Part shown: piece by piece, positions 1 through 62,215 of the stretch
How positions within the stretch are numbered: the first letter of the stretch is position 1
Layout of the letters: each line of letters begins with the position of its first letter
Origin: a virus
Lineage: Duplodnaviria > Caudoviricetes
IMG/VR virus record: IMGVR_UViG_3300021335_000015
Coordinates: 1 to 62,215 of that record
Direction: 5' to 3' (one strand)
DNA length: 62,215 nt
Position numbers and translations under genes: made by a program
The notes under the pieces: model-generated
Database searches by the model: none
Seen by the model: the letters and a program-made list of their open reading frames with translations, nothing else
Told to the model about the DNA's origin: nothing

Positions 1-1506
1 CATTCGCCAGTCGAAAATCATTCGGGCGAAAAAATCCGTAATCGCGGTTATCTGCGATTCGAAGATTACAAATACATTCAGGACAACGAACGTTATCAGA
101 TCTTCTCGATATTACTGAAGACGGGTTTATCCTTCGCAGACTACGAGGAACTCTATAAAAAAATCATTCACCCTGCGGGTTTCCATATCGCGAATGATAT
201 CGTACTCACCGCGCTGGCAAAAATCGGCGTCCGTTCCGGACCTACAACCGATCCACTCGAAGTACCGAACTATCCAGTACTGGTCGAAGACAGTGTAGAC
301 ATTCATATCGATTCACTCTACACACTACTGACCATGCGAGAAACCGATCCTGTGGATATCGCATTCATTCTATCGTCACTCGAAACACTGGCACGTTACG
401 ACGACGTGACCATTGATCGTCTGAACCAAGTGTATAGTTCGGTCGCAGAGTGGGCAGGAACGTCCTCACAGACAATGGACGACCCGTCTGTATTGATGAG
501 TGGCGACTATGAGGTGTTAGATGAAGGAGAATCTGAGTCGACCATTGATTTGACCTACGGGACTCCTACCAAGTTAGAACCCGTGCAATCTTTACCTGTT
601 GCTGATCCAGAACCTGAACCAGAACCTGAACCTGAACCAGAACCTGAACCTGAACCAGGCGGCGATCCGGAACCAGAACCAGAACCGCAACCACAACCAG
701 CATTACCGAATAACGTGAGTCACTATCGCGAGACGTTCCCTGTCTACAAGTGGACAGAGTATGATCCTACCGACGAAGTGACTGTGATCTGGAACGACCA
801 AGTGATTTATCGTCTGGACGATCTGGACACCTATCCGATTCGAATCATTGGACCGGACGGTGCGACCTATGAACGTGGCGATAAAGAAGGATTCAACTTT
901 AACGGGGATTGGTATGGTGTTATCCGTGTTGATCTCACAGAGGTTCCTGAACCTGAACCGGAACCAGAACCAGAACCAGAACCGGAGCCAGAACCAGAAC
1001 CAGAGCCAGGTCCAAACCCTGAACCGGAGCCAGAACCTGAACCTGAACCTGAACCAGAGCCAGAACCTGAACCGGAACCAGAGCCTGAACCAGAACCAGA
1101 ACCAGAATGGGAATATGATAGACAATCGCCAGAGTACTTCTGGCAAGAAACGACATCTGTATTTGGTGGAATGTCTTACCGATTGTGGTTCGTATATTGG
1201 AACGGTGAACAGAAAGTACCAGCAGATCAAATATCAAGAACACTAGGTACTCCATGGCCTACAACGTTAACTACTGACGGACAGACCTTTACGCGAGAAG
1301 ATACTCCTTTCTCAACAGAGTCTCCATCATCGCAATATGGAACTTCTACAGTAAACTACTATCGTTTGAAGTCTACGCAACCTGCACCGACTCCAACGGA
1401 TCCGACGATACCATCCGATCCGGATCAAACACAAAACATAGCAGGTAGCGGCGGTGGATCGGACGATGAGTTCACCGAAGACGGAAATACATTCTCTCAA
1501 GAATAA
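1..1506 (+). CDS. gp7: Baseplate wedge protein gp7-like, C-terminal part (5'-truncated), with Pro-Glu stalks and two small beta domains
   Basis: Frame 1 is open from base 1 (the ORF track starts only at 334) and reads [19 protein letters not shown]...[10 protein letters not shown], the gp7-type motif of T4-like phages; lies upstream of gp8. Confidence 0.75.
601..1107 (+). repeat. Two (Pro-Glu)n coding tracts (GAACCN hexamer repeats, about 601-700 and 943-1107)
   Basis: Directly visible GAACCA/GAACCT/GAGCCA tandem repeats. Confidence 0.95.
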
Positions 1507-1533
1507 ATAAACATTACTATCAAGGGCTAGATA

Positions 1534-4500
1534 ATGTCAAGACAAATAATAAACACAGGACAAAGCGCCAACGATGGAACAGGTGACAACCTACGTTCCG
1601 CTGGTGAAAAAATAAATGCGAACTTCGCAGAACTGTATTCGCTTACTCAGATAGGTAGTGGTAGTTCCCTAGAGGAAATTACTGCACTTATTAATGCGGG
1701 TATTGCACAAGGGTTATCGGACTTGGATGTGGACAGTGCCGTATTAAGTTCTCCGGTCATCATTGCGTTACAAGGTCAACAGAACCAACACAGTACAACT
1801 ATCATTAATCTTGATAGTGACCTGAACGCCATCGAAAACACAGTTAACAATCTTGATCTGTCGGGAATTGACACGAACGCCCTAGCCCTTGCGTCTCTTG
1901 CATCTCGCATAGATCTGGATAGTGATAAGATTGCGGAACTTACCGAAGTTGTTGCGGGTCTTGACAGTGATCTTCTTGCGATTGTTGACTCCGATGATAT
2001 TGATGCAGCGATCACTCTTGCGATCAATGCACTTGCGGCAGACCTTGCTGCACAGGCAGACGCAGACAGTGCAGCACGTGCAATCATCATCGGTGACCTA
2101 AACGCACTTGACTCAGACGTAGGTGCAATCCAATCAGACCTTACTGGTGTCGATCTACAATCATTGGTCGCGTCTATCGCAGCATTACAGCTAGCGAACG
2201 TTGCGGCAGATTCTGATCTTGCGGCACTTGCTGCGTCGATGGACTCGGACTTCATTGCACAGGCAACACTCCTTGCAAACCTAAACTCATTGTTGACATT
2301 ATCTGACAGTGACATACTATCTCTACAGACACAAGTCTCACAACTAGATTCAGACTTCCAAGGTAACGTCGCAGCAAACGCAATTGCGATCGATGGTATT
2401 ATAGTTGATATTACAGAGACAGACTCTGATCTAACTGCACTCGCACAACAGGTGACTGCATTAGAGGTTCAAGTCGCAACCGATATAACGAGTGCAACCT
2501 CTACACTAGAACAGACACTGACAACTCAGATCACCCTAACAGATAGTTCGGTGAGTGCAAACTCATCGGCAATTCTTGCACTACAGACACAACTGAATGA
2601 CTTGGATGTCGCAGGTACTGCGGTCGCTGCAAACGCAGACGCATTGAATGCACTACAGACACAGATCAATGCAAACGATAGTGACATCACTATCATGTCT
2701 TCTGACATCACACAACTTTCATCTACTCTTGCGGCGATCGACTCCGACTTCCTAATCAGTGGAACGGCAGAGGCACGTGAAGAACTACTGACACTTATCC
2801 AGATGTCGGATAGTGCGATTGACTTACTAGCGGCAGACATTACGACACTAGAGACTGCACTACTTACAGCGGGTGTTGATTCCGGTTTCGTTTCCAACCT
2901 AGTTGCTGCCGCAGAACAGGGACTCCAAACTCAGATCACTGCTACGGACTCTGATCTAACAATTGTCGCACAGGATGTCACAAACTTATCCGCACAATTA
3001 AATTCGGTAGACTCTGACCTTGGTGCAGAGATCTCCGCAGTATCTACCGCGCAACAAGCACTGACAGCTCAGGTCACCCAGAACGATTCTGCGATTACCT
3101 CACAGTCGTCTTTGATCACACAACTAGAATCGCAGATCACATCGATTGATTCTGATCTAGGCGTACAACTTGCAGCAGACGCTGCTGCGATTCAGTCCCT
3201 AGAGACACAGGTCTCTGATAGTGCGACAGGTCTTACTGCATTGTCGCAACAGATCACAAGTCTTCAGTCTTCGTTCAATGAAGGTGTAGACTCTGACGCG
3301 GTACTTGCAATCGCAGGTGAAGCGACTGCAACTCTTACTACGCGCATCGATGCAACAGACTCAGACATCACTGCGATCAATCAAGACATCGTAGATCTAC
3401 GCACAGACCTAACTGACACAGAGAATGGACTTGCTGCGAATGTATCGGCAACCGATGCACTGACTACAAGTCTGTCCCAGACTGATAGTGACCTAACGAT
3501 CGTATCTAACCAGACGACACAACTATCAGCAAGTCTAAGTGGACTTGACTCAGATCTACAGGTCACGTCTACGGCACTTGATTCACTAGAGGCAACTGTC
3601 TCTGATAGTGCGAACGGTCTCCTTGCACAGTCGCAACAGATAACTAACCTTGAGACCTCGGTCAGTGACCTAGAACTTGCAGACTCCGCGAACGCCTCTG
3701 CGATACAATCTCTGACCACCACGGTAAACGAAAAGGCAGATGACAGTGACCTCACAGTGGTATCGCAAGCGCTTACAACACTACGTGCAGATTTAGAAGT
3801 ACTGGATAGTGAAACGGGTATCGCACTCCAAGCGGCCGCAGATGCTACGGAGTCACTAACAACTGCTGTCCAGTTAACCGACAGTGCTCTATCAGTAGAG
3901 TCGCAGAAGATTACACAACTACAAGCAGACCTAGGAAGTCTCGACAGTGCAGGGGTGCAGGCAAACGCTGCCGCACTACAGTCATTGACGACTCAGGTCA
4001 ACGACAGTTCGACGGGTCTGTCTGCGATATCCTCACGCGTGGATAGTATTGGCGCAACAGTTGACGCACTTGACCTTTCAGGTATCGACTCCAACTTCTC
4101 ACAGATCTCTGCCGCTGCAAGTTCTCTTGCAACACTAACATCTCGCGTCGACGCAACGGACAGTGACCTAACTGTTATCTCTGAGGACGTTGTCCAGTTG
4201 AATGCCGACCTATCAACAGCAGACAGCGCGATCAGTGCAACATCTAGTGCACTAAGCACCTTGACCGCACAGGTAACCGCAGACAGCGGTGGTCTTGTTT
4301 CACTACAATCACAGATCACATCTCTTGGTGGTACAGTCAGTACTATCAATGGACAGTACGCAACAACAGGTACTACAGATACATTACTTGATAGGATCAC
4401 CGCAACTGATAGTGACCTATTGGTAGAACAAGGCAGGATCACCACACTAGAAGCGTCGGTAAGTAATCTTGATAGTAACCTCACTGGGTTCATGGCAGAC

Positions 4501-6348
4501 ACTACAGTCACCGATGATCTACAGAATCAGATCACTGCAAACGATAGTGCTATCAGCGTGGAGCAGGGTAGGATAACCACACTTGCAGCGAATGTCTCTG
4601 CACTCGATAGTGACTTGAGTCTAAAGGCAGACACCACTGTCACTGACGATCTGTTCAATAGAGTAGATGCTACTGACAGCGATATCGGTGTAGAACAAGG
4701 TAGGATCACTACACTTGAAGCGAATGTCTCGGCAATCGATAGTGACTTGAGTCTAAAGGCGGATACTACAGTCACTGATCAACTACAGAACAACATTGAT
4801 GCTACCGATAGCGACATTGCCGTTGAACAAGGAAGGATCACTACACTTGCTGCCGAGGTCTCTGCACTTGACAGTGAAGTTTCTCTGAAGGCAGATACCA
4901 CTGTCACTGACGATCTGTTCAATAGAGTAGATGCTACTGACAGCGATATCGGTGTAGAACAAGGAAGGATAACCACACTTGCAGCGGATGTCGCGGCGCT
5001 CGATAGTGACTTGAGTCTAAAGGCAGACACCACTGTTACGGACCAACTACAGAACAACATTGATGCTACCGATAGCGACATTACCGTTGAACAAGGAAGG
5101 ATCACTACACTTGCTGCTGATGTATCAAGTCTCGGTAGTGACGTTAATGCAAGTCTTGCACTGAAGGCGGATACTACAGTTACTGACGATCTGTTCAATA
5201 GAGTAGATGCTACTGATAGTGATATCGGTGTAGAACAAGGTAGGATCACTACACTCGATGCTACTGTATCAAGTCTCAACAGTGATGTCAATTCTAGTCT
5301 TGCCTTAAAGGCGGACACTACAGTCACTGATCAACTACAGAACAACATTGATGCTACCGATAGTGATATCGGTGTAGAACAAGGTAGGATCACTACTCTT
5401 CAAGCAACGGTATCAAGTCTCAACAGCGACGTTAATGCAAGTCTTGCCCTAAAGGCAGACACCACTGTCACTGACGATCTGTTCAATAGAGTAGATGCTA
5501 CCGATAGCGACATTACCGTTGAACAAGGAAGGATCACTACACTTGCTGCTGATGTATCAAGTCTCGGTAGTGACGTTAATTCAAGTCTTGCTTTAAAGGC
5601 AGATACCACTGTCACTGACGATCTGTTCAATAGAGTAGATGCTACTGATAGTGACCTATTGATAGAACAGGGTAGGATCACTGAGTTGTCAAGTGCTGTA
5701 TCAGGACTTGATAGTGATCTTGATATAGAGACGCAAGCCCGTCAAGCGCTTGAGTCTACAATTCTTCTCGACAGTGACGTAACAGTAATCACCAACAGTC
5801 TGATAACAACCTTCAGATCCAACATCGGACTTGGTACAACTGGTACCGTAGAGAGTGTTGTTGAATCAGAAATATCAGAACTCACAATTATCGACTCTGC
5901 GGGCATTGCAACCATAGCACAAAGTAAGGTTGACACTCTGTCAGCGACACTTAACGATTCTGCTAATGCTACGGGTTCTATCGCAAACGCACAGGCTGGA
6001 TTGGTACAACGCATCGCTGCGACAGAGAGTGACTTCCAGTCAATCGAACAGAAATACTTTGTCGCACTGGATGATGGAAACACGTTCACTGGATTCGAAG
6101 TACTTAACGGTGCGGGTGTATCATCGTTCACCATCCAAGCGAACGACTTCGCATTGAAGACACAGAACCAAACCAAGACTCCATTCTCCGTGTCTGGAGA
6201 CGTGGTCTCACTAACGAACACAAAGGTTACTGGAAACCTAGACGTGGGTGACGGTGCAGCGAACTCCATGAGATTGAAGGACGATGTATTGAAGATTCAC
6301 GACTCAGACGGTAACGTTAGAGTAATAATCGGTAACTTATCAGGATAA
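1534..6348 (+). CDS. Long acidic coiled-coil tail fibre: gp9/gp10-type N-terminus, DSD-rich shaft, gpJ-like C-terminus
   Basis: N-terminus RQIINTGQSANDGTGDNLRSAGEKINANFAELY is the gp9/10 baseplate-attachment motif; heptad-like shaft; ends LKIHDSDGNVRVIIGNL like siphovirus central-fibre C-termini. Confidence 0.75.
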   Translation: MSRQIINTGQSANDGTGDNLRSAGEKINANFAELYSLTQIGSGSSLEEITALINAGIAQGLSDLDVDSAVLSSPVIIALQGQQNQHSTTIINLDSDLNAIENTVNNLDLSGIDTNALALASLASRIDLDSDKIAELTEVVAGLDSDLLAIVDSDDIDAAITLAINALAADLAAQADADSAARAIIIGDLNALDSDVGAIQSDLTGVDLQSLVASIAALQLANVAADSDLAALAASMDSDFIAQATLLANLNSLLTLSDSDILSLQTQVSQLDSDFQGNVAANAIAIDGIIVDITETDSDLTALAQQVTALEVQVATDITSATSTLEQTLTTQITLTDSSVSANSSAILALQTQLNDLDVAGTAVAANADALNALQTQINANDSDITIMSSDITQLSSTLAAIDSDFLISGTAEAREELLTLIQMSDSAIDLLAADITTLETALLTAGVDSGFVSNLVAAAEQGLQTQITATDSDLTIVAQDVTNLSAQLNSVDSDLGAEISAVSTAQQALTAQVTQNDSAITSQSSLITQLESQITSIDSDLGVQLAADAAAIQSLETQVSDSATGLTALSQQITSLQSSFNEGVDSDAVLAIAGEATATLTTRIDATDSDITAINQDIVDLRTDLTDTENGLAANVSATDALTTSLSQTDSDLTIVSNQTTQLSASLSGLDSDLQVTSTALDSLEATVSDSANGLLAQSQQITNLETSVSDLELADSANASAIQSLTTTVNEKADDSDLTVVSQALTTLRADLEVLDSETGIALQAAADATESLTTAVQLTDSALSVESQKITQLQADLGSLDSAGVQANAAALQSLTTQVNDSSTGLSAISSRVDSIGATVDALDLSGIDSNFSQISAAASSLATLTSRVDATDSDLTVISEDVVQLNADLSTADSAISATSSALSTLTAQVTADSGGLVSLQSQITSLGGTVSTINGQYATTGTTDTLLDRITATDSDLLVEQGRITTLEASVSNLDSNLTGFMADTTVTDDLQNQITANDSAISVEQGRITTLAANVSALDSDLSLKADTTVTDDLFNRVDATDSDIGVEQGRITTLEANVSAIDSDLSLKADTTVTDQLQNNIDATDSDIAVEQGRITTLAAEVSALDSEVSLKADTTVTDDLFNRVDATDSDIGVEQGRITTLAADVAALDSDLSLKADTTVTDQLQNNIDATDSDITVEQGRITTLAADVSSLGSDVNASLALKADTTVTDDLFNRVDATDSDIGVEQGRITTLDATVSSLNSDVNSSLALKADTTVTDQLQNNIDATDSDIGVEQGRITTLQATVSSLNSDVNASLALKADTTVTDDLFNRVDATDSDITVEQGRITTLAADVSSLGSDVNSSLALKADTTVTDDLFNRVDATDSDLLIEQGRITELSSAVSGLDSDLDIETQARQALESTILLDSDVTVITNSLITTFRSNIGLGTTGTVESVVESEISELTIIDSAGIATIAQSKVDTLSATLNDSANATGSIANAQAGLVQRIAATESDFQSIEQKYFVALDDGNTFTGFEVLNGAGVSSFTIQANDFALKTQNQTKTPFSVSGDVVSLTNTKVTGNLDVGDGAANSMRLKDDVLKIHDSDGNVRVIIGNLSG
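4492..5720 (+). repeat. About nine tandem 132/144-bp repeats (44/48 aa, KADTTVTDDLFNRVDATDSDIGVEQGRITTL...)
   Basis: Near-identical DNA copies, mostly alternating DDLFNR and DQLQNN variants. Confidence 0.9.
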
Positions 6349-6400
6349 CTTTGGACAAACCCCCTATATAGTAAATAGGGATTTTTAACAGGACAATATA

Positions 6401-7816
6401 ATGCCAGCTATTGTTAGACAACCATTGCGAACTGAACTCGCAAAACAATTACTGGGAGAGATCCATTCGGAGACGGATCACTACTACATCGGTATAGGCA
6501 AATCGGACAAGTTCGGTGACGCAGACGTAGTGGTTCCGCCAGTGGATTCCCCACAAGAAGAACGTGAGTTCAGACATAATTTGCAATCAATCAAAAAGGT
6601 AGAGGGTGCGATCATGGTCGCCCGTCGAGTCAATTGGACAACAGGTACTCAGTACTACGGTTGGAACGACTCGACGTCACCAAGCGACTCTAACCCATAC
6701 TATGTGCTCACAGACGCGAAAGAAGTTTACATCTGCCTATCACCAGGCATCGATGATAGTGGTGTACATCAACCATCTACGGTAGAACCTAACTATGGGT
6801 TCCACGCACCGATCAGTACAGTGTCAGATCCTAACGATCCAATGTACTTACAACGACTGCACTGGGAACCGTTCACTACCACTGACGGTTACACGTGGAA
6901 GTTCTGTTACTCCTTACGTCCGGAGAACATCTATCAGTTCCTATCATCCAACCACATCCCTGTACAACCTTTAGAAGACACTCTGGCTGGCGGAGACTCT
7001 ATTGAAGATTTACAGTGGCACGTTGCTGATCGTGCGGTTGGTGGAGAAATCATTAGTGTACAAGTAACCGATAGTGGTAGCGGATATGATCCAGCAAACC
7101 CACCGGCTGTTTTGATCGAAGGTAATGGTTATGGTTGTGTTGGTACCGCAGTTGTATCTGGAGACAAGGTCGTAAGAATTGATATGGTGTCTGGTACAAA
7201 CGAAAACACACAGACCACTTATGGTTCTGGATATGGTTGGGCGGAAGTATCAATCGAAGGTAACGCAGAAGCTCGTGCAATCATTACATCTAGTGCCGGT
7301 CTAGGTAAGGACGCTGCAAGTGATTTGAAAACAAGTTCGGTCATGATGAACATCAAACCGAACGGAGATGAGAACGGACGATTCGTTGTCGAGAACTCTT
7401 TCCGTCAGATCGGTGTTATTAAGAACCCGATGCAGCCAAACGGGACAGACGCATACACAGAAGGTGGTGCGAAGTGTCTATCCAGTTTTACCCTAACCAA
7501 CGGTCATGGAGAATCTTCACCATTCCACAACGGAGAGTTGGTGACAAGTTTCCCAGGCGGTGCAGTGGCATATGTTGATGAGTCAATCGGCAACACAGTA
7601 TTCTATCACCAGAATTCAAAAACAGGTTTTGAAGAGTTCGCAGTGGGTGAGTCGATATCTCAAACAGGTGTGGTCGTGACTGCATCCATAGACTTCGTCA
7701 CACGCAAATACGGCATCGATCGATATACAGGCGAGGTTCTTTACATTGAGAACCGACCACGTATACGTCGTGATGCAGAACAACAAGAAGATATCAAGGT
7801 AGTCATCACAGTTTAG
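6401..7816 (+). CDS. gp8: Baseplate wedge subunit gp8
   Basis: YYIGIGK, RRVNWTTG, YYVLT...VYICL, DGYTWKFCY and GEVLYIENRPRIRRDAEQQEDIKVVI motifs. Confidence 0.9.
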   Translation: MPAIVRQPLRTELAKQLLGEIHSETDHYYIGIGKSDKFGDADVVVPPVDSPQEEREFRHNLQSIKKVEGAIMVARRVNWTTGTQYYGWNDSTSPSDSNPYYVLTDAKEVYICLSPGIDDSGVHQPSTVEPNYGFHAPISTVSDPNDPMYLQRLHWEPFTTTDGYTWKFCYSLRPENIYQFLSSNHIPVQPLEDTLAGGDSIEDLQWHVADRAVGGEIISVQVTDSGSGYDPANPPAVLIEGNGYGCVGTAVVSGDKVVRIDMVSGTNENTQTTYGSGYGWAEVSIEGNAEARAIITSSAGLGKDAASDLKTSSVMMNIKPNGDENGRFVVENSFRQIGVIKNPMQPNGTDAYTEGGAKCLSSFTLTNGHGESSPFHNGELVTSFPGGAVAYVDESIGNTVFYHQNSKTGFEEFAVGESISQTGVVVTASIDFVTRKYGIDRYTGEVLYIENRPRIRRDAEQQEDIKVVITV

Positions 7817-7824
7817 GATTAATT

Positions 7825-10800
7825 ATGTCTGATCAAGATTATTTAAAAGAAATAACTGCGTCCACATTCAAGGACGACTACCGCGACTTTTACGATGCAG
7901 ATGATGGGTACCACCGTATCCTATTCAGGGGTGGTCACGCCCTACAGGCACGTGAACTGATCGAACTGCAAACGATCATCCAATCAGAGATCGAACGATT
8001 CGGTAGTAACATATTCAAAGAAGGTGCACTGGTAAATCCAGGCGGTGTCACTGTAGACAACAAAGTTGAGTTTGTCAAGATGACGGAGAGCAGTACTCTC
8101 CCTTCTTTAGATCAACTCCCGGCTGATCGTGAGGTCAAGAACCAAGACGGAGTCAAGGCAAAGGTTCTTGACATCGTGGGTAAGATCGTGTATGTTCAAT
8201 ACATCGATACTACAAGTGGAAATAGTGATGGTGGATCACCTCGTTTCGTAACTGACGACAGACTAGACATCCTAGGTACGGTTGCAACTTCTGGTCGTGC
8301 GGTTCGTGCAGCATTCGCAGAGGGTGACTACTTCGTACAGGGTCACTTCGTACACACAACAGAAAAGAGTTTCATGATCGATCCGGACGGATCACTATCA
8401 GAACACGAAGCGGTCGACATCGGTTTCCGCATCAAGGAAGTTCTGGTCACCGCATCGGAAGATGAGAGTCTCTACGATAACTCAGGTGCACAACCTAATG
8501 TTGGAGCGCCAGGCGCAGACCGATACAAGATCATCCTAGAACCAACGAAACGCACAGATATTGCAAACGATGAGAACTTTGTTTTCGTCGCACGTGTCCT
8601 GAACGGCGTGGTGACTCGTGAGGTCACTAGTCACGATGGATATAATCGAATCAACAAGTTGCTTGCTCAACGCACCAAGGAAGAGTCTGGTGATTATGTT
8701 GCACAGGACTTTACAGCAGTCTTTGAAGATTTCGATGACGCCAACCTACTACTAGATGTTTCTGAGGGAATCGCATACGTCGACGGATATCGACTAGACA
8801 TGGGACGTACAGAGATTGTTGTTCCTAAAGCACAGACCGTGAGACAGAAGGATCGAGAGGTCGTGTCCTCTTACTATGGTAACTGGGTCTATGTAGATGA
8901 GACAAACGCCAATACTACAGGTTTCGGTGACCTATCAAGTTTCGGTGCAGTTACTATTAGAAACGATCAAGGACAAGTAATCGGTGACGCGAACACTCGT
9001 GGCATCGAACAGGACGCAGCGGGTTATCGACTATACATCTTCAACGTGAAGTTAGGTGATGGCGCAACCTTCAGTCAAGCACAGAGTTTTGTCGACAAAA
9101 TAAACGGAGATGAAATCTACCTTGTTGACACCCACATCTATGGTACGATCAACAACAGCCTAATCTTCCCACTACCACAGACAAGTCCAGAAAGAAACAG
9201 TATCGCAACCGCGCAGTATGTGAAGACCGTTGCGAGAGTGAATCAACAACCAGACGGTACAGAGTTGACTCTCGGTGGAGTTGAACCACAGAACTGGGTC
9301 ATCTCAGAAGTCGGTGGTGGCATCTTAGATATAGTCGCTGATAACGCAGGTAAGTTTATAGGGTTGGATGCATCCAGTACCTACAACGTTCTGACTTACG
9401 TTAACGAACCAAACGGCACATACCGTAAGAAGACACTGACAAGAAAGACAGACCTACAGGTGACCACAGACCACGCACAATTGGAATTTGCTACGTCGGT
9501 CGAGACTTCAGTGGTTGATGGTTACGAACTCATTCAGGTGTTACAGAACGACGGTAAAGATGTCACGCACATGTATGAGATGGACGGCGGTCAACGAGAT
9601 AACTTCTACGACTTCGTCTCTTTCAGATTGAAGACTGGGTTCTCTATACCAGATGGAATCACTCTATCATTTGACTTCAAACACTTCGAACATGATGCGG
9701 GAGACTTCTTCTCTGTGACTTCATACTTAGGTGAGGACGCTGGTGACGAAGGTCTCGCATACGAAGACATTCCATCGCACACATACGTCGATGGTACCAC
9801 AGTATCACTACGTGACGTGATCGACTTCCGTCCATCACGTAACACCGATGGTTCATTTCCGACATTGAGTATACCACAGAATGCTTCAGGAATCAACTTA
9901 ATCAATGTAAAATATTACGAACCACGTATTGACATTCTAGTCGCTAACACTAAGGACAGATACGGTGATGTTGGTTTTGGTGAACTACAAGTCGTTCAGG
10001 GTCAGTCAAGTGCAAACCCAAGACCACCAGAAGTTCCAACCGGATCTCTGCCACTATACATCTTCCGTCTGAATCCATACACGTTCAACTCTAGTGACGT
10101 GGTAATGGAGAAACAGACACACAAGCGATTCACCATGAAGGATATCGCTGCTATCGAAACTCGCGTAGATGATCTATACGAGTTGACCACACTGAGTCTC
10201 CTAGAGTCCAACACGCAATCGCTTACTGTTCTTGACGATCAGGGATCTGCGAGAACGAAGGCTGGATTCATCGCGGACAACTTCACGTCGTTCAGTTTCT
10301 CTGACGTGAACAACCCAGATTACCGCGCATCGGTCGAGACGGTATCGGGTCTAATGAAACCATCCTTCCGCGAAAACCTTGTTAGATTGAAACATGATGC
10401 GTCTCAGGGTAATTCAACTCGCACTGGTGATTACGTAACACTACCTTACACACACGTTTCGTTCATAACGCAAGACGTAGCTACTGGTAGTATGAACATC
10501 AATCCGTTCGCGGTCATTACGCAGGAAGGTCACACCACACTATCACCATCAAGTGATCAGTGGGTGGAGACACAGACTTTACCACCAATTATGCAGACGA
10601 CAGTTCGTCGTTCGGTTCCTATCGATCTTGGATTCGAAGACCTTTGGTGGAATGGTATTACAAACGTTAACCGTCCACGCACACGTCAACAGTTCTCTGT
10701 TGAGTCAACGTCTCGTGCGATACAGGAGTTTGTCGGTGAACGTGTAGTCGATACCGAAGTTGTTCCGTTCATGCGTTCACGTAAGATCTCATTCAAGGCA

Positions 10801-12702
10801 GAAGGTCTACGTCCTAACACCAACGTCTTCGCATACTTCGGAAACCGTAACGTATCGCAGTGGTGTAAACGCACAAACTCATTCGTTGAATACTCAACTA
10901 CAGATTCTGAGGTGGGGTCAGAGTTCGCATCGGCAACTCAACACCCAGAAGGAACTAGTCAGTTGGTCACTAATGAGAAGGGAGAGGTATTCGGTGAGTT
11001 CTTCTTACCTAATACAGATCAATTCAGATTCCGTACAGGAACACAGGACTTTGTGATACTGGATGCGGATATTGATACTACCACATCTCGACTATCAAGT
11101 CAACAGCTGAGTGACGCTATGTCGTCATCGTCTGCACCATATACGTCGACCGGATCCATTGAATCTATCCAACGCACGGTCAGAACTACTCGTGTACCTC
11201 AACGCATTCGTGGTCGTCGTGACCCGCTTGCACAGTCGTTCTATGTCGATCCTTCGGAGAACCCTAATGGTATCTTCCTAACTAAGGTACGCGTCTACGT
11301 ACAGAGTAAGGACGATGTCATTCCGATGCAGGTACAGATTCGTCCGGTAGAGAATGGTATACCAACAACTACTATTGTACCCGGCTCTGTCAAGTTTGTC
11401 AAGCCTGCCGACATAACCGTCGCACCTAGTAACGACATCGCGTCAATACGCAGTGCGCCAACTGAAGTCGAGTTCGAAGAACCAGTATACCTAACCGCAG
11501 GTGAAGAGTACGCGATCGTCCTACTTGCCGAGTCGGTTGACTATAACGTATTCGTTGCACAGACCTACGAAGAGATTCTTGGTGGGACTGAGGGTAAGGT
11601 ATCAAAGCAACCTTCTCTTGGTTCACTGTTCATGTCACAGAGTGGTTCAACGTGGACTCCGGACCAAACCAAGGATCTAATGTTCGAACTAGAACGCGCA
11701 GAGTTCCAGACTACAGGTCTTGTTTACCTAGAGAACGCGGTTCTTCCTTCGGTGTCTCTCTCTTCTAATCCGTTCACCGCGATCAACTCCGGTGGTGGTA
11801 TTCAGGTATCTCAAGAAGGTCACGGTTTCTCTAAGGGGGACACAGTAACGATCTCAGGATCGACAGGCGTCGATGTTGACGGTCAACACACGATTGATAG
11901 TGTGACCGCATTCGGGTACACTTTCACTGCGATTGGGTTAGACGCTAATCCGGTTGAAGGAACTTCCTTCGGTGGATCTTCTGCCGTCGCATCGCAGAAC
12001 GTCGTATTCGATGAGTTCACACCACAGGTTTCAAACATCACCCCTAACGGTACCTTTATTGTAAGCAGTATCGAAAGGTCGGCTGCGAAGTCTTACGGTG
12101 CCGCCGACGGAAGGAACGACTCACGTCACTCCTACCAGAAACGTGGTGACCAGTTGACTGAAGACGTGTTCTTAAATCAACTGAACGTTGTGGACTTCCC
12201 TTCTGCAATCGCGACAGCAGACAACAACGTCGACACAAGCAATCAACCAGAGTCAAGTGTTGAGTTGAAGTTGCACCTAGAGACGAACGACAGTAAAGTT
12301 TCTCCGATCATTGATCTACAGAGAACTTCGATCCTTGCACTAGAGAACGTTATTGGTTCTGGTGAGGAAGCACAACACATTACAACACCTATCACGATCG
12401 ACGAATCGTCGGCGGGACTGAAGGTTCTATTGGGTGCGAACCGCCCATCGGATGCATCGATTGAGGTATACGTCAAGACTTCAGCGACAGACGAAGGACT
12501 TTCATCTGCACAATGGACAGAGGTGTTGGTCGACTCAACTGTACCTTCGGATGAGAACGCGTCGGTCTTCCGTGAGTATGAGTACTCATTAGAAGCCGCA
12601 GATCCATTCACTGCATTCCAAGTGAAGGTCGTCATGAAGTCAACCAACTCATCTAAAGTACCAACAGTACGTGACCTACGAGTGATCGCACTGGCAGTAT
12701 AA
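7825..12702 (+). CDS. Large virion structural protein, VrlC/DUF4815-like
   Basis: YHRILFRGGHALQARELIELQ, APGADRYKI, LAQRTKEESGDY, DPLAQSF and C-terminal VPTVRDLRVIAL, typical of the gene after gp8 in marine T4-like phages. Confidence 0.75.
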   Translation: MSDQDYLKEITASTFKDDYRDFYDADDGYHRILFRGGHALQARELIELQTIIQSEIERFGSNIFKEGALVNPGGVTVDNKVEFVKMTESSTLPSLDQLPADREVKNQDGVKAKVLDIVGKIVYVQYIDTTSGNSDGGSPRFVTDDRLDILGTVATSGRAVRAAFAEGDYFVQGHFVHTTEKSFMIDPDGSLSEHEAVDIGFRIKEVLVTASEDESLYDNSGAQPNVGAPGADRYKIILEPTKRTDIANDENFVFVARVLNGVVTREVTSHDGYNRINKLLAQRTKEESGDYVAQDFTAVFEDFDDANLLLDVSEGIAYVDGYRLDMGRTEIVVPKAQTVRQKDREVVSSYYGNWVYVDETNANTTGFGDLSSFGAVTIRNDQGQVIGDANTRGIEQDAAGYRLYIFNVKLGDGATFSQAQSFVDKINGDEIYLVDTHIYGTINNSLIFPLPQTSPERNSIATAQYVKTVARVNQQPDGTELTLGGVEPQNWVISEVGGGILDIVADNAGKFIGLDASSTYNVLTYVNEPNGTYRKKTLTRKTDLQVTTDHAQLEFATSVETSVVDGYELIQVLQNDGKDVTHMYEMDGGQRDNFYDFVSFRLKTGFSIPDGITLSFDFKHFEHDAGDFFSVTSYLGEDAGDEGLAYEDIPSHTYVDGTTVSLRDVIDFRPSRNTDGSFPTLSIPQNASGINLINVKYYEPRIDILVANTKDRYGDVGFGELQVVQGQSSANPRPPEVPTGSLPLYIFRLNPYTFNSSDVVMEKQTHKRFTMKDIAAIETRVDDLYELTTLSLLESNTQSLTVLDDQGSARTKAGFIADNFTSFSFSDVNNPDYRASVETVSGLMKPSFRENLVRLKHDASQGNSTRTGDYVTLPYTHVSFITQDVATGSMNINPFAVITQEGHTTLSPSSDQWVETQTLPPIMQTTVRRSVPIDLGFEDLWWNGITNVNRPRTRQQFSVESTSRAIQEFVGERVVDTEVVPFMRSRKISFKAEGLRPNTNVFAYFGNRNVSQWCKRTNSFVEYSTTDSEVGSEFASATQHPEGTSQLVTNEKGEVFGEFFLPNTDQFRFRTGTQDFVILDADIDTTTSRLSSQQLSDAMSSSSAPYTSTGSIESIQRTVRTTRVPQRIRGRRDPLAQSFYVDPSENPNGIFLTKVRVYVQSKDDVIPMQVQIRPVENGIPTTTIVPGSVKFVKPADITVAPSNDIASIRSAPTEVEFEEPVYLTAGEEYAIVLLAESVDYNVFVAQTYEEILGGTEGKVSKQPSLGSLFMSQSGSTWTPDQTKDLMFELERAEFQTTGLVYLENAVLPSVSLSSNPFTAINSGGGIQVSQEGHGFSKGDTVTISGSTGVDVDGQHTIDSVTAFGYTFTAIGLDANPVEGTSFGGSSAVASQNVVFDEFTPQVSNITPNGTFIVSSIERSAAKSYGAADGRNDSRHSYQKRGDQLTEDVFLNQLNVVDFPSAIATADNNVDTSNQPESSVELKLHLETNDSKVSPIIDLQRTSILALENVIGSGEEAQHITTPITIDESSAGLKVLLGANRPSDASIEVYVKTSATDEGLSSAQWTEVLVDSTVPSDENASVFREYEYSLEAADPFTAFQVKVVMKSTNSSKVPTVRDLRVIALAV

Positions 12703-12932
12703 TGAGTAGATATCAAAAGGTAGAAGGGCACACCAGCCTAGTAAGAGACACAAGGACAGGGGCAATCATCAATACCAACAGGTCAGAGATTGCAAGAGCG
12801 AGAAAAAGAAAAGAGGCAAAGAAACAAGAGGCGGAAAGACTCGACACGTTATCAAAAGAAGTCTCCTCATTGCAGAGCGAGATTAGTGAGATAAAAGATT
12901 TGTTGGTTCGTCTAGTGGAGAATAAAGAATGA
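12702..12932 (+). CDS. Small conserved T4-like hypothetical protein with C-terminal coiled coil
   Basis: KVEGHTSLVRDTRTGAIINTN...EISEIKDLL; translationally coupled to neighbours. Confidence 0.7.
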   Translation: MSRYQKVEGHTSLVRDTRTGAIINTNRSEIARARKRKEAKKQEAERLDTLSKEVSSLQSEISEIKDLLVRLVENKE

Positions 12933-14515
12933 CTGATACAATACAAACAGTACATCTCGCCGACAACATCAACGCGGCGTTTGACAAGATCAATGAGAAC
13001 TTCGAAGGTCTCGCTGACGGGACTATTGTAGTGCCACCGCCAACGGACATGTCCATCGGTGACCTACAAGATGTTACGCTTACCTCTCTTTCCAATGGAG
13101 AGGTGTTGAAGTGGAACGGTTCCTCATGGACAAACCTACCGGACAGCGGATCTGGCGGTGGCACTAATATCTCTACTGATAGTGACCTAAACCAATACAT
13201 CACCAACTTCCTAGACTCTGCTTTCTTCATTACAGTCATCAACGAAGAGTACTTAGAACAATTCAATATTACTACCGATGTCACATACACCGATTCGGAT
13301 GTTCAAGCAAACGCCTCTGCAATCTTCACACTTGAATCTCGTATCGATGCAACCGACTCTGGTATTACTGTTCTGTCTCAGGCGATCATCGACACTCAAG
13401 CATCACTAGAAAATATTACAATAGGTGGTATCGACTCAGATGTGCTTGCAGACGCGATCGCGAGTGCGAACACTACAGTTATCTCACGCATTGATGCAAA
13501 CAGTGATGGCATCTCCGTGATGTCTGGAGTGATCGATAGTGTGGCCGCTGATCTATTACTGACAACCCAAGACCTTAGTGATTACATTTCATTAAGCACT
13601 AATGCTCGTAATGAGTTGTCAACTAGAATCACTGCAAACGACAGTGGTCTGTCCGCACTGATCTCAGACGTGACAGAACTAGGACTTGAGTTGGATCAGT
13701 TCATTGCTGGTGGTATTAACATCACACCAGAACAAATAACCGCCGCAATCGGTGGTGCGTTAGATTCACTTACACTTCGCATGGATGCGGACAGTGACAA
13801 ACTTGTAATCGAGGCGGCAAAGATTGTAAATCTTGAAACAGGTCTGACTGCACAAAATAGCGATCTTGGTTCGCAGATCAATGCGGTATCTAATGCACAG
13901 TCTTCTCTAGTGTCTCGTACAGAGTTCGACTCTGCTGAAGGTAGAATCACTACACTCGCAGAAGATATTGTTACCCTAAACAGTCAGGTAGATATTACAA
14001 ACGCAGACGGTAGTCTATCGCAAGCCATCGCCGATACAGAGTCTACATTACGTGGAGAAATCACTGTAGTCGATGGTCGAATCACTTCAGTCGAAACATC
14101 GTTGACGAATACTCTCAATGCCAAGATCGACAGCGATATTGCGGAGGCGACTAGCACCTTGACTGCATTGATTGACTCGGCAGGCAACACAGTATCCACA
14201 TGGGGTATCAGTCTTGTTGCAGGAACAGAAGACAATCCTAAAGTCGCGGGTATCAAGTTCGGTAACAATGGTACCACTTCCGACTTTGCAATCACAACCG
14301 ATACATTCAAGATCTTAAACTCAGATGGAACTGATGCCGGTACTGCTCCGTTCAGTGTTGTGAATGGTGTGGTTGAAATGTCAGGTGCTAAGGTTACTGG
14401 AGAACTAGACGTAACCACATCTGACGCGTCAGGATCTATGAACATTACGGGCAACCTAATTACTATTAGTGATGCCTCTGGCACACCTCGTGTCAAACTT
14501 GGGAAAATTGTATAA
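12929..14515 (+). CDS. Shorter DSD-rich fibre, paralogous to 1534-6348, with gpJ-like C-terminus
   Basis: KINENF N-terminus, IGDLQDV...NGEVLKWNGSSWTN motif, DSD shaft, ends ITISDASGTPRVKLGKI. Confidence 0.7.
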   Translation: MTDTIQTVHLADNINAAFDKINENFEGLADGTIVVPPPTDMSIGDLQDVTLTSLSNGEVLKWNGSSWTNLPDSGSGGGTNISTDSDLNQYITNFLDSAFFITVINEEYLEQFNITTDVTYTDSDVQANASAIFTLESRIDATDSGITVLSQAIIDTQASLENITIGGIDSDVLADAIASANTTVISRIDANSDGISVMSGVIDSVAADLLLTTQDLSDYISLSTNARNELSTRITANDSGLSALISDVTELGLELDQFIAGGINITPEQITAAIGGALDSLTLRMDADSDKLVIEAAKIVNLETGLTAQNSDLGSQINAVSNAQSSLVSRTEFDSAEGRITTLAEDIVTLNSQVDITNADGSLSQAIADTESTLRGEITVVDGRITSVETSLTNTLNAKIDSDIAEATSTLTALIDSAGNTVSTWGISLVAGTEDNPKVAGIKFGNNGTTSDFAITTDTFKILNSDGTDAGTAPFSVVNGVVEMSGAKVTGELDVTTSDASGSMNITGNLITISDASGTPRVKLGKIV

Positions 14516-14830
14516 ATGAGTTACGGGTTATGGATTTCGGACGGAGTCAACGGAGGGGTCATTACCAACTCCAACGCCATCACGAATACAGAAGAGGGGT
14601 CTACCCAATCAGGAACTATCGCCGCGCTTAACAACGTTGTTATTGACAACTTACCGGGCGTTGGGGATCCTTCTACTATCGGTATAGCATTTCAAAATTC
14701 TGCTACTGGTCCAGTTTCTCAAGACTCTGGATTAGAAGTTTCTCGCGATTTGGTTGCAGATACTTTGACTATCACAAACACCAAAGCGGTTCCCCAAACT
14801 TATTCGATTGTATTTTTTAGGTTTAAGTGA
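14516..14830 (+). CDS. Small fibre-tip accessory protein (MSYGL family), cassette 1
   Basis: Directly after a gpJ-like C-terminus; similar in size and start to 16083-16391. Confidence 0.55.
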   Translation: MSYGLWISDGVNGGVITNSNAITNTEEGSTQSGTIAALNNVVIDNLPGVGDPSTIGIAFQNSATGPVSQDSGLEVSRDLVADTLTITNTKAVPQTYSIVFFRFK

Positions 14831-15639
14831 TGAGTGACGATTACGCATTAACAGTTTATAATGACAACGGGGGTCTTATGTTTGACTCTCGCAGAAAGAT
14901 GTCTAGCTATGTCGTAACTGAAGTGGGGACCGGAGTTCAACCAGTTGACACCGACATTGATCTATTTGAAGATCTAGTGTTTATAAGACCACCGGCCGGT
15001 CAAAGACAGTTCATGACTCAGTACGTCATATTCAGAAGTATTCCTTCGATATCAACAGATAGTGATGGGAACGGAAACCCTATACTCGTTAACAACGGTA
15101 AGTTTTATGGATATGACATCGCTGCTGATGACGGGACTGCGGATGAACTAGTTTTAGATTATTTCGTTGCGAAGCATTCAAGTCGAGTCACTAGTGACGA
15201 AGAGTATGGACTGCTTGTAAGTAATGAAGATGGTAGTACTCAGTTTGATAGTAGATCGGTAAAAACAGGGAACCATTTTAATATTACGACGGCCGCCCAA
15301 CCTAGATCATATAATTGCTGGCGTCCCGACCAGCCAGCAGACTCTCTTGGAGACATCACGGACTATTGGGAAATAGGTACATGGTCGTGGGGGATGGGAC
15401 TTTATGGCGGCGGCGGAATACTCATAAGTGAGAGAATGGTTCAAGGATTACAATTCGTAGGTGGCGGAACTAGCAACGGAAATACTGGACCTATTGTTTA
15501 TAGTTGGTTTAGCGTTGATCCTAATGATGGATTTAATGCAGGCGACCCAGGCGAACCAGGCTCCGCAGGAAACACTACGTCAAATAATACATATAAAAGG
15601 AAAATAGATAGTTTGATTCTATCAGCAGAATTGGTTTAA
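14827..15639 (+). CDS. Fibre-tip/receptor-binding accessory protein with two YG/A-L-x-V-x-N..G..FDSR motifs, cassette 1
   Basis: YALTVYNDNGGLMFDSR and YGLLVSNEDGSTQFDSR. Confidence 0.55.
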   Translation: MMSDDYALTVYNDNGGLMFDSRRKMSSYVVTEVGTGVQPVDTDIDLFEDLVFIRPPAGQRQFMTQYVIFRSIPSISTDSDGNGNPILVNNGKFYGYDIAADDGTADELVLDYFVAKHSSRVTSDEEYGLLVSNEDGSTQFDSRSVKTGNHFNITTAAQPRSYNCWRPDQPADSLGDITDYWEIGTWSWGMGLYGGGGILISERMVQGLQFVGGGTSNGNTGPIVYSWFSVDPNDGFNAGDPGEPGSAGNTTSNNTYKRKIDSLILSAELV

Positions 15640-15644
15640 AGAAT

Positions 15645-16073
15645 ATGATTTATTATATCGCAGTTATTAGAAATAGTCAAGTAGAAAGTTTAAAGTTTGC
15701 TAATGCCGACCCCGAACCTGAAGGTGTACGAGAGGATGGGTCGACTATAGTACACATCGATTTCCCCATTGAAGACAGATACGACTTTGTCAGTACTTGG
15801 TGCTGGGACGGTGATTGGTATCAGAGAGACCCGCGACCAAATCGTTTTGCAGAGTGGGATGGAAGTCAGTGGGTATGGGATGATGCAGACTTACTTAATG
15901 AATTACGCAATGCGAGAAATGCAAGATTGTCCGCATGTGATTGGACCCGAATGGACGACAATGGTTTGTCAGAGACAAAACGAAAGAAGTGGGCAACATA
16001 CCGTCAATCTTTACGTGACATCACAAAAAACTATGACTCTTTGGATTCTGTAGTTTGGCCTGATAGTCCATAG
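15645..16073 (+). CDS. Tail fibre assembly chaperone
   Basis: LRNARNARLSACDWT...WATYRQSLRDIT...VVWP motif. Confidence 0.8.
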   Translation: MIYYIAVIRNSQVESLKFANADPEPEGVREDGSTIVHIDFPIEDRYDFVSTWCWDGDWYQRDPRPNRFAEWDGSQWVWDDADLLNELRNARNARLSACDWTRMDDNGLSETKRKKWATYRQSLRDITKNYDSLDSVVWPDSP

Positions 16074-16082
16074 GGGTAGTTC

Positions 16083-16391
16083 ATGTCTCAGTATGGGATC
16101 GAGGTTCGTGGACCTAACAATTCAACACCAGTACTGTCGAGTAGACTACGTGCATCTAACGTAGTCGTTTACTCTCCGTTCGATTTAGACCCGAACGAAA
16201 GTGTCACTATCTCGTGCGCGGACGCCAATGACTCCACAAGAGTTGCAATAACCTTGATGGGTCCAAACACGCCTTTTGGAAATTACCTACGAGGTGTTAT
16301 TGTATCGAATAGAACCTCCACCAACTTCACCATAACGAATGCAGATCCATTCGCCAGATCTGGCACTGTACTCGCTTTTAGGATTGCATAA
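16083..16391 (+). CDS. Small fibre-tip accessory protein, cassette 2
   Basis: MSQYGIEV start, 102 aa, ends VLAFRIA, parallel to 14516-14830. Confidence 0.55.
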   Translation: MSQYGIEVRGPNNSTPVLSSRLRASNVVVYSPFDLDPNESVTISCADANDSTRVAITLMGPNTPFGNYLRGVIVSNRTSTNFTITNADPFARSGTVLAFRIA

Positions 16392-19300
16392 TGAGTTATG
16401 GTTTTAGAATCACGGGGAACGACACCGCACCCTTCACAGTACTCGATACCGAATTAGATACTCTGGGACTAGTGGTCACAGAGAAAGGTCGAGCGAGTGT
16501 CATCAACCCATCATACCCACTAGGACCATACGATTTCTTGTTCGTCAAGAATCCATCTGCGCCTGGTAATTCAAACTTTGAAAGCCAAACCCAATATCCC
16601 GCACCACAGACCGTTGTCTATTGGGCGTCTCCGCAGTATTATTTCATGCACACCAGCAGCACCACAGGTGCGATAAGCTTCAAGGGTGGTGCATATGATT
16701 ACTACCCAGATCCATACAACCCAAGAAACCTGCCTAGACTTGCTTTGGCGACTGGGTGGGACGTAGAGTTTGATTACTTTATTGTTCGTCGATCTACTGA
16801 TATCATATCAGAAGGACTAGGTCGCGATGACAACTACGGTCTACAGGTAAGGAGTAAGTTTTATACGGACGCCGATCCAATTCTTGCGTATGACTCCAGA
16901 TCCGCGATCACCAACGATACATTTTACATAGAAACCTATCTACCTCCGGCTAGTCAGTTCTATACACCAGCTTCGCAGAGTCAGGGATATTACTCAAGTG
17001 TGAGTTTTAGTTCTGGATGTTACGTAAACATCAACTGGACCAATAGAACCATCGGCGGAGACTTCCCTTCGGGGGTCAACTTCATTCAGGCTATCGGCAT
17101 GACTGCGACTAGGGCGTGGGCGGTTACTGGTCTTTTAGAGTTAGAAGATGGTGGACGATTCTTCATCGATGGAAACAGTACCGCGATCCTTGCTGTCAAA
17201 TTAAGAGACCCTTCTAACGTATACCAGAACACGGGTGCTACTGACGCTGACGATGAAGAACAAGAAACCGCACCCGATGGAGATGACGTAGATACAAATT
17301 ATACAGGGTCTCTTGCATATGTTGCGGGGGACACTTTCACTGAAGGTGGAACCATCCAATTCGATGCGACCGTTAACACTCCTAACGTAGGATACCACAC
17401 CAAAATATTCAGAGTCACTGGTAGTGGAGATGATCTGGATGCAATCACTCATGTCTTTACTGGGGGATTCGGCGCAGAGAGAATTAGCATAACAGCAAAT
17501 AATGATTCTGTCAATGATAGTCGTACAGTTTCGTATATGAGAACCCAAAACTACGTGGGCAATTATACAACAACAAGAGACTCATCATACACACGAGGTT
17601 TCTTAGGAAACTTTGCGGGTGACTATACTCGCAACTTTGCAGGAAACTATACTCGCAACAGTTCTTACAACAGGAACTTCGCAGGTAATTATACTAGATC
17701 AAGTGCATACGGCAGAACTTTAAATTTCCAGAGAGACTTCACCAGAAATTATTTAAGAACTCGCGTGTCTAGTTATTCACGTGGAATTGTTTCTTCTAGG
17801 TCTAGTGTTTATTCTAGGATTAGGTTGGCGTATAGTCAGAACAGTTTCGTTGGAAACTATACCAGAATTTTGCAAGTACCAACCGCATTCACCAGAACAG
17901 GTGAGTACGTCGGTAACTACACTCCAACGAAATCTACGGCATATTTCACTCCGGTCACTGGACCTGAAGATCCAGGCGTAATTTACGTAAACATTCCCGC
18001 ACCATTTGTCGGAAACTATAACAGGACATTTGTCGGCAATTATTCAGGCGCATATACCAGAGACTTCACCAGAGGGGTTTCTTATGAAGGCAACTACTCT
18101 CGTAACTTCGCTGGAAACTTCGCTGGTAATTATTCTAGGAATCTATTTTTCTCTCGTAACTTCGTAGGTGATTACGCTCGCGGAGTGGTGAGGGTCTCTT
18201 CATATACTAGGACCAGAGTTACAAATTATACTGGAGACTTCCAAAGAGGATCTACCTATGTGGGTAACTACAGTAGAAACTTTGTGGGTAACTTCGGCAG
18301 AACTATCGCAACGAATAAAACATACAGTAGAACTAGAATAAGTGTTTACACTCCTCTAGCGGATTATGCTAGAACGAGTACACGTACCTTTGTGGGCAGT
18401 CGCACACAAGGATTCATCGGAAACTACAATAGATCATTTATTGGAGACTACACCAGAGGTAGTACTTACGCTAGAAACTTCGTGGGTAACTACACAAGAG
18501 GTAGTACTACCACAGCAAATTACAACAGAACCTTTGTAGGAAACTATAGTAGGACAGAAACTGGAGTCGACCCATATCAATACTCCAGTACCTACGGTTC
18601 AGAGTATCAGTGGATAGTACGACCAGACAATAACGTTGACGACGATGGGTTTGGCACTGGGGGCAGTGGATGGGTATTAGAGGTAAAATGGAATGGAACC
18701 AATGTCTTTGTTGGAGACTATACCACACAGTCTAACGCTCTTGCTGTGACTGTTGTACAGAACCCAGGCCAAACCGAATGGTATTGGAAGGGCGATATCG
18801 TAACTTCCAATCCTTTCTTTGGTTCCTTGTTTGAGGTAGCAAACACTCAAAGTGGATTTGCGCCAACAAATACAACAACCACCAGTTACACTAGAGATAG
18901 GGTCAGTTCCTATTCAAGAACTGTCGGTGGTGCTACTCCATACTCTAGGACCAGACAGTCTACGTACAGTAGAACAATTAACTCCACTCGAAGTAGAGTT
19001 TCTGCATACACGAGAACTCGCAATGTAACCTATAATACAAATAGAGTATCCAGTTATGTGGGCAACTTTACTGGACCTTCTAGTCGATTTATATATGATC
19101 CCGATGCGCAAGGATTGATTGAAGTCTTTAATACTTACACTCGTGAATTCGTAGGTAACTATACGGGACAATACACCAGACAGTCCGGCAGAATTGTAAC
19201 TAGGACCAGTGCCTATTCAAGGACTAGAACTTCGACTTTAAATTCCACGAGAGTGTTCACTGGAAATTTTGCAGGAAACTATAGCAGGAACATAACAGAC

Positions 19301-20494
19301 AATCCTACGTATAATAGAACCAGAAGTTCAGTTTATTCTAGGAGTAGTACATACGCTAGAACCTCAACCAGAACTCGCACAAGCTCTTACACTAGGAACA
19401 GAACCGCTAATCCAGTGAGGACATCCTCGTACTCTGGAACATACAACAGAAACAGGGTGAGTTCGTATACCAGAGATAGGTACTCTACATTCACTAGAAC
19501 TTCTACAAGGTTAATGCACTTTGCAGGTAATACTCCTACAGAGACCGACTATACGAGAACTCGTGTATCCTCTTATCTCGGAAACTACACGGGTGAATAC
19601 ACAAGAGATCTATACTTCACAGGTAACCCAACATACAACAGGAATTTTGTGGGCGAATATGCGAGAACCAGCGTAGGAACATTTACTAGATCTTCTGGAT
19701 ACTCAAGAACCTTGACTTCTAACAGAACTAGAACCAGTGGATACTCAAGAACCTTGACTTCGACTAGAACTAGAACCAGTAATTACACCAGAGAAAGACA
19801 AAGCACGGCAGGGGAAAGTTACATCCGAACGTTTACAGGAAACTTTGTCGGAAACTATATCGGTAATTATACAAGGACTAGTGTCGGAACAAGCTCTGGA
19901 GTTTCTGAGGTCAAGTGGAAAGGTGAACAATTCCTCATGGAACTCCGTGTGGGATCTGCCGGAGAAGCATTGACTTTTGGACAGAACGACGCAAACTCCA
20001 TCATACTTGATTCTAAAACATTTACATTGTTTGATAACGATGCAGGTACAGTTCTTGCGACTACAGGAGTCTCAGTATCGGACACAGACACCACTCACAA
20101 ACTTCTTGTCGACTTCAAGTCCAGTGGCAATCAAGTTGCGAGTGCAAGGGTCACTACGGTTGTCGGTGGAGTGTCTTCGATTATGGCAGGTCCGTTTGAT
20201 CTAGTAGATGGATTGAATGAGGTTACAGTAACCAATGCTCCTCAAGTTGTGTCGGGTGCAGTCGTTACCTACTATATACATGTGAACAATAACGGGACTT
20301 CCGGATACTGGGTGCCTGGCGGACAATACACCGTATCGCGTGTTTACACCAATGATAATGATGGACAAGATCCGCCGCCAGGAGGAACGCCAACAGATAG
20401 TGATGGAACAAATCCACCGGACGGTCCAACAGATCCGGGCAATCCAGATGGACCGGGCGATGAAACCCCAGATCCTGGCTCAGAATTCGATTAG
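16391..20494 (+). CDS. Fibre-tip protein carrying a mirror-paired R/Y/T/G/N/F tetrapeptide hairpin insert
   Basis: N-terminus resembles 14827-15639 (YGFRITG, DYFIV, YGLQVR..YDSR); central repeats FVGN/YTRT/RVSS surround a 110-aa non-repetitive tip. Confidence 0.7.
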   Translation: MSYGFRITGNDTAPFTVLDTELDTLGLVVTEKGRASVINPSYPLGPYDFLFVKNPSAPGNSNFESQTQYPAPQTVVYWASPQYYFMHTSSTTGAISFKGGAYDYYPDPYNPRNLPRLALATGWDVEFDYFIVRRSTDIISEGLGRDDNYGLQVRSKFYTDADPILAYDSRSAITNDTFYIETYLPPASQFYTPASQSQGYYSSVSFSSGCYVNINWTNRTIGGDFPSGVNFIQAIGMTATRAWAVTGLLELEDGGRFFIDGNSTAILAVKLRDPSNVYQNTGATDADDEEQETAPDGDDVDTNYTGSLAYVAGDTFTEGGTIQFDATVNTPNVGYHTKIFRVTGSGDDLDAITHVFTGGFGAERISITANNDSVNDSRTVSYMRTQNYVGNYTTTRDSSYTRGFLGNFAGDYTRNFAGNYTRNSSYNRNFAGNYTRSSAYGRTLNFQRDFTRNYLRTRVSSYSRGIVSSRSSVYSRIRLAYSQNSFVGNYTRILQVPTAFTRTGEYVGNYTPTKSTAYFTPVTGPEDPGVIYVNIPAPFVGNYNRTFVGNYSGAYTRDFTRGVSYEGNYSRNFAGNFAGNYSRNLFFSRNFVGDYARGVVRVSSYTRTRVTNYTGDFQRGSTYVGNYSRNFVGNFGRTIATNKTYSRTRISVYTPLADYARTSTRTFVGSRTQGFIGNYNRSFIGDYTRGSTYARNFVGNYTRGSTTTANYNRTFVGNYSRTETGVDPYQYSSTYGSEYQWIVRPDNNVDDDGFGTGGSGWVLEVKWNGTNVFVGDYTTQSNALAVTVVQNPGQTEWYWKGDIVTSNPFFGSLFEVANTQSGFAPTNTTTTSYTRDRVSSYSRTVGGATPYSRTRQSTYSRTINSTRSRVSAYTRTRNVTYNTNRVSSYVGNFTGPSSRFIYDPDAQGLIEVFNTYTREFVGNYTGQYTRQSGRIVTRTSAYSRTRTSTLNSTRVFTGNFAGNYSRNITDNPTYNRTRSSVYSRSSTYARTSTRTRTSSYTRNRTANPVRTSSYSGTYNRNRVSSYTRDRYSTFTRTSTRLMHFAGNTPTETDYTRTRVSSYLGNYTGEYTRDLYFTGNPTYNRNFVGEYARTSVGTFTRSSGYSRTLTSNRTRTSGYSRTLTSTRTRTSNYTRERQSTAGESYIRTFTGNFVGNYIGNYTRTSVGTSSGVSEVKWKGEQFLMELRVGSAGEALTFGQNDANSIILDSKTFTLFDNDAGTVLATTGVSVSDTDTTHKLLVDFKSSGNQVASARVTTVVGGVSSIMAGPFDLVDGLNEVTVTNAPQVVSGAVVTYYIHVNNNGTSGYWVPGGQYTVSRVYTNDNDGQDPPPGGTPTDSDGTNPPDGPTDPGNPDGPGDETPDPGSEFD

Positions 20495-20508
20495 AGATAA
20501 ATACAATC

Positions 20509-20991
20509 ATGGATAATTTAAAATACATTGCATACATCAATCCAAACACTGGTAAGATAGTACGATTGACTGTGCCGCAGTACAAGGCAGATCCTGAAGG
20601 ACTAGATCAGGACGGTCACTTTGTTGTACACGTCAGCTCGGCAAACTTACCAGAGAACTGTGATGACTTGCGTTACTTCATGGACAATCACTGGTACGAC
20701 ACCGAAAATCACAAATTCATATTTGTCGGTCAACCATGCAACAGTTATGCGACTTGGAGTCTGGAGAAAGGATGGTGGGATTGGGATCCTGAACTAGTAT
20801 ATGCAGACATTCGTAAAACAAGGAATGCGTTGTTGAGTGCTTGTGATTGGACTCAACAAATGGATGTGCCTCTAAGTGAATCAAAACTCCAAGAATGGGT
20901 GACATACCGTCAACAACTGCGTAATATTACAGACAATTTACCAGATGATATTTTGTCAGTAAATGATGTGGTTTGGCCGGTCAGTCCATAA
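20509..20991 (+). CDS. Tail fibre assembly chaperone, paralog of 15645-16073
   Basis: IRKTRNALLSACDWT...WVTYRQQLRNIT...VVWP. Confidence 0.8.
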   Translation: MDNLKYIAYINPNTGKIVRLTVPQYKADPEGLDQDGHFVVHVSSANLPENCDDLRYFMDNHWYDTENHKFIFVGQPCNSYATWSLEKGWWDWDPELVYADIRKTRNALLSACDWTQQMDVPLSESKLQEWVTYRQQLRNITDNLPDDILSVNDVVWPVSP

Positions 20992-21016
20992 GAAAAAACA
21001 ATTTGAGAACTATTGT

Positions 21017-21054
21017 AAAAAAGTGCGGGTACTTCAATCCCCGCACTTTTTTTT
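21017..21054. terminator. Intrinsic (possibly bidirectional) terminator
   Basis: AAAAAAGTGCGGG-loop-CCCGCACTTTTTTTT. Confidence 0.85.
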
Positions 21055-21056
21055 AT

Positions 21057-21064
21057 TATAAATA
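21057..21064 (+). promoter_or_regulatory. T4-type late promoter
   Basis: TATAAATA upstream of the 21117 gene; gp55 is encoded in this window. Confidence 0.85.
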
Positions 21065-21116
21065 ACTACTGTCATTAACCACTTAAATCCTTTTAACTTA
21101 AAAGAGAGACGATATC

Positions 21117-24100
21117 GTGTCAGCATCTAGTATACCACTAAAAATTCAAAATGCTAATGGTGACCTACAGGAATTCACTCCATCGGATGAGTTGTATCTA
21201 TCCTATGCAGTGGGAGAAGCGTTAGTTGCGGCCGCATCTAACGACGTTGGTAATATCAGTTTAACTGATGGCCAATCAATCGGTTCGTTTGTAGATTCTT
21301 ACTACAATGAAATATCTGGTACCCACCCTGCTTCACAGATCACGGGTACCTCAGTGACCACCACTCTGAAGCAAGTGAGTGGCCCAGCAGACGAATCCGG
21401 TGCAGACTTTGTCCGCCCAGTAGGTTATTACGACGTTGCTCCAAACCCAGGCTTCTACGAAATGGTAGACGGGGATATGGACAACTTAGCAGGTCGTGTT
21501 CTATCTAACTTAGTACAGAACGACTATATCGGTACTTTCAAACTGTCCGCTACTCAACCAAGTGCAGACTATACAAAGTTTATTGACTCTGTATTCTCTG
21601 ACACTCACGGTAACGGCGGTGCAGGTACCGTAGTAACAAACTACCACATTTGGATGCGTACTTCTATGACGGCAGTTGCTCCAGTTCGTCCAGTAGCGAC
21701 AAGCTACGACGGTACTGGTTTCAACGGTCTACGTGAAATGACAGATGCCCAGATCCAGTATACACTAGGTCAACGCATCAAGTCACTTCGTGCTACTTCC
21801 GGAGCGATTGGTTCATACCAACTACGTTCAGCAGCACAAGGCGCACCAACAGTCCCAGGCACATGGGTGTCTGTAGGTACTGCACAGAACACACGTCGTA
21901 CACCAGTTGACGTTGCATACGCAAGAACTCGCGTATCTTCATACAACCGTGCACGTGTTTCTGCATACACTCGTACTCGTGTATCTTCATACACGCGTGA
22001 CAGTGTAGATAATTTTGCTCGTACCTTTGTAGGAGACTACACGGGTGCATACTCACGTGACTTCGTAGGAAACTACTCGCGTGACTTTGTTGGGAACTAC
22101 TCACGTACTCGCCCATCATCGTACTCAGGTACATACGCACGTACTCGCGTTTCATCATATTCACGTACTCGCCTAACAGCGTTCACTGGATACTTCGCGG
22201 GAACTTACTCACGTGCTCGTGTTTCGGTTTACACTCGTAACCGCGTAACACCATTTACTGGTACATTCTCACGTAACCGTATATCATCATACACTCGTGG
22301 TCGTGTATCAACCTACTCAGATACATACTCGCGTAATCGTATATCATCATACGCTGCAGCTTATGTTCGTACTCGCGTATCTTCATACACTGGAACTTAT
22401 TCGGGAACATACTCCCGTCTACGTGTCTCTGCGTATGCTGGAACATACACGCGTAACCGTGTTTCTTCTTATGCTGGAACATACACACGAACTCGTGTAT
22501 CTACTTACGCAACTGACTTTACCCGCACCCGTGAAGAGAACTTCGCAGGGACTTACACTGGTTACTATACTGGCGTATTCTCTCGTGCTCGTGTATCAAC
22601 ATATACGCGTAACCGTGTAACAGGTTTCGCAGGTAACTTCATCGGAAACTACTCTCGCAACTTCCAAGGTAACTATTCACGTAACTTCGTGGGTAACTAC
22701 TCTCGTGGATTTGCTGGTAACTACGTAGGTAACTACTCTCGCGTATCAACACGCACATCAACTCGCACACGTTACAGTGCTTACGCAAGAACACGCATCA
22801 CTAACTACGTTGGTGACTTTGCTCGTGATCGCGTCACTAACTTTGCGGGTAACTTCGTGGGCAACTACGCTCGCACCTTCGTAGGTAACTACGGTGGTAA
22901 CTTTATCGGAAACTACGCTCGTGACTTCGTTGGAAACTTCGTTGGTAACTACGCTCGCGCATATGTAGGTAACTACTCTCGCGGATTCGTAGGCAACTAC
23001 GGTCGTAACTACCTTGGTAACTTTGTCGGTAACTACAGCCGTAACTTCCTTGGTGACTTCACCGGAAACTACGCTCGTGGTTTCGTCGGTGACTTCGTTG
23101 GAGATTTCGTAGGTAACTACGCACGTACTTCAACTCGTACATCGACTCGCACACGTTACTCGGCTTATGCTCGTACTCGCGCAACGAACTACACACGTAA
23201 CCGTGGTTCTGCTTACGCTCGTACATCTACTCGTACTCGTTACAGTGCATACGCTCGTACTCGTGCGACAAACTATACAAGAACTCGTGGTTCAGCTTAC
23301 GCACGTACTCGTATCACTAACTACGTTGGTGACTTCGTTCGTACATCGACTCGTAGCAGACCATCTACGTTCTCTTACGCACGTACTCTGTACTACGCAG
23401 GTAACTTCGTAGGCAACTATGGTCGTACTCGTGTAACTAACTACACTCGTGCTTCAGCGGTAGGTGTAACTTATACAGGTAACTACACACGTAACCTATA
23501 CTACGTTGGTAACTACGCTCGTGGATACGCAGGTAACTACGTTGGTGATTATGCTCGTAACCGTGCATTCTCATACGTTGGTAACTATGCTCGTAACCGC
23601 GCATTCTCATATGTCGGTAACTACGCACGTACTCGTGTAACTAACTACACTCGCACATCAACTGGTACTGGCACATATACTCGTAACCGTCCGTACTCAT
23701 TCGTAGGTAACTACACAAGAACTCGTGCGACGAACTATACTCGTACATCAACTGGTACTGGTACATATACTCGTAACCGTGCAGCTTCCTATGCTGGTGA
23801 TTTCGCAGGTAACTTCACGGGTAACTTTACACGTACTGGATCATCGACTCGTGTTTCTACTGGTGGATCGGGTACCTACGTACAAGACCAATACCTAACG
23901 GGTAAAGGTGGTGATACTTACTGGGGTTGGAACGGATACTCGAACCAAGTTGAAATTAAACACAGACTGAAGGGTAACTTTACTGTCACTAGTGGTGTAA
24001 ACGCTAACACTACTATGGTTACCGTTTCTACGGGTGAGACTTTCTGGCGTGGTAATGCAAGAACGAGTGGTACTTATGTACGTTACGGTCTGACATATTA

Positions 24101-26132
24101 CCAAGACGGTACTACGGACTATACTGGTAACTTTACAAATACTACATCATATACTAGCACATCTACTCGCACATCAACACGCACACGTGCAGCTACTTAC
24201 ACAGGTAACTACGCACGTACTTTATACTACACTGGTGATTTCGTAGGTAACTTTGGTGGTACATATACCCGTACTCGTACTGGTAACTACACTGGTAACT
24301 ACACTCGTACTCTATACTACACTGGTGATTTCGTAGGTAACTTTGGTGGTACGTATACTCGTACTCGTACTGGTGCATACACTGGCAACTACGCTCGTAC
24401 TCGTACTGGTAACTACACTGGTAACTACGCACGTACTTCGACTCGCACACGTTACAGTGCTTACGCACGTACTCGCGTTGCGACAGGTACTTACACACGT
24501 AACCGCGCTGCGACACTATACTACACTGGTGACTTTGTAGGTAACTTCGCAGGTGCATACACACGCACATCAACACGTACATCTACTAACACTGGTTACT
24601 ACACACGCACACTAACTTACGCAGGTAACTACGTGGGTAACTATGCGACAACGTTCACTGGCGACTTCGTCGGTAACTATACGCGTAACTTTGCGGGTGA
24701 CTATGTTGGTAACTTCGTAGGTAACTATACACGTGGATTTGCTGGTGACTTCGTAGGCAACTACGCTCGCACATTCGTGGGTGATTTCGTAGGTAACTTC
24801 GTAGGTAACTATGCACGTGGATACGCTGGTAACTTTGCTGGCGACTTCGTCGGTAACTACGCACGTACTCGTGTAACTAACTACACTCGTACTCGTAACT
24901 CTGCGTACACACGTAACCGCACACAGAACTTTGCGAACTCTTACTCTCGCACACGTGAAACAAACTTCACTGGTTACTTCACACGTAACCGTGCATCCGC
25001 ATACGCTCGTACTCGTTACAGCGCATACGCTCGCACACGTGTAACTAACTACGTCGGTGACTTCACACGCGATTCAACCCGCACATCTACTCGTAACCGT
25101 GGTTCGGCTTACGCACGTGATCGTGTAACCAACTTCGCTGGTAACTTCGTAGGAAACTACGCAACAACGTTTACCGGAGACTTTGTTGGTAACTACGCAC
25201 GTGGATTTGCTGGTGACTTTGCTGGTAACTTTACTGGTGACTATGCTCGTACTTCAACGCGCACTCGTTACTCTGCATACGCACGTACTCGTGTATCTGC
25301 ATACGTCCGCAACCGTGGATCATCATACACCCGTGACCGTGTAACTAACTTTGCTGGTGACTTCGTAGGCAACTACGCTCGCACCTTCACTGGTAACTAC
25401 ACACGTCAGTTCGCTGGTGAGTATGTTGGTGATTACGTAGGAACGTTCGCAGGTAACTACGTAGGCAACTTCAGCCGTGACTTCGGTGGAAACTACGTTG
25501 GTAACTACGCTCGTGGATTTGCTGGTAACTATGTTGGTAACTACAACCGTAGTTTCGCAGGTGAGTACACTGGTGCTTACTCTGGTGCATACTCTCGTAA
25601 CTTCGTGGGTGACTACACAGGTAACTACAACCGTGGATTCGCAGGTGAGTATGTGGGCAACTACGCAACCACATTTACTGGTAACTACTCTCGTGGATTC
25701 TCCGGTCAGTACACACGCGACTTCGCAGGTGACTTCGTGGGTAACTACTCAAGAACATTTGCTGGTGAGTACACTGGTGCTTATGCGCGTGACTTTACAG
25801 GTAACTTCGTGGGTAACTACTCGCGTGACTTCGTCGGTGAGTACACTGGTGCTTACTCTCGTGACTTCGTAGGTAACTACTCTCGTGTCCGTGTATCTGC
25901 ATACGCACGTATCAGACCATCTGCTTACTCAGGTGCATACACACGTGACCGTGTTTCTTCTTACCTAGGAAACTTCATCGGTAACTACTCTCGTGACTTT
26001 GGTGGTAACTACACCCGTGAGTTTGCTGGAAACTACGCACGTAGTTTCGTCGGTAACTACATCGGTCAGACCATCTCTGGTACAGAGACACACGTTACAG
26101 ATGTGTACACACTATACGTAAGGGTTGCATAA
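21117..26132 (+). CDS. Giant self-complementary hairpin fibre protein (267-aa base, 650-aa arm, 84-aa tip, 650-aa arm, 20-aa tail)
   Basis: GTG start after AGAGAG, late promoter upstream, strongly biased codons; tetrapeptide units match in mirror order. Confidence 0.85.
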   Translation: MSASSIPLKIQNANGDLQEFTPSDELYLSYAVGEALVAAASNDVGNISLTDGQSIGSFVDSYYNEISGTHPASQITGTSVTTTLKQVSGPADESGADFVRPVGYYDVAPNPGFYEMVDGDMDNLAGRVLSNLVQNDYIGTFKLSATQPSADYTKFIDSVFSDTHGNGGAGTVVTNYHIWMRTSMTAVAPVRPVATSYDGTGFNGLREMTDAQIQYTLGQRIKSLRATSGAIGSYQLRSAAQGAPTVPGTWVSVGTAQNTRRTPVDVAYARTRVSSYNRARVSAYTRTRVSSYTRDSVDNFARTFVGDYTGAYSRDFVGNYSRDFVGNYSRTRPSSYSGTYARTRVSSYSRTRLTAFTGYFAGTYSRARVSVYTRNRVTPFTGTFSRNRISSYTRGRVSTYSDTYSRNRISSYAAAYVRTRVSSYTGTYSGTYSRLRVSAYAGTYTRNRVSSYAGTYTRTRVSTYATDFTRTREENFAGTYTGYYTGVFSRARVSTYTRNRVTGFAGNFIGNYSRNFQGNYSRNFVGNYSRGFAGNYVGNYSRVSTRTSTRTRYSAYARTRITNYVGDFARDRVTNFAGNFVGNYARTFVGNYGGNFIGNYARDFVGNFVGNYARAYVGNYSRGFVGNYGRNYLGNFVGNYSRNFLGDFTGNYARGFVGDFVGDFVGNYARTSTRTSTRTRYSAYARTRATNYTRNRGSAYARTSTRTRYSAYARTRATNYTRTRGSAYARTRITNYVGDFVRTSTRSRPSTFSYARTLYYAGNFVGNYGRTRVTNYTRASAVGVTYTGNYTRNLYYVGNYARGYAGNYVGDYARNRAFSYVGNYARNRAFSYVGNYARTRVTNYTRTSTGTGTYTRNRPYSFVGNYTRTRATNYTRTSTGTGTYTRNRAASYAGDFAGNFTGNFTRTGSSTRVSTGGSGTYVQDQYLTGKGGDTYWGWNGYSNQVEIKHRLKGNFTVTSGVNANTTMVTVSTGETFWRGNARTSGTYVRYGLTYYQDGTTDYTGNFTNTTSYTSTSTRTSTRTRAATYTGNYARTLYYTGDFVGNFGGTYTRTRTGNYTGNYTRTLYYTGDFVGNFGGTYTRTRTGAYTGNYARTRTGNYTGNYARTSTRTRYSAYARTRVATGTYTRNRAATLYYTGDFVGNFAGAYTRTSTRTSTNTGYYTRTLTYAGNYVGNYATTFTGDFVGNYTRNFAGDYVGNFVGNYTRGFAGDFVGNYARTFVGDFVGNFVGNYARGYAGNFAGDFVGNYARTRVTNYTRTRNSAYTRNRTQNFANSYSRTRETNFTGYFTRNRASAYARTRYSAYARTRVTNYVGDFTRDSTRTSTRNRGSAYARDRVTNFAGNFVGNYATTFTGDFVGNYARGFAGDFAGNFTGDYARTSTRTRYSAYARTRVSAYVRNRGSSYTRDRVTNFAGDFVGNYARTFTGNYTRQFAGEYVGDYVGTFAGNYVGNFSRDFGGNYVGNYARGFAGNYVGNYNRSFAGEYTGAYSGAYSRNFVGDYTGNYNRGFAGEYVGNYATTFTGNYSRGFSGQYTRDFAGDFVGNYSRTFAGEYTGAYARDFTGNFVGNYSRDFVGEYTGAYSRDFVGNYSRVRVSAYARIRPSAYSGAYTRDRVSSYLGNFIGNYSRDFGGNYTREFAGNYARSFVGNYIGQTISGTETHVTDVYTLYVRVA

Positions 26133-26153
26133 GCGACCCTTCTATGTTATAAT
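26125..26153 (+). promoter_or_regulatory. Sigma70-type promoter with extended -10
   Basis: TTGCAT-17 nt-TATAAT preceded by TGn. Confidence 0.6.
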
Positions 26154-26169
26154 AGAAGTCTGAATATAG

Positions 26170-26190
26170 GTGGGTCTTCGGACCCACTTT
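26170..26190 (+). terminator. UUCG-loop hairpin (terminator or 5' stabiliser)
   Basis: GTGGGTC-TTCG-GACCCAC-TTT. Confidence 0.7.
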
Positions 26191-26245
26191 ATTAGTCATA
26201 TACATAAAGTTAGAATTGAATTGAACCCTTTTGGAGAATGAGTAA

Positions 26246-26707
26246 ATGAGTTATAGACGTTGGATGGACAACGCTTTTTGGGAAACAGAAGAAAAGAAAG
26301 AACTAAACTGTATCCTAGAAATGGAAGATGATGTGGGTCGTGTCACCCGTCAACAGATGATGTTGTCAAGACATGACCGTGATGGAAATCCTAACGAGTT
26401 GTTTGCAGAAGTTGTAGATGCGCTTGGTGAAGAGTTGATTGATAAGGAAACTACCGATCGAGTCGAACGCAAAGCTGCGGAGGCGGAAGAAGAGAAACAA
26501 CGTGAGTTGGAACATCAAAAGGCAAGGAAACTTGAGAAACTGTTCAACTATAAACTAGAAGCGTTTGAGGTTGAAGAGATCAAGAACTCTAAGAACCGAA
26601 AGTTGAAGGCAAAATTGCGTCGTGCAAAATCAAAGATTGAAGTCGATATGTACTCAATCATGATTCTACAAGACCAACTAGAGGCCGAGACCGATGGAAA
26701 AGAGTAA
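26246..26707 (+). CDS. Hypothetical charged helical protein
   Basis: 153-aa ORF with GGAG SD, overlaps the next gene. Confidence 0.65.
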   Translation: MSYRRWMDNAFWETEEKKELNCILEMEDDVGRVTRQQMMLSRHDRDGNPNELFAEVVDALGEELIDKETTDRVERKAAEAEEEKQRELEHQKARKLEKLFNYKLEAFEVEEIKNSKNRKLKAKLRRAKSKIEVDMYSIMILQDQLEAETDGKE

Positions 26708-27431
26708 AGGGTTTATTATCGTTGCGTCAAAGAAACGCAACTTTTATTTGTACGCAATCAATCTTGCAGAGTCTCTCAGGGACTACTATGAACCAGAAGA
26801 GGAATGCAAGATCTGTTTGGTGACTGAGGAACGATTCCTTGATGACCGTGGTCGAGATGTCGCAGACGATATTCTCTTATGTGACGATCACTACCGCGCG
26901 AAGTTGTGGGGAATGGCGAAATCGCCGTATGACCTAACGATGTATATCGATGCTGATATGGAAGTAGAACACGAAGACATCTGTAAAGTTTGGGATGAAA
27001 TGAAAGATCACGATGTGGTCTTTACTGCTTTGACAGATGATCGTGACTACATATATGCAGAACGTGACTTCGACACCCCAGAGGGTGTTTCTAAGTTCAC
27101 ACTATGCGGTGCAGTATGTTTATATGATATGTCCAAACCGATTGTGCGTGAGTTCATGGATGATTGGTGGGACTTGACATTCAGACAGATGAATGACACT
27201 TGGTGGCCAGACGGGTATGCGGACAGTCTCAAATCTTGGGACCAGTTCTCACTCTGGTGGTTGACCGAGAAAGAAGAAAAGTATAAGGATCTCAAAGTTG
27301 GAATCTTTGATGACGACTTGAGATGGAACTACTACAACGCACTTAATTGGGCAATAACAAAACCAGAAACAGGGCCAGTGATTATCCGTCACTTCTCTGC
27401 TGGTCTTAATAAGGATACACCAATCGTATGA
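26694..27431 (+). CDS. GT-A fold glycosyltransferase-like protein
   Basis: GFIIVA start, KLWGMAKSPYDLTMYIDAD (DxD), WDQFSL, RWNY and IIRH motifs. Confidence 0.7.
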   Translation: MEKSKGFIIVASKKRNFYLYAINLAESLRDYYEPEEECKICLVTEERFLDDRGRDVADDILLCDDHYRAKLWGMAKSPYDLTMYIDADMEVEHEDICKVWDEMKDHDVVFTALTDDRDYIYAERDFDTPEGVSKFTLCGAVCLYDMSKPIVREFMDDWWDLTFRQMNDTWWPDGYADSLKSWDQFSLWWLTEKEEKYKDLKVGIFDDDLRWNYYNALNWAITKPETGPVIIRHFSAGLNKDTPIV

Positions 27432-28135
27432 CACAGTTAAACGACCAATATCTAAAGCACGTCGACGTTAAGAACCCTGAGTTGCTTGCGATTCTGGACA
27501 ACTACGCTGGACTATCGAAGATTCCTGGCTTTGCAGAGAACTGTCACTGCACTTCCAAGGAACGTATTCGTCAGCGTAACTGGTACGTTGGACCAAAGTA
27601 CATGCAAGAGATTGTAGATGAGGGAACGCAACACGAAGGTTTCCCAGATGAGATGGTAGGTTATAACTTTAAACTATCAGATCGCGCTCACCAGATGTTT
27701 GAAAAAGATGCGGATCCAATCTTCAAGCGTGACATGACGCACATGTTGTCAGATCTAAACGACAAGATGATGAACTTCCTGTCAGTCAAGCACAATGCGC
27801 TTGCAGCGGTATACCCACCAGGCGGATTCATTGCATGGCACAACAACGCTAACGCTCCAGGCTTCAACCTAATCTTCTCTTACTCAGAGAGTGGTTCGGG
27901 TTGGTTCGACTATATCCATCCGGAAACTAAAGAAGTTATCCGTTGCCAAGACAAGCCAGGTCAGTGGACTTGCAAGGCAGCATACTTCGGACACTACGGA
28001 GAACAAGAAAAACTAATGTACCACGCTGCATCTTCAGAAGATGATTGGCGCGTAACAGTTTCTTACGTCTTCGACTGGTCTGAGACTTCAGAAGAATTCC
28101 GTGAGATGGTCTTAGAAGACATCGCTTCAGAATAA
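27428..28135 (+). CDS. Fe(II)-dependent oxygenase-like (cupin/2OG-Fe(II) fold) protein
   Basis: YPPGGFIAWHNN...YHAA...RVTVSY pattern (H, distal H, R-x-T/S). Confidence 0.6.
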   Translation: MTQLNDQYLKHVDVKNPELLAILDNYAGLSKIPGFAENCHCTSKERIRQRNWYVGPKYMQEIVDEGTQHEGFPDEMVGYNFKLSDRAHQMFEKDADPIFKRDMTHMLSDLNDKMMNFLSVKHNALAAVYPPGGFIAWHNNANAPGFNLIFSYSESGSGWFDYIHPETKEVIRCQDKPGQWTCKAAYFGHYGEQEKLMYHAASSEDDWRVTVSYVFDWSETSEEFREMVLEDIASE

Positions 28136-28150
28136 AACAAAATATCACGC

Positions 28151-28196
28151 ACCCTAAGTTGTATAAATAGACATAGAACGTTTATACACTTAGGGT
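28151..28196 (+). promoter_or_regulatory. Late promoter (TATAAATA 28162-28169) embedded in an inverted repeat that covers the next ribosome-binding region
   Basis: ACCCTAAGTTGTATAAA (28151-28167) pairs with TTTATACACTTAGGGT (28181-28196). Confidence 0.75.
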
Positions 28197-28200
28197 CTTG

Positions 28201-28557
28201 ATGACTATGGCAACTTACGAAGACTTCACAATCGATCAGGGTGCGGACCTAGCTCTACAGATAGAGTTAGTGAATCCGGACGGATCTAAAAAAGATCTTA
28301 CTGGATATTCTGCTTCTGCGAAGATGAAGAAGACGTATAGAAGTGAGGAGTCTATCGACTTCACTGCCGTGATTCCCGATCCCGCACTCGAAGGGGTCGT
28401 CACACTATCCCTTACTAATTTACAAACCGACACTCTATCCACTCGTGGTAGATATGTCTATGATGTTGAGATTGCTTTCGTTGATGAAGAAGGTCACACT
28501 ATCATAGAAAGAATACTAGAAGGTAAGATAAAAGTCAACCCTTCTGTCACGAGGTAA
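28201..28557 (+). CDS. Small Ig-like virion protein (DFTIDQGA...GRYVYDVEI family)
   Basis: Motifs common in T4-like structural regions; ATG at 28201 or 28207. Confidence 0.6.
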   Translation: MTMATYEDFTIDQGADLALQIELVNPDGSKKDLTGYSASAKMKKTYRSEESIDFTAVIPDPALEGVVTLSLTNLQTDTLSTRGRYVYDVEIAFVDEEGHTIIERILEGKIKVNPSVTR

Positions 28558-28561
28558 CGAC

Positions 28562-29440
28562 ATGCCAATAAGAAGAGTAGGTGGTATCACAGGCGTAGCA
28601 TCCATAAGTGGTTTTGGTTCTGGAACCAAAGTCAAGCGCGTCACTGTCGGCCGACCTATCAGTAATGTCGTACAGAATATCGGTGCAAACATCAAGACGT
28701 TTGATGGACTTGGTGATATTCCCAGTATTGAAGAGTTAAAACTGGGCGAGATTGGTATAAATACTCAAGACGGTAAACTCTATATCAAACGCGAGTATGA
28801 TGGTGGGGTTCAAACGATTGTAGAGATTGGCGCTGTAGGAGATGAGAGTCTCTCTGCGACAACTACATTCAACGCATACATCTATACGTCCGATGGAACG
28901 TTAGAAGTTATATCTGGGGCAGACGACGTTGGGAACGTATTACAATACGACCCAGATCCTAATAGCCCATCAAGAATTCAAGTATATCTCAACGGTGTCT
29001 TACTCCATCAAGGAATTGACTACGTTGCGGATGACGGGAGTACTATCTCCCTAACACACATTGTAGACGCAGAACAAGTTGTACAAGTTGCCGCCTACAA
29101 TTCAACTGGCGTTTCTTTTGGAAACGACCTCATCATAGATGATCACTTTGCCTTTATTGTAGGCACAAATGAAGAGACCCGATTCTATCATAACGGGACA
29201 GATACTATCATTAAGCACTTAGGGTTTAACGATAGTCAGTTCAAGATTCAACATGGGAATGATGATAGATTAATCATGGACGATGCGGGAGTCCAACTCT
29301 TAGGTAATTACTCACTGAACGGACAACCCGTTGCAAACCAAACGGAAGTAGATGCACTAAATGCAAGAATAGATGCTTTAGATTCTGACTTGCAAGATGT
29401 GACTGAACTATTACAGGAACTACTTCAGTTTAGATCCTAA
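28562..29440 (+). CDS. Fibre-associated structural protein
   Basis: LGEIGINTQDGKLYIK motif, IQVYLNGVLL..G.DY domain, C-terminal coiled coil. Confidence 0.6.
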   Translation: MPIRRVGGITGVASISGFGSGTKVKRVTVGRPISNVVQNIGANIKTFDGLGDIPSIEELKLGEIGINTQDGKLYIKREYDGGVQTIVEIGAVGDESLSATTTFNAYIYTSDGTLEVISGADDVGNVLQYDPDPNSPSRIQVYLNGVLLHQGIDYVADDGSTISLTHIVDAEQVVQVAAYNSTGVSFGNDLIIDDHFAFIVGTNEETRFYHNGTDTIIKHLGFNDSQFKIQHGNDDRLIMDDAGVQLLGNYSLNGQPVANQTEVDALNARIDALDSDLQDVTELLQELLQFRS

Positions 29441-29469
29441 AATAACTAACAGGTTAGAATCGTTTTTAG

Positions 29470-29477
29470 TATAAATA
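29470..29477 (+). promoter_or_regulatory. T4-type late promoter
   Basis: Intergenic TATAAATA. Confidence 0.8.
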
Positions 29478-29512
29478 AAGACGTATATTAACCATCTGTA
29501 GTACTCCAAGAT

Positions 29513-29872
29513 ATGATCAATAATAAGTCCTTTAACAGGGTGCTTGCCGAAAGTCTGTTCAATCTGGCTAAAAATAAGCAAGACGAAGTTACTGCTACTC
29601 CAGGCCAGGAAACTCAGTTATTCGAACTTATCGAAGGTACCTCATCATCAACTAATGACCGCACTGTGATCCCTGAATCGCAGGCGTTCATTGCCCCAGG
29701 CGATACAGCCATATTCACATTGAACGGGACACCGGCACGTGATGACTTAATTGATGTATGGGTCAATGATGTACTTCAACATCCTGAAGAAGTATATGAA
29801 ACCATTGGAGATACTATTCAATTTTTTGAGATCCCTCCGCAAGGAACGGACATCTACATAAAATTTCGTTAG
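29513..29872 (+). CDS. Small structural protein with VWVNDVLQHP beta domain
   Basis: Same domain type as in 28562-29440 and near the C-terminus of 29923-35835. Confidence 0.6.
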   Translation: MINNKSFNRVLAESLFNLAKNKQDEVTATPGQETQLFELIEGTSSSTNDRTVIPESQAFIAPGDTAIFTLNGTPARDDLIDVWVNDVLQHPEEVYETIGDTIQFFEIPPQGTDIYIKFR

Positions 29873-29922
29873 TATATTATTAAACGTTTAATTCCAACAC
29901 TAACCAACTAGGAGATAACCTA

Positions 29923-32900
29923 ATGGCATTTAGGCAGATTAAATCCCCTGCATTAGCGGACAAGGCGGTACTCAATACCAAACTTGACGAAAGTGCTGTA
30001 CAGGGACAATCAACCCTTCAAGGTATGGTAAATCCAGCTGACTGCTTTACTCTTCTTTACGATGTGGGTTCTGACTCACTAAAGAAGATTGGTGCAGACC
30101 AGTTTTTCGCTTCGTTCAGCACGTCTGACCTAGCGGAAGGTTCTAACCTATACTATACCGCCGATCGTGCTAATGCTGATGTCGCTGCTCAAATCGACGC
30201 AGACGTTCTAGTAGAAACACAACGCGCACAAGCTGCAGAAACACTACTACAGAACAACATCGACGCAGAAGCAAGTGCTCGTGCTCAAGCAGACGTTACC
30301 CTACAGGCTAACATCACTGCGGAAGAGACACGCGCGAAGGCACGTGAAGATTCAATCGAAGCTGCATACATTGCGGCAGATGCTGCATTACAGACACAGA
30401 TCAGTAACTTCATCAATAACGTAGACAGCGATTCACTAGACTCTCTAGCGGAAATCGTAGAAGCATTCCAGAACGCGGACGACGCACTATCTGCTTCTAT
30501 CATCGCAAACGCTACTGCAATCACAACCGAAGTTAACCGTGCTGTTGCAAAAGAAACAGAAATCAACGACCGTGTTACTGTCGAAATATCTCGCGCTCAA
30601 TCAGCAGAAACTTCACTTGCTGGTCTAATCGGCGCGGAAGAGACTGCACGTATCGCTGGCGACAACGCACTATCTGCACGACTAGACACAGAAGAGACCA
30701 AGTCTACTTCTCTACAGTCTCAGATCACTGCTGAAGTCACTCGCGCTACTGGCGAAGAGTCACGTATCGAAGGTCGTCTTGACGGCGAGATCTCTCGTGC
30801 AACTAGCGCAGAAGCTGCAAACGCACAAAACATCCAAGATGAGATCGTTGCACGTGCAGTTGCTGACAACCAAGTTCGTACTGATCTAGGCGCAGACATC
30901 GTTGCGGCAGAAGCTGCGGCGAAGGCACACGCTGAGTCACAAGACGAAACAATGATCGGTGATGAGACTGTTGATGGTACTTCAGGTAACACAATCACAG
31001 ATCGTATTGCAACTGCAAAAGCAGAAGCAATCACTGAATCAAGCAACTCAACTGCAATCGAGAACGCTGCACGTATCGCAGGCGACTCTGATCTGAACGC
31101 TCGCGTTGATCAAGAAATCGTTGATCGTCTTGCTGGTGACGCTGCTAACTCAGCAGAAGTTGCGGCAGAAAAGACACGTGCGGAAGGTGTTGAAGCAGGT
31201 CTACAATCACAGGTCGACTTCATCACATCAAACACTGATCCAGCGGCACTAGACTCACTAACAGAAATCGTTGGTGCGTTCCAGTCTGCGGACTCAGATA
31301 TGTCCGCTCTAATCGCATCTAACACTACTGCGATTTCAAACGAAGCGACTGCTCGTTCGTCTGCTGACACTACTCTACAGGGCAACATTGATGCAGAAGC
31401 ATCAACTCGTTCAACTGCGGATGCGGGTCTACAGTCTCAGATCGATCAGATCAACGTTGACATCAACGTCTCAACACAAGACGTACTAGATCAAGCGAAG
31501 GCATATACGGATCAAGAAGCTGATTCGCACATGGCGGAAGCTAAGCAACACGCTGACGCACAAGACACTGCACTAATCGGTGACGCATCTGTAAACGGTA
31601 CTAGTGGAAACACAATCACTGACCGTATCGCAACTGCGAAGCAACAGGCAGTATCACACGCAAACGCAATCGTATCTACAGAAGAAGCTGCTCGTATCGC
31701 TGCTGACGATGCACTATCTCTACGTACAACAGTACTAGAAGGCGAGATGGATGCTGTCGAGACTCTATCTTCACAGAACGAAACAGACCTACGTGCAGAA
31801 GAAGTTGCACGTGCATCTGGTGACTCAGACCTACAAGCACAGGTCGATGCACTAAACTCCAACACTACAATCGAAGTTGATGATCTACAAGCACAGATCA
31901 CTGCGGAAGTTACTCGCGCATCTACTGCGGAAGCAACAAACGCGGCATCTGTCGTTACAGAACGTCAACGTGCAGAAGGTGTTGAAGCAGGTCTACGCGC
32001 TGACATCAACACAAACATTGGTAACATCTCTACAAACGCAGGTAACATCACGATCGAGCAAGCTGCACGTATCGCTGGTGATGCGGCACTATCGACTCGC
32101 GTTGATAACCTAGAAGAAGGTTTCACAAACGTTGACTCTGATCTACAAGCTCAGATCTTCGCAGAAGTCGCTCGTGCATCTGGTGCTGAATCAGTACTAA
32201 CTGCAACTGCAACTAGTCTACAAGGTCAGATCACTGACAACGATTCAGACATCCTTGCCCTACAGGGTCTAGTTGGTTCTGACGTACAAGATCTACAAGA
32301 CCAGTTAGATGCAGAGGTTTCTCGTGCAACTACAGCAGAAGGTGTTAACGCTGCGGCAGTTGTGGCAGAGAAGAATCGTGCAGAAGGTGTTGAAGCAGGT
32401 CTACGTACAGACGTTGATTCTAACCAATCACAAATCACTGCAAACGATTCAGATATCCTTGCACTTCAGATCCTACAGGCATCTGATCACAACGATAACC
32501 AAGCACAGATCACTGCTGAAGTTAACCGTGCGACTGCCGCTGAAGGCGTCCTACAGTCTAACATCGATGCAGAACAGGCACGTGCTGAAGGTATCGAATC
32601 TGGTCTACGTACTGACGTAGATAGTGTACAGGCGCAGGTTACTGCAAATGACTCTGACATCCTTGCTCTACAAAATCTACAATCAGGTGACGTTACAGAC
32701 CTACAGAACCAGTTGGACGCAGAAATTGTTCGTGCTACTGGTGTTGAAACTGGTATCCGCACAGACCTAACAACTCTTGAAGGTCGTGTTGACTTTATCG
32801 TTTCTAACGAAGATGGTGCGGCACTAGACTCACTAACAGAAATTGTTGGTGCGTTCCAAGACGCAGACTCAGATCTACAAGGTGTTATCGATGCTAACGG

Positions 32901-35835
32901 TGGTCGTCTAACTACCCTAGAATCAGAAATGGACGCAGTCGAACTACGTGCTACTGACCTAGAAGCAAAAGACGTTGCTCACACTAACCGACTAAACGGT
33001 TTAGATTCTGATCAGATCGTACAAAACACTCGTTTGAGCGGTGTTGAAGGACGTGCTACTGCACTAGAAACCAAGCAAGGTTCTGCACTTCTACACACAA
33101 CTGCAACAAACGTTTCTGACGCGATTAACGAACTACACGCAGAGATCGATGGCGAAGCTGCTGATCTAACTGCACTAGAAGCTCGTGTAACCACAGAAGA
33201 AGCAAACGTTGACGAACTACAAGCAGAAATGGATGCCGTCGAAGCACGTGCAACTGCTCTTGAAGGTCGCGCAACTGTAAACGAAGGTGACATCGATGAC
33301 CTAGAAACTAAGGTCGGAACTGCATCTCTTGCAACTGTTGCAACTGATCTATCTGCTGCAATCAACGAACTACACGCTGAACTAGACGTAGAAGTTGGTG
33401 ACCTAACATCACTAGAAGGTCGCGTAACTACTGCTGAAGGTGAGATCGATACACTGCAATCAGAAATGGATGCAGTCGAAGGTCGCGCAACTTCACTAGA
33501 ATCACGCATGACAACTGAAGAAGGTCACGTTGACGTTCTACAGGGTCAGATGGGTTCACAAGTACTAACAACAACTGCATCAACTGTTACTGCTGCTGTC
33601 AACGAGTTACACGCTCAGACAGACGTAGACGAAGGTCGTATCTCTACCCTAGAAGGTGAGATGGACGCGGTTGAAGGTCGTGCAACTTCACTAGAGACTC
33701 GTGCTACTGCGCTAGAGACAGAACAGACACTACAAGCTGGTCGTCTAACTGTCAACGAAGCAGACATCGACGCTCTTGAATCGAAGGTCGGTGCTGAAGC
33801 ATTCGACACAACTGCACAGACAATCTCTGGTGCTGTGAACGAAGTTCACGGTGAACTAGACGCAGTTGAAGGTCGTATGACTGCTGCTGAGTCTCGTGCT
33901 GACGCGGACAGTGACGCTCTTGTACAAGAGATCGCTGATCGTACTGCTGCGGACACACAGATCCGTATTGATCTAGCTGCTGATCGTACAACTGACCAAT
34001 CAGACTACATCGCACGTGACGCGGTTGTCCTTGCATCTGCACAATCATACGCAGAAGCAGAAGCGGACGACGCAGAAGCTGCTGCTAAGACATACGCAGA
34101 TGGCATCGTTGCGAACGAAGCTGCACTACGTTCTGGTGCTGATGCAACTCTACAGGGTAACATCGACGCAGAAGCAACTGCACGTCAAATTGCTGACAAC
34201 GGACTAGACTCACGTCTAACAGTTGTTGAGACAGAGATGACTGCAACTCAACTTGCTGCTGGTGTAAACGCTGATGGTACTTACAACACACCAACAGGTT
34301 CTAACTACCTAGACGCATCTACATCTCTATCAGATGCAGCTGCGAAACTAGATGCGGCAATCAAGGCAGTTGACAACACACGCAACTCTGGCACTAACAA
34401 TCTACAATCACAGATTGATGCTGAGATCGCACGTGCTACCGCTGCTGAAGGTGCAAACACCGTACTAATCAACGGTGAGATTGCTCGTGCAACTAGTGCG
34501 GAATCTGACCTAGGTGATCTGATCACAACTAACGCTCAGTCAATCGCTGCAGAAGCTGCACGTGCGCAGGGTGTTGAGACATCACTACAGTCACAGATCG
34601 ACTTCGTCGTATCTAACACTGACTCTGCTGCACTAGATTCTCTAACAGAGATCGTTGCTGCACTTCAGTCTGGTGATGGTGATCTACTAACTCTAATCCA
34701 AACTAACCAAACAGACATCGCTACTAACGCTTCTGGACTTGCACAAGAGATCACTGATCGTGCAGCACAGGGTGCGGCGATTCGTGGTGAGTTCGCTGCT
34801 GCGGACGCAACCCTACAGACTCAGATCGACGGTAAAGTCGCTAAGTCTGGAGACACCATGTCTGGTTCTCTATCAATGGGTGGCAACAAAGTCACTTCAG
34901 TCGCTAACGGTACAGACCCACAAGACGCAGTAAACAAGGGTCAGTTGGATGCAGGTCTTGCTGCACAACACATCTCGCAGTTCTCAACTACAGATGTTGC
35001 CGAAGGTGATAACCTATACTTCACAACTGCTCGTGCACGTGCCTCAGTATCTGCGGTCGACACTGCTGGTGAAGGTAAGGTATCTTACGATCCATCGACT
35101 GGTGCATTCTCAGTTGACACTGCTAAGTCTATCCTAGAACTAGTAGACGTTGCTGATTCATCATACGACGGTAAGAACGGTTACGTTCTACGTGTAACTA
35201 ACACGCTAGACGGAATGTCTCTACAGGATCCAACTCAGTTGGCATTCAACAACGCACAGCGTCAGACAATGGCTGGTGACGGTGCACAGACTACATTCGC
35301 ACTAGACTTCTACACGCAAGACCAAAACGCAATCGTCTTCGTTGGTGGTGTTATTCAGGATCCAGGCGTACACTACAACATTGATGCGATCAACCAGTTG
35401 ATCACATTCAACGCTGCAATCCCAGTTGGTACACAAGCGGTTGTAATCGCTCAGTCTACTAACTCGGTTGGTGTACTAGATCCTAAGTCGGTAGGTCTGG
35501 AAACTCTTGCTGATAACATCAAGGTCTTCGAACAGGGTAACGACATTGTCGCTGGAACTTCTGCTACTGTAGTTTCTGCATTCAACAAGTCTCAGTACCG
35601 TTCTGCGAAGTATGTTGTAACAGTAGAGTCAGGTGGTGAATTCGAAACTCGTGAGGCACTAGTTGTCCACGATGGAACATCCGCTTACATCGTTGAGTAT
35701 GGTGTCGTATTCACTGGTTCATCATTCCTAGGTGATACAGACGTACAAGTTAACGGAGAAAGTATCGAACTACTATACACCGCTGAATCAGCAGGTGCGG
35801 TAGTTTCTGTCTCAGTAACTTACGTTGACGCATAA
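29923..35835 (+). CDS. 1970-aa coiled-coil fibre/whisker protein
   Basis: E-x-x-R-A-x-x-A-E repeats, four LDSL(T/A)EIV knots, YadA-like VANGTDPQDAVNKGQL neck, two (D)xxEGxNLY motifs, C-terminal YRSAKYVV domain. Confidence 0.75.
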   Translation: MAFRQIKSPALADKAVLNTKLDESAVQGQSTLQGMVNPADCFTLLYDVGSDSLKKIGADQFFASFSTSDLAEGSNLYYTADRANADVAAQIDADVLVETQRAQAAETLLQNNIDAEASARAQADVTLQANITAEETRAKAREDSIEAAYIAADAALQTQISNFINNVDSDSLDSLAEIVEAFQNADDALSASIIANATAITTEVNRAVAKETEINDRVTVEISRAQSAETSLAGLIGAEETARIAGDNALSARLDTEETKSTSLQSQITAEVTRATGEESRIEGRLDGEISRATSAEAANAQNIQDEIVARAVADNQVRTDLGADIVAAEAAAKAHAESQDETMIGDETVDGTSGNTITDRIATAKAEAITESSNSTAIENAARIAGDSDLNARVDQEIVDRLAGDAANSAEVAAEKTRAEGVEAGLQSQVDFITSNTDPAALDSLTEIVGAFQSADSDMSALIASNTTAISNEATARSSADTTLQGNIDAEASTRSTADAGLQSQIDQINVDINVSTQDVLDQAKAYTDQEADSHMAEAKQHADAQDTALIGDASVNGTSGNTITDRIATAKQQAVSHANAIVSTEEAARIAADDALSLRTTVLEGEMDAVETLSSQNETDLRAEEVARASGDSDLQAQVDALNSNTTIEVDDLQAQITAEVTRASTAEATNAASVVTERQRAEGVEAGLRADINTNIGNISTNAGNITIEQAARIAGDAALSTRVDNLEEGFTNVDSDLQAQIFAEVARASGAESVLTATATSLQGQITDNDSDILALQGLVGSDVQDLQDQLDAEVSRATTAEGVNAAAVVAEKNRAEGVEAGLRTDVDSNQSQITANDSDILALQILQASDHNDNQAQITAEVNRATAAEGVLQSNIDAEQARAEGIESGLRTDVDSVQAQVTANDSDILALQNLQSGDVTDLQNQLDAEIVRATGVETGIRTDLTTLEGRVDFIVSNEDGAALDSLTEIVGAFQDADSDLQGVIDANGGRLTTLESEMDAVELRATDLEAKDVAHTNRLNGLDSDQIVQNTRLSGVEGRATALETKQGSALLHTTATNVSDAINELHAEIDGEAADLTALEARVTTEEANVDELQAEMDAVEARATALEGRATVNEGDIDDLETKVGTASLATVATDLSAAINELHAELDVEVGDLTSLEGRVTTAEGEIDTLQSEMDAVEGRATSLESRMTTEEGHVDVLQGQMGSQVLTTTASTVTAAVNELHAQTDVDEGRISTLEGEMDAVEGRATSLETRATALETEQTLQAGRLTVNEADIDALESKVGAEAFDTTAQTISGAVNEVHGELDAVEGRMTAAESRADADSDALVQEIADRTAADTQIRIDLAADRTTDQSDYIARDAVVLASAQSYAEAEADDAEAAAKTYADGIVANEAALRSGADATLQGNIDAEATARQIADNGLDSRLTVVETEMTATQLAAGVNADGTYNTPTGSNYLDASTSLSDAAAKLDAAIKAVDNTRNSGTNNLQSQIDAEIARATAAEGANTVLINGEIARATSAESDLGDLITTNAQSIAAEAARAQGVETSLQSQIDFVVSNTDSAALDSLTEIVAALQSGDGDLLTLIQTNQTDIATNASGLAQEITDRAAQGAAIRGEFAAADATLQTQIDGKVAKSGDTMSGSLSMGGNKVTSVANGTDPQDAVNKGQLDAGLAAQHISQFSTTDVAEGDNLYFTTARARASVSAVDTAGEGKVSYDPSTGAFSVDTAKSILELVDVADSSYDGKNGYVLRVTNTLDGMSLQDPTQLAFNNAQRQTMAGDGAQTTFALDFYTQDQNAIVFVGGVIQDPGVHYNIDAINQLITFNAAIPVGTQAVVIAQSTNSVGVLDPKSVGLETLADNIKVFEQGNDIVAGTSATVVSAFNKSQYRSAKYVVTVESGGEFETREALVVHDGTSAYIVEYGVVFTGSSFLGDTDVQVNGESIELLYTAESAGAVVSVSVTYVDA

Positions 35836-35904
35836 GGAACTTTGGTAATAGTCGGGGGAGGGATCAGCTCTCCCCCTCCATTAAAATTCTAAAAGGTAAA
35901 CAAA

Positions 35905-37881
35905 ATGTCTACAAATAAGAAATTTAGAATACAGAACGGCGTTGACGTATCGAATGGTGACATCTCTATCAACGACGTAACTGTAATCGGCGCAGACGGT
36001 AAGGTTGTACCTGCCGCGATCGCCGATGCTGTTGCAGGTCTGACTTCTTCTGACATCGCAGACCTACAAGCGCAGGTAAGTGCTATTCTAGGGACTTCCC
36101 CAGAAACACTTGACACGCTTCAGGAAATCGTTGCGGCATTTGAAAGTGCAGATAGTTCTTTAACCACATCTGTCGCTGCAAACTCTGCGGCAGCTGCTCA
36201 GAACGCAACTGACATCGCAACAATCAACACTACTCTAACGAACGGTGTTGCAACACCAACAGACGTTGCTGACCTACAAAGTCAAGTAACTTCTAACGAC
36301 ACAGACATCGCAGCTAACGCGGCGGCAATTGCTGCTGCAAACGCACGTACTTCTGGTATCAGCACATCTTCAGGTTCATCTAACATTCAGATGACTGCTG
36401 ATGTCGACATGGACGGTAACGCAGTTACTAACATGGCTGACCCAAGTTCTGCACAAGATGCGGCAACTAAGGCATACGTTGATGCGGCATCAACTTCTTC
36501 AGGTAGTGATCTATCTACAGAAACTGCTGCACGTATCGCGGGTGACGTTGCAAACTCAAACGAAGTAAACGTTGAGACTGCACGTGCGGTTGCGGTAGAG
36601 GGTTCTCTACAGTCACAGATCGACTCAGTATCATCAACAGGTGTATCTGGTCGTCAGTCACTACAAGACGCAATCGACGCAGAAGAAGCTGCTCGTATCG
36701 CTGCAGACGCTGTCCTACAGTCAAACATCGATGCAGAAGCAAGTGCTCGTACTGGTGCGGACAACACTCTACAGTCTAACATCGACACAGTATCTGCGGC
36801 AGTATCTGCAATCACTAACGGTTCACCAGAAACACTGAACCAGTTGACAGAACTAGTTGCTGCATACGAAGGTGCTGATGCAAGTCTACAAACTCTGATC
36901 GATAACCTAGGTGGTGACGCATCTGCCCTAACAGGTCGTGTATCAACCCTAGAATCAGAGATGGATGCGACTGAAACTGCGACTTCATCTAACACTGCTG
37001 CAATCACTGCGGAAGCAGTTGCTCGTACGGCGGCGGATGACGATCTACAAGACGCAATCGACGCGGAAGCAAGTGCTCGTGCAGCGGCAATAACTGCTGA
37101 GACAGGTTCTCGTCAAACTGCGATCACTGATGAGACTAACGCTCGTATCCTTGCAGATAACGGTCTACAGTCACAGATCGATGCGCTAGACAACTCAACA
37201 ACTGGTGACAAGTCTAACCTACAAGCACAGATCACGTCTAACGATAACGACATCACTTCACTACAGACTGCACTTTCCGCAGAAACATCTGCACGTGAAG
37301 CTGCTGATCTATTAATGCAAGACGACATCGATGGTGAGGCGACACACCGTCAAGCTGCTGATGCTGCATTACAGTCAGATATCGATGATGAAGTTGCGGC
37401 ACGTATCGCTGCGGTTGATGCGGAAGCGCAACAACGTAACGCTGCTGACTCAAGTCTGCAAAACCAGATCAACAACATCATTTCTAACACTGACTCCGCT
37501 GCATTAGATTCTCTAACAGAGATCGTTGCTGCATTCCAGTCTGCTGATGGTTCGATCACAGGTGTTGTTAACTCTAACACATCTCGTATTGCTTCTTTGG
37601 AAGGTGCACAAGCAGGTATTCTTGCATGGAACACTGATAACGTATCAGAAGGTTCATCGAACCTATACTTCACAGACGCACGTGGTAAAGCATGTGTCGG
37701 TGCGGATGCGGGTTCATGCCTAGACTACGATCAGGCTGCTGGTAAGTTCTCACTAGATCTAACAGAGACTGCCGGTGCTCTAGTACCAGACAACTCATCT
37801 AACGCGGACAAACTAGACGGACAACACGGTTCACACTACCGTATCGATGTCTACGATGTCAACGGTTCTGTTGTCAACTAA
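35905..37881 (+). CDS. 658-aa coiled-coil fibre, paralogous to the preceding gene
   Basis: PETLDTLQEIV, DPSSAQDAATKAYVD, TDNVSEGSSNLYFT, NADKLDGQHGSHY motifs. Confidence 0.75.
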   Translation: MSTNKKFRIQNGVDVSNGDISINDVTVIGADGKVVPAAIADAVAGLTSSDIADLQAQVSAILGTSPETLDTLQEIVAAFESADSSLTTSVAANSAAAAQNATDIATINTTLTNGVATPTDVADLQSQVTSNDTDIAANAAAIAAANARTSGISTSSGSSNIQMTADVDMDGNAVTNMADPSSAQDAATKAYVDAASTSSGSDLSTETAARIAGDVANSNEVNVETARAVAVEGSLQSQIDSVSSTGVSGRQSLQDAIDAEEAARIAADAVLQSNIDAEASARTGADNTLQSNIDTVSAAVSAITNGSPETLNQLTELVAAYEGADASLQTLIDNLGGDASALTGRVSTLESEMDATETATSSNTAAITAEAVARTAADDDLQDAIDAEASARAAAITAETGSRQTAITDETNARILADNGLQSQIDALDNSTTGDKSNLQAQITSNDNDITSLQTALSAETSAREAADLLMQDDIDGEATHRQAADAALQSDIDDEVAARIAAVDAEAQQRNAADSSLQNQINNIISNTDSAALDSLTEIVAAFQSADGSITGVVNSNTSRIASLEGAQAGILAWNTDNVSEGSSNLYFTDARGKACVGADAGSCLDYDQAAGKFSLDLTETAGALVPDNSSNADKLDGQHGSHYRIDVYDVNGSVVN

Positions 37882-37908
37882 TCCAAGTTCTTAGAACTTC
37901 GATGAAAG

Positions 37909-37934
37909 AGGGAGTCTTCGGACTCCCTTTTTTT
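37909..37934 (+). terminator. Intrinsic terminator
   Basis: AGGGAGTC-TTCG-GACTCCCT plus T-tract. Confidence 0.9.
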
Positions 37935-37939
37935 ATGTC

Positions 37940-37961
37940 TATAAATAAAATCGTATAAATA
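37940..37961 (+). promoter_or_regulatory. Tandem late promoters
   Basis: TATAAATA at 37940 and 37954. Confidence 0.8.
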
Positions 37962-37994
37962 GAGAGACACACACGTAACTTCGAGACACATTAG

Positions 37995-38762
37995 ATGTAC
38001 GCTACTGACAGAGAAGAACTAATCGAGTATTGCCTACGTGCACTGGGACACCCAGTCGTAGAGATCAATATCGATGACGAACAATTAGATGATCGTGTTG
38101 ATGAGGCACTCCAATGGTTCCGTGAGAACCACCCAGATGGGTCGAAGAGATACTACCTCAAACATCAACTAACGCAACAGGACATCGACACACAGACCGT
38201 AGATCTACCGGACGACCTTGATTTGACTGCGGTGGTACGTATGTTACCAGTCACCCTTTCGAACTCTCAGGGGTGGTTTAGTGACGCGTGGCAGTACCTC
38301 CAGTATACCATATCAGACTTCACTCGTGCAAACGGAGTGTTGGGTGATCTGGCATATTACGAAGGTATGCAACAACAACTATCACTGCTCGACATGAAGT
38401 TGATGGGTCAACCACAGATGACCTTTGATCGACAGTATAATCGTGTGAATCTACTTGTTTCTAAAACGAAACTAACAGCGGGAGACTTCGTCGTGTTCGA
38501 GGTCTATGGTATTCGCAGTCCGGACGATACGGTATCCGAATACAACAACCTATGGAACCACCGCTTCCTGAAAGAATACACAACCGCGCTGATCAAACGT
38601 CAGTGGGGTATCAACCTAATCAAGTTTGACGGTATGCAGTTGCCTGGCGGGGTCACTATCAATGGTCGTCAAATCTATGATGACGCAATCGCAGACATCG
38701 ACAAGATCATGGAGAAGTTCCGATTGGAAGAGGACGAAGGTCCAATGTTCTTTATGGGGTAA
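37995..38762 (+). CDS. gp13: Neck protein gp13
   Basis: YCLRALGHPVVEINIDDEQ, KRQWGINLIKFDGMQLPGGVTING. Confidence 0.92.
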   Translation: MYATDREELIEYCLRALGHPVVEINIDDEQLDDRVDEALQWFRENHPDGSKRYYLKHQLTQQDIDTQTVDLPDDLDLTAVVRMLPVTLSNSQGWFSDAWQYLQYTISDFTRANGVLGDLAYYEGMQQQLSLLDMKLMGQPQMTFDRQYNRVNLLVSKTKLTAGDFVVFEVYGIRSPDDTVSEYNNLWNHRFLKEYTTALIKRQWGINLIKFDGMQLPGGVTINGRQIYDDAIADIDKIMEKFRLEEDEGPMFFMG

Positions 38763-38765
38763 ACC

Positions 38766-39647
38766 ATGGCGACTAATCCATATATCAGTCAGAAGAACCG
38801 ATCCGAACAGAGTTTGTATGAGGACTTGATTATCGAGTCCATCAAGTTCTACGGTCAGGATGTGTACTACCTACCGCGTGAGATCGTGGAGAAGGAAGAC
38901 ATCTTCCTAGACAGCATCCAGTCTCAGTTCGGTGACGCATACAAGGTCGAGGTCTACATCGAAAACGCAGAAGGTTTCGATGGAGAAGGGGACATCTTTA
39001 CCAAGTTTGGTATTGAGATCCGTGACCAAGCCACCTTTGTCATCGCACGTCGTCGATGGAGAGAACTGGTCGGTGACCGTCTTGCCGATGCGCAGTTCCG
39101 TCCACGTGAGGGTGACGTAATCTACCTACCTATGTCTGAATCACTATTCCAAGTGATGAAGGTAGAGACAGAAACTCCGTTCTACCAGTTGTCGCAACTA
39201 CCTACGTTCCGTATGCAGTGCGAGTTGTTCGAGTTCTCAGACGAAGACTTCGACACTGGCATTCCGGATATCGACAACATCGAGGTCGAGGGTGCGTTTC
39301 AGTACGAACTACAGATGCCTCCAAGGGTAGCGGACGACGAATCATACTACCTAGTGGGTGAGGACGTTCAACAGGTGTTCGACGACTACATACTAAATGG
39401 CGAAGTCACTTCGTGGAATAGTGACACTCGCATGTTGAAGATCGCACATACAGGTGCGACCGATGGTAAGTATCACGAGTGGGCGACGGATCGTCCAGTT
39501 GTTGGACCAAACGCGTCTATGACTCCGGTCTCACAAGACGAAGGTGTCAACGAGATACAGGTCGACGCACAGAACAAAGTATTCAATGATTGGGAAGGAG
39601 ACTTCCTTGACTTCAGTGAGTCGAATCCGTTTGGAGATATAATCTAA
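38766..39647 (+). CDS. gp14: Neck protein gp14
   Basis: ESIKFYGQDVYYLPRE, RPREGDVIY, LDFSESNPFG. Confidence 0.92.
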   Translation: MATNPYISQKNRSEQSLYEDLIIESIKFYGQDVYYLPREIVEKEDIFLDSIQSQFGDAYKVEVYIENAEGFDGEGDIFTKFGIEIRDQATFVIARRRWRELVGDRLADAQFRPREGDVIYLPMSESLFQVMKVETETPFYQLSQLPTFRMQCELFEFSDEDFDTGIPDIDNIEVEGAFQYELQMPPRVADDESYYLVGEDVQQVFDDYILNGEVTSWNSDTRMLKIAHTGATDGKYHEWATDRPVVGPNASMTPVSQDEGVNEIQVDAQNKVFNDWEGDFLDFSESNPFGDII

Positions 39648-40426
39648 TGATGGGTGGACACTTCTATCACAAGCGTGTGCGCACATGTGTTGCGTTGTTC
39701 GGATCTATGTTCGACGACATGTACATACTACGAACCGCTGCGGACGGCAAGGTGTTGTCTCAGGTCAAGTTGCCTCTGACATATGCGCCGCGTAGGAACT
39801 TCATCTCACGACTAGAGGAGATGAGTAGGGGAGAACAGTCCGAACGTAAAGTCGCACTCAAGCTACCTCGCATGTCTTTTGAAATCGTATCTATTACATA
39901 CGATGCAGCAAGACAGTTACCAAAGGTCAATCAAGTAAGCGTAACCAGTACATCTGACGGAAAACGTAAAGATGTTTTCTGCGGTGTCCCCTACAAGGTT
40001 GGTTTCGAACTGAACATCTACGCTAAATCCCAAGACGATGCATTGCAAGTGGTCGAACAGATATTACCATACTTTGCCCCTCAATATACTTTGGCAGTAA
40101 AACCATTCTCTGACTATCCGGACATCAAAGAAGACATCCCTATTGTCCTAACAGGTTTGAACTTCTCAGACGACTTTGAGGGTCCGATCGAACAGAGACG
40201 AACCATCATATACACTCTATCCTTTGATATGAATGCGAACTTCTATGGTCCAGTGAAGACTTCATCACAGATTCGCGAAGTAAATACAGAGCTTAGTGCG
40301 ATAGTCTCCGATACAGGAGATACAGATTTCCTAAGTAATGTACGTGTGACACCAGACCCGATCGACGTAAGTCCGGACGGAGACTTTGGTTTTAATATAG
40401 AGATAAATGATGACAGACAGTCATAA
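39647..40426 (+). CDS. gp15: Tail sheath stabiliser/terminator gp15
   Basis: LPRMSFE, DALQVVEQILPYF. Confidence 0.92.
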   Translation: MMGGHFYHKRVRTCVALFGSMFDDMYILRTAADGKVLSQVKLPLTYAPRRNFISRLEEMSRGEQSERKVALKLPRMSFEIVSITYDAARQLPKVNQVSVTSTSDGKRKDVFCGVPYKVGFELNIYAKSQDDALQVVEQILPYFAPQYTLAVKPFSDYPDIKEDIPIVLTGLNFSDDFEGPIEQRRTIIYTLSFDMNANFYGPVKTSSQIREVNTELSAIVSDTGDTDFLSNVRVTPDPIDVSPDGDFGFNIEINDDRQS

Positions 40427-40796
40427 CCCCCCAACGATTATCACGGACGATCAACGAAAGAACTTTGTCCACGAACAGGACTACGAGTACTCCCGTGATA
40501 CCTACTATGATCTAATCGAGAAAGGTCGAGAATCGCTTGACCTAATGATTCAGGTCGCGCGTGAATCAGAACATCCCCGAGCATTCGAGGTGTTGTCTAA
40601 TATGATAAAGGACATCGCTAATGTCAACGACAAGCTGATGGAACTTAACAAGAAACAAAAAGAACTGTTGCAAGACGAAAAACCTAAAGAGACAAACACC
40701 ACGAATAACAATCTGTTCATCGGGTCGACAACTGAACTCCAGCGTTTCCTATTGGGGGACAAGGATGAGAAGGTCATAGACCAAGACGATGAGTAG
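40407..40796 (+). CDS. gp16: Terminase small subunit gp16
   Basis: DYEYSR, ESEHPRAFEV, NNNLFIGSTTELQ. Confidence 0.9.
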   Translation: MMTDSHNPPTIITDDQRKNFVHEQDYEYSRDTYYDLIEKGRESLDLMIQVARESEHPRAFEVLSNMIKDIANVNDKLMELNKKQKELLQDEKPKETNTTNNNLFIGSTTELQRFLLGDKDEKVIDQDDE

Positions 40797-42408
40797 TTAT
40801 AGTAAGAACTCCTATCTAGGTAATCCTCAGATCAAACGAGATGGTGTCGCAGAAGAATGGGACGCCACGAAACTCCGTGAGTATAAGAAATGCATGGAGG
40901 ATCCATCGTACTTTTGTAAAAAATATGTGAAGGTAATCCACCTAGACAAGGGTCTTGTTCCCTTTGATCTCTATCCGTATCAGGAAGACATGTTCGACCA
41001 CTTCGAGGAGAATCGATTTTCCATTGTGCTTGCGTGTCGTCAGTCTGGTAAGTCAATCAGTTCAGTTGGATACATTCTGTGGTATGCTCTGTTCCATCCG
41101 GAGAAGACCATTGCGATCCTCGCAAACAAGGGTGCGACTGCACGTGAGATGCTTGCACGTGTAACCTTGATGTTGGAGAACTTACCGTTCTTCTTACAGC
41201 CGGGATGTAAGGCGCTCAACAAGGGGTCGATCGAACTATCGAACAACTCGCGTATCGTTGCCGCGGCAACCTCTGGTTCGTCGATTCGTGGTATGTCGGT
41301 CAACCTACTATTCCTAGATGAGTTTGCGTTCGTAGAGAACGCGGCAGAGTTCTACACCTCAACCTATCCAGTGGTATCATCTGGTACAGACACCAAGGTT
41401 ATCATCACGTCTACTGCAAACGGTATTGGTAATACCTACCACAAGATCTGGGAAGGCGCAGTCCAAAACGTAAACGAATACAAACCATTCCGTGTGGACT
41501 GGTGGGACGTGCCTGGGCGAGATGAGAAGTGGAAAGAGGAGACCATCGCGAATACATCCCAACTCCAGTTTGATCAGGAATTTGGGAATACCTTCTTCGG
41601 GACGGGTGACACGTTGATCGAGGGTAATACCCTGTTGGATCTACGTGCGCGACAACCAATAAATCTACTGGAAGGTGGGGATCTCAAGGTATATGAGAAA
41701 CCCGTAAAGGATCATGAGTATATCATGACCGTGGATGTAAGTAAAGGTAGAGGTCAGGATTACTCGACATTTACGGTAATCGATGTATCACAAAGGCCAT
41801 TCAAGCAAGTGGCTGTATATCGAAACAACAATATTTCTCCCTTGCTCTACCCAAACATTATTTATAAATATGCGAATCTTTATAATGAAGCATTATGTGT
41901 CGTAGAGAACAACGATGCAGGTATGCTCGTTGCGGTCGGTCTCTATCAAGACTTAGAATATGAGAACATGTTCTTGGAGTCCGCAATCAAGTCCGACGCG
42001 ATCGGTGTGACAATGACTCGAAAGGTTAAACGCATCGGGTGTTCTTCTATTAAGGACATTCTGGAAAACAACAAATTAGAAGTAGTCGATGAAGAAACAA
42101 TCCTAGAGATATCGACGTTTGTGTCTAAAGGGGTTTCCTTTGAGGCGAGTGACGGGAACCATGACGACTTGATGATGAATCTAGTGATGTTCGGATACTT
42201 CGTCTCCACCCAATCCTTCGGAGATAACTTCGACATGAACATCAAGAACCTTCTGTTCGAAGAGAGAATGGCTCAGATCGAGGAAGACCTGCCGCCGTTC
42301 GGTATCATCGACGATGGGAGAGATCAGGTCGAAACGCCGTCGGTAGATGGTGCAGAATGGACGAACTTTCAGACCCCGTTCGATGCAAATTACGGTGAAA
42401 ACTGGTAA
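40789..42408 (+). CDS. gp17: Terminase large subunit gp17
   Basis: Walker A RQSGKS, Walker B LLFLDEFAF, nuclease DVSKGRGQDYS and HDDLMM. Confidence 0.96.
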   Translation: MSSYSKNSYLGNPQIKRDGVAEEWDATKLREYKKCMEDPSYFCKKYVKVIHLDKGLVPFDLYPYQEDMFDHFEENRFSIVLACRQSGKSISSVGYILWYALFHPEKTIAILANKGATAREMLARVTLMLENLPFFLQPGCKALNKGSIELSNNSRIVAAATSGSSIRGMSVNLLFLDEFAFVENAAEFYTSTYPVVSSGTDTKVIITSTANGIGNTYHKIWEGAVQNVNEYKPFRVDWWDVPGRDEKWKEETIANTSQLQFDQEFGNTFFGTGDTLIEGNTLLDLRARQPINLLEGGDLKVYEKPVKDHEYIMTVDVSKGRGQDYSTFTVIDVSQRPFKQVAVYRNNNISPLLYPNIIYKYANLYNEALCVVENNDAGMLVAVGLYQDLEYENMFLESAIKSDAIGVTMTRKVKRIGCSSIKDILENNKLEVVDEETILEISTFVSKGVSFEASDGNHDDLMMNLVMFGYFVSTQSFGDNFDMNIKNLLFEERMAQIEEDLPPFGIIDDGRDQVETPSVDGAEWTNFQTPFDANYGENW

Positions 42409-42410
42409 GT

Positions 42411-42418
42411 TATAAATA
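42411..42418 (+). promoter_or_regulatory. T4-type late promoter
   Basis: TATAAATA before gp18. Confidence 0.85.
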
Positions 42419-42484
42419 GTGTTATTGACGATATTACTCCGTATTATGTTTAACTTATTATACCTTAACTAGAAGGATACAATC

Positions 42485-43876
42485 ATGGCTCTTATTTCAC
42501 AGGCATCTCCGCATGTCCAGTTGAAAGAAATCGATCTGTCGGGAACTGTCCCAGCGGTCACTTCTACAACTGGCGCATTCGTCGGAGACTTTGCGTGGGG
42601 CCCTTCAAACGAACCAGTTCTTGTCGGTGACGAATCAGAGCTAGTTTCTAAATTCGGGTCTCCAAAGGACGGAAGTGACTCAAAGGATTTCCTTGCAGTC
42701 GCTCAGTTCTTAAAGTATTCGGGTAGTGCGTTTGTAACTCGTGTAAACGGTGGTGTTCGTGCAGAAGACGATGTAGTCTCTGCAAAACACGTCGGTACAA
42801 AGGGCAACAAACTATCCGTAACAGTTTCGGGCGTAAGCCCAGACTTATCAGTCACTGTCTCATATGACGGTGAGTCAGTCGAATCATTTGACTTCCTAAG
42901 TGCAACGGTCGGTGACGAACGTTATGCAGTCGAGTACGTAAACCGTCGTTCAAACTGGATCTCTCTATCAGATGTACCAGTAGCGGCAACTTATGACCTA
43001 GAAAACGGAACAGACGTTGCAGGCAGTAACCTTGCGGCGATCGAAAGTGCATACGGCGATGTTGATCAAATTCAGATCGACTTCATTTGTGCGCACAACG
43101 TTCCAAACAACCAAGTATCAAACGTTGTTCAAGTTGCAGAAAATCGCATGGACTGTGTTGTTGTTGCATCACCAGATCAAGCACCTTTCACTGCACAACA
43201 CGTTATTGATTGGGCAGTTACAAAGCCTTCGTCTTCATATCTAATCATGGACGGTAACTGGGTTCAAGTTTACAACAAGTATGAAGACCAGTACGAAATG
43301 ATCCCAGCATGTTCATCAACTGCGGGTATCATGGCGGCGTCTGACCTAGATTCTGCACCTTGGTTCTCGCCTGCGGGAACGCGTCGTGGTCAGTACTTCG
43401 GCGTATCAGCACTTTCGTTCAATCCAACGAAGTCTGATCGTAACGCTATGTATGAAGCGCGTGTCAATCCAATCGTGTCTATGCCAGGTCAAGGAACCGT
43501 ACTATTCGGTGACAAGACTGCGTTATCACGTCCATCTGCATTCGATCGCATCAACGTCCGTCGACTATTCCTAGTCATCGAACGTGCAATCGGTGAAGCT
43601 GCAAAACAAGTTCTATTCGAACTAAACGACGACTTCACTCGTGCAGAGTTCACAAACATCGTAGAACCATTCCTACGTGAGATTCAGGGTCGTCGTGGTA
43701 TCACAGACTTCCGTGTAGTTTGTGACGAAACGAATAACACACCTGCTATAATCGATCAGAACCAATTCATCGCGTCTGTCTTCATCAAGCCAGCACGTTC
43801 AATCAACTACGTCACTCTCAACTTCGTCGCAGTCCGTACTGGTGTCGAATTTGAAGAAGTTGTCGGCACTGTATAA
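42485..43876 (+). CDS. gp18: Tail sheath protein gp18 (compact, 463 aa)
   Basis: SPHVQLKEIDLS, WFSPAG, AFDRINVRRLF, KPARSINYVTLNF. Confidence 0.96.
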   Translation: MALISQASPHVQLKEIDLSGTVPAVTSTTGAFVGDFAWGPSNEPVLVGDESELVSKFGSPKDGSDSKDFLAVAQFLKYSGSAFVTRVNGGVRAEDDVVSAKHVGTKGNKLSVTVSGVSPDLSVTVSYDGESVESFDFLSATVGDERYAVEYVNRRSNWISLSDVPVAATYDLENGTDVAGSNLAAIESAYGDVDQIQIDFICAHNVPNNQVSNVVQVAENRMDCVVVASPDQAPFTAQHVIDWAVTKPSSSYLIMDGNWVQVYNKYEDQYEMIPACSSTAGIMAASDLDSAPWFSPAGTRRGQYFGVSALSFNPTKSDRNAMYEARVNPIVSMPGQGTVLFGDKTALSRPSAFDRINVRRLFLVIERAIGEAAKQVLFELNDDFTRAEFTNIVEPFLREIQGRRGITDFRVVCDETNNTPAIIDQNQFIASVFIKPARSINYVTLNFVAVRTGVEFEEVVGTV

Positions 43877-43887
43877 GGAGATTGAAC

Positions 43888-44412
43888 ATGTCACTTAGAG
43901 TAGACGATTTTAAAGCAAAACTAAAAGGCGGTGGTGCACGTTCTAACTTATTTCGTGTCATCCTAAACTACCCTGCGTATGCTGGCGGAGATTCGGAACT
44001 AACTTCATTCATGTGTAAGGCATCACAGTTACCTGCATCAACAGTAGCTGCAATTGATGTTCCTTTCCGTGGTCGTGTCCTAAAGATTGCGGGTGACCGT
44101 ACATTCGAAGACTGGAACGTAACGGTAACCAACGACACAGGTTTTGAAGTTCGTGACGCAATGGAACGCTGGATGAATGGCATCAATGGTCATAGTGCAA
44201 ACTCAGGTCTAACAAGTCCTATTGCATACCAAGCGGATATGACTGTAGAACAACTTGACAAAGACGGAAGCGTACTAAAGTCGTACACATTCCGTGGTGC
44301 ATTCCCAATCAGTGTCGCATCAATTGAGTTATCATACGACTCAAACGACGCGATCGAGGAATTCCAAGTTGATTTCGCAATCCAATACTGGGAGTCAAAT
44401 ACCACTAGTTAA
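43888..44412 (+). CDS. gp19: Tail tube protein gp19
   Basis: GGARSNLF, FRGRVLKIAGDRTF; ATG after AAGGAG. Confidence 0.95.
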   Translation: MSLRVDDFKAKLKGGGARSNLFRVILNYPAYAGGDSELTSFMCKASQLPASTVAAIDVPFRGRVLKIAGDRTFEDWNVTVTNDTGFEVRDAMERWMNGINGHSANSGLTSPIAYQADMTVEQLDKDGSVLKSYTFRGAFPISVASIELSYDSNDAIEEFQVDFAIQYWESNTTS

Positions 44413-44475
44413 AGGTATTATAAGTAAGTTTGATGGGGGTGCCTTGCACCCCCTTATACTTGAACTGAGGATCCT

Positions 44476-45981
44476 ATGGCAGATAATGACTCAAACGTTT
44501 TCTCCGCGTTCGGTTTCGAACTGAAGAGAACATCTAAAGAAAAAGATGAAAAGAAGGTAACGTCTATCGTCCCTAAAGTGGATGAGGATGGTGCTGGTTA
44601 CGTCACCGCGTCGGGTTCGTACTTCGGACAATACATCGACATGGAAGGCGGTTCTGCAAAAGATAATCACGGACTCATCACTAAGTATCGACAGATCGCG
44701 GAACATCCGGAAGTCGATGCTGCAATCGAAGACATCCTAAACGAATCTATCGTTGCGGGTGAACTAGAATCTACTGTTGCGTTGAACCTAGACAAGGTCG
44801 ACACTTCAGACAAAATCAAAAACACATTACTCGAAGAGTTCGACAACATCGTTGCGATGTTGAACTTCGAGGAATACGGTCACGACATGTTCCGTTCATG
44901 GTATGTCGATGGTCGTCTATACCACCACCTTGTGGTCGACACAGACAATCCTAAGATGGGGGTCCAAGAGATCCGTCCGATCGACGCTGCAAAGATCCGC
45001 AAGGTCAAAGAGGTGAAACACAAAACAGATCCAGCAACTGGCGCGAAACTGGTAGACAAAGTAAACGAGTTTTACATCTACCAAGACAAAGGCGGTACAG
45101 GCACTGGTGTCAAGTTGACCTCTGATTCTGTTTCGTATATCACTTCAGGTCTACTGGACAACTCAAAGAAGCGTGTCCTATCCTACCTACAGAAAGCAAT
45201 CAAACCCGTAAACCAGTTGCGCATGATGGAAGATTCGTTAGTCATCTATCGTATGTCTCGCGCACCTGAACGTCGTATCTTCTACATCGACGTGGGTAAC
45301 TTGCCGAAGGGTAAATCAGAACAATACATCAAGGACATCATGGCGCGTTACCGCAACAAGATCGTCTATGATGCGAACACGGGTGAGATCAAGGATGATC
45401 GCAAGCATATGTCAATGCTTGAGGACTTCTGGTTACCACGTCGTGAAGGTGGTCGAGGAACAGAGATTAGTACACTGCCAGGCGGTGAGAATCTTGGTCA
45501 GATCGATGACATCATTTATTTTCAAAAGAAGTTGTACCGTTCACTGAACGTACCTCTATCACGTCTCGAACAGGAACAACAGTTCGCACTAGGTCGTGCG
45601 ACAGAGATCAATCGTGATGAGGTGAAGTTCCAGAAGTTCATCGATAGGATTCGTCGCAAGTTCGGAAACCTATTCACGGGTATCCTGCGTAAGCAGTTGT
45701 TGCTGAAAGGTATATGTACTGAACAGGACTGGGAGTCGTGGAAGAACCACATCCAGATCGACTTCAACCGTGACAACCACTTTGTCGAATTGAAGGAAGC
45801 AGAACTATTGCGCGAACGACTACAGACTATGGACCAGATTTCCACATACGTAGGAGAGTACTTCTCACGTGAGTGGGTTATGAAAAACGTCATGATGTTT
45901 AATGATGAAGACATTGCAGAGATGGCGAAACAAGTCGAAGCCGAGAATGAGAACGGCGACGATATGGATGATGACTTTTAA
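44476..45981 (+). CDS. gp20: Portal protein gp20
   Basis: WYVDGR, RAPERRIFYIDVGN, EDFWLPRREGGRGTEI. Confidence 0.97.
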   Translation: MADNDSNVFSAFGFELKRTSKEKDEKKVTSIVPKVDEDGAGYVTASGSYFGQYIDMEGGSAKDNHGLITKYRQIAEHPEVDAAIEDILNESIVAGELESTVALNLDKVDTSDKIKNTLLEEFDNIVAMLNFEEYGHDMFRSWYVDGRLYHHLVVDTDNPKMGVQEIRPIDAAKIRKVKEVKHKTDPATGAKLVDKVNEFYIYQDKGGTGTGVKLTSDSVSYITSGLLDNSKKRVLSYLQKAIKPVNQLRMMEDSLVIYRMSRAPERRIFYIDVGNLPKGKSEQYIKDIMARYRNKIVYDANTGEIKDDRKHMSMLEDFWLPRREGGRGTEISTLPGGENLGQIDDIIYFQKKLYRSLNVPLSRLEQEQQFALGRATEINRDEVKFQKFIDRIRRKFGNLFTGILRKQLLLKGICTEQDWESWKNHIQIDFNRDNHFVELKEAELLRERLQTMDQISTYVGEYFSREWVMKNVMMFNDEDIAEMAKQVEAENENGDDMDDDF

Positions 45982-45993
45982 GGAGTATATGTA

Positions 45994-46272
45994 ATGAGCG
46001 AAACTGAAACAGTTGAACTATCACCAACAGAAAATCTAATCAACGCACTAGAGGTCGGCAACTTCACTTCCGCCGAGGATCTATTTAACACCCTTATGCA
46101 AGACAAGGTGCAAGACGCACTTGATGCGGAGAAGGTTAGTGTTGCGGGTCAGATCTTCAATGGTGTTGAAACAGAAGATTTAGAAGTAACCGACGAAGAA
46201 ATCGACGCGGCGCTAGAGTCTGACGACTTCGAAGACGTGGAGTTCGGTGAAGAAGCGGACGATTTCGAATAA
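45994..46272 (+). CDS. Acidic prohead core protein (gp67-like by position)
   Basis: Very acidic small ORF directly after the portal gene. Confidence 0.55.
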   Translation: MSETETVELSPTENLINALEVGNFTSAEDLFNTLMQDKVQDALDAEKVSVAGQIFNGVETEDLEVTDEEIDAALESDDFEDVEFGEEADDFE

Positions 46273-46296
46273 AATCGTGGTTAAAAACTTTTTGTG

Positions 46297-46304
46297 TATA
46301 AATA
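46297..46304 (+). promoter_or_regulatory. T4-type late promoter
   Basis: TATAAATA. Confidence 0.85.
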
Positions 46305-46323
46305 CTCCAATAGGGAGACAAGA

Positions 46324-46521
46324 ATGAAAACTTTTCAAGAAATTCGTGAAGCAAAGGACAAGGTCGTCTTCAACAAGAAGATGTCTGGTTATCCTGTTGT
46401 TATCACCAAGACACCGAAGGGTTTTCACCTAACGATCGACGGAGACTCTGTCGATACGTTTAAGTCACAGAAAGAAGCGGAGTCTACCGCTAAACAAGTC
46501 CTGAAGGACTTAGGAAAATAA
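46324..46521 (+). CDS. Small prohead-region protein (gp68-like position)
   Basis: MKTFQEIRE start after GGGAG, just before gp21. Confidence 0.55.
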   Translation: MKTFQEIREAKDKVVFNKKMSGYPVVITKTPKGFHLTIDGDSVDTFKSQKEAESTAKQVLKDLGK

Positions 46522-46522
46522 A

Positions 46523-47182
46523 ATGAAACTGATTAGCGAATTCGTAGAAAACGACATTGAATGCATCGTTGAAGCCAAAGAGAACGGCGAGAAGAACTAT
46601 GTCATTGAAGGTGTATTCGCTCAGGCAGACAAAAAGAATCGTAACGGACGTATCTACCCAAAACCAATTATGGAGAATGCGGTAAATACGTATGTTGAAA
46701 ATCAGGTTAGCAAAAAACGCGCGGTCGGTGAATTGAATCACCCAGAAGGCCCGACTGTTAACTTGGATAAAGTTTCTCACCTCATTACTGACTTGAAATT
46801 TGAAGGAAATGATGTGGTTGGAAAGGCGCAAATATTGGACACCCCAATGGGTCAGATAGTGAAAGGTCTCTTAGAGGGCGGTGTTCAACTAGGTGTGTCA
46901 ACTCGTGGAATGGGAAGTCTTGAGAGTAAAAACGGCGTAATGTACGTCAAGGATGATTTTATTCTTGCTACGGTAGATATCGTACAAGATCCATCGGCAC
47001 CGGAAGCATTTGTTAATGGGATTATGGAAGGTGTAGATTGGGTGTGGAATAACGGAATCCTAGAACCTCAAGCTATTGAAGATATAGAGACTGAAATTAA
47101 GCAAGCACCTATCGCACATCAACCTGAAGTGCAGATTCGTGAATTCAAGAATTTCCTCTCGTTAATCAAATCTAAACTATAA
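46523..47182 (+). CDS. gp21: Prohead protease gp21
   Basis: NRNGRIY, GELNHP, LGVSTRGMGS, DIVQDPSAP. Confidence 0.95.
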   Translation: MKLISEFVENDIECIVEAKENGEKNYVIEGVFAQADKKNRNGRIYPKPIMENAVNTYVENQVSKKRAVGELNHPEGPTVNLDKVSHLITDLKFEGNDVVGKAQILDTPMGQIVKGLLEGGVQLGVSTRGMGSLESKNGVMYVKDDFILATVDIVQDPSAPEAFVNGIMEGVDWVWNNGILEPQAIEDIETEIKQAPIAHQPEVQIREFKNFLSLIKSKL

Positions 47183-47191
47183 GGAGTCACT

Positions 47192-48223
47192 ATGACTGAT
47201 TTAAATAAAGCAGCAGAAAGTGAAATCCGCGATACCGAGATTGAAACTAACGAAATCGTGGAGGAAACTCTCGAAGAAGCAGCTCCAGAAAACAAAGATG
47301 CAGTCACAGAACCAGAAGCGCAATCTTCGGTCGACAAAGCATCGGACGCTGCTCCAAAGGCTACCCCACCAAAAACCAAAGCAGGCATGATCAATGCTAT
47401 GTTCAGCAAACTAAATACTTCATCAAAAGCAGACGTACAAGCTGCTTACGAGAAGATGTATGAAGGTGCTGAAAGCGTTGACGCTGAACTTGCAGTTGAG
47501 GAAGTAGATACTGCTTCTGAACTTGCTGCGATTGTTGAAGGTGAAGCGACTCTATCTGAGGAGTTCAAGCAAAAGACATCTGTAATCTTCGAAGCGGCTG
47601 TAAAGTCAAAGCTATCTGAAGAGATCACACGTCTTGAAGAGAACTACGCGGTAGAACTTGCTGAAGAAGTCGAAACAATCAAAACTGACCTAGTCGGTAA
47701 GGTTGATTCATACCTAAACTATGTAGTTGAAACTTGGATGGAAGACAACAAGGTTGCTATTCAGAACGGTCTACGTACTGAAATCGCAGAGTCTTTCATG
47801 AACAACATGCGTGACCTATTCGTAGAGTCATACATCGAAGTTCCAGAAACCAAGGTCGACCTAGTTGACGAACTTGCAGGACAAGTAGAAGAGTTAGAAG
47901 AACGTCTAAACAACACTACTGGTGATGCAATTTCACTAGCTGAAGAACTTGAAACTTATAAGCGTAACACTATCATCGCTGAGGCATCACGTGATTTAGC
48001 AGATACACAAGCGGAGAAGCTAAAGGGTCTCCTAGAAAGCGTTGACTTTGAGAACGAAGAATCTTTCGTTGCTAAAGTAAACACTGTCAAGGAATCATAC
48101 TTCTCAAAAGAAATCCCAGAGCAACTTGAAGAATCTGTCGAAGAATCGGCAGAGGAAGAAGTAGAGGTTTCATCTGTAATGGAGAACTACCTACACGCTC
48201 TTCGTAAAACCACTAAGCAATAA
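47192..48223 (+). CDS. gp22: Prohead scaffold protein gp22
   Basis: LSEEFK..IFEAAV, VDSYLNYVVETW. Confidence 0.92.
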   Translation: MTDLNKAAESEIRDTEIETNEIVEETLEEAAPENKDAVTEPEAQSSVDKASDAAPKATPPKTKAGMINAMFSKLNTSSKADVQAAYEKMYEGAESVDAELAVEEVDTASELAAIVEGEATLSEEFKQKTSVIFEAAVKSKLSEEITRLEENYAVELAEEVETIKTDLVGKVDSYLNYVVETWMEDNKVAIQNGLRTEIAESFMNNMRDLFVESYIEVPETKVDLVDELAGQVEELEERLNNTTGDAISLAEELETYKRNTIIAEASRDLADTQAEKLKGLLESVDFENEESFVAKVNTVKESYFSKEIPEQLEESVEESAEEEVEVSSVMENYLHALRKTTKQ

Positions 48224-48234
48224 GGAATAGTAAA

Positions 48235-49536
48235 ATGCAATCATTCGATACATTGATTGAGAAGTGGTCACCAGTACTTAACGAAGAATCTGCTGGCGCG
48301 ATCACTGATCCACTACGTAAGGCAGTAACTGCTGCCGTCCTAGAAAACCAAGAAAAGGCTCTAATGGAAGAGCGCGCTGCAACAGCAGGTTTTCTAGCAG
48401 AAGCACCAACTAACGCAACTGGCGGTGCTGTCGCGAACTGGGATCCAGTTCTAATCTCACTAGTACGTCGCGCAATGCCAAACCTAATGGCATACGACCT
48501 ATGTGGTGTCCAGCCAATGTCTGGTCCAACTGGTCTAATCTTCGCGATGAAGTCGCACTACAACTCACAGACAGGTCCAGAAGCTCTAGGTCTTGACGAG
48601 CCACAATCTGGTTTCTCTGGTGCAGTCGATGCAGCAGGCGAATCTTCAGGTCTTGCTGGTCTACAAACTGACGGAACTGGTCGTGAACTAGGTCTACCAG
48701 GCCGTCCAATGTCTACAGGCGCTGCTGAGTCTCTAGGTGAAGCTGACGGTTCATTCAAGGAAATGGGTTTCTCAATCGAGAAGCAGAGCGTTGTTGCTAA
48801 GTCACGCGCACTGAAGGCTGAGTACTCACTAGAACTTGCACAAGACCTAAAGGCAATCCACGGTCTTGACGCAGAGACAGAACTAGCAAACATTCTGTCT
48901 ACAGAAATCCTTGCAGAGATCAACCGCGAAATCGTTCGTACAATCAACTCTCAAGCGGTTCTAGGTGCACAGACTTCTAACGTCGCTGCTCCAGGCATCT
49001 TTGACGTATCAACAGACGGCGACGGTCGTTGGTCTGCTGAGAAGTTCAAGGGTCTAGCAATGCAAATCGATCGTGAAGCAAACGCAATCGCGAAGGCTAC
49101 ACGTCGTGGTAAGGGTAACATCGTTGTATGTTCATCTGACGTTGCTACTGCACTTGCAGCTTCTGGTCAACTAGACTACACACCAGGCGCTGGTCTATCA
49201 GTAGATGATACTGGTAACACATTCGCTGGTACTCTAAACGGTCGTCTACGCGTATTCATCGACCCATATGCAACTGTTGATTACCTAACAGTTGGTTATA
49301 AGGGAACAAACGCATACGACGCAGGTATGTTCTACTGCCCATACGTACCACTACAGATGGTCAAGGCTGTTGCAGAAGATACATTCCAACCAAAGATTGG
49401 TTTCAAGACTCGTTACGGTATGGCTGCAAACCCATTCGTATCAGGTCCAGGCCAACACGACATGGCGAACACAGCAGGTGCGAACACATACTACCGCATC
49501 TTCCGTGTAGATAACCTAATGGTCCAAGGATCATAA
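48235..49536 (+). CDS. gp23: Major capsid protein gp23
   Basis: GVQPMSGPTGLIF, SRALKAEYSLELAQDLKAIHGLDAE, FQPKIGFKTRYG. Confidence 0.98.
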   Translation: MQSFDTLIEKWSPVLNEESAGAITDPLRKAVTAAVLENQEKALMEERAATAGFLAEAPTNATGGAVANWDPVLISLVRRAMPNLMAYDLCGVQPMSGPTGLIFAMKSHYNSQTGPEALGLDEPQSGFSGAVDAAGESSGLAGLQTDGTGRELGLPGRPMSTGAAESLGEADGSFKEMGFSIEKQSVVAKSRALKAEYSLELAQDLKAIHGLDAETELANILSTEILAEINREIVRTINSQAVLGAQTSNVAAPGIFDVSTDGDGRWSAEKFKGLAMQIDREANAIAKATRRGKGNIVVCSSDVATALAASGQLDYTPGAGLSVDDTGNTFAGTLNGRLRVFIDPYATVDYLTVGYKGTNAYDAGMFYCPYVPLQMVKAVAEDTFQPKIGFKTRYGMAANPFVSGPGQHDMANTAGANTYYRIFRVDNLMVQGS

Positions 49537-49565
49537 TAAAAAGAACTATTCATTAGTCATTTTTT

Positions 49566-49604
49566 AGGGAGTCTTCGGACTCCCTTTTTTTATGCGTATA
49601 AATA
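49566..49604 (+). terminator. UUCG terminator followed by late promoter TATAAATA (49597-49604)
   Basis: Near-identical to the element at 37909-37947. Confidence 0.9.
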
Positions 49605-49625
49605 AAATGACTAAGAGGATACACT

Positions 49626-50090
49626 ATGAGCGTAACATCTAACACAAACTTCTTGCAACCTACGGGATTCCGTGTCGTCATCGAACGCGCAAAATACGGA
49701 AACCTAGAATTCTTTGCACAATCAGTAACGCATCCTGGCTCTACAGCAACTCCATTCGAAATGCCTGTACCGAAGGTTCAGAGATTTCCTGTTGCGGCAG
49801 ACACTATCGAGTATTCTGATTTGGGAATTTCACTCATCTTAGACGAAGATATGGTTGCTTATAAAGAGATGCAAGACTGGATGCAACGCACGGTTGATAG
49901 TTCAGAAGATCTCTCTCATGACATAACTATTATCATTCTCACAAGTCACAACAACGCGAACATCAAGATTAGGTATGAGGGGTGTCTTCCTACACAGATC
50001 GATTCAATAGAACTAAACTCCACGAGTGGAGACGTTGCATATATAACATACAACGCAACTTTTAGGTTTACTAAATTCACCATATCATGA
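49626..50090 (+). CDS. gp3: Tail completion/tube terminator gp3-like
   Basis: NFLQPTGF, FFAQSVTHPG, LDEDMVAYKEMQDW. Confidence 0.8.
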   Translation: MSVTSNTNFLQPTGFRVVIERAKYGNLEFFAQSVTHPGSTATPFEMPVPKVQRFPVAADTIEYSDLGISLILDEDMVAYKEMQDWMQRTVDSSEDLSHDITIIILTSHNNANIKIRYEGCLPTQIDSIELNSTSGDVAYITYNATFRFTKFTIS

Positions 50091-50731
50091 TGATGAAACT
50101 TGACATAAGAAACCGAAATCTACTAGAGATTTTGGAAGACTTCCGATATACGTATCGAGAGTTGTACCAACCCGAACAGACAAACCGATGTCTGGTAGAA
50201 GAGTTGCGTGGACAGGCAGACCGATACACAGGTGAAGAAGAGATGTGGAACGTCATCGATGAAGGTCGAGACCACAGGGGTGCCGCAGAGAACTCTCTTT
50301 GTCATCCTATCAAACCAGATCACTACTTCGGGACACATCCAGAAGAATACCGCAAGACGTGGAACGCACTAAACTCCAGTTTGATGGAGGAACTAGGTGT
50401 GCAACATAGTGCGTTATCAACACTCTATCCGCCAGGCGGTTTCATCGGTTGGCACAACAACGCAGACGCATCCGCATATAACGTGATCTTCACATGGTCC
50501 GAAAAGGGAGACGGGTGGTTTAAGTATGTCGACCCAAAGACTGAACATGTAATCACGGTTCAAGACGAACAGGGATGGAACTGTAAGGCTGGATACTTCG
50601 GAGATTACGATTCAGGGAACGTCGTCTATCACGCGGCACGTACAGGATGTTATCGCATGACCCTTAGTTACGTGTTGGGTCACGACGAACACTATTGGAA
50701 AGATTGTATTGAAACGATCACCAATGTGTGA
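50087..50731 (+). CDS. Fe(II) oxygenase-like protein, paralog of 27428-28135
   Basis: YPPGGFIGWHNN, GWFKY, WNCKAGYFG, YHAA, RMTLSY shared with 27428-28135. Confidence 0.65.
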   Translation: MMMKLDIRNRNLLEILEDFRYTYRELYQPEQTNRCLVEELRGQADRYTGEEEMWNVIDEGRDHRGAAENSLCHPIKPDHYFGTHPEEYRKTWNALNSSLMEELGVQHSALSTLYPPGGFIGWHNNADASAYNVIFTWSEKGDGWFKYVDPKTEHVITVQDEQGWNCKAGYFGDYDSGNVVYHAARTGCYRMTLSYVLGHDEHYWKDCIETITNV

Positions 50732-50737
50732 TATAAT
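50709..50737 (+). promoter_or_regulatory. Sigma70-type promoter for uvsY
   Basis: TTGAAA-17 nt-TATAAT. Confidence 0.7.
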
Positions 50738-50765
50738 GTAGTTTTGAAAACCCCACGGATTATAC

Positions 50766-51212
50766 ATGCTCAATATTGAAGCGATACACAAGGAGTGGTC
50801 AGAGGACTCTGTCATTCCTATGCACCAACTGGATGAGACATCACGTCAAATCCCCATGCTACACGCAAAGTATTTAGAATACCTCACCGTAACCAAACTG
50901 ACCCTACGTCGCGCAGAGGCTGCGCAGAAGATCCTGTTGAAGGAGAAGTGGTTGTACTATAACGGTAAGATGGACCCGCAGACTCTACAGGAGAAGGGGT
51001 GGGATCCAGATCCATTCAACGGTCTCAAGATTCTCAAGGGTGAGATGGACTACTACTATGACTCTGACCCAGAGATCTCAAAGTCTGAAGACAGAATCGT
51101 CGCACTTAAAGCACAGATAGATAGTCTTACAGATATTCTTAACATGATTAAATGGAGGCATTCGACGATCAAGAATATGATTGATTATCGTCGATTCGAG
51201 GCTGGTGGATAA
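50766..51212 (+). CDS. uvsY: Recombination mediator UvsY
   Basis: IPMLHAKYL, KWLYYNGK, IKNMIDYRRFEAG. Confidence 0.88.
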   Translation: MLNIEAIHKEWSEDSVIPMHQLDETSRQIPMLHAKYLEYLTVTKLTLRRAEAAQKILLKEKWLYYNGKMDPQTLQEKGWDPDPFNGLKILKGEMDYYYDSDPEISKSEDRIVALKAQIDSLTDILNMIKWRHSTIKNMIDYRRFEAGG

Positions 51213-52728
51213 CAAGATTCGCATTAGGATGAAGGACTACTCCCATTTTATGGTAGAGGCCCATCCTGCTCAAGAGAACGAGTTGAAGGAATACTTCTCG
51301 TTCTTTGTGCCCGGCTACAAATACATGCCCGCATACAAGTCCCGACACTGGGACGGCAAAGTCAAGTTGTACAACATGATGACCAAACAGATGAACGTGG
51401 GTCTCTACACGCACCTACGTAAGTTTTGCGCGGATCGGTTCTACCCTCTGGAGATCATTGAACATGAGACTTATGGAGTCCCCTCTTTTAAGGAGGACAT
51501 CGATCATCCTGCTCTTATCGATTTTCTATCTCTCCTTGATGCGCCATTCAAGCCTAGAGATTATCAGTACAAAGCTATTTCACACGGCGTCGAACACCGA
51601 CGTTGTATTCTACTTAGTCCTACTGGTAGCGGTAAGTCATTTATCATTTATAACCTACTACGATATTGCTACGAGGTCACCGAAGGAAAGATCCTAGTTA
51701 TCGTCCCAACCACGTCGTTGGTAGAACAGATGTACAAGGACTTCGAAGAATACGGTTACGACGTAGAGGAGTTCTGTCACCGCATCTACTCCGGTAAGGA
51801 GAAGGTCACTGACAAACGTGTGATCATCTCCACATGGCAATCCATCTATAAATTCGGCAAGGAATGGTTCGAACAGTTCGACTCAGTCTTTGGTGATGAG
51901 GTGCACCTATTCAAGGCAAAGTCACTGACTACCATGATGGACAAGTGTGTCAACGCTAAATATCGTTTCGGTCTTACGGGAACTCTCGATGGGACTGAGA
52001 CAAACAAACTGGTTCTGGAAGGTCTCTTCGGACCTACGTTCACCGTAACACGAACGGTTCAACTCCAGAAGGAAAATCAACTCGCAGACTTGGATATCTC
52101 TGTTCTCCTCTTGAGGTATCACAATGATGTCTGTCACCAAGTCAAGGAGATGTCGTATCAGGAAGAGTTAGATACGATCGTCACCTATGAACCCCGCAAT
52201 CGATTTATCAGCAAACTGGCGCTCGATCAAACGGGCAACACCCTCGTGATGTTCCAATTTGTTGAGAAACATGGTAAGGTTCTACACGAGATGATCAAGT
52301 CTATGGCTGAAGAAGGACGTAAAGTATTCTACGTATCTGGTGAAGTAGATGCCACGGACAGAGAACAAATAAGAGGGATAGTAGAAAAAGAAAATGATGC
52401 AATTATCGTTGCTTCTCTTGGTACTTTTAGTACTGGTATTAACATCCGCAATCTGCATAATATTGTATTTGCGACTCCGTCCAAGTCTCAAGTTAAAGTT
52501 CTCCAATCGATTGGTCGTGGGCTTCGTAAGTCTGATGATGGTCGGACTACTCGACTTTTTGATATTGCTGATGATCTTCATATTGGAGGTCACAAGAACT
52601 TTACACTGAAACATAGCGGTGAAAGGATTAAGATATATACTAAAGAGGGATTTAGATACAAGATCTATCCCGTAAACCTAAAACCAATAAGAGTGGAACA
52701 AGATGTCGAAAGCAACCTCTTCGGTTAA
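51205..52728 (+). CDS. uvsW: UvsW helicase
   Basis: WDGKVKL, SPTGSGKS, DEVH, QSIGRGLR; probable GTG start at 51205. Confidence 0.95.
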   Translation: MDNKIRIRMKDYSHFMVEAHPAQENELKEYFSFFVPGYKYMPAYKSRHWDGKVKLYNMMTKQMNVGLYTHLRKFCADRFYPLEIIEHETYGVPSFKEDIDHPALIDFLSLLDAPFKPRDYQYKAISHGVEHRRCILLSPTGSGKSFIIYNLLRYCYEVTEGKILVIVPTTSLVEQMYKDFEEYGYDVEEFCHRIYSGKEKVTDKRVIISTWQSIYKFGKEWFEQFDSVFGDEVHLFKAKSLTTMMDKCVNAKYRFGLTGTLDGTETNKLVLEGLFGPTFTVTRTVQLQKENQLADLDISVLLLRYHNDVCHQVKEMSYQEELDTIVTYEPRNRFISKLALDQTGNTLVMFQFVEKHGKVLHEMIKSMAEEGRKVFYVSGEVDATDREQIRGIVEKENDAIIVASLGTFSTGINIRNLHNIVFATPSKSQVKVLQSIGRGLRKSDDGRTTRLFDIADDLHIGGHKNFTLKHSGERIKIYTKEGFRYKIYPVNLKPIRVEQDVESNLFG

Positions 52729-53131
52729 GCACCTAAAGTTAGTAACGGGTGAAGAACTGGTATGCGAGTTGATGAGTGAAACTGGCGATTCTATCGTCAT
52801 TCGAAATGCGCTGTCTTTGATTGAGAAGGATCTCAGTAGTGGTGATAAGTACTATGCGTTCAAAACGTTTATGGTTTATCAAGACAGCCCTCAAAACGTT
52901 ATTATCATTTTCTTCGATAAGATCATGTCTATTGCAGTCCCTACTGAAGAGATGGAAAGACAGTATAGTGATGCAATTAAAGAAATGAATGCTTATAACA
53001 AGGCACAGGAACTGAAACAACAAGAACGTGCTGAGTGGGAAGATGATCTGTCTCTTGAAGAGTTCTTGAATGAAATGGACCGTGAAAACGATTACATGGA
53101 TTCTGATACTGACGGAATGATTATGAATTAG
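52703..53131 (+). CDS. Conserved T4-like hypothetical protein (KLVTGEELV, Sm-like fold)
   Basis: Motif and position between uvsW and gp55. Confidence 0.65.
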   Translation: MSKATSSVKHLKLVTGEELVCELMSETGDSIVIRNALSLIEKDLSSGDKYYAFKTFMVYQDSPQNVIIIFFDKIMSIAVPTEEMERQYSDAIKEMNAYNKAQELKQQERAEWEDDLSLEEFLNEMDRENDYMDSDTDGMIMN

Positions 53132-53162
53132 GGGTATACTATTCTCCCCTTTGGTTAAAGAG

Positions 53163-53191
53163 ATTATACAGTATAAATGCGATTCTGTCAA
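53163..53191 (-). promoter_or_regulatory. Consensus sigma70 promoter on the minus strand
   Basis: Reverse complement reads TTGACA-GAATCGCATTTATACTG(17)-TATAAT. Confidence 0.75.
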
Positions 53192-53208
53192 GACATTTTT
53201 TAAATATT

Positions 53209-53649
53209 ATGAAAATAGGTTTTACTTGTTCTACATTTGACCTCTTACATGCAGGTCATGTCCAGCTCCTTCGACACGCGAAGGATCAATGCGACTATCT
53301 GATCGTGGGTCTACAAACAGATCCTACCATCGACCGCCCCGATACCAAGAACAAACCCATACAGACTTTGGTCGAGAGATACACTCAACTGAAGGCGGTT
53401 CGGTATGTCGATGAGATTATACCCTATGAGACTGAAAGAGATCTTGAAGATATTTTGTCTCTATATAATTTGGACATCCAGATACTGGGTGAGGAGTACC
53501 GTGAGAAGGATTTCACGGGTAAGGATATCGGACGTAAACGCGGCATAGAGTTCTATTTTAATGAACGTTCGCACCGTTTCGCGTCAAGTGAACTGCGTCA
53601 AAGAGTCGCTTACAACTCCGGAATTGGATTGACACACAAGTCAAAATAG
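53209..53649 (+). CDS. Cytidylyltransferase, TagD (glycerol-3-phosphate cytidylyltransferase)-like
   Basis: TFDLLHAGH (HxGH), YLIVGL, VDEIIPY, RxHxxxSS. Confidence 0.85.
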   Translation: MKIGFTCSTFDLLHAGHVQLLRHAKDQCDYLIVGLQTDPTIDRPDTKNKPIQTLVERYTQLKAVRYVDEIIPYETERDLEDILSLYNLDIQILGEEYREKDFTGKDIGRKRGIEFYFNERSHRFASSELRQRVAYNSGIGLTHKSK

Positions 53650-53657
53650 GGTATAAT
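53629..53657 (+). promoter_or_regulatory. Sigma70 promoter for gp55
   Basis: TTGACA-17 nt-TATAAT. Confidence 0.85.
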
Positions 53658-53686
53658 TACCGTATTAAAAATGGAAGTTGTATATT

Positions 53687-54277
53687 ATGAAACCAAAAGA
53701 AAAACCACATTACGTCAATAACAGAGAGTTCTCTGAAGCGGTAGTCGCGTATTGTACCTCTGTCCAAGAGGCAAAGGACGAAGGTAAATCTACACCCATC
53801 GTCACAGATTATATCGCTTCCTGTTTTCTAAAGATCGCAGAGGGTCTCTCACACAAAGCAAACTTTGTCCGTTACACATATCGTGAAGAGATGGTTATGG
53901 ACGCAGTCGAGAACTGTCTCAAGGCGATCGAGAACTACGACATTGAAGCTGCAACCCGTTCGGGCAAACCAAATGCATTTGCCTACTTTACACAGATCTC
54001 TTGGTATGCGTTCTTGCGTCGGATCCAAAAGGAAAAGAAGCAACAGGACGTGAAGATGAAGTTCATTGCAGAGGCAGACGTGACTGAGTTCCTTGATGAT
54101 GAAGGTGAAGGATATGGACACATGCATCATGCATCGCCGTTCGTTGACAATCTGCGTATGCGTATCGATGCAGTCAAGGATGCAGACCAAGAGTTCAAAG
54201 AGTACGCAAAGGAAGAGAAGAAGCGTAAACGTCGTGCAGTAATTGTTGACTCAGACCTATCGGAGTGGATGGAATAA
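53687..54277 (+). CDS. gp55: Late sigma factor gp55
   Basis: HYVNNREF, KIAEGLSHKANFVRYTYREEM, NAFAYFTQISWYAFLRRIQKEK. Confidence 0.95.
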   Translation: MKPKEKPHYVNNREFSEAVVAYCTSVQEAKDEGKSTPIVTDYIASCFLKIAEGLSHKANFVRYTYREEMVMDAVENCLKAIENYDIEAATRSGKPNAFAYFTQISWYAFLRRIQKEKKQQDVKMKFIAEADVTEFLDDEGEGYGHMHHASPFVDNLRMRIDAVKDADQEFKEYAKEEKKRKRRAVIVDSDLSEWME

Positions 54278-54396
54278 TGTGGACTTATGAATGTAAAGCG
54301 GGAACTTACAAAGAGGATTCCCTACCTCGCTTGGTGTGGACTATCTTTACACACCGGATACACCACCTCATTAAGGATGGAAGATTTTCAGATTAA
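54277..54396 (+). CDS. 39-aa small ORF (MWTYECKAG...DGRFSD)
   Basis: TAATG coupling with the gp55 stop and GGAG upstream; not in the ORF track. Confidence 0.5.
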   Translation: MWTYECKAGTYKEDSLPRLVWTIFTHRIHHLIKDGRFSD

Positions 54397-54397
54397 C

Positions 54398-54426
54398 TTG
54401 ACAGACCCCTTACATTATAGTATAAT
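54398..54426 (+). promoter_or_regulatory. Sigma70 promoter
   Basis: TTGACA-17 nt-TATAAT. Confidence 0.85.
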
Positions 54427-54453
54427 GTGTGTCTAAATTAGTAAAAGTTTAAC

Positions 54454-54522
54454 GCGGGAGTTCGTTATGGAGACAGTGAGTACCCCTCTCTGTAGTAGGT
54501 GAAATCCCTACATCCCGCTCCA
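54454..54522 (+). ncRNA. Degenerate tRNA-Gly-like RNA (69 nt)
   Basis: GCGGGA/TCCCGC acceptor stem, T73, encoded CCA, GTAGG-TGAAATC-CCTAC T-arm; weak D and anticodon arms. Confidence 0.6.
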
Positions 54523-54536
54523 ATTACTGAGAGTTT

Positions 54537-55595
54537 ATGAAGATCGCTATATTGAATGACACCCACTGCGGGTGTCGTAATTCATCTGAAATTTTTATGG
54601 ATTACCAAGAACGCTTTTATGGTGAGGTGTTCTTTCCATATCTGTTAGAGAACAACATCACCCAGATACTACACCTTGGCGACTACTACGACAATCGTAA
54701 GACAGTCAACCTCAAGGCGCTCAGTCATAATCGTAGGATCTTCCTAGACAAGCTGCGTGAGTATAATATCCACATGGACATTATCCCCGGCAACCACGAT
54801 GTCTACTTCAAGAACACTAACGACCTCAACTCACTAAAAGAGCTGATGGGTCACTATATGAACGAGGTCGATATCCTTATGGATCCGATCGTGCGTGACT
54901 ACGATGGTGTCAAGTTTGGTCTCGTCCCTTGGATCTGTCCAGAGAACGAAGAAGAGATCAAGACCTTCCTTGATAACTGCGGTGCAGATGTCATCGGCGG
55001 TCACTTTGAACTTGCAGGGTTCGAGATGGACAAGGGTCTAGTTTGTAAAGAAGGAATGGACCCCAAACCACTACAGAAGTTCGAGACCGTTCTATCTGGA
55101 CACTTCCATACCAAGTCATCGCAGGGTAACATACATTACCTTGGTGCCCAGATGGAGTTCTTCTGGAACGACGCACATGACCCCAAGTACTTCCACATTT
55201 ATGATACGGAGACGCGTGAACTAACGCCTGTTCGAAATGACGTGTCGATCTTCCACAAGATCTACTACAACGAAGATGAGGTCAACTACTTCGAAGACCT
55301 GTCCTATCTCGATGGTAAGTTTGTTAAGTTGATTGTGGGCAACCGATCGGACATGAAGAAGTTCGAACGATACGTCGAACGTATTCAACAACAGAAGATC
55401 CACGAGCTGAAGATTGCTGAAGACTTCCGCGAGTTCCGTGGTGAGAATGTGGGTGACAGTGAAATAAGTGTCGACGACACCGAAACCCTAATCTATAACT
55501 ACATCCAAGATGTAGACACTGACCTTGACAAAGACCGAATCAAGGGATTGGTTTCGGAGTTGATGGTCGAGGCACAGAGCGTAGAGATTGCATGA
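54537..55595 (+). CDS. gp47: Recombination endonuclease gp47 (Mre11-like)
   Basis: DTH, LGD, GNHD, SGHFH metallophosphoesterase motifs. Confidence 0.95.
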   Translation: MKIAILNDTHCGCRNSSEIFMDYQERFYGEVFFPYLLENNITQILHLGDYYDNRKTVNLKALSHNRRIFLDKLREYNIHMDIIPGNHDVYFKNTNDLNSLKELMGHYMNEVDILMDPIVRDYDGVKFGLVPWICPENEEEIKTFLDNCGADVIGGHFELAGFEMDKGLVCKEGMDPKPLQKFETVLSGHFHTKSSQGNIHYLGAQMEFFWNDAHDPKYFHIYDTETRELTPVRNDVSIFHKIYYNEDEVNYFEDLSYLDGKFVKLIVGNRSDMKKFERYVERIQQQKIHELKIAEDFREFRGENVGDSEISVDDTETLIYNYIQDVDTDLDKDRIKGLVSELMVEAQSVEIA

Positions 55596-57316
55596 TTAAA
55601 TTCCAGAAACTACGTTGGAAGAACTTTCTTTCGACGGGTGATTACTTTAATGAGATCGACTTCCTAGAGAATCCAACCAACTTAGTGGTTGGTGAGAACG
55701 GCGCGGGTAAGTCCACCATGTTGGATGCCTTGTCGTTCGCTCTCTTCGGTAAGGCTCACCGTAAGATTAACAAAGCACAATTAGTAAACACAATCAACAC
55801 CAAGGATGCCCGATGTGAAGTGGAGTTCACAGTAAACGGCGTTCAATATAAAGTCGTGCGTGGAATCAAACCCGCAAAGTTTGAGATATGGAAGGATGGG
55901 ACTCTCATCAACCAGAACGCACACGCCCGCGAGTATCAAGAGATTCTTGAGAAGAACATCCTACAGATGTCTCACAAGAGTTTCCACCAAATTGTTGTTC
56001 TCGGTTCGTCGTCTTTTATCCCGTTCATGCAACTCAACTCTACTTCTCGGCGTGACGTGATCGAAGACCTTCTTGATATTAACATATTTTCCAAAATGAA
56101 TGTGATACTCAAGGAGAAAATCTCTCTCCTCAAAGGCGAGCTCGAGAACAACAACCATTCTATCGAGATGGTCAAGACGCAGATATCTTCTCAAAAGAAG
56201 TACATCCGTGACCTCAGTGCCATCAACACCGCACACCGTAAAGAGAAGGAAACGGAGATTGAAACTCTGAATGCGGACATCGCAATCTTTAATGAGACCA
56301 ACGCAGAATTGTCAGAAGCCGTCAATACTTTGTTGCCTGCGGTTACAGAAGAATTAAGCAAAATGCGTACCAACAAGACCAAGTTAGAAAAGTATCGTAC
56401 CAAGTTTGACACACAGGTCAAGTCAGTAGTCAAAGAAGCAAAGTTCTTTGAAGATAACGAACACTGTCCTACATGTGATCAAGATATCGGTGATGAGTTA
56501 CGTCAGAGTAAACGCGCAGACGCGACCGCACGTGCGCGTGAACTCAAGGATCTCATGGACAAGGCAGACGCACAGTTGGGTGACTATCAGTCTCAGATCG
56601 ATAAACTCGAAGAGGACATGGCAGAACTGTTGCACAAACAGAACCTCATGAACAACAATATGCAGTTGATCTCACGATTGACGCAGAACGTTCAGAAAAT
56701 CCAGAGTGACCTTGCAGAGATGGCTGACAGTTCAGGTGACATGTCACAGGCGAACAAAGATCTAAGTAATCTTGACGAAGAACTACACGGACTGAACGAC
56801 ACCAAGTATACACTCAACGAGAAGTCGTCTTACAATCGCGTTGCGTCTGAGTTGCTCCGTGACACCGGCATCAAGACCAAGATCATTAAGCAATACATTC
56901 CGGTCATCAACGAACTCACCAACAAGTATCTACAGACGCTGGACTTCTTCGTCCACTTCGAGTTGGATGAGAGTTTCAATGAGACCATTCGATCGCGTTA
57001 CCGCGACACCTTCTCTTACGACTCGTTTTCAGAAGGTGAGAAGCAACGCATCGACCTGTCATTACTCTTCACTTGGAGACACATTGCCAAGATGAAGAAC
57101 TCTGTATCAACTAACCTGTTGATCCTAGATGAGACGTTCGATTCGTCTCTCGATGGTGAGGGTGTCGACAACCTAATGAAGATCATTGACACGCTCAAGG
57201 AAGACACCAACGTATTTGTAATCTCTCACAAGACCGAACTGGAGGACGCGCACTTCGAACGCAAGTTGTCGTTCATCAAGGACAAGAACTTCAGTCGGAT
57301 GCGAGATATTACTTGA
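55592..57316 (+). CDS. gp46: Recombination ATPase gp46 (Rad50-like)
   Basis: GENGAGKST, CPTC hook, FSEGEK, LILDE. Confidence 0.96.
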   Translation: MIKFQKLRWKNFLSTGDYFNEIDFLENPTNLVVGENGAGKSTMLDALSFALFGKAHRKINKAQLVNTINTKDARCEVEFTVNGVQYKVVRGIKPAKFEIWKDGTLINQNAHAREYQEILEKNILQMSHKSFHQIVVLGSSSFIPFMQLNSTSRRDVIEDLLDINIFSKMNVILKEKISLLKGELENNNHSIEMVKTQISSQKKYIRDLSAINTAHRKEKETEIETLNADIAIFNETNAELSEAVNTLLPAVTEELSKMRTNKTKLEKYRTKFDTQVKSVVKEAKFFEDNEHCPTCDQDIGDELRQSKRADATARARELKDLMDKADAQLGDYQSQIDKLEEDMAELLHKQNLMNNNMQLISRLTQNVQKIQSDLAEMADSSGDMSQANKDLSNLDEELHGLNDTKYTLNEKSSYNRVASELLRDTGIKTKIIKQYIPVINELTNKYLQTLDFFVHFELDESFNETIRSRYRDTFSYDSFSEGEKQRIDLSLLFTWRHIAKMKNSVSTNLLILDETFDSSLDGEGVDNLMKIIDTLKEDTNVFVISHKTELEDAHFERKLSFIKDKNFSRMRDIT

Positions 57317-57341
57317 CACGGCGGGTATGTTATTATATAAT
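57313..57341 (+). promoter_or_regulatory. Sigma70 promoter for gp45
   Basis: TTGACA-17 nt-TATAAT. Confidence 0.85.
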
Positions 57342-57368
57342 GTCCCACATATTAACTGAGGAATCCAC

Positions 57369-58046
57369 ATGGAACTATCAACCCGAACTGTCGAGATTCT
57401 ACGAAACTTCTCGACTATTAACCAGAACATCGTAGTCAATGGCGGTAACGTCATCAAGACTATGTCTATCGCGAAGAACATCGTATCTCAGGCAGAGATC
57501 GAGGAATCTTTCCCCAGCTCATTCGGCATCTATGACCTGTCGGAGTTTTTGTCGGTCCTGTCTCTTGTAGACAATCCGTCAATCGAGTTTGGTGAAAACT
57601 TCTGTACCGTATCAGACGGCAGTGGTCTTTCCTCAGTGCGTTATTTCTACTCAGACCCAGAGATGCTCTCTGCGCCTAAGAAAGAGATCATCATGCCTGA
57701 GTGTGAGGTCAAATTTCTCCTCACTAACGAAACCCTAAGTAAGATCAAACGTGCCGCATCCGCACTGGGTTATGAAACTATTTCCATCCGACCCGATGGT
57801 AACTCTGTGCGTATCGATGTCGTTGATACAGAAAACTCAACTTCTAACTCATACTCGATACAAGTCGAGGGTCAGTTCCCAGAGGGTGCGGACTTTAACT
57901 TTGTTATGGGTGTGAACAATATGAAGTTGTTGGGTGACGATTATGAAGTGTCGATTTCAACCAAGTTGATTTCCAGCTTCCGATCTACATCCGGCAAGAC
58001 CGAATACTTTATTGCACTTGAAAAGTCATCAACATACGGAGCATAA
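57369..58046 (+). CDS. gp45: Sliding clamp gp45
   Basis: ILRNFSTINQ, FGIYDLSEFL, YFIALE. Confidence 0.95.
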   Translation: MELSTRTVEILRNFSTINQNIVVNGGNVIKTMSIAKNIVSQAEIEESFPSSFGIYDLSEFLSVLSLVDNPSIEFGENFCTVSDGSGLSSVRYFYSDPEMLSAPKKEIIMPECEVKFLLTNETLSKIKRAASALGYETISIRPDGNSVRIDVVDTENSTSNSYSIQVEGQFPEGADFNFVMGVNNMKLLGDDYEVSISTKLISSFRSTSGKTEYFIALEKSSTYGA

Positions 58047-58047
58047 A

Positions 58048-58263
58048 ATGACTGAAGACCAAGCAACATTCTACGACCTCGCAAACCGAGTTGCCCGTTC
58101 ATGTGTCGCAGTAGTTGATACTGTTGTAACACGTGGTGGGTTCAAGGGTGAGGAACTAACTACTGTTGGACAACTACGTGATCAAGCGATTCAAGTGGTT
58201 GCTTTATATGAGAAGTTAGCAAAAGAACACGCAGAAGCTGCCGCAGAGGAAGCGTCTGAGTAA
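58048..58263 (+). CDS. Small hypothetical protein (RGGFKGEEL..VGQLRD)
   Basis: ATG immediately after the gp45 stop, GGAG upstream. Confidence 0.65.
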   Translation: MTEDQATFYDLANRVARSCVAVVDTVVTRGGFKGEELTTVGQLRDQAIQVVALYEKLAKEHAEAAAEEASE

Positions 58264-58338
58264 ACCCTTTGGGGCGGTGGGATATATTTTTCTTTCACCG
58301 CGAATACTTTATTATGATTAACCCATCGCCCCCTTTTT

Positions 58339-58577
58339 ATGAAATTATATGATCCCCTAATTGCAAAAGAGACTTCAATTCACGTTGCACTCGGGACGGT
58401 CATAAACTACCCTCTTAACATCTTCTACACATGGTTAGCGGTTGTTAAGTGGGGAATCACGGATCCTTTGACTTTGTCTACTATTCTTACTGTTGGAATA
58501 TCCTTCGTCGCGTTCACTCGCATATACATAGTAAGGACTCTTACTGAAAGACGTAAGACAAAACTAAACCAAGACAA

Positions 58578-58587
<10 letters not shown>
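58339..58587 (+). CDS. Small two-TM membrane protein
   Basis: Two hydrophobic segments and a basic tail; stop codon lies inside the tRNA. Confidence 0.55.
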
Positions 58588-58653
<66 letters not shown>

Positions 58654-58666
58654 CTTTGGAGACACC

Positions 58667-59260
58667 GTGAATTTATCTACACAAATATCAGACGCATTTG
58701 CACGGTCTATGACTGCGTTTTTCCGTCTGTTCGCAGATCTCTTTTTCCGCAATCGTTACGGTCACCGCGCACTCGTTTTGGAAACAGTTGCGGGTGTTCC
58801 AGGCATGGTCGCGGGTATGATGACCCACCTTTACAGTCTACAGGCGTTTAAGAAAGGTCATGGTACCAAGATCCACGAGATGCTTGCAGAAGCAGAGAAC
58901 GAAAGAAAACATCTCATGTTCTTCATGGAGGTGATCAAACCGTGGTTCATTGAACGTATAATCATCATCTTTGCCCAGTTTATCTTCTGGCACTACTATC
59001 TGGTGATGTTCGTTATATTCCCCCGAACCGCACACCGCATGACTGGATACTTTGAACAGGAAGCGGTACAAAGTTACACAAAATATTTGGAACTGATCGA
59101 GGCCGGAGAGATCGAAGATGTCCCCGCGCCACAGATCGCGATTGACTACTACAGTGAACTCCACGAGTTCTCTAAGTTGTCTGATATGATTAAGTGCATC
59201 CGTCTTGATGAGATGCATCATGCTAAAGTCAACCACGCGTATGCGGACGGACGACTATAG
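58667..59260 (+). CDS. aox: Alternative oxidase (di-iron ubiquinol oxidase)
   Basis: LETVAGVPGMV, EAENERKHL, GYFEQEAV.SY, IRLDEMHH iron-ligand motifs. Confidence 0.92.
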   Translation: MNLSTQISDAFARSMTAFFRLFADLFFRNRYGHRALVLETVAGVPGMVAGMMTHLYSLQAFKKGHGTKIHEMLAEAENERKHLMFFMEVIKPWFIERIIIIFAQFIFWHYYLVMFVIFPRTAHRMTGYFEQEAVQSYTKYLELIEAGEIEDVPAPQIAIDYYSELHEFSKLSDMIKCIRLDEMHHAKVNHAYADGRL

Positions 59261-59337
59261 GATAAAATGATTGTTTTTATCGGTAGAACCGATCGTATTT
59301 GTCGCATTCTTATGGATAAATAGATTGGAGAAATCGG

Positions 59338-59366
59338 TTTACACGAGGGGGACAATGCGGTATAAT
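59338..59366 (+). promoter_or_regulatory. Sigma70 promoter for gp44
   Basis: TTTACA-17 nt-TATAAT. Confidence 0.75.
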
Positions 59367-59394
59367 GTCCCCTTATTATATTATGGAGTGGTAA

Positions 59395-60339
59395 ATGAGT
59401 AACGAATTCTTATGGGTGGAGAAGTACCGCCCGAAAACTGTATCCCAGACTATCCTACCCGCAGAACTGAAATCAACCTTTCAGAACATTGTGGACGGTG
59501 GAGAAATCCCGAACATGATGTTCAGTGGAACTGCGGGCACAGGCAAAACTACAGTCGCTCGCGCAATATGCGAGGAACTGGAGTTAGACTACATCGTAAT
59601 CAACGGGTCGGAAGAAGGCAACATTGACACACTACGCGGAAAGATCAAGCAGTTCGCCTCTTCCGTCTCGTTGGCTGGTGGTTACAAGGTCGTCATCCTT
59701 GATGAGGCAGACTACCTAAATCCCCAGTCAACCCAACCCGCGTTGCGTGGGTTCATCGAGGAATTCTCGAACAATTGTCGGTTCATCATGACCTGTAACT
59801 TCGAGAACAAGATCATCGACCCATTGCACTCGCGATGCACTAAGATCGCGTTCAATGCCACCAAGAAGACTCTCCAGTCTCTCTCGGCGGAGTTTATGCA
59901 ACGCGCTATGACCATTCTCCAGACGGAGGGTGTAGACTATAATAAGGATGTCCTTGCGCAGGTCATCATGAAACACGCACCGGATTGGAGGCGTGTCCTG
60001 AATGAGTTGCAGAAAGGATCGATTTCGGGATCACTGAACGTGGCGTCTTCTCTCGACGGTGAAGTCGTGGATAACTACACTCAGTTGTTCGTCGCAATCC
60101 GTGATAAAAACTTTAAGAAGATGAGGACGTGGGTCGTCAATAACATTGACGTAGAACCAGCGGCGGTGTTCCGTGGTGTCTATGATCGTATGTATGACCA
60201 TGTCTCCCCAAACAGTATACCACAACTTGTATTAATACTTGCTGACTACCAATACAAGAACGCGTTTGTCGCGGACCATGAATTAAATATGGTCGCCTGT
60301 CTCACAGAAGTGATGGCAAACGTGGAGGTCAAGGCGTGA
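59395..60339 (+). CDS. gp44: Clamp loader large subunit gp44
   Basis: LWVEKYRP, GTAGTGKTT, ILDEAD, LHSRC. Confidence 0.96.
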   Translation: MSNEFLWVEKYRPKTVSQTILPAELKSTFQNIVDGGEIPNMMFSGTAGTGKTTVARAICEELELDYIVINGSEEGNIDTLRGKIKQFASSVSLAGGYKVVILDEADYLNPQSTQPALRGFIEEFSNNCRFIMTCNFENKIIDPLHSRCTKIAFNATKKTLQSLSAEFMQRAMTILQTEGVDYNKDVLAQVIMKHAPDWRRVLNELQKGSISGSLNVASSLDGEVVDNYTQLFVAIRDKNFKKMRTWVVNNIDVEPAAVFRGVYDRMYDHVSPNSIPQLVLILADYQYKNAFVADHELNMVACLTEVMANVEVKA

Positions 60340-60713
60340 GTCCATTTGACTTTTTAAACAGCATTAACAGTACCAAGGTAAATTTACTCGATAAGGATCC
60401 GGAAAATATCAACCAATACAACAGTTTCCTAGTGAATAGGTCGCTGTCGTACTTTCCAGATACTGTGTTAATTAGTAACGAAATGAACAGGTTGCATCAC
60501 GTAGATGCGAGACTTCAATACGACTTTCTTATAAATATTGTAAGAAAGAAAAAACGTTTCTCGAAATGGGATAAGCCCCAGAGTACAGATATCGAGTGTA
60601 TCAAAGAGTATTACGGATATAGCGATTCCAAAGCGAAGCAGATTATTGGACTCTTAACCTCGGCACAATTACAAGAACTCAAAAATAAGGTTAACAAAGG
60701 TGGAAGAGAATAA
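60336..60713 (+). CDS. gp62: Clamp loader small subunit gp62
   Basis: FLVNRSLSYFPD, RKKKRFSKW, IKEYYGYS. Confidence 0.92.
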   Translation: MSPFDFLNSINSTKVNLLDKDPENINQYNSFLVNRSLSYFPDTVLISNEMNRLHHVDARLQYDFLINIVRKKKRFSKWDKPQSTDIECIKEYYGYSDSKAKQIIGLLTSAQLQELKNKVNKGGRE

Positions 60714-61110
60714 TCTAGTTCAATGGAACTCAGAGATGATGTTAGAGATCACCCTAGCAGAACCTGATGATTTCCTAAAAGTTAGAGAAACACTTACCCG
60801 TATAGGGGTTGCTTCACGTCGTGACAACACCCTATTCCAATCGTGCCATATCCTACACAAACAGGGTAGGTACTTTATCGTCCATTTCAAGGAACTGTTT
60901 TTACTGGACGGTAAGAAGTCAAACTTAGAAACGACGGACATGGAACGTCGTAACACGATCGCAACCCTTCTACAGGATTGGGGTCTAGTGTCAATCGTAA
61001 ACCCAGAAGTTGCACAAGATTGCGCTCCTATGCGACAGATTAAAATTATCTCGTATAAGGAAAAGTCAAAGTGGAATCTGCAACCGAAATACAACATCGG
61101 TAATAACTAA
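60700..61110 (+). CDS. regA: Translational repressor RegA
   Basis: DDFLKVRETLTRIG, CHILHKQGRYFIVHFKELF. Confidence 0.96.
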   Translation: MEENNLVQWNSEMMLEITLAEPDDFLKVRETLTRIGVASRRDNTLFQSCHILHKQGRYFIVHFKELFLLDGKKSNLETTDMERRNTIATLLQDWGLVSIVNPEVAQDCAPMRQIKIISYKEKSKWNLQPKYNIGNN

Positions 61111-61652
61111 TGGCGAAAGAATATTATGATATTTTTGAAGGTCGCGATGATTACATCCGCGACAAAATTCCATTCGTAGGTCGACTCCCGTTCGATATGG
61201 AGTCGACTTATGGTTGGAACGAGTTCATGGAAATGATGGACTCGCACCCAGATGAACTCTACGATCGAAACTCAGACAAGATGCGTATCGGTTTAAACTC
61301 TTTTCATTCTCGTGGCAGTGCGCCAGAGTTTGCGAAGAACATCTACGAAGAAATGCAAGAAGTCTTTACGCTTCACGAGAACAAGATCACTAACATTGCG
61401 TTTAGTGGGTTTGGCCGTGCTAGCGGATCCTACCCTTGGCATAAGGATTCAATGGACGTGTTCTTGGTTCAGGTTATCTCTACAGTGGGTCTCAAGGTAG
61501 AACACATAAACAACGAGGAACCTTTTGATTTCGAACCAGGCATGTTTGTCTACCTACCAAGGGGCACTCACCACCAAGTATTCCCAAGAGTGTCTCGCGT
61601 TTCTTTCTCGTTCGGTGTGGAGGGTGGTCCGGACCCATCTAAGTACTACTAA
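61110..61652 (+). CDS. JmjC/cupin-type Fe(II)/2OG oxygenase
   Basis: WHKDSMDVFLVQ (HxD) and PGMFVYLPRGTHH. Confidence 0.75.
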   Translation: MAKEYYDIFEGRDDYIRDKIPFVGRLPFDMESTYGWNEFMEMMDSHPDELYDRNSDKMRIGLNSFHSRGSAPEFAKNIYEEMQEVFTLHENKITNIAFSGFGRASGSYPWHKDSMDVFLVQVISTVGLKVEHINNEEPFDFEPGMFVYLPRGTHHQVFPRVSRVSFSFGVEGGPDPSKYY

Positions 61653-61662
61653 GGAAATTCTC

Positions 61663-61908
61663 ATGTCTGGTAAAAACGTTGTTTCGTTATCAGAAGTCTT
61701 GAAAAGAAAACAGGATAAAGAGAAAGAACTTGAAATGTATCGAAGACATCTCTCAATGATTGAAGACCGAATGGCCTTCCTAGAGATGGATCGAAAAGTT
61801 ACGACGGAAATCATCGAGATGATCGAGAATGATTCCGTTGTAGTCGTTGACGATTCTCTACCTATTATACGTATAGATGATGACGACTATGATGACCTAG
61901 ATGATTGA
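61663..61908 (+). CDS. Small coiled-coil hypothetical protein
   Basis: ATG after AAGGA; acidic tail. Confidence 0.6.
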   Translation: MSGKNVVSLSEVLKRKQDKEKELEMYRRHLSMIEDRMAFLEMDRKVTTEIIEMIENDSVVVVDDSLPIIRIDDDDYDDLDD

Positions 61909-62027
61909 ATAGTGAAATATTTACACATCTAGTGTTACCTTTATACTCATAACGAGTATATATACTATCGACCTGCCATATAAATGGGGGTTATTTAAAA
62001 ACTTGCTTACTATTAAGGAGTCACAAC

Positions 62028-62215
62028 ATGACATTAACAGCAAAACAACTGTTCCCACGTTCAGCATTCGTCGGATTTGATACTATGATCGACGAATTGG
62101 ATAGAGTCGCACGACACTCGGGTGATACGTTCCCCCCGCATAATATTCTAAAGACGGGAGAGGATCAATACCTAATCGAGTTAGCAGTCGCAGGATTCAC
62201 TGAAGACGAGCTCGA
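62028..62215 (+). CDS. hsp20: Small heat shock protein Hsp20 (3'-truncated)
   Basis: FVGFDTM...FPPHNILK...YLIELAVAGF after an AAGGAG SD; not in the ORF track. Confidence 0.88.
   Translation, partial: MTLTAKQLFPRSAFVGFDTMIDELDRVARHSGDTFPPHNILKTGEDQYLIELAVAGFTEDEL

Follow-up and report, generated by a model that had tools for sequence, protein, structure and literature searches.

Mirror-ordered repeat arms and a putative fold-back shaft in a candidate tail-fibre protein of a T4-like phage

P0001, a candidate tail-fibre or baseplate-attached protein judging by its gene context, carries at a single site a 797-residue insert whose two repeat arms are complementary in mirror order around a central tip domain. 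In P0001, the N- and C-domains are likely to lie side by side at the base, with the insert forming a long fold-back shaft. The best reading is a stem-and-tip shaft that would work like the needle of T4 gp37 but be 7-20 times longer. The gene (16391-20494, 1367 aa according to the ORF list and translation) belongs to the window, i.e., the whole 62,215-nucleotide stretch of DNA that was analysed, and all genes and domains located below are on its + strand.

The insert and its mirror-ordered arms

The host N-domain (16391-17506, residues 1-372; acidic, pI 4.2) is followed by the insert (17507-19897, residues 373-1169), which is composed of an N-arm, a tip and a C-arm, and then by the host C-domain (19904-20491, residues 1172-1367), which begins at a conserved SE-x-x-W-x-GE motif and is acidic with a proline-rich tail. 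The arms are read in units of four residues, namely YxRx, F-type units such as FVGN and R-type units such as RVSS, classes that were defined after the pattern had already been seen; P0001 contains 57 Y, 35 F and 32 R units. YxRx alternates with F-type or R-type units, as it does in the product of the neighbouring fibre gene, P0002 (21117-26132, 1671 aa), which carries a stronger instance of the code and serves here as the reference. Arm sequence of P0001 matches P0002 with E-values down to 4e-18. The N-arm (17534-18556, residues 382-722) contains 32 YxRx, 19 F-type and 7 R-type units, and the C-arm (18887-19903, residues 833-1171) contains 25 YxRx, 17 R-type, 12 F-type and 8 STRx units. The arms match in length (341 vs 339 aa), and the sequence in which F and R units occur, aperiodic along one arm, is mirrored in the other. 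Both are strongly cationic (+32 and +37, respectively), hence electrostatics do not favour their pairing. Between them, the acidic tip domain (18557-18886, residues 723-832, 110 aa) has a small beta-rich core at residues ~737-822. Each arm has a one-sided side loop that appears as a gap in the arm-arm alignment, at 17936-18004 (residues 516-538) in the N-arm and at 19079-19135 (residues 897-915) in the C-arm. The former looks like a small beta-hairpin bulge, and comparable side loops were read in homologues of P0001.

A sequence-only reading of the window had described a mirror-paired hairpin at 17533-19890 (residues 381-1167) with its tip at residues 723-832, and this pattern proved to be real. 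Gapped local alignment of the N-arm with the reversed C-arm scored 81.0, against 52.5 in the parallel orientation. This score was reached in none of 60 permutations of the F/R labels (49.1 +/- 7.6), none of 60 unit shuffles (38.2 +/- 6.2) and none of 100 within-arm permutations preserving composition and spacing (49.5 +/- 6.4). The alignment spans residues 400-722 of the N-arm and 1147-833 of the C-arm, with 70 F-R residue pairs, no F-F pair and no R-R pair. A self-antiparallel search to which the position of the tip was not supplied placed the turn exactly at 722/833. The pairs listed in the earlier reading (FVGN/RVSS, FVGN/RQST, FIGD/RVSA, FVGS/RVSS, FVGD/RSSV and FAGN/RTSS) were retrieved by a parser of four-residue units, together with the pair of 6-mers (residues 705-710 vs 845-850) and the one-sided bulging insertions, which correspond to the two side loops.

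The same reading had judged the match to be looser than that in 21117-26132, and indeed P0001 has no outstanding ungapped register: in a register scan, the best antiparallel net was 25 vs 32 for the best parallel one, with no peak over the control. With a pairing matrix learned from 21117-26132, the check it had proposed, the antiparallel arms scored 74.1 vs 53.1 in parallel, and unit-shuffled arms scored lower (23.9 +/- 3.7, 0/50), but the strict slot permutation (61.9 +/- 5.6) reached the observed score once in 50, a borderline outcome. Antiparallel alignment blind to the F/R identity gave 70 complementary vs 4 same-type pairs; the corresponding parallel control was enriched too (47 vs 6), and composition contributes to the signal in P0001, the tip-proximal N-arm being F-rich and the C-arm R-rich. 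No inverted DNA repeat was found in 17533-19890, where direct repeats are merely 60-85% identical, and the mirror pattern is not a DNA artefact.

Locus, insertion site and recurrence among relatives

The contig belongs to a T4-like, Kyanoviridae-like phage, the closest record being Kyanoviridae phage C48C1. Based on PHROG matches, P0001 lies between genes for baseplate-wedge and fibre proteins and genes for neck, terminase, sheath, portal and capsid proteins. A conserved partner ORF of 102 aa (16083-16391) abuts the fibre gene; in the majority of loci, of the short as well as the long form, tblastn placed it directly 5' of the fibre, and a PHROG search with its product returned no match. On the 3' side, a Tfa-like gene (20509-20991, 160 aa; phrog_4912, E 3.1e-14) places P0001 in a fibre-gene block with an adjacent fibre-assembly gene. 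A paralogous Tfa-like gene upstream (15645-16073, 142 aa; phrog_4912, E 2.1e-16) codes for a product 35% identical to the former. Both match the lambda Tfa/T4 gp38 class (phrog_4912, phrog_4697) over their C-terminal ~60 residues and, like members of this class, flank fibre genes. In PMC3004832, T4 gp38 is described as required for the folding of gp37. Short and long forms of the fibre share the same cassette, i.e., small ORF, fibre and Tfa-like gene, which means that the Tfa-like gene is not insert-specific. A hairpin-specific chaperone role was rejected since the same gene also lies downstream of short forms; the gene serves the host protein.

When 4 short and 11 long members of the P0001 family were aligned, a single uninterrupted gap separated the N-domain from the C-domain in all four short forms (630-648 aa), whose two domains are directly joined at the insertion site; there, each of the 11 long forms has 557-904 aa. 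Given that the block is missing at one site in 4/4 short homologues, the start and the end of the insert must meet in space. As far as topology can be read from sequence, P0001 therefore resembles the gp37 needle in having a stem plus tip placed within a fibre domain at a single site. Its N-domain is 33-88% identical across 11 homologues and has 16 representatives in an exhaustive search, and it is unrelated to that of P0002 (best BLASTP E 2.1), in agreement with the earlier view that the two inserts reside in separate host proteins. The further proposal that the hairpin is an insertable module holds insofar as the whole block is absent from every short homologue; it has been demonstrated for two hosts, not many.

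Complementarity recurs in P0002, where one ungapped antiparallel register contains 200 complementary vs 36 same-type residue pairs, and where the alignment (200 F-R, 40 F-F and 0 R-R pairs) scores 225, compared with 119 +/- 12 for the null. In phage C48C1, the 3347-aa orthologue of P0002 has 325 F-R, 24 F-F and 0 R-R pairs, with a score of 328 vs 218 +/- 14 for the null, and two more orthologues each gave 0/40 permutations. R-R pairs are absent from 13/13 proteins counted. A reading of the giant C48C1 protein as branched nested hairpins was rejected: once its globular stretches were compressed, it became one hairpin with bulged domains.

Arm lengths also vary together (r = 0.86 across 16 long members, whose arms measure 220-415 aa). 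Between P0010 and P0011, which are 85% identical, each arm has a single indel of at least 6 aa; both are 38 aa long, the one in the N-arm lying 147 aa before the tip and the one in the C-arm 117 aa after it. Likewise, P0022 and L013 (59% identical) differ by indels of 36 and 36 aa, 205 aa before and 233 aa after the tip. Growth was unequal between P0016 and L019 (N-arm +53 aa, C-arm +108 aa), where side-loop-like sequence occurs in two segments (19 and 30 aa) of the C-arm addition.

The strength of the F/R signal differs from protein to protein. Among 21 repeat-bearing proteins of the P0001 family (20 long forms and the 737-aa P0025; 100 permutations each), 9 gave 0/100 and 4 gave 2-5/100. The signal was absent or weak in the remaining 8, namely P0008 (14/100), P0010 (31/100), P0011 (50/100), P0016 (29/100), P0017 (9/100), P0022 (14/100), P0025 (10/100) and L020 (8/100). 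Of 105 other repeat proteins, 47 gave 0/20 permutations, where ~5 are expected by chance, and another 47 had a weak signal (at least 2/20 permutations reaching the score); the antiparallel score exceeded the parallel one in 93. Such weak or absent signals in many proteins indicate that the two-letter code, as defined here, is not the whole rule. Across these 105 proteins, the repeats are confined to two host N-domain families encoded by neighbouring genes, plus three odd proteins.

The proposed fold-back shaft and its alternatives

In the mechanism that we favour, the chain would exit the host N-domain as the N-arm, build the 110-residue tip domain, and return as the C-arm running antiparallel against the N-arm, so that the arms would be in physical contact over their length. 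The arms may be extended beta-type chains, as suggested by the 2-residue frame shifts within each stretch bounded by side loops and by AF2, which draws long strands there at low confidence. The constant YxRx units would face one another across the arms, and a variable RxSx or STRx unit would always face Phe/Tyr-x-Gly-x and never an arginine unit. The two-letter code probably sets a single register over hundreds of otherwise identical repeats and prevents slippage during zipping. Side loops would bulge on one side with the pairing left intact. By the proportions of the gp37 stem, the shaft could measure several tens of nm to ~100 nm, and the assembly is a probable trimer.

T4 gp37 provides the closest precedent. 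Its domain D11 is described in PMC6957217 as a stem (residues 882-931 and 960-1009) and a tip (932-959) inserted in D10, the collar domain, with the structure available as PDB 2XGF (PMC6116203), and the needle contains, along its length, seven iron sites built from an HxH motif. It is a trimer of six intertwined strands, in which these sites are buried. In gp37, outgoing and returning stem segments surround the tip and the whole is inserted in a fibre domain, and the topology of P0001 appears alike on the evidence of its sequence; moreover, both proteins stand in a T4-like tail-fibre block beside a small assembly-chaperone gene. They differ in size, the gp37 stem having 50 + 50 residues and its tip 28 compared with arms of 341 + 339 and a tip of 110 in P0001, and up to ~1000 residues per arm in the C48C1 orthologue of P0002. 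The 680 arm residues of P0001 also contain no HxH, a single His and no Cys, and P0001 has no detectable similarity to gp37 or related fibres in sequence or tip fold. To our knowledge, no two-letter unit code has been described for gp37.

Three other readings were weighed against this fold-back shaft. The arms might touch within another repetitive fold, such as a beta-solenoid or a stack resembling a triple beta-helix, unrelated to the gp37 needle and maybe much shorter. This reading, which we hold to be unlikely, would account for the missing sequence and fold link to gp37 and for the absence of HxH motifs. In the arms, YxRx and one variable unit together make a period of 8 residues, reminiscent of the C-terminal triple beta-helix of T4 gp5, a fibrous phage tail protein also built of a short repeat, for which PMC3004832 gives an octapeptide with alternating inward and outward positions. 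The 2-residue phase shifts and one-sided loops, in contrast, fit paired strands well. Triple beta-helices are, as far as is known, parallel, and a partner segment in mirror order is not required: the three chains of gp5 are parallel and intertwined, with neither a returning segment nor a complementary partner in mirror order, and the gp5 repeat consensus is unlike that of P0001. Even less probable, in our opinion, is pairing between chains, in which antiparallel subunits without a turn at the tip would form a rod twice as long with the "tips" in its middle. The mirror statistics and matched indels would be satisfied equally, a self-complementary pattern fitting both arrangements in the way that a palindromic nucleic acid fits a duplex or a hairpin. 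Nevertheless, short homologues run straight from N-domain into C-domain, which requires the insert ends to be adjacent in one chain, attachment domains at both ends of a rod are hard to square with a tail-fibre cassette, and in gp37, the precedent of solved structure, a single chain folds back on itself.

Finally, the signal could result, without any pairing, from periodicity, block composition near the tip and an alignment optimised over many registers. The enriched parallel control, the single slot permutation that attained the learned-matrix score, and the eight family proteins without significant signal all speak for this reading, which is already disfavoured and which we consider highly improbable. 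Permutations that preserve composition and spacing never reached the score, the apex fell on the tip without prior information, arm lengths match, and equal-length indels affected both arms in two independent pairs. The count of other repeat proteins at 0/20 (47/105) exceeds the ~5 expected, and composition blocks leave the absence of the whole block in short forms unexplained.

The fold-back shaft may further embody a true protein pairing code, in which a small alphabet of four-residue units would be read by antiparallel complementarity in one register over 700 to >2000 repeat residues; we regard this as a tentative proposal, somewhat more doubtful than probable. Such a code would accommodate bulged loops as well as entire domain insertions, and the arms would lengthen or shorten through duplications matched between them. 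It would be a protein counterpart of the nucleic-acid stem-loop, would represent a fold class of which no structure has been solved, and would lend itself naturally as a template for the programmable pairing of beta-strands. The likeness is an analogy only: two arms complementary in antiparallel order, an apex loop, one-sided bulges and compensatory changes are common to both, but the "letters" here are four-residue units of a protein, and the rule is asymmetric, with F-F tolerated and R-R never seen. If the arms do pair, fibre length would be under simple, evolvable control, matched duplications lengthening the shaft and the module being either there or missing, as a whole, at its single site. 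Register slippage, a general problem of long repeats, would then be solved by the aperiodic two-letter pattern.

Structure prediction, database searches and the tip domain

Structure prediction of tip-proximal fragments, which the sequence-only reading had suggested, reached moderate confidence for the core of the tip only and left the arms at low confidence. An AF2 monomer of residues 596-980, from a 5-sequence alignment, had a mean pLDDT of 33 and was unusable. With 24-residue flanks, the tip core was predicted at pLDDT 75-88 with seven strands, the arm flanks remaining below 50. Foldseek searches of the tip model against PDB and BFVD gave no match at E <= 0.001; the top lead, a phage protein with a Gp38 domain, was set aside as not significant (E 0.16). 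phmmer found no match to P0001 among PDB sequences at E <= 1, PDB sequence searches with P0001, P0002 and a short-form profile yielded nothing meaningful, and the top score in the ESM Atlas (0.76) was under the chance-match level. Pfam returned no family for P0001 or P0002, and PHROGs none for P0001 and two weak matches of unknown function for P0002. Against phage records, megablast of the gene gave no match, and the repeats of phage C48C1 were the sole tblastn match. A literature search, with most subscription journals and supplements outside its scope, retrieved no paper describing phage C48C1 or repeats of this kind, and the databases and literature searched showed no counterpart of a long fibre constructed by folding back. 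If the arms pair, the shaft would be a fibre architecture without Pfam family or PDB relative, of interest in structural virology and to designers of proteins who seek specific pairing of beta-strands. The repeats occur in at least 179 protein clusters, the names given by their sources being nothing beyond "hypothetical protein".

The tip differs among relatives, and the host domains are conserved. Contact with the host cell is probably made through the tip, which may bind a receptor there, and its variability against conserved host domains makes it a likely determinant of host range in marine T4-like phages. Between the two modules, the tips of P0001 and P0002 match at E 0.047 by BLASTP and with 36% probability by hhalign (E 3.8e-4, 58 columns), which is at most suggestive of homology.

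Mirror complementarity in the fibre protein P0001

The fibre ORF at 16391-20494 (+ strand) encodes a 1367-aa protein, P0001, for which no Pfam family, PHROG family or PDB sequence relative was found. It lies in a linear record of 62,215 bases, with an estimated completeness of 34%, whose long ORFs are all on the + strand. PHROG hits assign 1534-14515 to genes for the baseplate wedge and fibres, and 15645-16073 and 20509-20991 to Tfa-like genes for fibre assembly; genes for the neck, large terminase, sheath, portal and major capsid protein lie downstream. The closest phage record is that of the Kyanoviridae phage C48C1, with 80% nucleotide identity across the terminase-to-capsid block. Relative to C48C1, the record carries an extra cassette composed of a 102-aa ORF, the P0001 gene and one Tfa-like gene; the two Tfa-like paralogues share 35% identity with each other and 33-37% with the single C48C1 gene.

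Coordinates 17533-19890 correspond to residues 381-1167 of P0001, in which both flanks of a central tip (residues 723-832) resolve into four-residue units. P0001 holds 57 YxRx units, 35 F-type units ([F/Y]-x-G-x) and 32 R-type units (R-x-[S/T]-x), as well as some STRx and YxGx units. The sequence-only reading had proposed that the units of the two arms pair as mirror images about the tip. With unit classes defined after the pattern had been seen, the N-arm was aligned to the reversed C-arm, rewarding F facing R and penalising like facing like; the antiparallel score was 81.0, against 52.5 in the parallel orientation. This score was reached by none of 60 permutations of the F/R labels (49.1 ± 7.6), none of 60 unit shuffles (38.2 ± 6.2) and none of 100 within-arm permutations (49.5 ± 6.4). 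Running outward from the tip, the alignment covers almost both entire arms (N-arm 400-722, C-arm 1147-833) and holds 70 complementary and no same-type residue pairs, with three gaps, two of which coincide with the one-sided loops named by that reading. Moreover, a self-antiparallel search terminates at 722/833 without being given the tip position. At the level of sequence, the mirror pairing is real and the earlier reading of it is supported.

The residue-number parity of YxR is constant inside each stretch between loops and switches solely where one of the two one-sided loops intervenes, a behaviour consistent with extended strands. At the DNA level, 17533-19890 contains no inverted repeats and its direct repeats are 60-85% identical, hence the units are maintained at the protein level. 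The arms (17534-18556 and 18887-19903) draw 67-75% of their residues from Thr, Arg, Ser, Tyr, Asn and Gly. Their net charges are +32 (N-arm) and +37 (C-arm), carried by arginine with hardly any lysine, whereas pI values of ~4.1-4.2 mark the tip and the host domains as acidic.

Part of the signal in P0001 has a simpler source. Near the tip the N-arm is mainly F-type and the C-arm mainly R-type, so block composition accounts for some of the score. An F/R-blind alignment gave 70 complementary versus 4 same-type pairs in antiparallel, but also 47 versus 6 in parallel, and no register was prominent in an ungapped scan (highest net of 25 in antiparallel and 32 in parallel). A second scoring used a residue matrix learned solely from P0002, the 1671-aa neighbouring fibre protein at 21117-26132. 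In the control named by the sequence-only reading, this matrix clearly separated P0001 from unit-shuffled arms (74.1 against 23.9 ± 3.7, 0/50), with 53.1 in parallel; under a stricter control in which the YxRx units were held in place (61.9 ± 5.6), the score was reached in 1 of 50 cases.

The same reading had called the P0001 hairpin looser than that of P0002, and rightly so: P0002, unlike P0001, has a single ungapped antiparallel register, in which complementary residue pairs number 200 and same-type ones 36 (best parallel offset, net 44), and a gapped score of 225 against a null of 119 ± 12 (0/100). Its orthologue in C48C1 is 3347 aa, twice the length of P0002, with both termini in common, and aligns as a single hairpin that spans residues ~267-3331 and has its apex at 1293/1374. 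It scores 328 against 218 ± 14 (0/30), with 325 F-R, 24 F-F and no R-R residue pairs, in an alignment that compresses, apart from the N-terminal domain, eight long stretches devoid of repeats, the tip itself being among them. Two further orthologues from viral contigs gave 0/40 each. Across all 13 proteins compared, R-R pairs are absent, F-F pairs occur where F units outnumber their partners, and STRx units face F units too. Seven long stretches outside the repeat pattern, 47-245 aa in length, interrupt the C-arm of the C48C1 protein (9526-19569 of its locus); one arm thus seems able to accommodate whole domains as bulges. At about residues 2005-2155, this protein contains two near-identical tandem copies of a ~75-residue stretch that covers the last part of a globular domain and the first repeat units; the doubling reflects recent duplication, or else an artefact of assembly in the deposited record.

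Matched arm lengths and a removable insert

In 16 long members of the P0001 family the arms span 220-415 aa (341 and 339 aa for the N- and C-arms of P0001), and the lengths of the two arms correlate with r = 0.86, a value that overstates independence since the proteins are related. Indels of at least 6 aa between close pairs are more informative. At 85% identity, P0010 and P0011 have exactly two arm indels between them, each of 38 aa, one in the N-arm 147 aa ahead of the tip and the other in the C-arm 117 aa beyond it; both look like tandem duplications. P0022 and the viral locus L013 (59% identical) differ by 36 aa at 205 aa before the tip and 36 aa at 233 aa after it. The pair P0016 and L019 is less tidy (N-arm +53 aa, C-arm +108 aa), with side-loop-like sequence in two of the pieces added to the C-arm (19 and 30 aa), and P0012 and P0013 show no arm indels.

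The N-domain of P0001 (residues 1-380) retrieved 11 near-length homologues; when 1.84 billion representatives were searched exhaustively, only 16 homologues emerged. Four of these 16 are short forms of 630-648 aa, nearly free of units (1-2 YxRx each). When the four were aligned with 11 long forms, each showed one contiguous gap from the end of the N-domain to the conserved start of the C-domain, a site occupied by 557-904 aa in each long form (residues 373-1169 in P0001). An insert present or absent at a two-domain junction must have its two ends brought together, and a fold-back shaft would do exactly this.

A scan of viral contigs yielded 24 loci of the family. Short-form (L002-L011) and long-form (L013-L025) loci have a common cassette in which a homologue of the 102-aa ORF (detected in most loci, not all) precedes the fibre gene, and a Tfa-like gene homologous to that at 20509-20991 follows. 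A P0002-like repeat giant comes directly next in all four short-form loci examined (L002, L003, L007 and L009). In the long-form loci L017 and L020, the gene after the Tfa-like one encodes a repeat-free protein of ~450 aa, not such a giant, so the two hairpin genes are not always together. P0022 and L013 carry an extra domain in their last ~70 residues, which on reading is tip-like, with strands of W-x-G-T-x-V-Y and Y-x-x-G-D-Y types; this resemblance suggests that the tip fold also serves as a C-terminal add-on.

Distribution of the pairing signal

Among 21 repeat-bearing proteins of the P0001 family (20 long forms and the 737-aa P0025; 100 permutations each), nine gave 0/100 (P0001, P0003-P0007, P0009, P0013 and L013), P0004-P0006 being close relatives of P0001, and four gave 2-5/100 (P0012, P0021, L017 and L019). 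The remaining eight were not significant: P0008 (14/100), P0010 (31), P0011 (50), P0016 (29), P0017 (9), P0022 (14), P0025 (10) and L020 (8).

An N-arm query found at least 179 protein clusters at E <= 1e-5, ranging from 751 to 2393 aa, none of which bears a name beyond 'hypothetical protein'. Of 105 newly listed repeat proteins, 47 gave 0/20 permutations where about 5 were expected; antiparallel exceeded parallel in 93, and z was negative in 9. Sorted by their first 200 residues, they add to a P0002-like host family of 83 members counting P0002 (35 of 82 tested at 0/20) and a P0001-like family of 21 counting P0001 (12 of 20); none of three odd proteins outside both families was at 0/20 (0 of 3). 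The N-domains of P0001 and P0002 are unrelated, in agreement with the claim that the second instance sits in a different host protein. The idea of an insertable module holds in that the insert is present or absent as one block at one site, but its range among the 105 further proteins is limited to two host families.

A putative fold-back shaft

The arms would form a fold-back shaft, whose three-dimensional fold and oligomer state we infer from the sequence. YxRx units would provide constant rungs, and the register would be encoded in two letters, the F and R units; charge and bulk may rule out R-R, F-F being tolerated. Side loops would be bulges, the tip is probably a distal, variable domain and putative receptor binder, and fibre length would be set through matched duplications on both arms. 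An AlphaFold2 (AF2) monomer model of residues 596-980 drew long strands but was unusable (pLDDT 33). With short flanks, the tip was modelled at moderate confidence as a beta-rich core at ~737-822 (pLDDT 75-88), for which neither PDB nor BFVD gave a significant fold match; the tips of the P0001 and P0002 families are weakly alike.

The nearest solved analogue is the needle of T4 gp37, with which P0001 has topology and genomic setting in common. Domain D11 of gp37 consists of a stem (882-931 and 960-1009) and a tip (932-959) inserted into the collar domain D10 (PMC6957217). The needle measures ~150 by 25 Angstrom (PMC3004832) and is held by iron sites from the HxH motif (PMC6957217, PMC6116203). 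In contrast, the P0001 arms are about seven times longer than this stem and contain one His, no HxH and no Cys, and similarity in sequence and fold is absent. By analogy, P0001 is gp37-needle-like in its working but outside that family. No description of this kind of architecture was found in the main texts of a paper collection with few subscription journals.

Two more giant ORFs lie in the fibre/baseplate block, at 29923-35835 (1970 aa) and 7825-12702 (1625 aa). Both fall under the threshold of 8 YxRx units used in the repeat scan, and the latter has a very strong match to phrog_358 (unknown function).

Follow-up and report, generated by a model that had tools for sequence, protein, structure and literature searches.

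The window, by which we mean the whole 62,215-nt stretch of viral DNA that was analysed (IMG/VR record IMGVR_UViG_3300021335_000015), contains a gene for a long, putative fibre protein in which two arms of short repeats flank a small non-repeat tip (Table 1). The equal arm lengths, boundaries and unit counts given in the initial annotation were recovered when the arms were parsed again by dynamic programming into 166 tokens each, with one ambiguous 8-residue stretch (FS-YART-LY) set by hand. Both arms are rich in Tyr, Phe, Arg, Gly, Ser and Thr, and their earlier description as Arg-rich and Lys-free agrees with the composition count: of 650 residues each, Arg accounts for 100 in arm 1 and 77 in arm 2, Ala for 56 and 62, and Pro for 4 and 1, while Lys, His and Trp are absent. 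The tip contains three Lys and three Trp. The dominant period of the arms is 8 residues (YxRx, then RVSS or FVGN), and their composition is blocky, with R-led units abundant on the base side of arm 1 and Gly units in arm 2. The shaft as a whole is strongly cationic (+126); very acidic giant proteins are encoded in the same module.

Table 1. Coordinates of the putative fibre gene, its parts and associated features in the window.
Feature	Coordinates	Strand	Description
Putative fibre protein, whole gene	21117..26132	+	GTG start, stop 26130-26132, 1671 aa
N-terminal globular domain (N-domain)	21117..21917	+	267 aa, acidic, pI 4.6; presumed attachment/base domain
Arm 1	21918..23867	+	159 tetrapeptide units + 7 dipeptides, 650 aa, net charge +82
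Tip	23868..24119	+	84-aa non-repeat segment, most variable part of the protein
Arm 2	24120..26069	+	159 tetrapeptide units + 7 dipeptides, 650 aa, net charge +44; mirror-order complement of arm 1
C-terminal tail	26070..26129	+	20 aa, ends in family motif ..YTLYVRVA
90-nt tandem array, arm 1	23586..23780	+	2.2 copies
90-nt tandem array, arm 2	24198..24402	+	2.3 copies
36-nt-period array, arm 1	23538-23631		pairs with the next
36-nt-period array, arm 2	24358-24437		pairs with the preceding
Neighbouring fibre gene	16391-20494		unrelated end domains

The N-domain belongs to a sizeable family. A phmmer search against 1.84 billion representatives returned 321 matches at E ≤ 1e-3, each a cluster at 50% identity; 246 of them passed E ≤ 1e-10 and 116 passed E ≤ 1e-30. 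Those that already carry a label come from viruses. A C-terminal motif, ..ETYTLYVR[IVT][AS], follows a region of aromatic-led tetrapeptide units in the family and corresponds to ..DVYTLYVRVA at the end of the window protein. It is present in 86 of the 152 family proteins collected, with columns that hardly vary, or do not vary at all, in alignments A1 and A3, and many of the proteins that lack it are probably fragments. Short natural members of the family include the 436-aa P0057 and a 312-aa protein of L023. The N-domain family is entirely unannotated, no described family having been matched in sequence, structure or literature searches, as the first reading of the sequence had surmised. The whole protein matched no family in Pfam or NCBIfam, the N-domain none in PHROG or NCBIfam, the tip none in Pfam or PHROG, and the globular insertions of two relatives (C48C1 and L021, see below) none in Pfam; a PDB sequence search with the protein and the family profile found no chain at E ≤ 1, and literature searches found no description of the N-domain family or of phage C48C1. 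A ‘structural protein’ of Synechococcus phage S-RIM2, brought up as a relative by tblastn, was rejected: it lacks such repeats, and its matches are therefore compositional.

The gene has baseplate and fibre genes around it: its neighbours match DUF4815, Phage_Tail_Tip and a tail-fibre assembly chaperone, and a further gp8-like match is weak and falls below Pfam's cut-off. The structural module of Phage C48C1 is 79% identical to the window at the nucleotide level and has the same gene order. Searches for a cultured phage carrying the gene found none; in the phage collection C48C1 was the sole record to turn up, and it names no host. It is this gene context that suggests the putative role as a fibre.

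Mirror complementarity of the two arms

When each residue x of the protein is placed opposite residue 1919-x, the two arms complement one another unit by unit. All 59 R-led units (36 in arm 1 and 23 in arm 2) lie opposite [FY]xGx units, referred to here as Gly units, as do 19 of 20 S-led units, the one exception (STRV/FTNT) adjoining the tip. The YxRx units face YxRx units in 38 cases, Gly units in 23 and other aromatic-led units in 5, and each of the seven dipeptides faces another dipeptide. These rules, including the single tip-adjacent exception for S-T-R-x units, had been drawn up by hand in the initial annotation, and the counts bear them out.

The same annotation held that only one register would fit, and this also stands. 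Across 400 other even shifts, the number of R-led units facing Gly units (R:G) averaged 8.2 (sd 7.8) and reached at most 36, at a shift that also brought 18 forbidden pairs. Shuffling the arm-2 tokens 20,000 times gave a mean of 12.5 and no value above 32, and dipeptide-dipeptide matches in such shuffles averaged 0.16 and never exceeded 3. The expectation of one sharp peak in a scan of residue-level mutual information was borne out only in part: the peak is modest (1.13 bits at shift +3 versus 0.76 ± 0.05), and a parallel control reaches 1.02 on shorter overlaps, so that this measure discriminates weakly. We therefore regard the unit-level test as the decisive one. The strongest positional coupling, 0.55 bits, is that of position 1 of a unit with position 3 of its partner, and is consistent with a possible placement of Arg over Gly.

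Some of the tandem arrays in the gene follow the same symmetry. The two 90-nt arrays are at mirror positions, since residues 824-888, encoded by the arm-1 array, mirror to residues 1031-1095, or nt 24207-24401, and a second pair of arrays has a 36-nt period. Only two of the long-period tandem arrays have a mirror partner of the same period, and no same-period partner in arm 2 was reported for the 84-nt and 120-nt arrays of arm 1. The neighbouring fibre gene shows the same mirror pairing.

Conservation of the register among relatives

Full-length homologues were found in 10 IMG/VR contigs and in Phage C48C1, and one mirror register is kept in relatives spanning 1526-3347 aa. In the window protein and in 10 complete homologues, all of them 1526-2282 aa long, nearly all R-led units fall on a single anti-diagonal, which begins in each protein where the N-domain ends and stops where the C-terminal tail starts (for example 83/83 in L016, 66/67 in L018 and 50/51 in L020), with 0-1 violations each. 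Gapped mirror alignments gave scores of 155-269 in all five proteins tested, compared with 31-81 (sd 7-10) when arm 2 was shuffled and 16-83 in a parallel control.

Large insertions and deletions between homologues are matched across the mirror: a change in one arm recurs at equal size close to the facing position in the other. Relative to the window protein, L003 and L013 lack 28 aa at 871-898 and again at 1020-1047; L015 has 30 aa inserted at both 833 and 1080 and 28 aa deleted at both 674-701 and 1209-1236; and L020 has 60 aa inserted at 328 and at 1580, while its 56-aa arm-1 deletion is offset by deletions of 28+16+10+2 aa around the mirror site. Such matched changes in independent contigs require selection on the register. 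Double changes of units, of the compensatory kind that the initial annotation had proposed to look for in homologues, were also found: RATN/FGGT has become FVGN/RSQQ, for example, and YTRN/YTRT has become RTST/YVGT. Two apparent violations in close homologues adjoin the tip, in a region of uncertain alignment.

Globular insertions, unlike the changes above, affect one side only. Arm 2 holds every one of them, a single insertion of 213 aa in L021 and six in the C48C1 protein of 3347 aa, and pairing is kept by the units on either side (44 R:G and 42 S:G pairs with 0 violations in L021; 84 R:G pairs with 1 violation in C48C1). Divergence itself is symmetric, with identity to homologues dropping from base to tip alike in both arms (84/85, 70/75 and 36/38% in the two tip-side halves, for example). 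The tip is 20-73% identical to those of 7 homologues, as against 94-99% for the N-domain (62% for L020), and the loops of relatives, from about 2 to >100 residues long, are their most variable part. Taken with the pairing rule in relatives and the matched indels, this symmetric divergence lends strong sequence-level support to the proposal of two antiparallel arms in one fixed register.

Among 37 diverse complete representatives (50%-identity clusters, each with 15 or more R- or S-led units), the mirror score reached z ≥ 4 in 21 and was not significant in 16, six of which scored 0. Twelve members with many other aromatic-led units were scanned for mirror mutual information without gaps; none of the 12 showed a peak, and their top z values (2.2-3.8) fell at arbitrary shifts. 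The explicit code is thus demonstrated only for the branch with Arg- and Ser-led units, and we do not extend it to the whole family.

For the tip of the window protein ± 150 aa, AlphaFold2 run on the single sequence reached a mean pLDDT of 33, too low to be of use. For a 436-aa family member, P0057, the N-domain was modelled with pLDDT >90, and the strand leaving it (260-287) and the C-terminal strand (405-434) were also confident in this monomer model, as strands of 28 and 30 residues without corners; the middle of the hairpin (288-406) fell entirely below pLDDT 50. A Foldseek search with this model gave 0 matches at E ≤ 1e-3 in PDB or BFVD, although the 119-residue unconfident stretch may weaken the search. 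The two confident strands, together with the presence of the C-terminal motif in 86 of 152 proteins, provide indirect support for the earlier suggestion that the C-terminal 20 aa complete the base domain.

Proposed shaft architecture and its alternatives

The best explanation, and one that we hold with good confidence, is that the gene product is a fibre from a T4-like cyanophage with an out-and-back antiparallel shaft, its register fixed by the aperiodic order of the units, and with a variable tip at the distal end. The source phage would carry a Kyanoviridae-like structural module. The chain would leave the N-terminal base domain along arm 1, turn at the small variable tip and return along arm 2, which would bring the conserved C-terminal strand back to the base. 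The arms would associate antiparallel, unit against unit: units without an aromatic first residue (R-x-S/T-x and S-T-R-x) would have to face aromatic-first, Gly-third units ([FY]-x-G-x), Y-x-R-x units would face Y-x-R-x or Gly units, and two-residue bulges would face two-residue bulges. The aperiodic succession of unit types leaves a single register free of forbidden pairs, and the sequence may thereby act as a register code that would prevent slippage and wrong pairing in a very long, beta-prone chain of low complexity. What the sequences show is the complementarity, its conservation, the matched indels, the symmetric divergence and the lack of a DNA or RNA basis; physical pairing of the arms, its formation within one chain rather than between chains, a beta conformation, the role as a fibre and the oligomeric state are inferred. 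If the shaft is a flat ribbon, as the initial annotation proposed with a length of about 200-230 nm, it would be roughly 215-230 nm long, and it may be trimeric. The putative receptor-binding parts are likely to be the tip and, in relatives, the globular domains that bulge from arm 2. Since distal arm 1, the tip and distal arm 2 form one contiguous block of DNA, they could be swapped by a single recombination event with pairing intact. On the broader claim that this is a new fibrous architecture, a single-chain hairpin of hundreds of residues per arm with a digital, base-pair-like 4-residue code, a unique register held over some 200 nm, RNA-stem-like evolution, a portable module and one-sided globular bulges, our judgement is evenly divided.

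It is conceivable that the arms do not pair physically at all, the mirror pattern arising instead from nucleic-acid structure, an inverted duplication or blockwise composition. Both arms do use the same few unit types, and the blocky distribution of R-led units on the base side of arm 1 and Gly units in arm 2 would by itself raise the number of R:G pairs somewhat; at shifts of 8-12 residues, 31-36 matches remain. Neighbouring shifts, however, incur 17-23 forbidden pairs, compared with 0 at the true register, and the matched indels in independent contigs speak for selection on the register. Nor does the DNA provide a source. As the initial annotation had stated, the two arms do not form an inverted repeat at the DNA level: no more than 13 scattered, imperfect pairs of 14-23 nt were found, and the reverse complement of arm 1 is 0.309 identical to arm 2 at the mirror register, with a maximum of 0.371 elsewhere. 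Possible RNA pairing is 0.453 at the mirror register versus at most 0.488 elsewhere, with a longest helix of 13 nt, and the reverse strand of arm 1, when translated, contains 20-55 stops and is 13-15% identical to arm 2. On these figures a DNA inverted repeat, RNA pairing and antisense translation were rejected as causes of the complementarity, and the absence of physical pairing is close to refuted.

Two other arrangements retain the pairing. The arms could follow the same out-and-back path while being co-wound into a compact beta-helix or prism, in which the strands would cross the fibre axis and those of arm 1 would alternate with those of arm 2 in the stack; on gp5-type geometry, such a shaft would by rough estimate be about 80 nm long, several times shorter. 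Val-x-Gly octapeptide repeats build the triple beta-helix of T4 gp5, and the dominant 8-residue period of the arms would suit this form, for which mirror complementarity and matched indels are equally expected if stacked neighbours stay in register. We nonetheless think it unlikely, as pairing is resolved at the level of 4-residue units and even of 2-residue insertions, for which strands lying side by side are the simplest explanation, and as the long cornerless strands of P0057, admittedly from a monomer model, do not suit it. Arm 1 could, instead, run antiparallel to arm 2 of another subunit, much as palindromic DNA may pair into a duplex in place of a hairpin. The resulting assembly would be extended or domain-swapped and would carry N-domains at each end. 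Complementarity cannot separate a hairpin from such an antiparallel duplex, and every unit and indel count fits both. The N-domain and C-terminal motif nevertheless occur together in family proteins (86 of 152) and are both confident in a single-chain model, the loops vary as would be expected of a free distal end, and attachment domains at both ends of a fibre would seem to have no obvious use on a virion; interchain pairing therefore strikes us as improbable.

Long phage fibres set host range and, to our knowledge, those of marine cyanophages are almost unstudied; nor do we know of a comparable pairing rule between halves of one protein at the scale of hundreds of residues. The rule suggests, in a form open to testing, how a chain so long, repetitive and beta-prone could stay in register, and would explain the free swapping of the distal cassette. 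If true, it would also supply a natural rule set for designed long protein rods, with length and addressable or attachment positions written in the sequence. The occurrence of a cationic shaft beside very acidic giant proteins raises the question of fibre stowage or of contact with the cell surface.

Comparison with known systems

The closest phage parallel to the proposed out-and-back shaft is the T4 gp37 needle, likewise part of a phage fibre, where the chain reportedly runs to the tip and returns and the receptor-binding part is distal. The gp37 needle is a homotrimer with six strands. In gp37, however, this path is confined to the last part of the fibre, whereas here it would extend over the whole 2 x 650 aa shaft; gp37 is without a tetrapeptide unit code, and no sequence relation was detected (PDB at E ≤ 1, Pfam), nor a structural one in the Foldseek search with the P0057 model (0 matches at E ≤ 1e-3). 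The gp37 needle contains iron-binding His motifs, with His-x-His metal sites along its axis; as the window arms have no His, motifs of this type are absent. The triple-stranded beta-helix of the T4 gp5 type, a long, thin, beta-rich element of phage fibres and spikes, is built from short repeats with a conserved Gly and an 8-residue period, and in these features it resembles the arms. The chains of such helices are known to be parallel and in register with themselves, and we know of no mirror complementarity between halves of one chain in them, nor would it be expected.

Outside phages, the streptococcal antigen I/II adhesins (SpaP and relatives) come nearest in layout. In these, two repeat regions flank a distal globular domain and associate lengthwise into a stalk of >50 nm; the stalk holds out the tip domain at one end, and at its base the N-terminal and C-terminal parts contact each other (PMC7732690). 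Both systems would thus consist of a single chain with two arms of unlike but complementary sequence and a distal domain between them. The antigen I/II stalk pairs an alpha-helix of Ala-rich heptads with a polyproline II helix of PxxP motifs in a bacterial cell-wall adhesin, whereas the window arms are viral, consist of 4-residue units, hardly contain Pro and are predicted to form strands where the P0057 model is confident; the two are not homologous. As conceptual analogues only, RNA stem covariation and the register residues of coiled coils show how a pairing rule can hold two stretches of one polymer together while compensatory changes keep the rule. The ‘letters’ of the window protein differ from these in being 4-residue protein units, with the Gly unit as a near-universal partner, and its compensation is seen mainly as matched indels.

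Mirror complementarity of the two arms

The arms of the window protein (see table) consist almost entirely of Y, F, R, G, S, T, N, A, V and D, and a composition count agrees with the initial annotation that they are Lys-free, Lys and His both being absent. The shaft is strongly cationic (pI 10–11), with a net charge of +82 in arm 1 and +44 in arm 2. The module also holds three large ORFs of strongly acidic character (pI 4.1), with net charges of -193 (1534-6348), -222 (29923-35835) and -71 (35905-37881). The tip has three Lys and three Trp, residues found in no other segment between the N-domain and the C-terminal tail.

Layout of the mirror-paired gene and adjacent features
Feature	Coordinates	Strand	Description
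Whole ORF	21117-26132	+	GTG start, 1671 aa
N-terminal domain	21117-21917	+	267 aa
Arm 1	21918-23867	+	650 aa, tetrapeptide-unit repeat
Tip	23868-24119	+	84 aa, non-repeat
Arm 2	24120-26069	+	650 aa, tetrapeptide-unit repeat
C-terminal tail	26070-26129	+	20 aa
Neighbouring ORF	16391-20494	+	1367 aa, same tetrapeptide units
Chaperone gene	20509-20991		tail-fibre assembly chaperone

We parsed the arms by dynamic programming, scoring an aromatic residue, Arg or Ser at the first position of a unit and Arg, Gly, Ser or Thr at the third; after hand correction of one ambiguous 8-residue stretch, each arm contains 159 tetrapeptides and seven dipeptide insertions, as had been counted by hand. When units are counted inward from both outer ends, so that residue x lies opposite residue 1919-x, all 59 Arg-led units (R-x-S/T-x; 36 in arm 1, 23 in arm 2) face a Gly unit ([FY]-x-G-x), as do 19 of the 20 Ser-led units (S-T-R-x), the lone exception (STRV/FTNT) adjoining the tip. 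Each of the seven dipeptides faces another dipeptide, and the Y-x-R-x units, described as mostly facing their own kind or Gly units, have Y-x-R-x partners in 38 cases, Gly units in 23 and other aromatic-led units in five. At this register of the window protein, no Arg-led unit lies opposite an Arg-led, Ser-led or Y-x-R-x unit.

Arg:Gly matches at 400 other even shifts averaged 8.2 (sd 7.8), and the claim that a single register fits was borne out: the best alternative, a shift of +8 residues, gives 36 matches but 18 forbidden pairs, in which facing units break the pairing rule. With the arm-2 units shuffled, Arg:Gly matches averaged 12.5 with a maximum of 32 (n=20,000 shuffles), and dipeptide matches 0.16 with a maximum of 3. 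Residue-level mutual information, for which one sharp peak had been expected, did peak near the mirror centre, but only to a modest height (1.13 bits vs 0.76 ± 0.05), and a parallel control reached up to 1.02 bits, on shorter overlaps. The mirror complementarity of the arms is real and far beyond chance, a conclusion that rests on the unit-level test.

This pattern is not a nucleic-acid feature. As first stated, the DNA arms are not inverted repeats of one another: the region's inverted repeats number just 13, scattered, imperfect and 14-23 nt long, and reverse-complemented arm 1 matches arm 2 at 30.9% at the mirror register and at up to 37.1% at other offsets. Antisense translation was likewise rejected as an origin, the reverse complement of arm 1 carrying 20-55 stops over the three frames, with a best protein identity to arm 2 of 14.5%. 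So was RNA pairing: with G-U allowed, 45.3% of positions are pairable at the mirror register vs a maximum of 48.8% elsewhere, and the longest possible helix near that register is 13 nt.

Conservation of the register among relatives

The only true relative that tblastn returned from phage records is a 'hypothetical protein' (3347 aa) that Phage C48C1 (Kyanoviridae) encodes in the same gene order, and an IMG/VR scan with the N-domain found 22 loci, 14 of them with a complete gene (309 to 2282 aa). A single anti-diagonal, stretching from where the N-domain stops to where the C-terminal tail begins, takes in nearly every Arg-led unit in the window protein and in each of nine distinct full-length relatives (1526-2282 aa), with 50 to 83 Arg:Gly pairs and no or one violation per protein. 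Gapped mirror alignment of five proteins gave scores far above those of shuffled arm-2 and parallel controls.

Gapped mirror scores of the window protein, IMG/VR relatives (L handles) and the Phage C48C1 homologue
Protein	Observed	Shuffled arm 2	Parallel
Window	190.6	59.1 ± 7.6	58.0
L016	268.9	80.5 ± 8.0	82.9
L020	154.9	52.9 ± 6.7	40.9
L021	194.5	31.2 ± 8.5	16.1
C48C1	214.8	74.7 ± 10.3	47.3

Length differences among the relatives arise by matched indels in both arms. Relative to loci L003 and L013, 28 aa are missing at 871-898 and at 1020-1047 (exact mirror 1021-1048); the comparison with L015 shows 30-aa insertions at 833 and 1080 (mirror 1086) and 28-aa deletions at 674-701 and 1209-1236; that with L020 shows 60-aa insertions at 328 and 1580 (mirror 1591) and a 56-aa deletion (590-645) offset by deletions of 28 + 16 + 10 + 2 aa around its mirror. 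Matched indels lie up to ~26 residues off the exact mirror where the deleted segment is within a tandem repeat, so that their placement is ambiguous. Tandem arrays of 90-nt and 36-nt period in arm 1 have same-period arrays at the mirror positions of arm 2; arm-1 arrays with periods of 84 and 120 nt lack such a counterpart there. Large globular insertions are one-sided and all in arm 2, one in L021 (213 aa) and six in C48C1, none of the latter with a Pfam match, and the flanking units are still paired. Arm 2 of the C48C1 protein (L002 612-10655, OQ984149.1) further contains ~72 aa duplicated exactly in tandem (residues ~2008-2080 and 2080-2152), either a true duplication or an artefact of assembly.

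Unit-type changes are rare among close relatives and leave an allowed pair in all but two cases, both tip-adjacent; the compensatory changes sought in homologues do occur, some as double changes such as RATN/FGGT to FVGN/RSQQ. Identity to relatives drops symmetrically from base to tip, from 94-99% in the N-domain to about 90% in the base halves of both arms, 70-90% in their tip halves (near-equal between the two arms of each relative) and 20-73% in the tip. The distal cassette occupies a single uninterrupted stretch of DNA, which accounts for the mirror symmetry of the divergence. At the level of sequence, we consider this comparison with relatives the decisive evidence for mirror pairing.

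Reach of the code and genome context

Searching a library of 1.84 billion proteins with the N-domain yielded 321 representatives (50% identity clusters) at E<=1e-3, and the motif ..ETYTLYVR[IVT][AS] ends 86 (362 to 2282 aa) of the 152 family proteins examined. A 312-aa mini-form at loci L023/L024 (ORF from 9992) combines an N-domain of 28% identity with just ~16 units and ends in the motif ..SLWVKTA. Of the complete representatives, 37 contain 15 or more Arg- or Ser-led units; 21 of these had mirror scores of z>=4 with 0-1 violations (pair counts of 23+11 in P0079, 14+18 in P0152 and 22+1 in P0123, for example); the other 16 fell below z>=4, six of them scoring 0. A crude ungapped scan of twelve long members in which other aromatic-led units abound gave no mirror peak, which limits the demonstration of the explicit code to the Arg/Ser-unit branch. 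The 422-aa member P0113 is built from another pair of repeats, ~7 copies of F-x-G-V/R-[DN]-V-N in arm 1 and ~5 of F-T-G-P/Q-P-Q-[NS] in arm 2, which suggests that other pairing 'alphabets' exist within the family. In P0003 (1798 aa; precomputed Pfam domains PF14312 and PF13385), non-repeat residues 1-485 and 502-943 precede the arms; its sequence stops within the repeats and is thus probably a fragment.

The window record (62 kb, linear, viral, estimated 34% complete) shares 79% DNA identity with Phage C48C1 over the structural module. Upstream genes include a weak gp8-like match (below Pfam's cut-off), DUF4815, Phage_Tail_Tip and, just before the mirror-paired gene, the chaperone gene; downstream lies a PHROG match to 'L-shaped tail fiber protein assembly'. 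From this gene context we infer that the protein is a fibre. Small downstream ORFs (26694-27431 and 26246-26707) carry weak Pfam hints below curated cut-offs, to Glycos_transf_2 (E 0.0066) and Aminopep (E 0.0015). The neighbouring 1367-aa ORF, next to the chaperone gene, has unrelated end domains (355 aa N-terminal, 192 aa C-terminal) around a loop at ~residues 723-832. Its mirror score of 20.0 vs 0.8 ± 2.0 (40 shuffles), with 22 Arg:Gly, 6 Ser:Gly and 10 dipeptide pairs and 8 violations, indicates that its product is also a mirror hairpin, and the pattern also holds in L026, a homologue of 1161 aa (27.4 vs 1.2 ± 1.8).

Proposed fibre architecture and known systems

The chain would run out along arm 1 to the tip and return along arm 2, the aperiodic unit order acting as a register code, because a slip of 8-12 residues makes 17-23 forbidden pairs. 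The comparative evidence strongly supports this out-and-back, antiparallel reading, proposed in the initial annotation, and we consider it probable. Within 1578 unit pairs from 19 proteins, the strongest coupling joins position 1 to partner position 3 (0.55 bits above shuffles), followed by positions 1/1 (0.40), 3/3 (0.37) and 1/4 (0.22). The last residue of a Gly unit is N, D, E or Q in 442 of 481 cases opposite Arg-led units and in 93 of 190 opposite Y-x-R-x units. AlphaFold2 without an alignment gave pLDDT 33 for the window tip ± 150 aa. In the 436-aa family member P0057, modelled on a 42-sequence family alignment, a 28-residue strand (260-287) exits an N-domain with pLDDT above 90 and is likely paired, in the model, with a 30-residue C-terminal strand (405-434, pLDDT 82-97); the hairpin middle (288-406) is below pLDDT 50. 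Foldseek with this model returned no match at E<=1e-3 in PDB or BFVD, a PDB sequence search gave no matching chain, and the nearest ESM Atlas clusters of P0057 are viral 'hypothetical proteins'.

As a flat ribbon, with 0.33-0.35 nm for each residue, the shaft would extend over ~215-230 nm; compact co-winding into a beta-helix, an arrangement we consider rather unlikely, would shorten it considerably. Pairing of the arms between chains, from which sequence alone cannot tell pairing within one chain, seems more doubtful still. For the out-and-back chain, receptor binding would probably fall to the variable tip and, in relatives, to the one-sided globular bulges; the tip is a candidate receptor-binding element because no other segment varies as much among close relatives.

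That the protein belongs to no described family agrees with our literature searches, which found no description of it. The closest phage precedent is the T4 gp37 needle, which is out-and-back, six-stranded and antiparallel (PMC9659904), and the closest in principle is the streptococcal antigen I/II stalk, in which a distal domain lies between two dissimilar repeat regions that associate along >50 nm, with the termini locked at the stalk base (PMC7732690). The window protein is homologous to neither and lacks the defining sequence features of either. The chances that it represents a new coded fibrous architecture appear evenly balanced; unlike both precedents, it has a unit-by-unit pairing code, extending over 2 x 650 residues and kept by matched indels.

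What the first reader, a model, noticed from the sequence alone, without database searches (positions are those of the whole stretch)
23610..24377. Matched duplications on both arms of the hairpin
Seen: a 30-aa (90-bp) tandem duplication at 23610-23789 is mirrored by a different 30-aa duplication at 24198-24377, each exactly 26 aa from the tip. A 12-aa duplication (YARNRAFSYVGN x2) likewise faces YTGNYARTRTGN-type repeats. Inference: length change needs two separate compensating events, implying strong selection on register or a mechanism such as nested recombination between length variants.
Basis: partly seen in the sequence, partly recalled or inferred. Interest (0 to 1): 0.7.

Follow-up and report, generated by a model that had tools for sequence, protein, structure and literature searches.

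The report
Hairpin phage fibre with length-matched arms
A giant marine-phage fibre protein appears to run out to a variable tip and back, zipped residue by residue to itself, so every natural length change is mirrored on both arms.

Summary
Gene 21117..26132 (+, 1671 aa) has a 30-aa tandem duplication at aa 832-891 and a different one at aa 1028-1087. They flank an 87-aa non-repeat knob.

Under one antiparallel register (i + j = 1916) the two 647-aa arms face each other from base to knob. There are 86 Arg:Gly pairs, 80 aromatic:aromatic pairs and 0 Arg:Arg pairs. None of 3 x 2000 block shuffles reaches that Arg:Gly count. The two duplicated stretches face each other to within 4 aa.

In nine distinct natural alleles the arm piece next to the knob measures 54, 58, 68, 82, 86 or 118 aa. 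Its length is the same on both arms in 8 of 9, and within 4 aa in the ninth. No single-arm variant was seen.

The two arm pieces are inherited as a pair, while the knob reassorts independently, so the modules are nested. A second facing pair of variable patches co-varies.

AlphaFold2 folds a 312-aa mini homolog (pLDDT 89) as an N domain plus a long beta-hairpin. Its register lies within one residue of the one inferred here.

The family matches no informative Pfam, PHROG or PDB entry. Oligomeric state, virion location and the origin of the duplications remain open.

The parts
21117..26132 (+). Whole gene, 1671 aa, GTG start: hairpin fibre protein of an unannotated marine-phage family
   Evidence: ORF. 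No Pfam family, one weak PHROG of unknown function, and no PDB sequence match. Homologs.
21117..21917 (+). N-terminal anchor domain, aa 1-267; 94-98% identical among close alleles
   Evidence: In the AF2 model of the mini homolog it folds as an alpha/beta domain, and the hairpin leaves it just after a conserved GTW motif.
21918..23858 (+). Outgoing (N) arm, aa 268-914 (647 aa); period 4/8 repeats with alternating Arg-rich and Gly-rich segments
23550..23621 (+). 12-aa tandem duplication on the N arm (aa 812-835)
   Evidence: 3 of 36 nt differ, all synonymous. It faces aa 1081-1104.
23610..23789 (+). 30-aa tandem duplication on the N arm (aa 832-891)
23634..24356 (+). Hypervariable distal cassette (about aa 840-1080): the knob plus the adjoining piece of each arm, with mirrored borders
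   Evidence: nt identity to 8 alleles falls from about 90-100% to 36-85% between bins starting at aa 841 and 1051. Residue 840 faces 1076 in the register.
23859..24119 (+). Distal knob, aa 915-1001 (87 aa), non-repeat; candidate receptor-binding tip
   Evidence: knob identity among alleles is 22-81% and it reassorts independently of the flanks. Motif-defined borders.
24120..26060 (+). Returning (C) arm, aa 1002-1648 (647 aa)
24198..24377 (+). 30-aa tandem duplication on the C arm (aa 1028-1087); a different sequence from the N-arm unit
24358..24437 (+). Period-12/36 repeats on the C arm that face the N-arm 12-aa duplication
26061..26132 (+). C-terminal tail (aa 1649-1671, a family-wide conserved ending) plus stop codon; predicted to pair back onto the strand leaving the N domain
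   Evidence: The tail is conserved. In the AF2 mini model strand 269-310 includes the tail at pLDDT >90. Register comparison.
22278..22466 (+). Variable patch on the N arm (aa 388-450), partner of the patch at 25512-25700
25512..25700 (+). Variable patch on the C arm (aa 1466-1528), facing aa 388-450
   Evidence: about 20% nt divergence between allele groups, the same groups as in the N patch; distance matrices correlate at r = 0.82.
20509..20991 (+). Context: tail-fibre assembly chaperone gene immediately upstream
   Evidence: Pfam Phage_tail_APC at E 1.2e-14. PHROG tail fibre assembly families. Same gene order in Phage C48C1.

Best explanation
The gene encodes a fibre of a T4-like marine myophage built as one very long hairpin. 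An N-terminal anchor domain is followed by a 647-residue outgoing arm, an 87-residue distal knob, and a 647-residue returning arm. The last ~23 residues dock back beside the strand that leaves the anchor domain.

The two arms run antiparallel as a beta-ladder in one fixed register, with residue i opposite residue 1916 - i. On one face, aromatic residues sit opposite aromatic residues every 4 or 8 positions. Arginine on one arm sits opposite glycine (86 pairs) or an aromatic residue (47 pairs) on the other, and never opposite arginine.

Because every rung is specified by both arms, repeat units added to one arm alone would throw all distal rungs out of register. Viable length variants therefore carry equal insertions on both arms. 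The two 30-aa duplications are one such pair.

Facing arm pieces are then inherited together, and the knob is exchanged inside them, by recombination within the conserved repeats. This gives nested modules.

Shown here: the register, the matched lengths in alleles, the co-inheritance of facing pieces, and a hairpin in the AF2 model of a mini homolog.

Inferred: that the long arms are beta-ribbons like the mini's; that the protein is a virion fibre (perhaps trimeric, about 0.33 nm per rung, so roughly 200 nm); that the knob binds the host; and that one-arm variants are removed by selection rather than never made.
For: (1) Register. Arg:Gly facing pairs peak at i + j = 1916 with 86-87 pairs; the next best register gives 61 and the background is 19 +/- 13. 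With arms cut at 268-905 and 1011-1648 the count is 85 at the base-anchored offset. The C arm shuffled in blocks of 8, 16 or 40 aa gives a mean of 51, sd 3 and a maximum of 67; 0 of 2000 shuffles reach 85 at each block size. The parallel control gives 53.

(2) Pair table over 647 rungs: Y:Y 53, R:G plus G:R 86, R:F plus F:R 47, aromatic:aromatic 80, and R:R 0 although there are 100 and 77 Arg on the two arms. The smoothed Arg-minus-Gly tracks mirror-anticorrelate at r = -0.77 about aa 958.

(3) Natural alleles. In 9 distinct alleles the N flank measures 82, 86, 54, 54, 54, 58, 58, 68 and 118 aa. The C flank, measured motif to motif without using the register, is the same length in 8 of 9; L043 gives 58 against 62 because its border motif is repeated. 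Paired indels appear in pairwise alignments: 28/28, 24/24, 20/24, 30/30, 60/60, and 28 at aa 674 with 28 at about aa 1192-1209. In L014 the extra N-arm piece is Gly-type and the extra C-arm piece is Arg-type, so they are complementary rather than copies.

(4) Divergence among 8 alleles along N arm 270-800 correlates with the mirrored C arm. The best value, r = 0.70, falls exactly at S = 1916 among 380 offsets (mean 0.05, sd 0.23). The facing patches 388-450 and 1466-1528 share allele groups (r = 0.82).

(5) Nested modules. Flank identities are (WIN, L004) 64/77, (L002, L013, L006) 67-81/74-76 and (L003, L043) 84/88. Knob identities disagree with these groups: WIN-L003 74, L003-L043 36, WIN-L004 40.

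(6) Family. S minus protein length is 245 or 242 in 10 of 10 proteins of 1526-2282 aa. Among 51 non-identical complete members of 814-2282 aa, the middle third of the arm picks the global register in 42 and the distal third in 41.

(7) AF2 of the 312-aa homolog (25-row alignment) gives pLDDT 89 and pTM 0.80, with strands 234-266 and 269-310. The G of the conserved GTW motif faces residue L-2 there and L-3 in the window protein.

(8) There are no DNA inverted repeats in the gene, so the symmetry exists only at the protein level.

(9) Context: baseplate and fibre genes and a fibre chaperone lie nearby.
Against: - No structure was obtained for the long form. AF2 on aa 700-1216 gave pLDDT 28.
- In the mini model the repeat part of the hairpin has pLDDT of only 57-62.
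- In highly periodic stretches the register is ambiguous by multiples of 4 or 8. The proximal third of the arm prefers an offset of -8 in most proteins; only 14 of 51 sit at 0, and all three thirds agree in only 11 of 51.
- A gapped antiparallel alignment places 4-28-aa bulges in many distant members. Either the register is not strict everywhere or the scoring cannot resolve it.
- One-sided insertions do exist. The C48C1 homolog has a 248-aa non-repeat domain on the returning arm only, and its register shifts by +247.
- L052 and L072 do not fit the base-anchored rule (S-L of 33 and 10).
- The alleles come from metagenome assemblies of a repetitive gene, so assembly error is possible, although independent contigs agree.
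- Virion presence, oligomeric state and receptor binding were not tested.
Confidence: 0.8

Rival explanations
1. The arms pair between chains rather than within a chain. Two extended chains (or trimers) lie head to tail, the N arm of one against the C arm of the other, with the knob in the middle of a straight rod.
For: Every sequence statistic (register, matched indels, mirrored divergence) depends only on i + j being constant. None of them can tell intra-chain from inter-chain pairing.
Against: The AF2 model of the mini homolog folds back on itself with a two-residue turn and a confident base. Some members have almost no knob (L015, L017, the mini forms), as expected for a tight turn. The knob is the most variable part, which fits an exposed distal tip. 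T4 gp37 gives a precedent for a chain that goes out and returns (passages of PMC6957217).
Confidence: 0.08
2. The arms are a hairpin, but the 2+2 state arose in one step. A single gene-conversion or double-crossover event with both junctions slipped by one 90-nt unit in the repeats made both duplications at once, or an already matched cassette was imported from another allele. Selection acts only afterwards.
For: Facing flanks travel as pairs and the knob swaps inside them. The variable cassette has mirrored borders. L004 shares the 2+2 layout. Each N and C unit starts with the same short GNY-type DNA words, which would allow slipped junctions (sequences printed).
Against: No donor or intermediate was identified. 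The copies differ by 18/90 nt on the N arm and 9/90 nt on the C arm, which does not look simultaneous, although the numbers are small. The unit distance matrices give no resolved tree.
Confidence: 0.3
3. There is no physical pairing. A repeat-rich gene has many tandem duplications, and the mirror placement of two of them is coincidence or a by-product of recombination hot spots.
For: TRF lists 48 repeat rows in the gene region. Local register scoring is ambiguous in periodic stretches.
Against: 0 of 6000 shuffles reach the observed Arg:Gly count. No Arg:Arg rung occurs among 647. Flank lengths are equal in 8 of 9 alleles across six different lengths. The mirrored divergence peaks exactly at the same register.
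Confidence: 0.02

Closest known systems
[quoted passage not shown]
   Same: It is a phage fibre whose chain runs out to a receptor-binding tip and returns. The proximal collar D10 is made of residues 811-881 plus 1010-1026, and the elongated D11 of residues 882-1009 (passages of PMC6957217). That it is a trimeric six-stranded antiparallel needle is recalled from Bartual et al. 2010, which is not held here. A dedicated chaperone gene lies nearby in both.
   Different: There is no sequence relation. The window protein has no HxH metal motifs and no His at all in its arms. Its arms are 647 aa, against about 60 in gp37. Its Arg/Gly/aromatic zipper with period 4/8 is not described for gp37. In gp37 only the last ~240 residues fold back, whereas here all of the protein beyond the N domain does.
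Antiparallel coiled-coil arms of SMC and Rad50 proteins
   Same: Both have two long arms of one chain that pair antiparallel, with a globular element at the fold. Arm length is a constrained property (PMC5344682, search listing and start of abstract only). That indels there must be matched on both helices is recalled, not checked here.
   Different: Those arms are alpha-helical heptads, not beta repeats, and the function is chromosomal rather than viral. This is an analogy of principle only.
Long beta-hairpin stems of pore-forming proteins (aerolysin, CDTb, the anthrax protective antigen pore)
   Same: These were the best, though weak, Foldseek matches to the mini-homolog model. They match only through the long two-stranded hairpin.
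   Different: E-values are 0.03-0.3, and no match reaches E <= 0.001 in PDB or BFVD. There is no membrane-type alternation, no sequence relation, and the context is different. The protein is not a member of these families.

Membership tests
T4 gp37-type needle (out-and-back fibre tip) | The chain goes out to the tip and returns, so that N-side and C-side segments meet at the base | tested here: met
   A single antiparallel register runs from 268/1648 to about 905/1011. The AF2 mini homolog is a hairpin whose C tail pairs at the base.
T4 gp37-type needle (out-and-back fibre tip) | HxH motifs binding metal ions along the needle core (feature taken from PMC6957217 passages) | tested here: not met
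   No HxH motif anywhere in the protein and 0 His in either arm.
T4 gp37-type needle (out-and-back fibre tip) | Detectable sequence or profile similarity to gp37 or lambda Stf tips | tested here: not met
   Pfam gives 0 families. PHROGs gives one unknown-function family at E 3e-4. PDB sequences give 0 matches at E <= 1.
T4 gp37-type needle (out-and-back fibre tip) | Homotrimer | tested here: inconclusive
   The three-copy complex job returned no verdict.
Phage tail fibre / receptor-binding protein (general) | Encoded in the tail/baseplate module, next to a fibre assembly chaperone | tested here: met
   Baseplate wedge and tail fibre PHROGs lie upstream. The chaperone gene at 20509-20991 is adjacent. 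Gene order is the same in C48C1.
Phage tail fibre / receptor-binding protein (general) | Present in virions and binds a host receptor | not testable with these tools
   There is no cultured host. Only one of 50,697 phage records (C48C1) holds a true homolog, annotated as hypothetical.
Phage tail fibre / receptor-binding protein (general) | Distal part hypervariable among close relatives | tested here: met
   The N domain is 94-98% identical while the knob is 45-74%. The knob identity matrix ranges 22-81%.
SMC/Rad50-like antiparallel coiled coil | Alpha-helical heptad repeats | tested here: not met
   The repeats have period 4/8 and are rich in Gly, Thr and aromatic residues. AF2 places strands, not helices, in the arms of the mini homolog.

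The most novel reading that the evidence does not exclude
This is a previously undescribed class of phage fibre: a single, very long two-stranded beta-zipper. Aromatic residues face aromatic residues and Arg faces Gly. Arms range from about 20 to about 1000 residues across the family.

Its length can change only in paired increments. Its rungs and tip are shuffled as nested, co-inherited modules. That would make it a natural, length-tunable and tip-swappable molecular ruler for host recognition in abundant uncultured marine myophages.
Probability: 0.5. Interest if true: 0.85.

Novelty: new variant of a known kind. Interest (0 to 1): 0.78.

Why it matters
- It gives a testable architecture to a large family of very long 'hypothetical' proteins of marine phages. 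A search seeded with the 312-aa mini homolog found 433 representative clusters at E <= 0.001; the listed members run from short fragments up to 1335 aa, and homologs found in other searches reach 3347 aa. Current structure prediction failed on the long form.
- It provides a clear natural case of compensated length evolution in a beta structure. The same number of residues is added on two arms about 600 nt apart, and facing segments are inherited as pairs.
- If the knob is the receptor-binding tip, the nested-module pattern shows how these phages change tip and fibre length without breaking the fold. That also gives a rule for engineering such fibres.
- The Arg-opposite-Gly, aromatic-opposite-aromatic ladder with no Arg:Arg rung is a simple code that could be tested in protein design.

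Tried and rejected
- AF2 on aa 700-1216 with a 12-row alignment gave pLDDT 28, which is unusable.
- The three-copy complex job on aa 800-1116 returned no verdict.
- Foldseek of the mini model against PDB and BFVD found nothing at E <= 0.001.
- The ESM Atlas holds the sequence but has no model for it. Its feature hits, at 0.88 or lower, are unnamed viral clusters.
- I looked for single-arm variants in sequencing runs. All 22 runs listed are kept only as contigs. In the 4 runs laid, the contigs break inside the repeats, and the 'joints' have sides of 20-38 letters (under 30 for all that skip part of the stretch), so nothing can be concluded about rare variants.
- Nucleotide distances between the 30-aa units of five alleles gave no resolved orthology, so the ages and order of the two duplications remain open.
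- Register scoring in 80-aa windows is ambiguous by multiples of 4 in periodic stretches. The gapped antiparallel alignment forces a net gap of zero by construction, and its small bulges cannot be trusted.
- The tblastn hits in 63 Synechococcus phage records (S-RIM2 'structural protein', 31% over aa 1454-1589) fall on an unrelated period-4 TGN-type repeat in a different 1912-aa fibre. It is not a member of this family.
- The Enterococcus phage hit (29% identity, 14% coverage, no annotated gene) was not followed up.
- The cluster look-up gave no informative names.
- Four literature searches found no description of this family or of a hairpin fibre with matched arm indels. Subscription journals are not covered, and supplements were not consulted.
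Full report
**What is at the coordinates**

The finding lies inside one ORF, 21117..26132 (+), 1671 aa with a GTG start. The window is a 62-kb fragment of an IMG/VR virus record, estimated 34% complete. It carries baseplate-wedge, tail-fibre and terminase genes.

The only true homolog among 50,697 phage records is a 3347-aa 'hypothetical protein' of Phage C48C1 (Kyanoviridae), in the same gene order. A tail-fibre assembly chaperone gene (Pfam Phage_tail_APC, E 1.2e-14) sits immediately upstream. The protein itself matches no Pfam family, only one unknown-function PHROG at E 3e-4, and no PDB sequence.

**The observation**

- N arm: aa 832-861 and 862-891. The copies differ at 18 of 90 nt.
- C arm: aa 1028-1057 and 1058-1087. 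This is a different sequence, and the copies differ at 9 of 90 nt.

They are the only two period-90 arrays among 48 TRF rows. The 12-aa duplication at 23550-23621 is also real; 3 of 36 nt differ, all synonymous.

**Is it a hairpin?**

The protein has four parts:
- an N domain (aa 1-267)
- two repeat arms, aa 268-914 and 1002-1648, each 647 aa
- an 87-aa non-repeat knob between the arms
- a 23-aa tail that is conserved across the family

The arms alternate between Arg-rich period-8 segments and Gly-rich period-4/8/12 segments. The smoothed Arg-minus-Gly tracks of the two arms are mirror-anticorrelated (r = -0.77) about aa 958.

At residue level, Arg:Gly facing pairs peak sharply at i + j = 1916. 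That register gives 86-87 pairs, the next best gives 61, and the background is 19 +/- 13. Printing the arms antiparallel in that register shows aromatic opposite aromatic and Arg opposite Gly from 268/1648 up to about 905/1011, through both duplications.

Over the 647 rungs there are:
- 53 Y:Y pairs
- 86 R:G or G:R pairs
- 47 R:F or F:R pairs
- 80 aromatic:aromatic pairs
- 0 R:R pairs, although the arms hold 100 and 77 Arg

The arms contain no His, Lys, Cys, Met or Trp.

Controls support the register. Shuffling the C arm in blocks of 8, 16 or 40 aa gives a maximum Arg:Gly count averaging 51 (sd 3, highest 67). None of 2000 shuffles at each block size reaches the observed 85, and the parallel arrangement gives 53. 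The gene has no DNA inverted repeats, so the symmetry exists only in the protein.

In this register the N duplicated run (aa 824-888 by TRF) faces aa 1028-1092. The C duplicated run is aa 1028-1096. The 12-aa duplication (aa 812-835) faces aa 1081-1104, where the period-12/36 repeats lie. It is 23 aa on the N side with motif-defined knob borders. That difference reflects where the tip is cut and does not indicate a real asymmetry.

**Natural alleles**

A scan of viral contigs with the N domain gave 22 loci. Sixteen hold a complete ORF: 14 of 1526-2282 aa and two of 309 aa. Six run off their contig. The single metagenome scan gave 78 loci, of which 5 are close relatives.

Pairwise alignment to the window protein shows indels in mirrored pairs:
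- 28 and 28 aa in L002, L006, L012 and L013
- 24 and 24 aa in L003
- 20 and 24 aa in L008 and L009
- 28 aa at position 674 with 28 aa at about 1192-1209 in L007 and L014
- +30 and +30 aa in L014
- +60 and +60 aa in L019

After removing identical sequences there are 9 distinct close alleles. I measured the arm piece between a conserved arm anchor and the knob border on each side, motif to motif, without using the register. The results (N/C) are 82/82, 86/86, 54/54 three times, 58/58, 68/68 and 118/118. L043 gives 58/62, and its border motif is tandemly repeated. So 8 of 9 are exactly equal and no allele has an unmatched unit.

The extra pieces are not always copies of the same unit. In L003, L043, L007 and L014 a Gly-type piece on one arm faces an Arg-type piece on the other.

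**Co-inheritance of facing pieces**

Nucleotide identity to 8 alleles is about 90-100% along most of the gene. It drops to 36-85% between roughly aa 840 and 1080, and those borders mirror each other, since 840 faces 1076.

Identity matrices of the N flank and the C flank give the same groups: (WIN, L004) 64/77%, (L002, L013, L006) 67-81/74-76%, and (L003, L043) 84/88%. The knob groups differently: WIN-L003 74%, L003-L043 36%, WIN-L004 40%. The flanks therefore travel as a pair, and the knob is exchanged inside them.

Outside the distal cassette, the divergence profile of N arm 270-800 correlates best with the mirrored C arm exactly at S = 1916 (r = 0.70; 380 offsets, mean 0.05, sd 0.23). This is driven by a second pair of facing patches, aa 388-450 and aa 1466-1528. 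They are about 20% diverged at nt level, against 3-5% in neighbouring arm. Both show the same allele groups, which differ from those of the distal cassette, and the two distance matrices correlate at r = 0.82.

**Family and structure**

The family is large. A search seeded with the 312-aa mini homolog found 433 representative clusters at E <= 0.001; the listed members run from short fragments up to 1335 aa, and homologs from other searches reach 2654 aa and 3347 aa. All share the N-terminal motif and the C-terminal tail.

S minus protein length is 245 or 242 in 10 of 10 proteins of 1526-2282 aa. That figure alone only anchors the base of the hairpin. The sharper test uses parts of the arm separately. 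Among 51 non-identical complete members of 814-2282 aa, the middle third picks the global register in 42 and the distal third in 41. The proximal third picks it in only 14, mostly preferring -8, and all three thirds agree in 11.

AF2 failed on the long form (pLDDT 28), and a three-copy complex job gave no verdict. The 312-aa mini homolog (L022, 25-row alignment A2) folds with pLDDT 89 and pTM 0.80. The model is an alpha/beta N domain followed by strands 234-266 and 269-310, a long beta-hairpin. Its base and C tail are confident (>90) and its repeat part less so (57-62).

In that model the G of the conserved GTW motif faces residue L-2. In the window protein the register derived from Arg:Gly statistics puts it opposite L-3. 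Two independent methods therefore agree to within one residue. Foldseek finds no significant neighbour; the weak top hits are long hairpin stems of pore-forming proteins.

**Mechanism and its limits**

The best reading is a hairpin fibre whose rungs are specified by both arms. Repeat units added to one arm would shift every distal rung, so only paired changes persist. Recombination in the conserved repeats then moves facing pieces together.

Several points remain open.
- The oligomeric state is unknown.
- That the long arms are beta-ribbons is extrapolated from the mini model and the period-4 pattern.
- Virion location and receptor binding are untested.
- The origin of the 2+2 state is open. 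L004 shares it, so one origin suffices for this data set. Copy divergences of 18/90 and 9/90 nt and the unit distance matrices do not order the events.

Strictness also has limits. C48C1 carries a 248-aa globular domain on the returning arm alone, with a register shift of +247. L052 and L072 do not fit the base rule. Distant members may have small bulges. What seems forbidden is an unmatched stretch of repeat, not any one-sided insertion.

**Comparison with known systems**

The nearest known design is the T4 gp37 needle, where the chain also goes out to the tip and returns (PMC6957217 passages). The window protein has no sequence similarity to it, no HxH motifs and no His in the arms, and its arms are about ten times longer. 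It works like gp37 in topology but is not a member of that family.

The constraint on matched arms resembles antiparallel coiled-coil arms of SMC and Rad50 in principle only (PMC5344682, search listing and start of abstract).

Four literature searches found no description of this family. Subscription journals are not covered, and supplements were not consulted.

**Verdict**

The wider finding is a new, widespread, unannotated fibre family with a very regular self-complementary hairpin and paired, nested module evolution.

Noticed in passing
window 16391-20494 (+): The 1367-aa gene just upstream, which is followed by the chaperone gene, carries the same Arg-type and Gly-type repeats. They sit on both sides of a central non-repeat region (about aa 725-830), with roughly 340 aa of repeats on each side. 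Its N- and C-terminal domains differ from those of the finding's gene. A mirror register is only weakly favoured (33 marks against 31 at i + j = 1552). It may be a second, interrupted hairpin fibre.
   Followed up: partly
L040:612-10655 (Phage C48C1, 3347 aa): In this giant homolog N-arm residues 795-1260 are in register i + j = 2664, while residues 495-644 are in register 2911. The shift of +247 matches a 248-aa non-repeat domain (aa 1805-2052) present on the returning arm only. Further non-repeat domains lie at aa 2405-2560 and 2642-2802. One-sided globular insertions therefore seem to be tolerated.
   Followed up: partly
L022:9992-10927 and alignment A2: Mini members of 300-345 aa have only about 20 aa of arm on each side and a tight turn. 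The N domain looks like an internal duplication, because the motif series PLK...EMTD...GGTW occurs twice. Listed family members in that search reach 1335 aa, and other searches find homologs up to 3347 aa.
   Followed up: partly
window 21918-23858 and 24120-26060: Both arms lack His, Lys, Cys, Met and Trp entirely. Arg is the only basic residue, and acidic residues are few (18 and 33). The net charge is therefore about +82 and +44 per chain, which makes the rod extremely basic. Whether the charge is neutralised by cation-pi pairing or is used to bind a polyanionic surface is unknown.
   Followed up: no
window 21918-22560 (aa 268-480) versus 25420-26060: In most family members the proximal third of the arm scores slightly better at a register 8 residues off the rest (offset 0 in 14 of 51). 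This is either a conserved 8-residue bulge near the base or an ambiguity of the period-8 repeat.
   Followed up: partly
P0001 (1798 aa), P0025, P0047: Some family members carry precomputed Pfam domains (PF13385 Laminin_G_3, PF14312, PF25171). This suggests that lectin-like domains can replace or join the knob. Their position relative to the fold was not examined.
   Followed up: no
window 21117 and loci L002-L020: The gene starts with GTG, and every close homolog begins at the same GTG-encoded position (reading V-S-A-S-S... when translated directly). No ATG alternative was examined.
   Followed up: no
window 29923-35835 (+): A 1970-aa neighbour has weak coiled-stalk hits (YadA_stalk at E 0.0017). 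It may correspond by position to the 1912-aa S-RIM2 'structural protein' that precedes the neck genes. The window thus encodes several very large fibre-like proteins.
   Followed up: no
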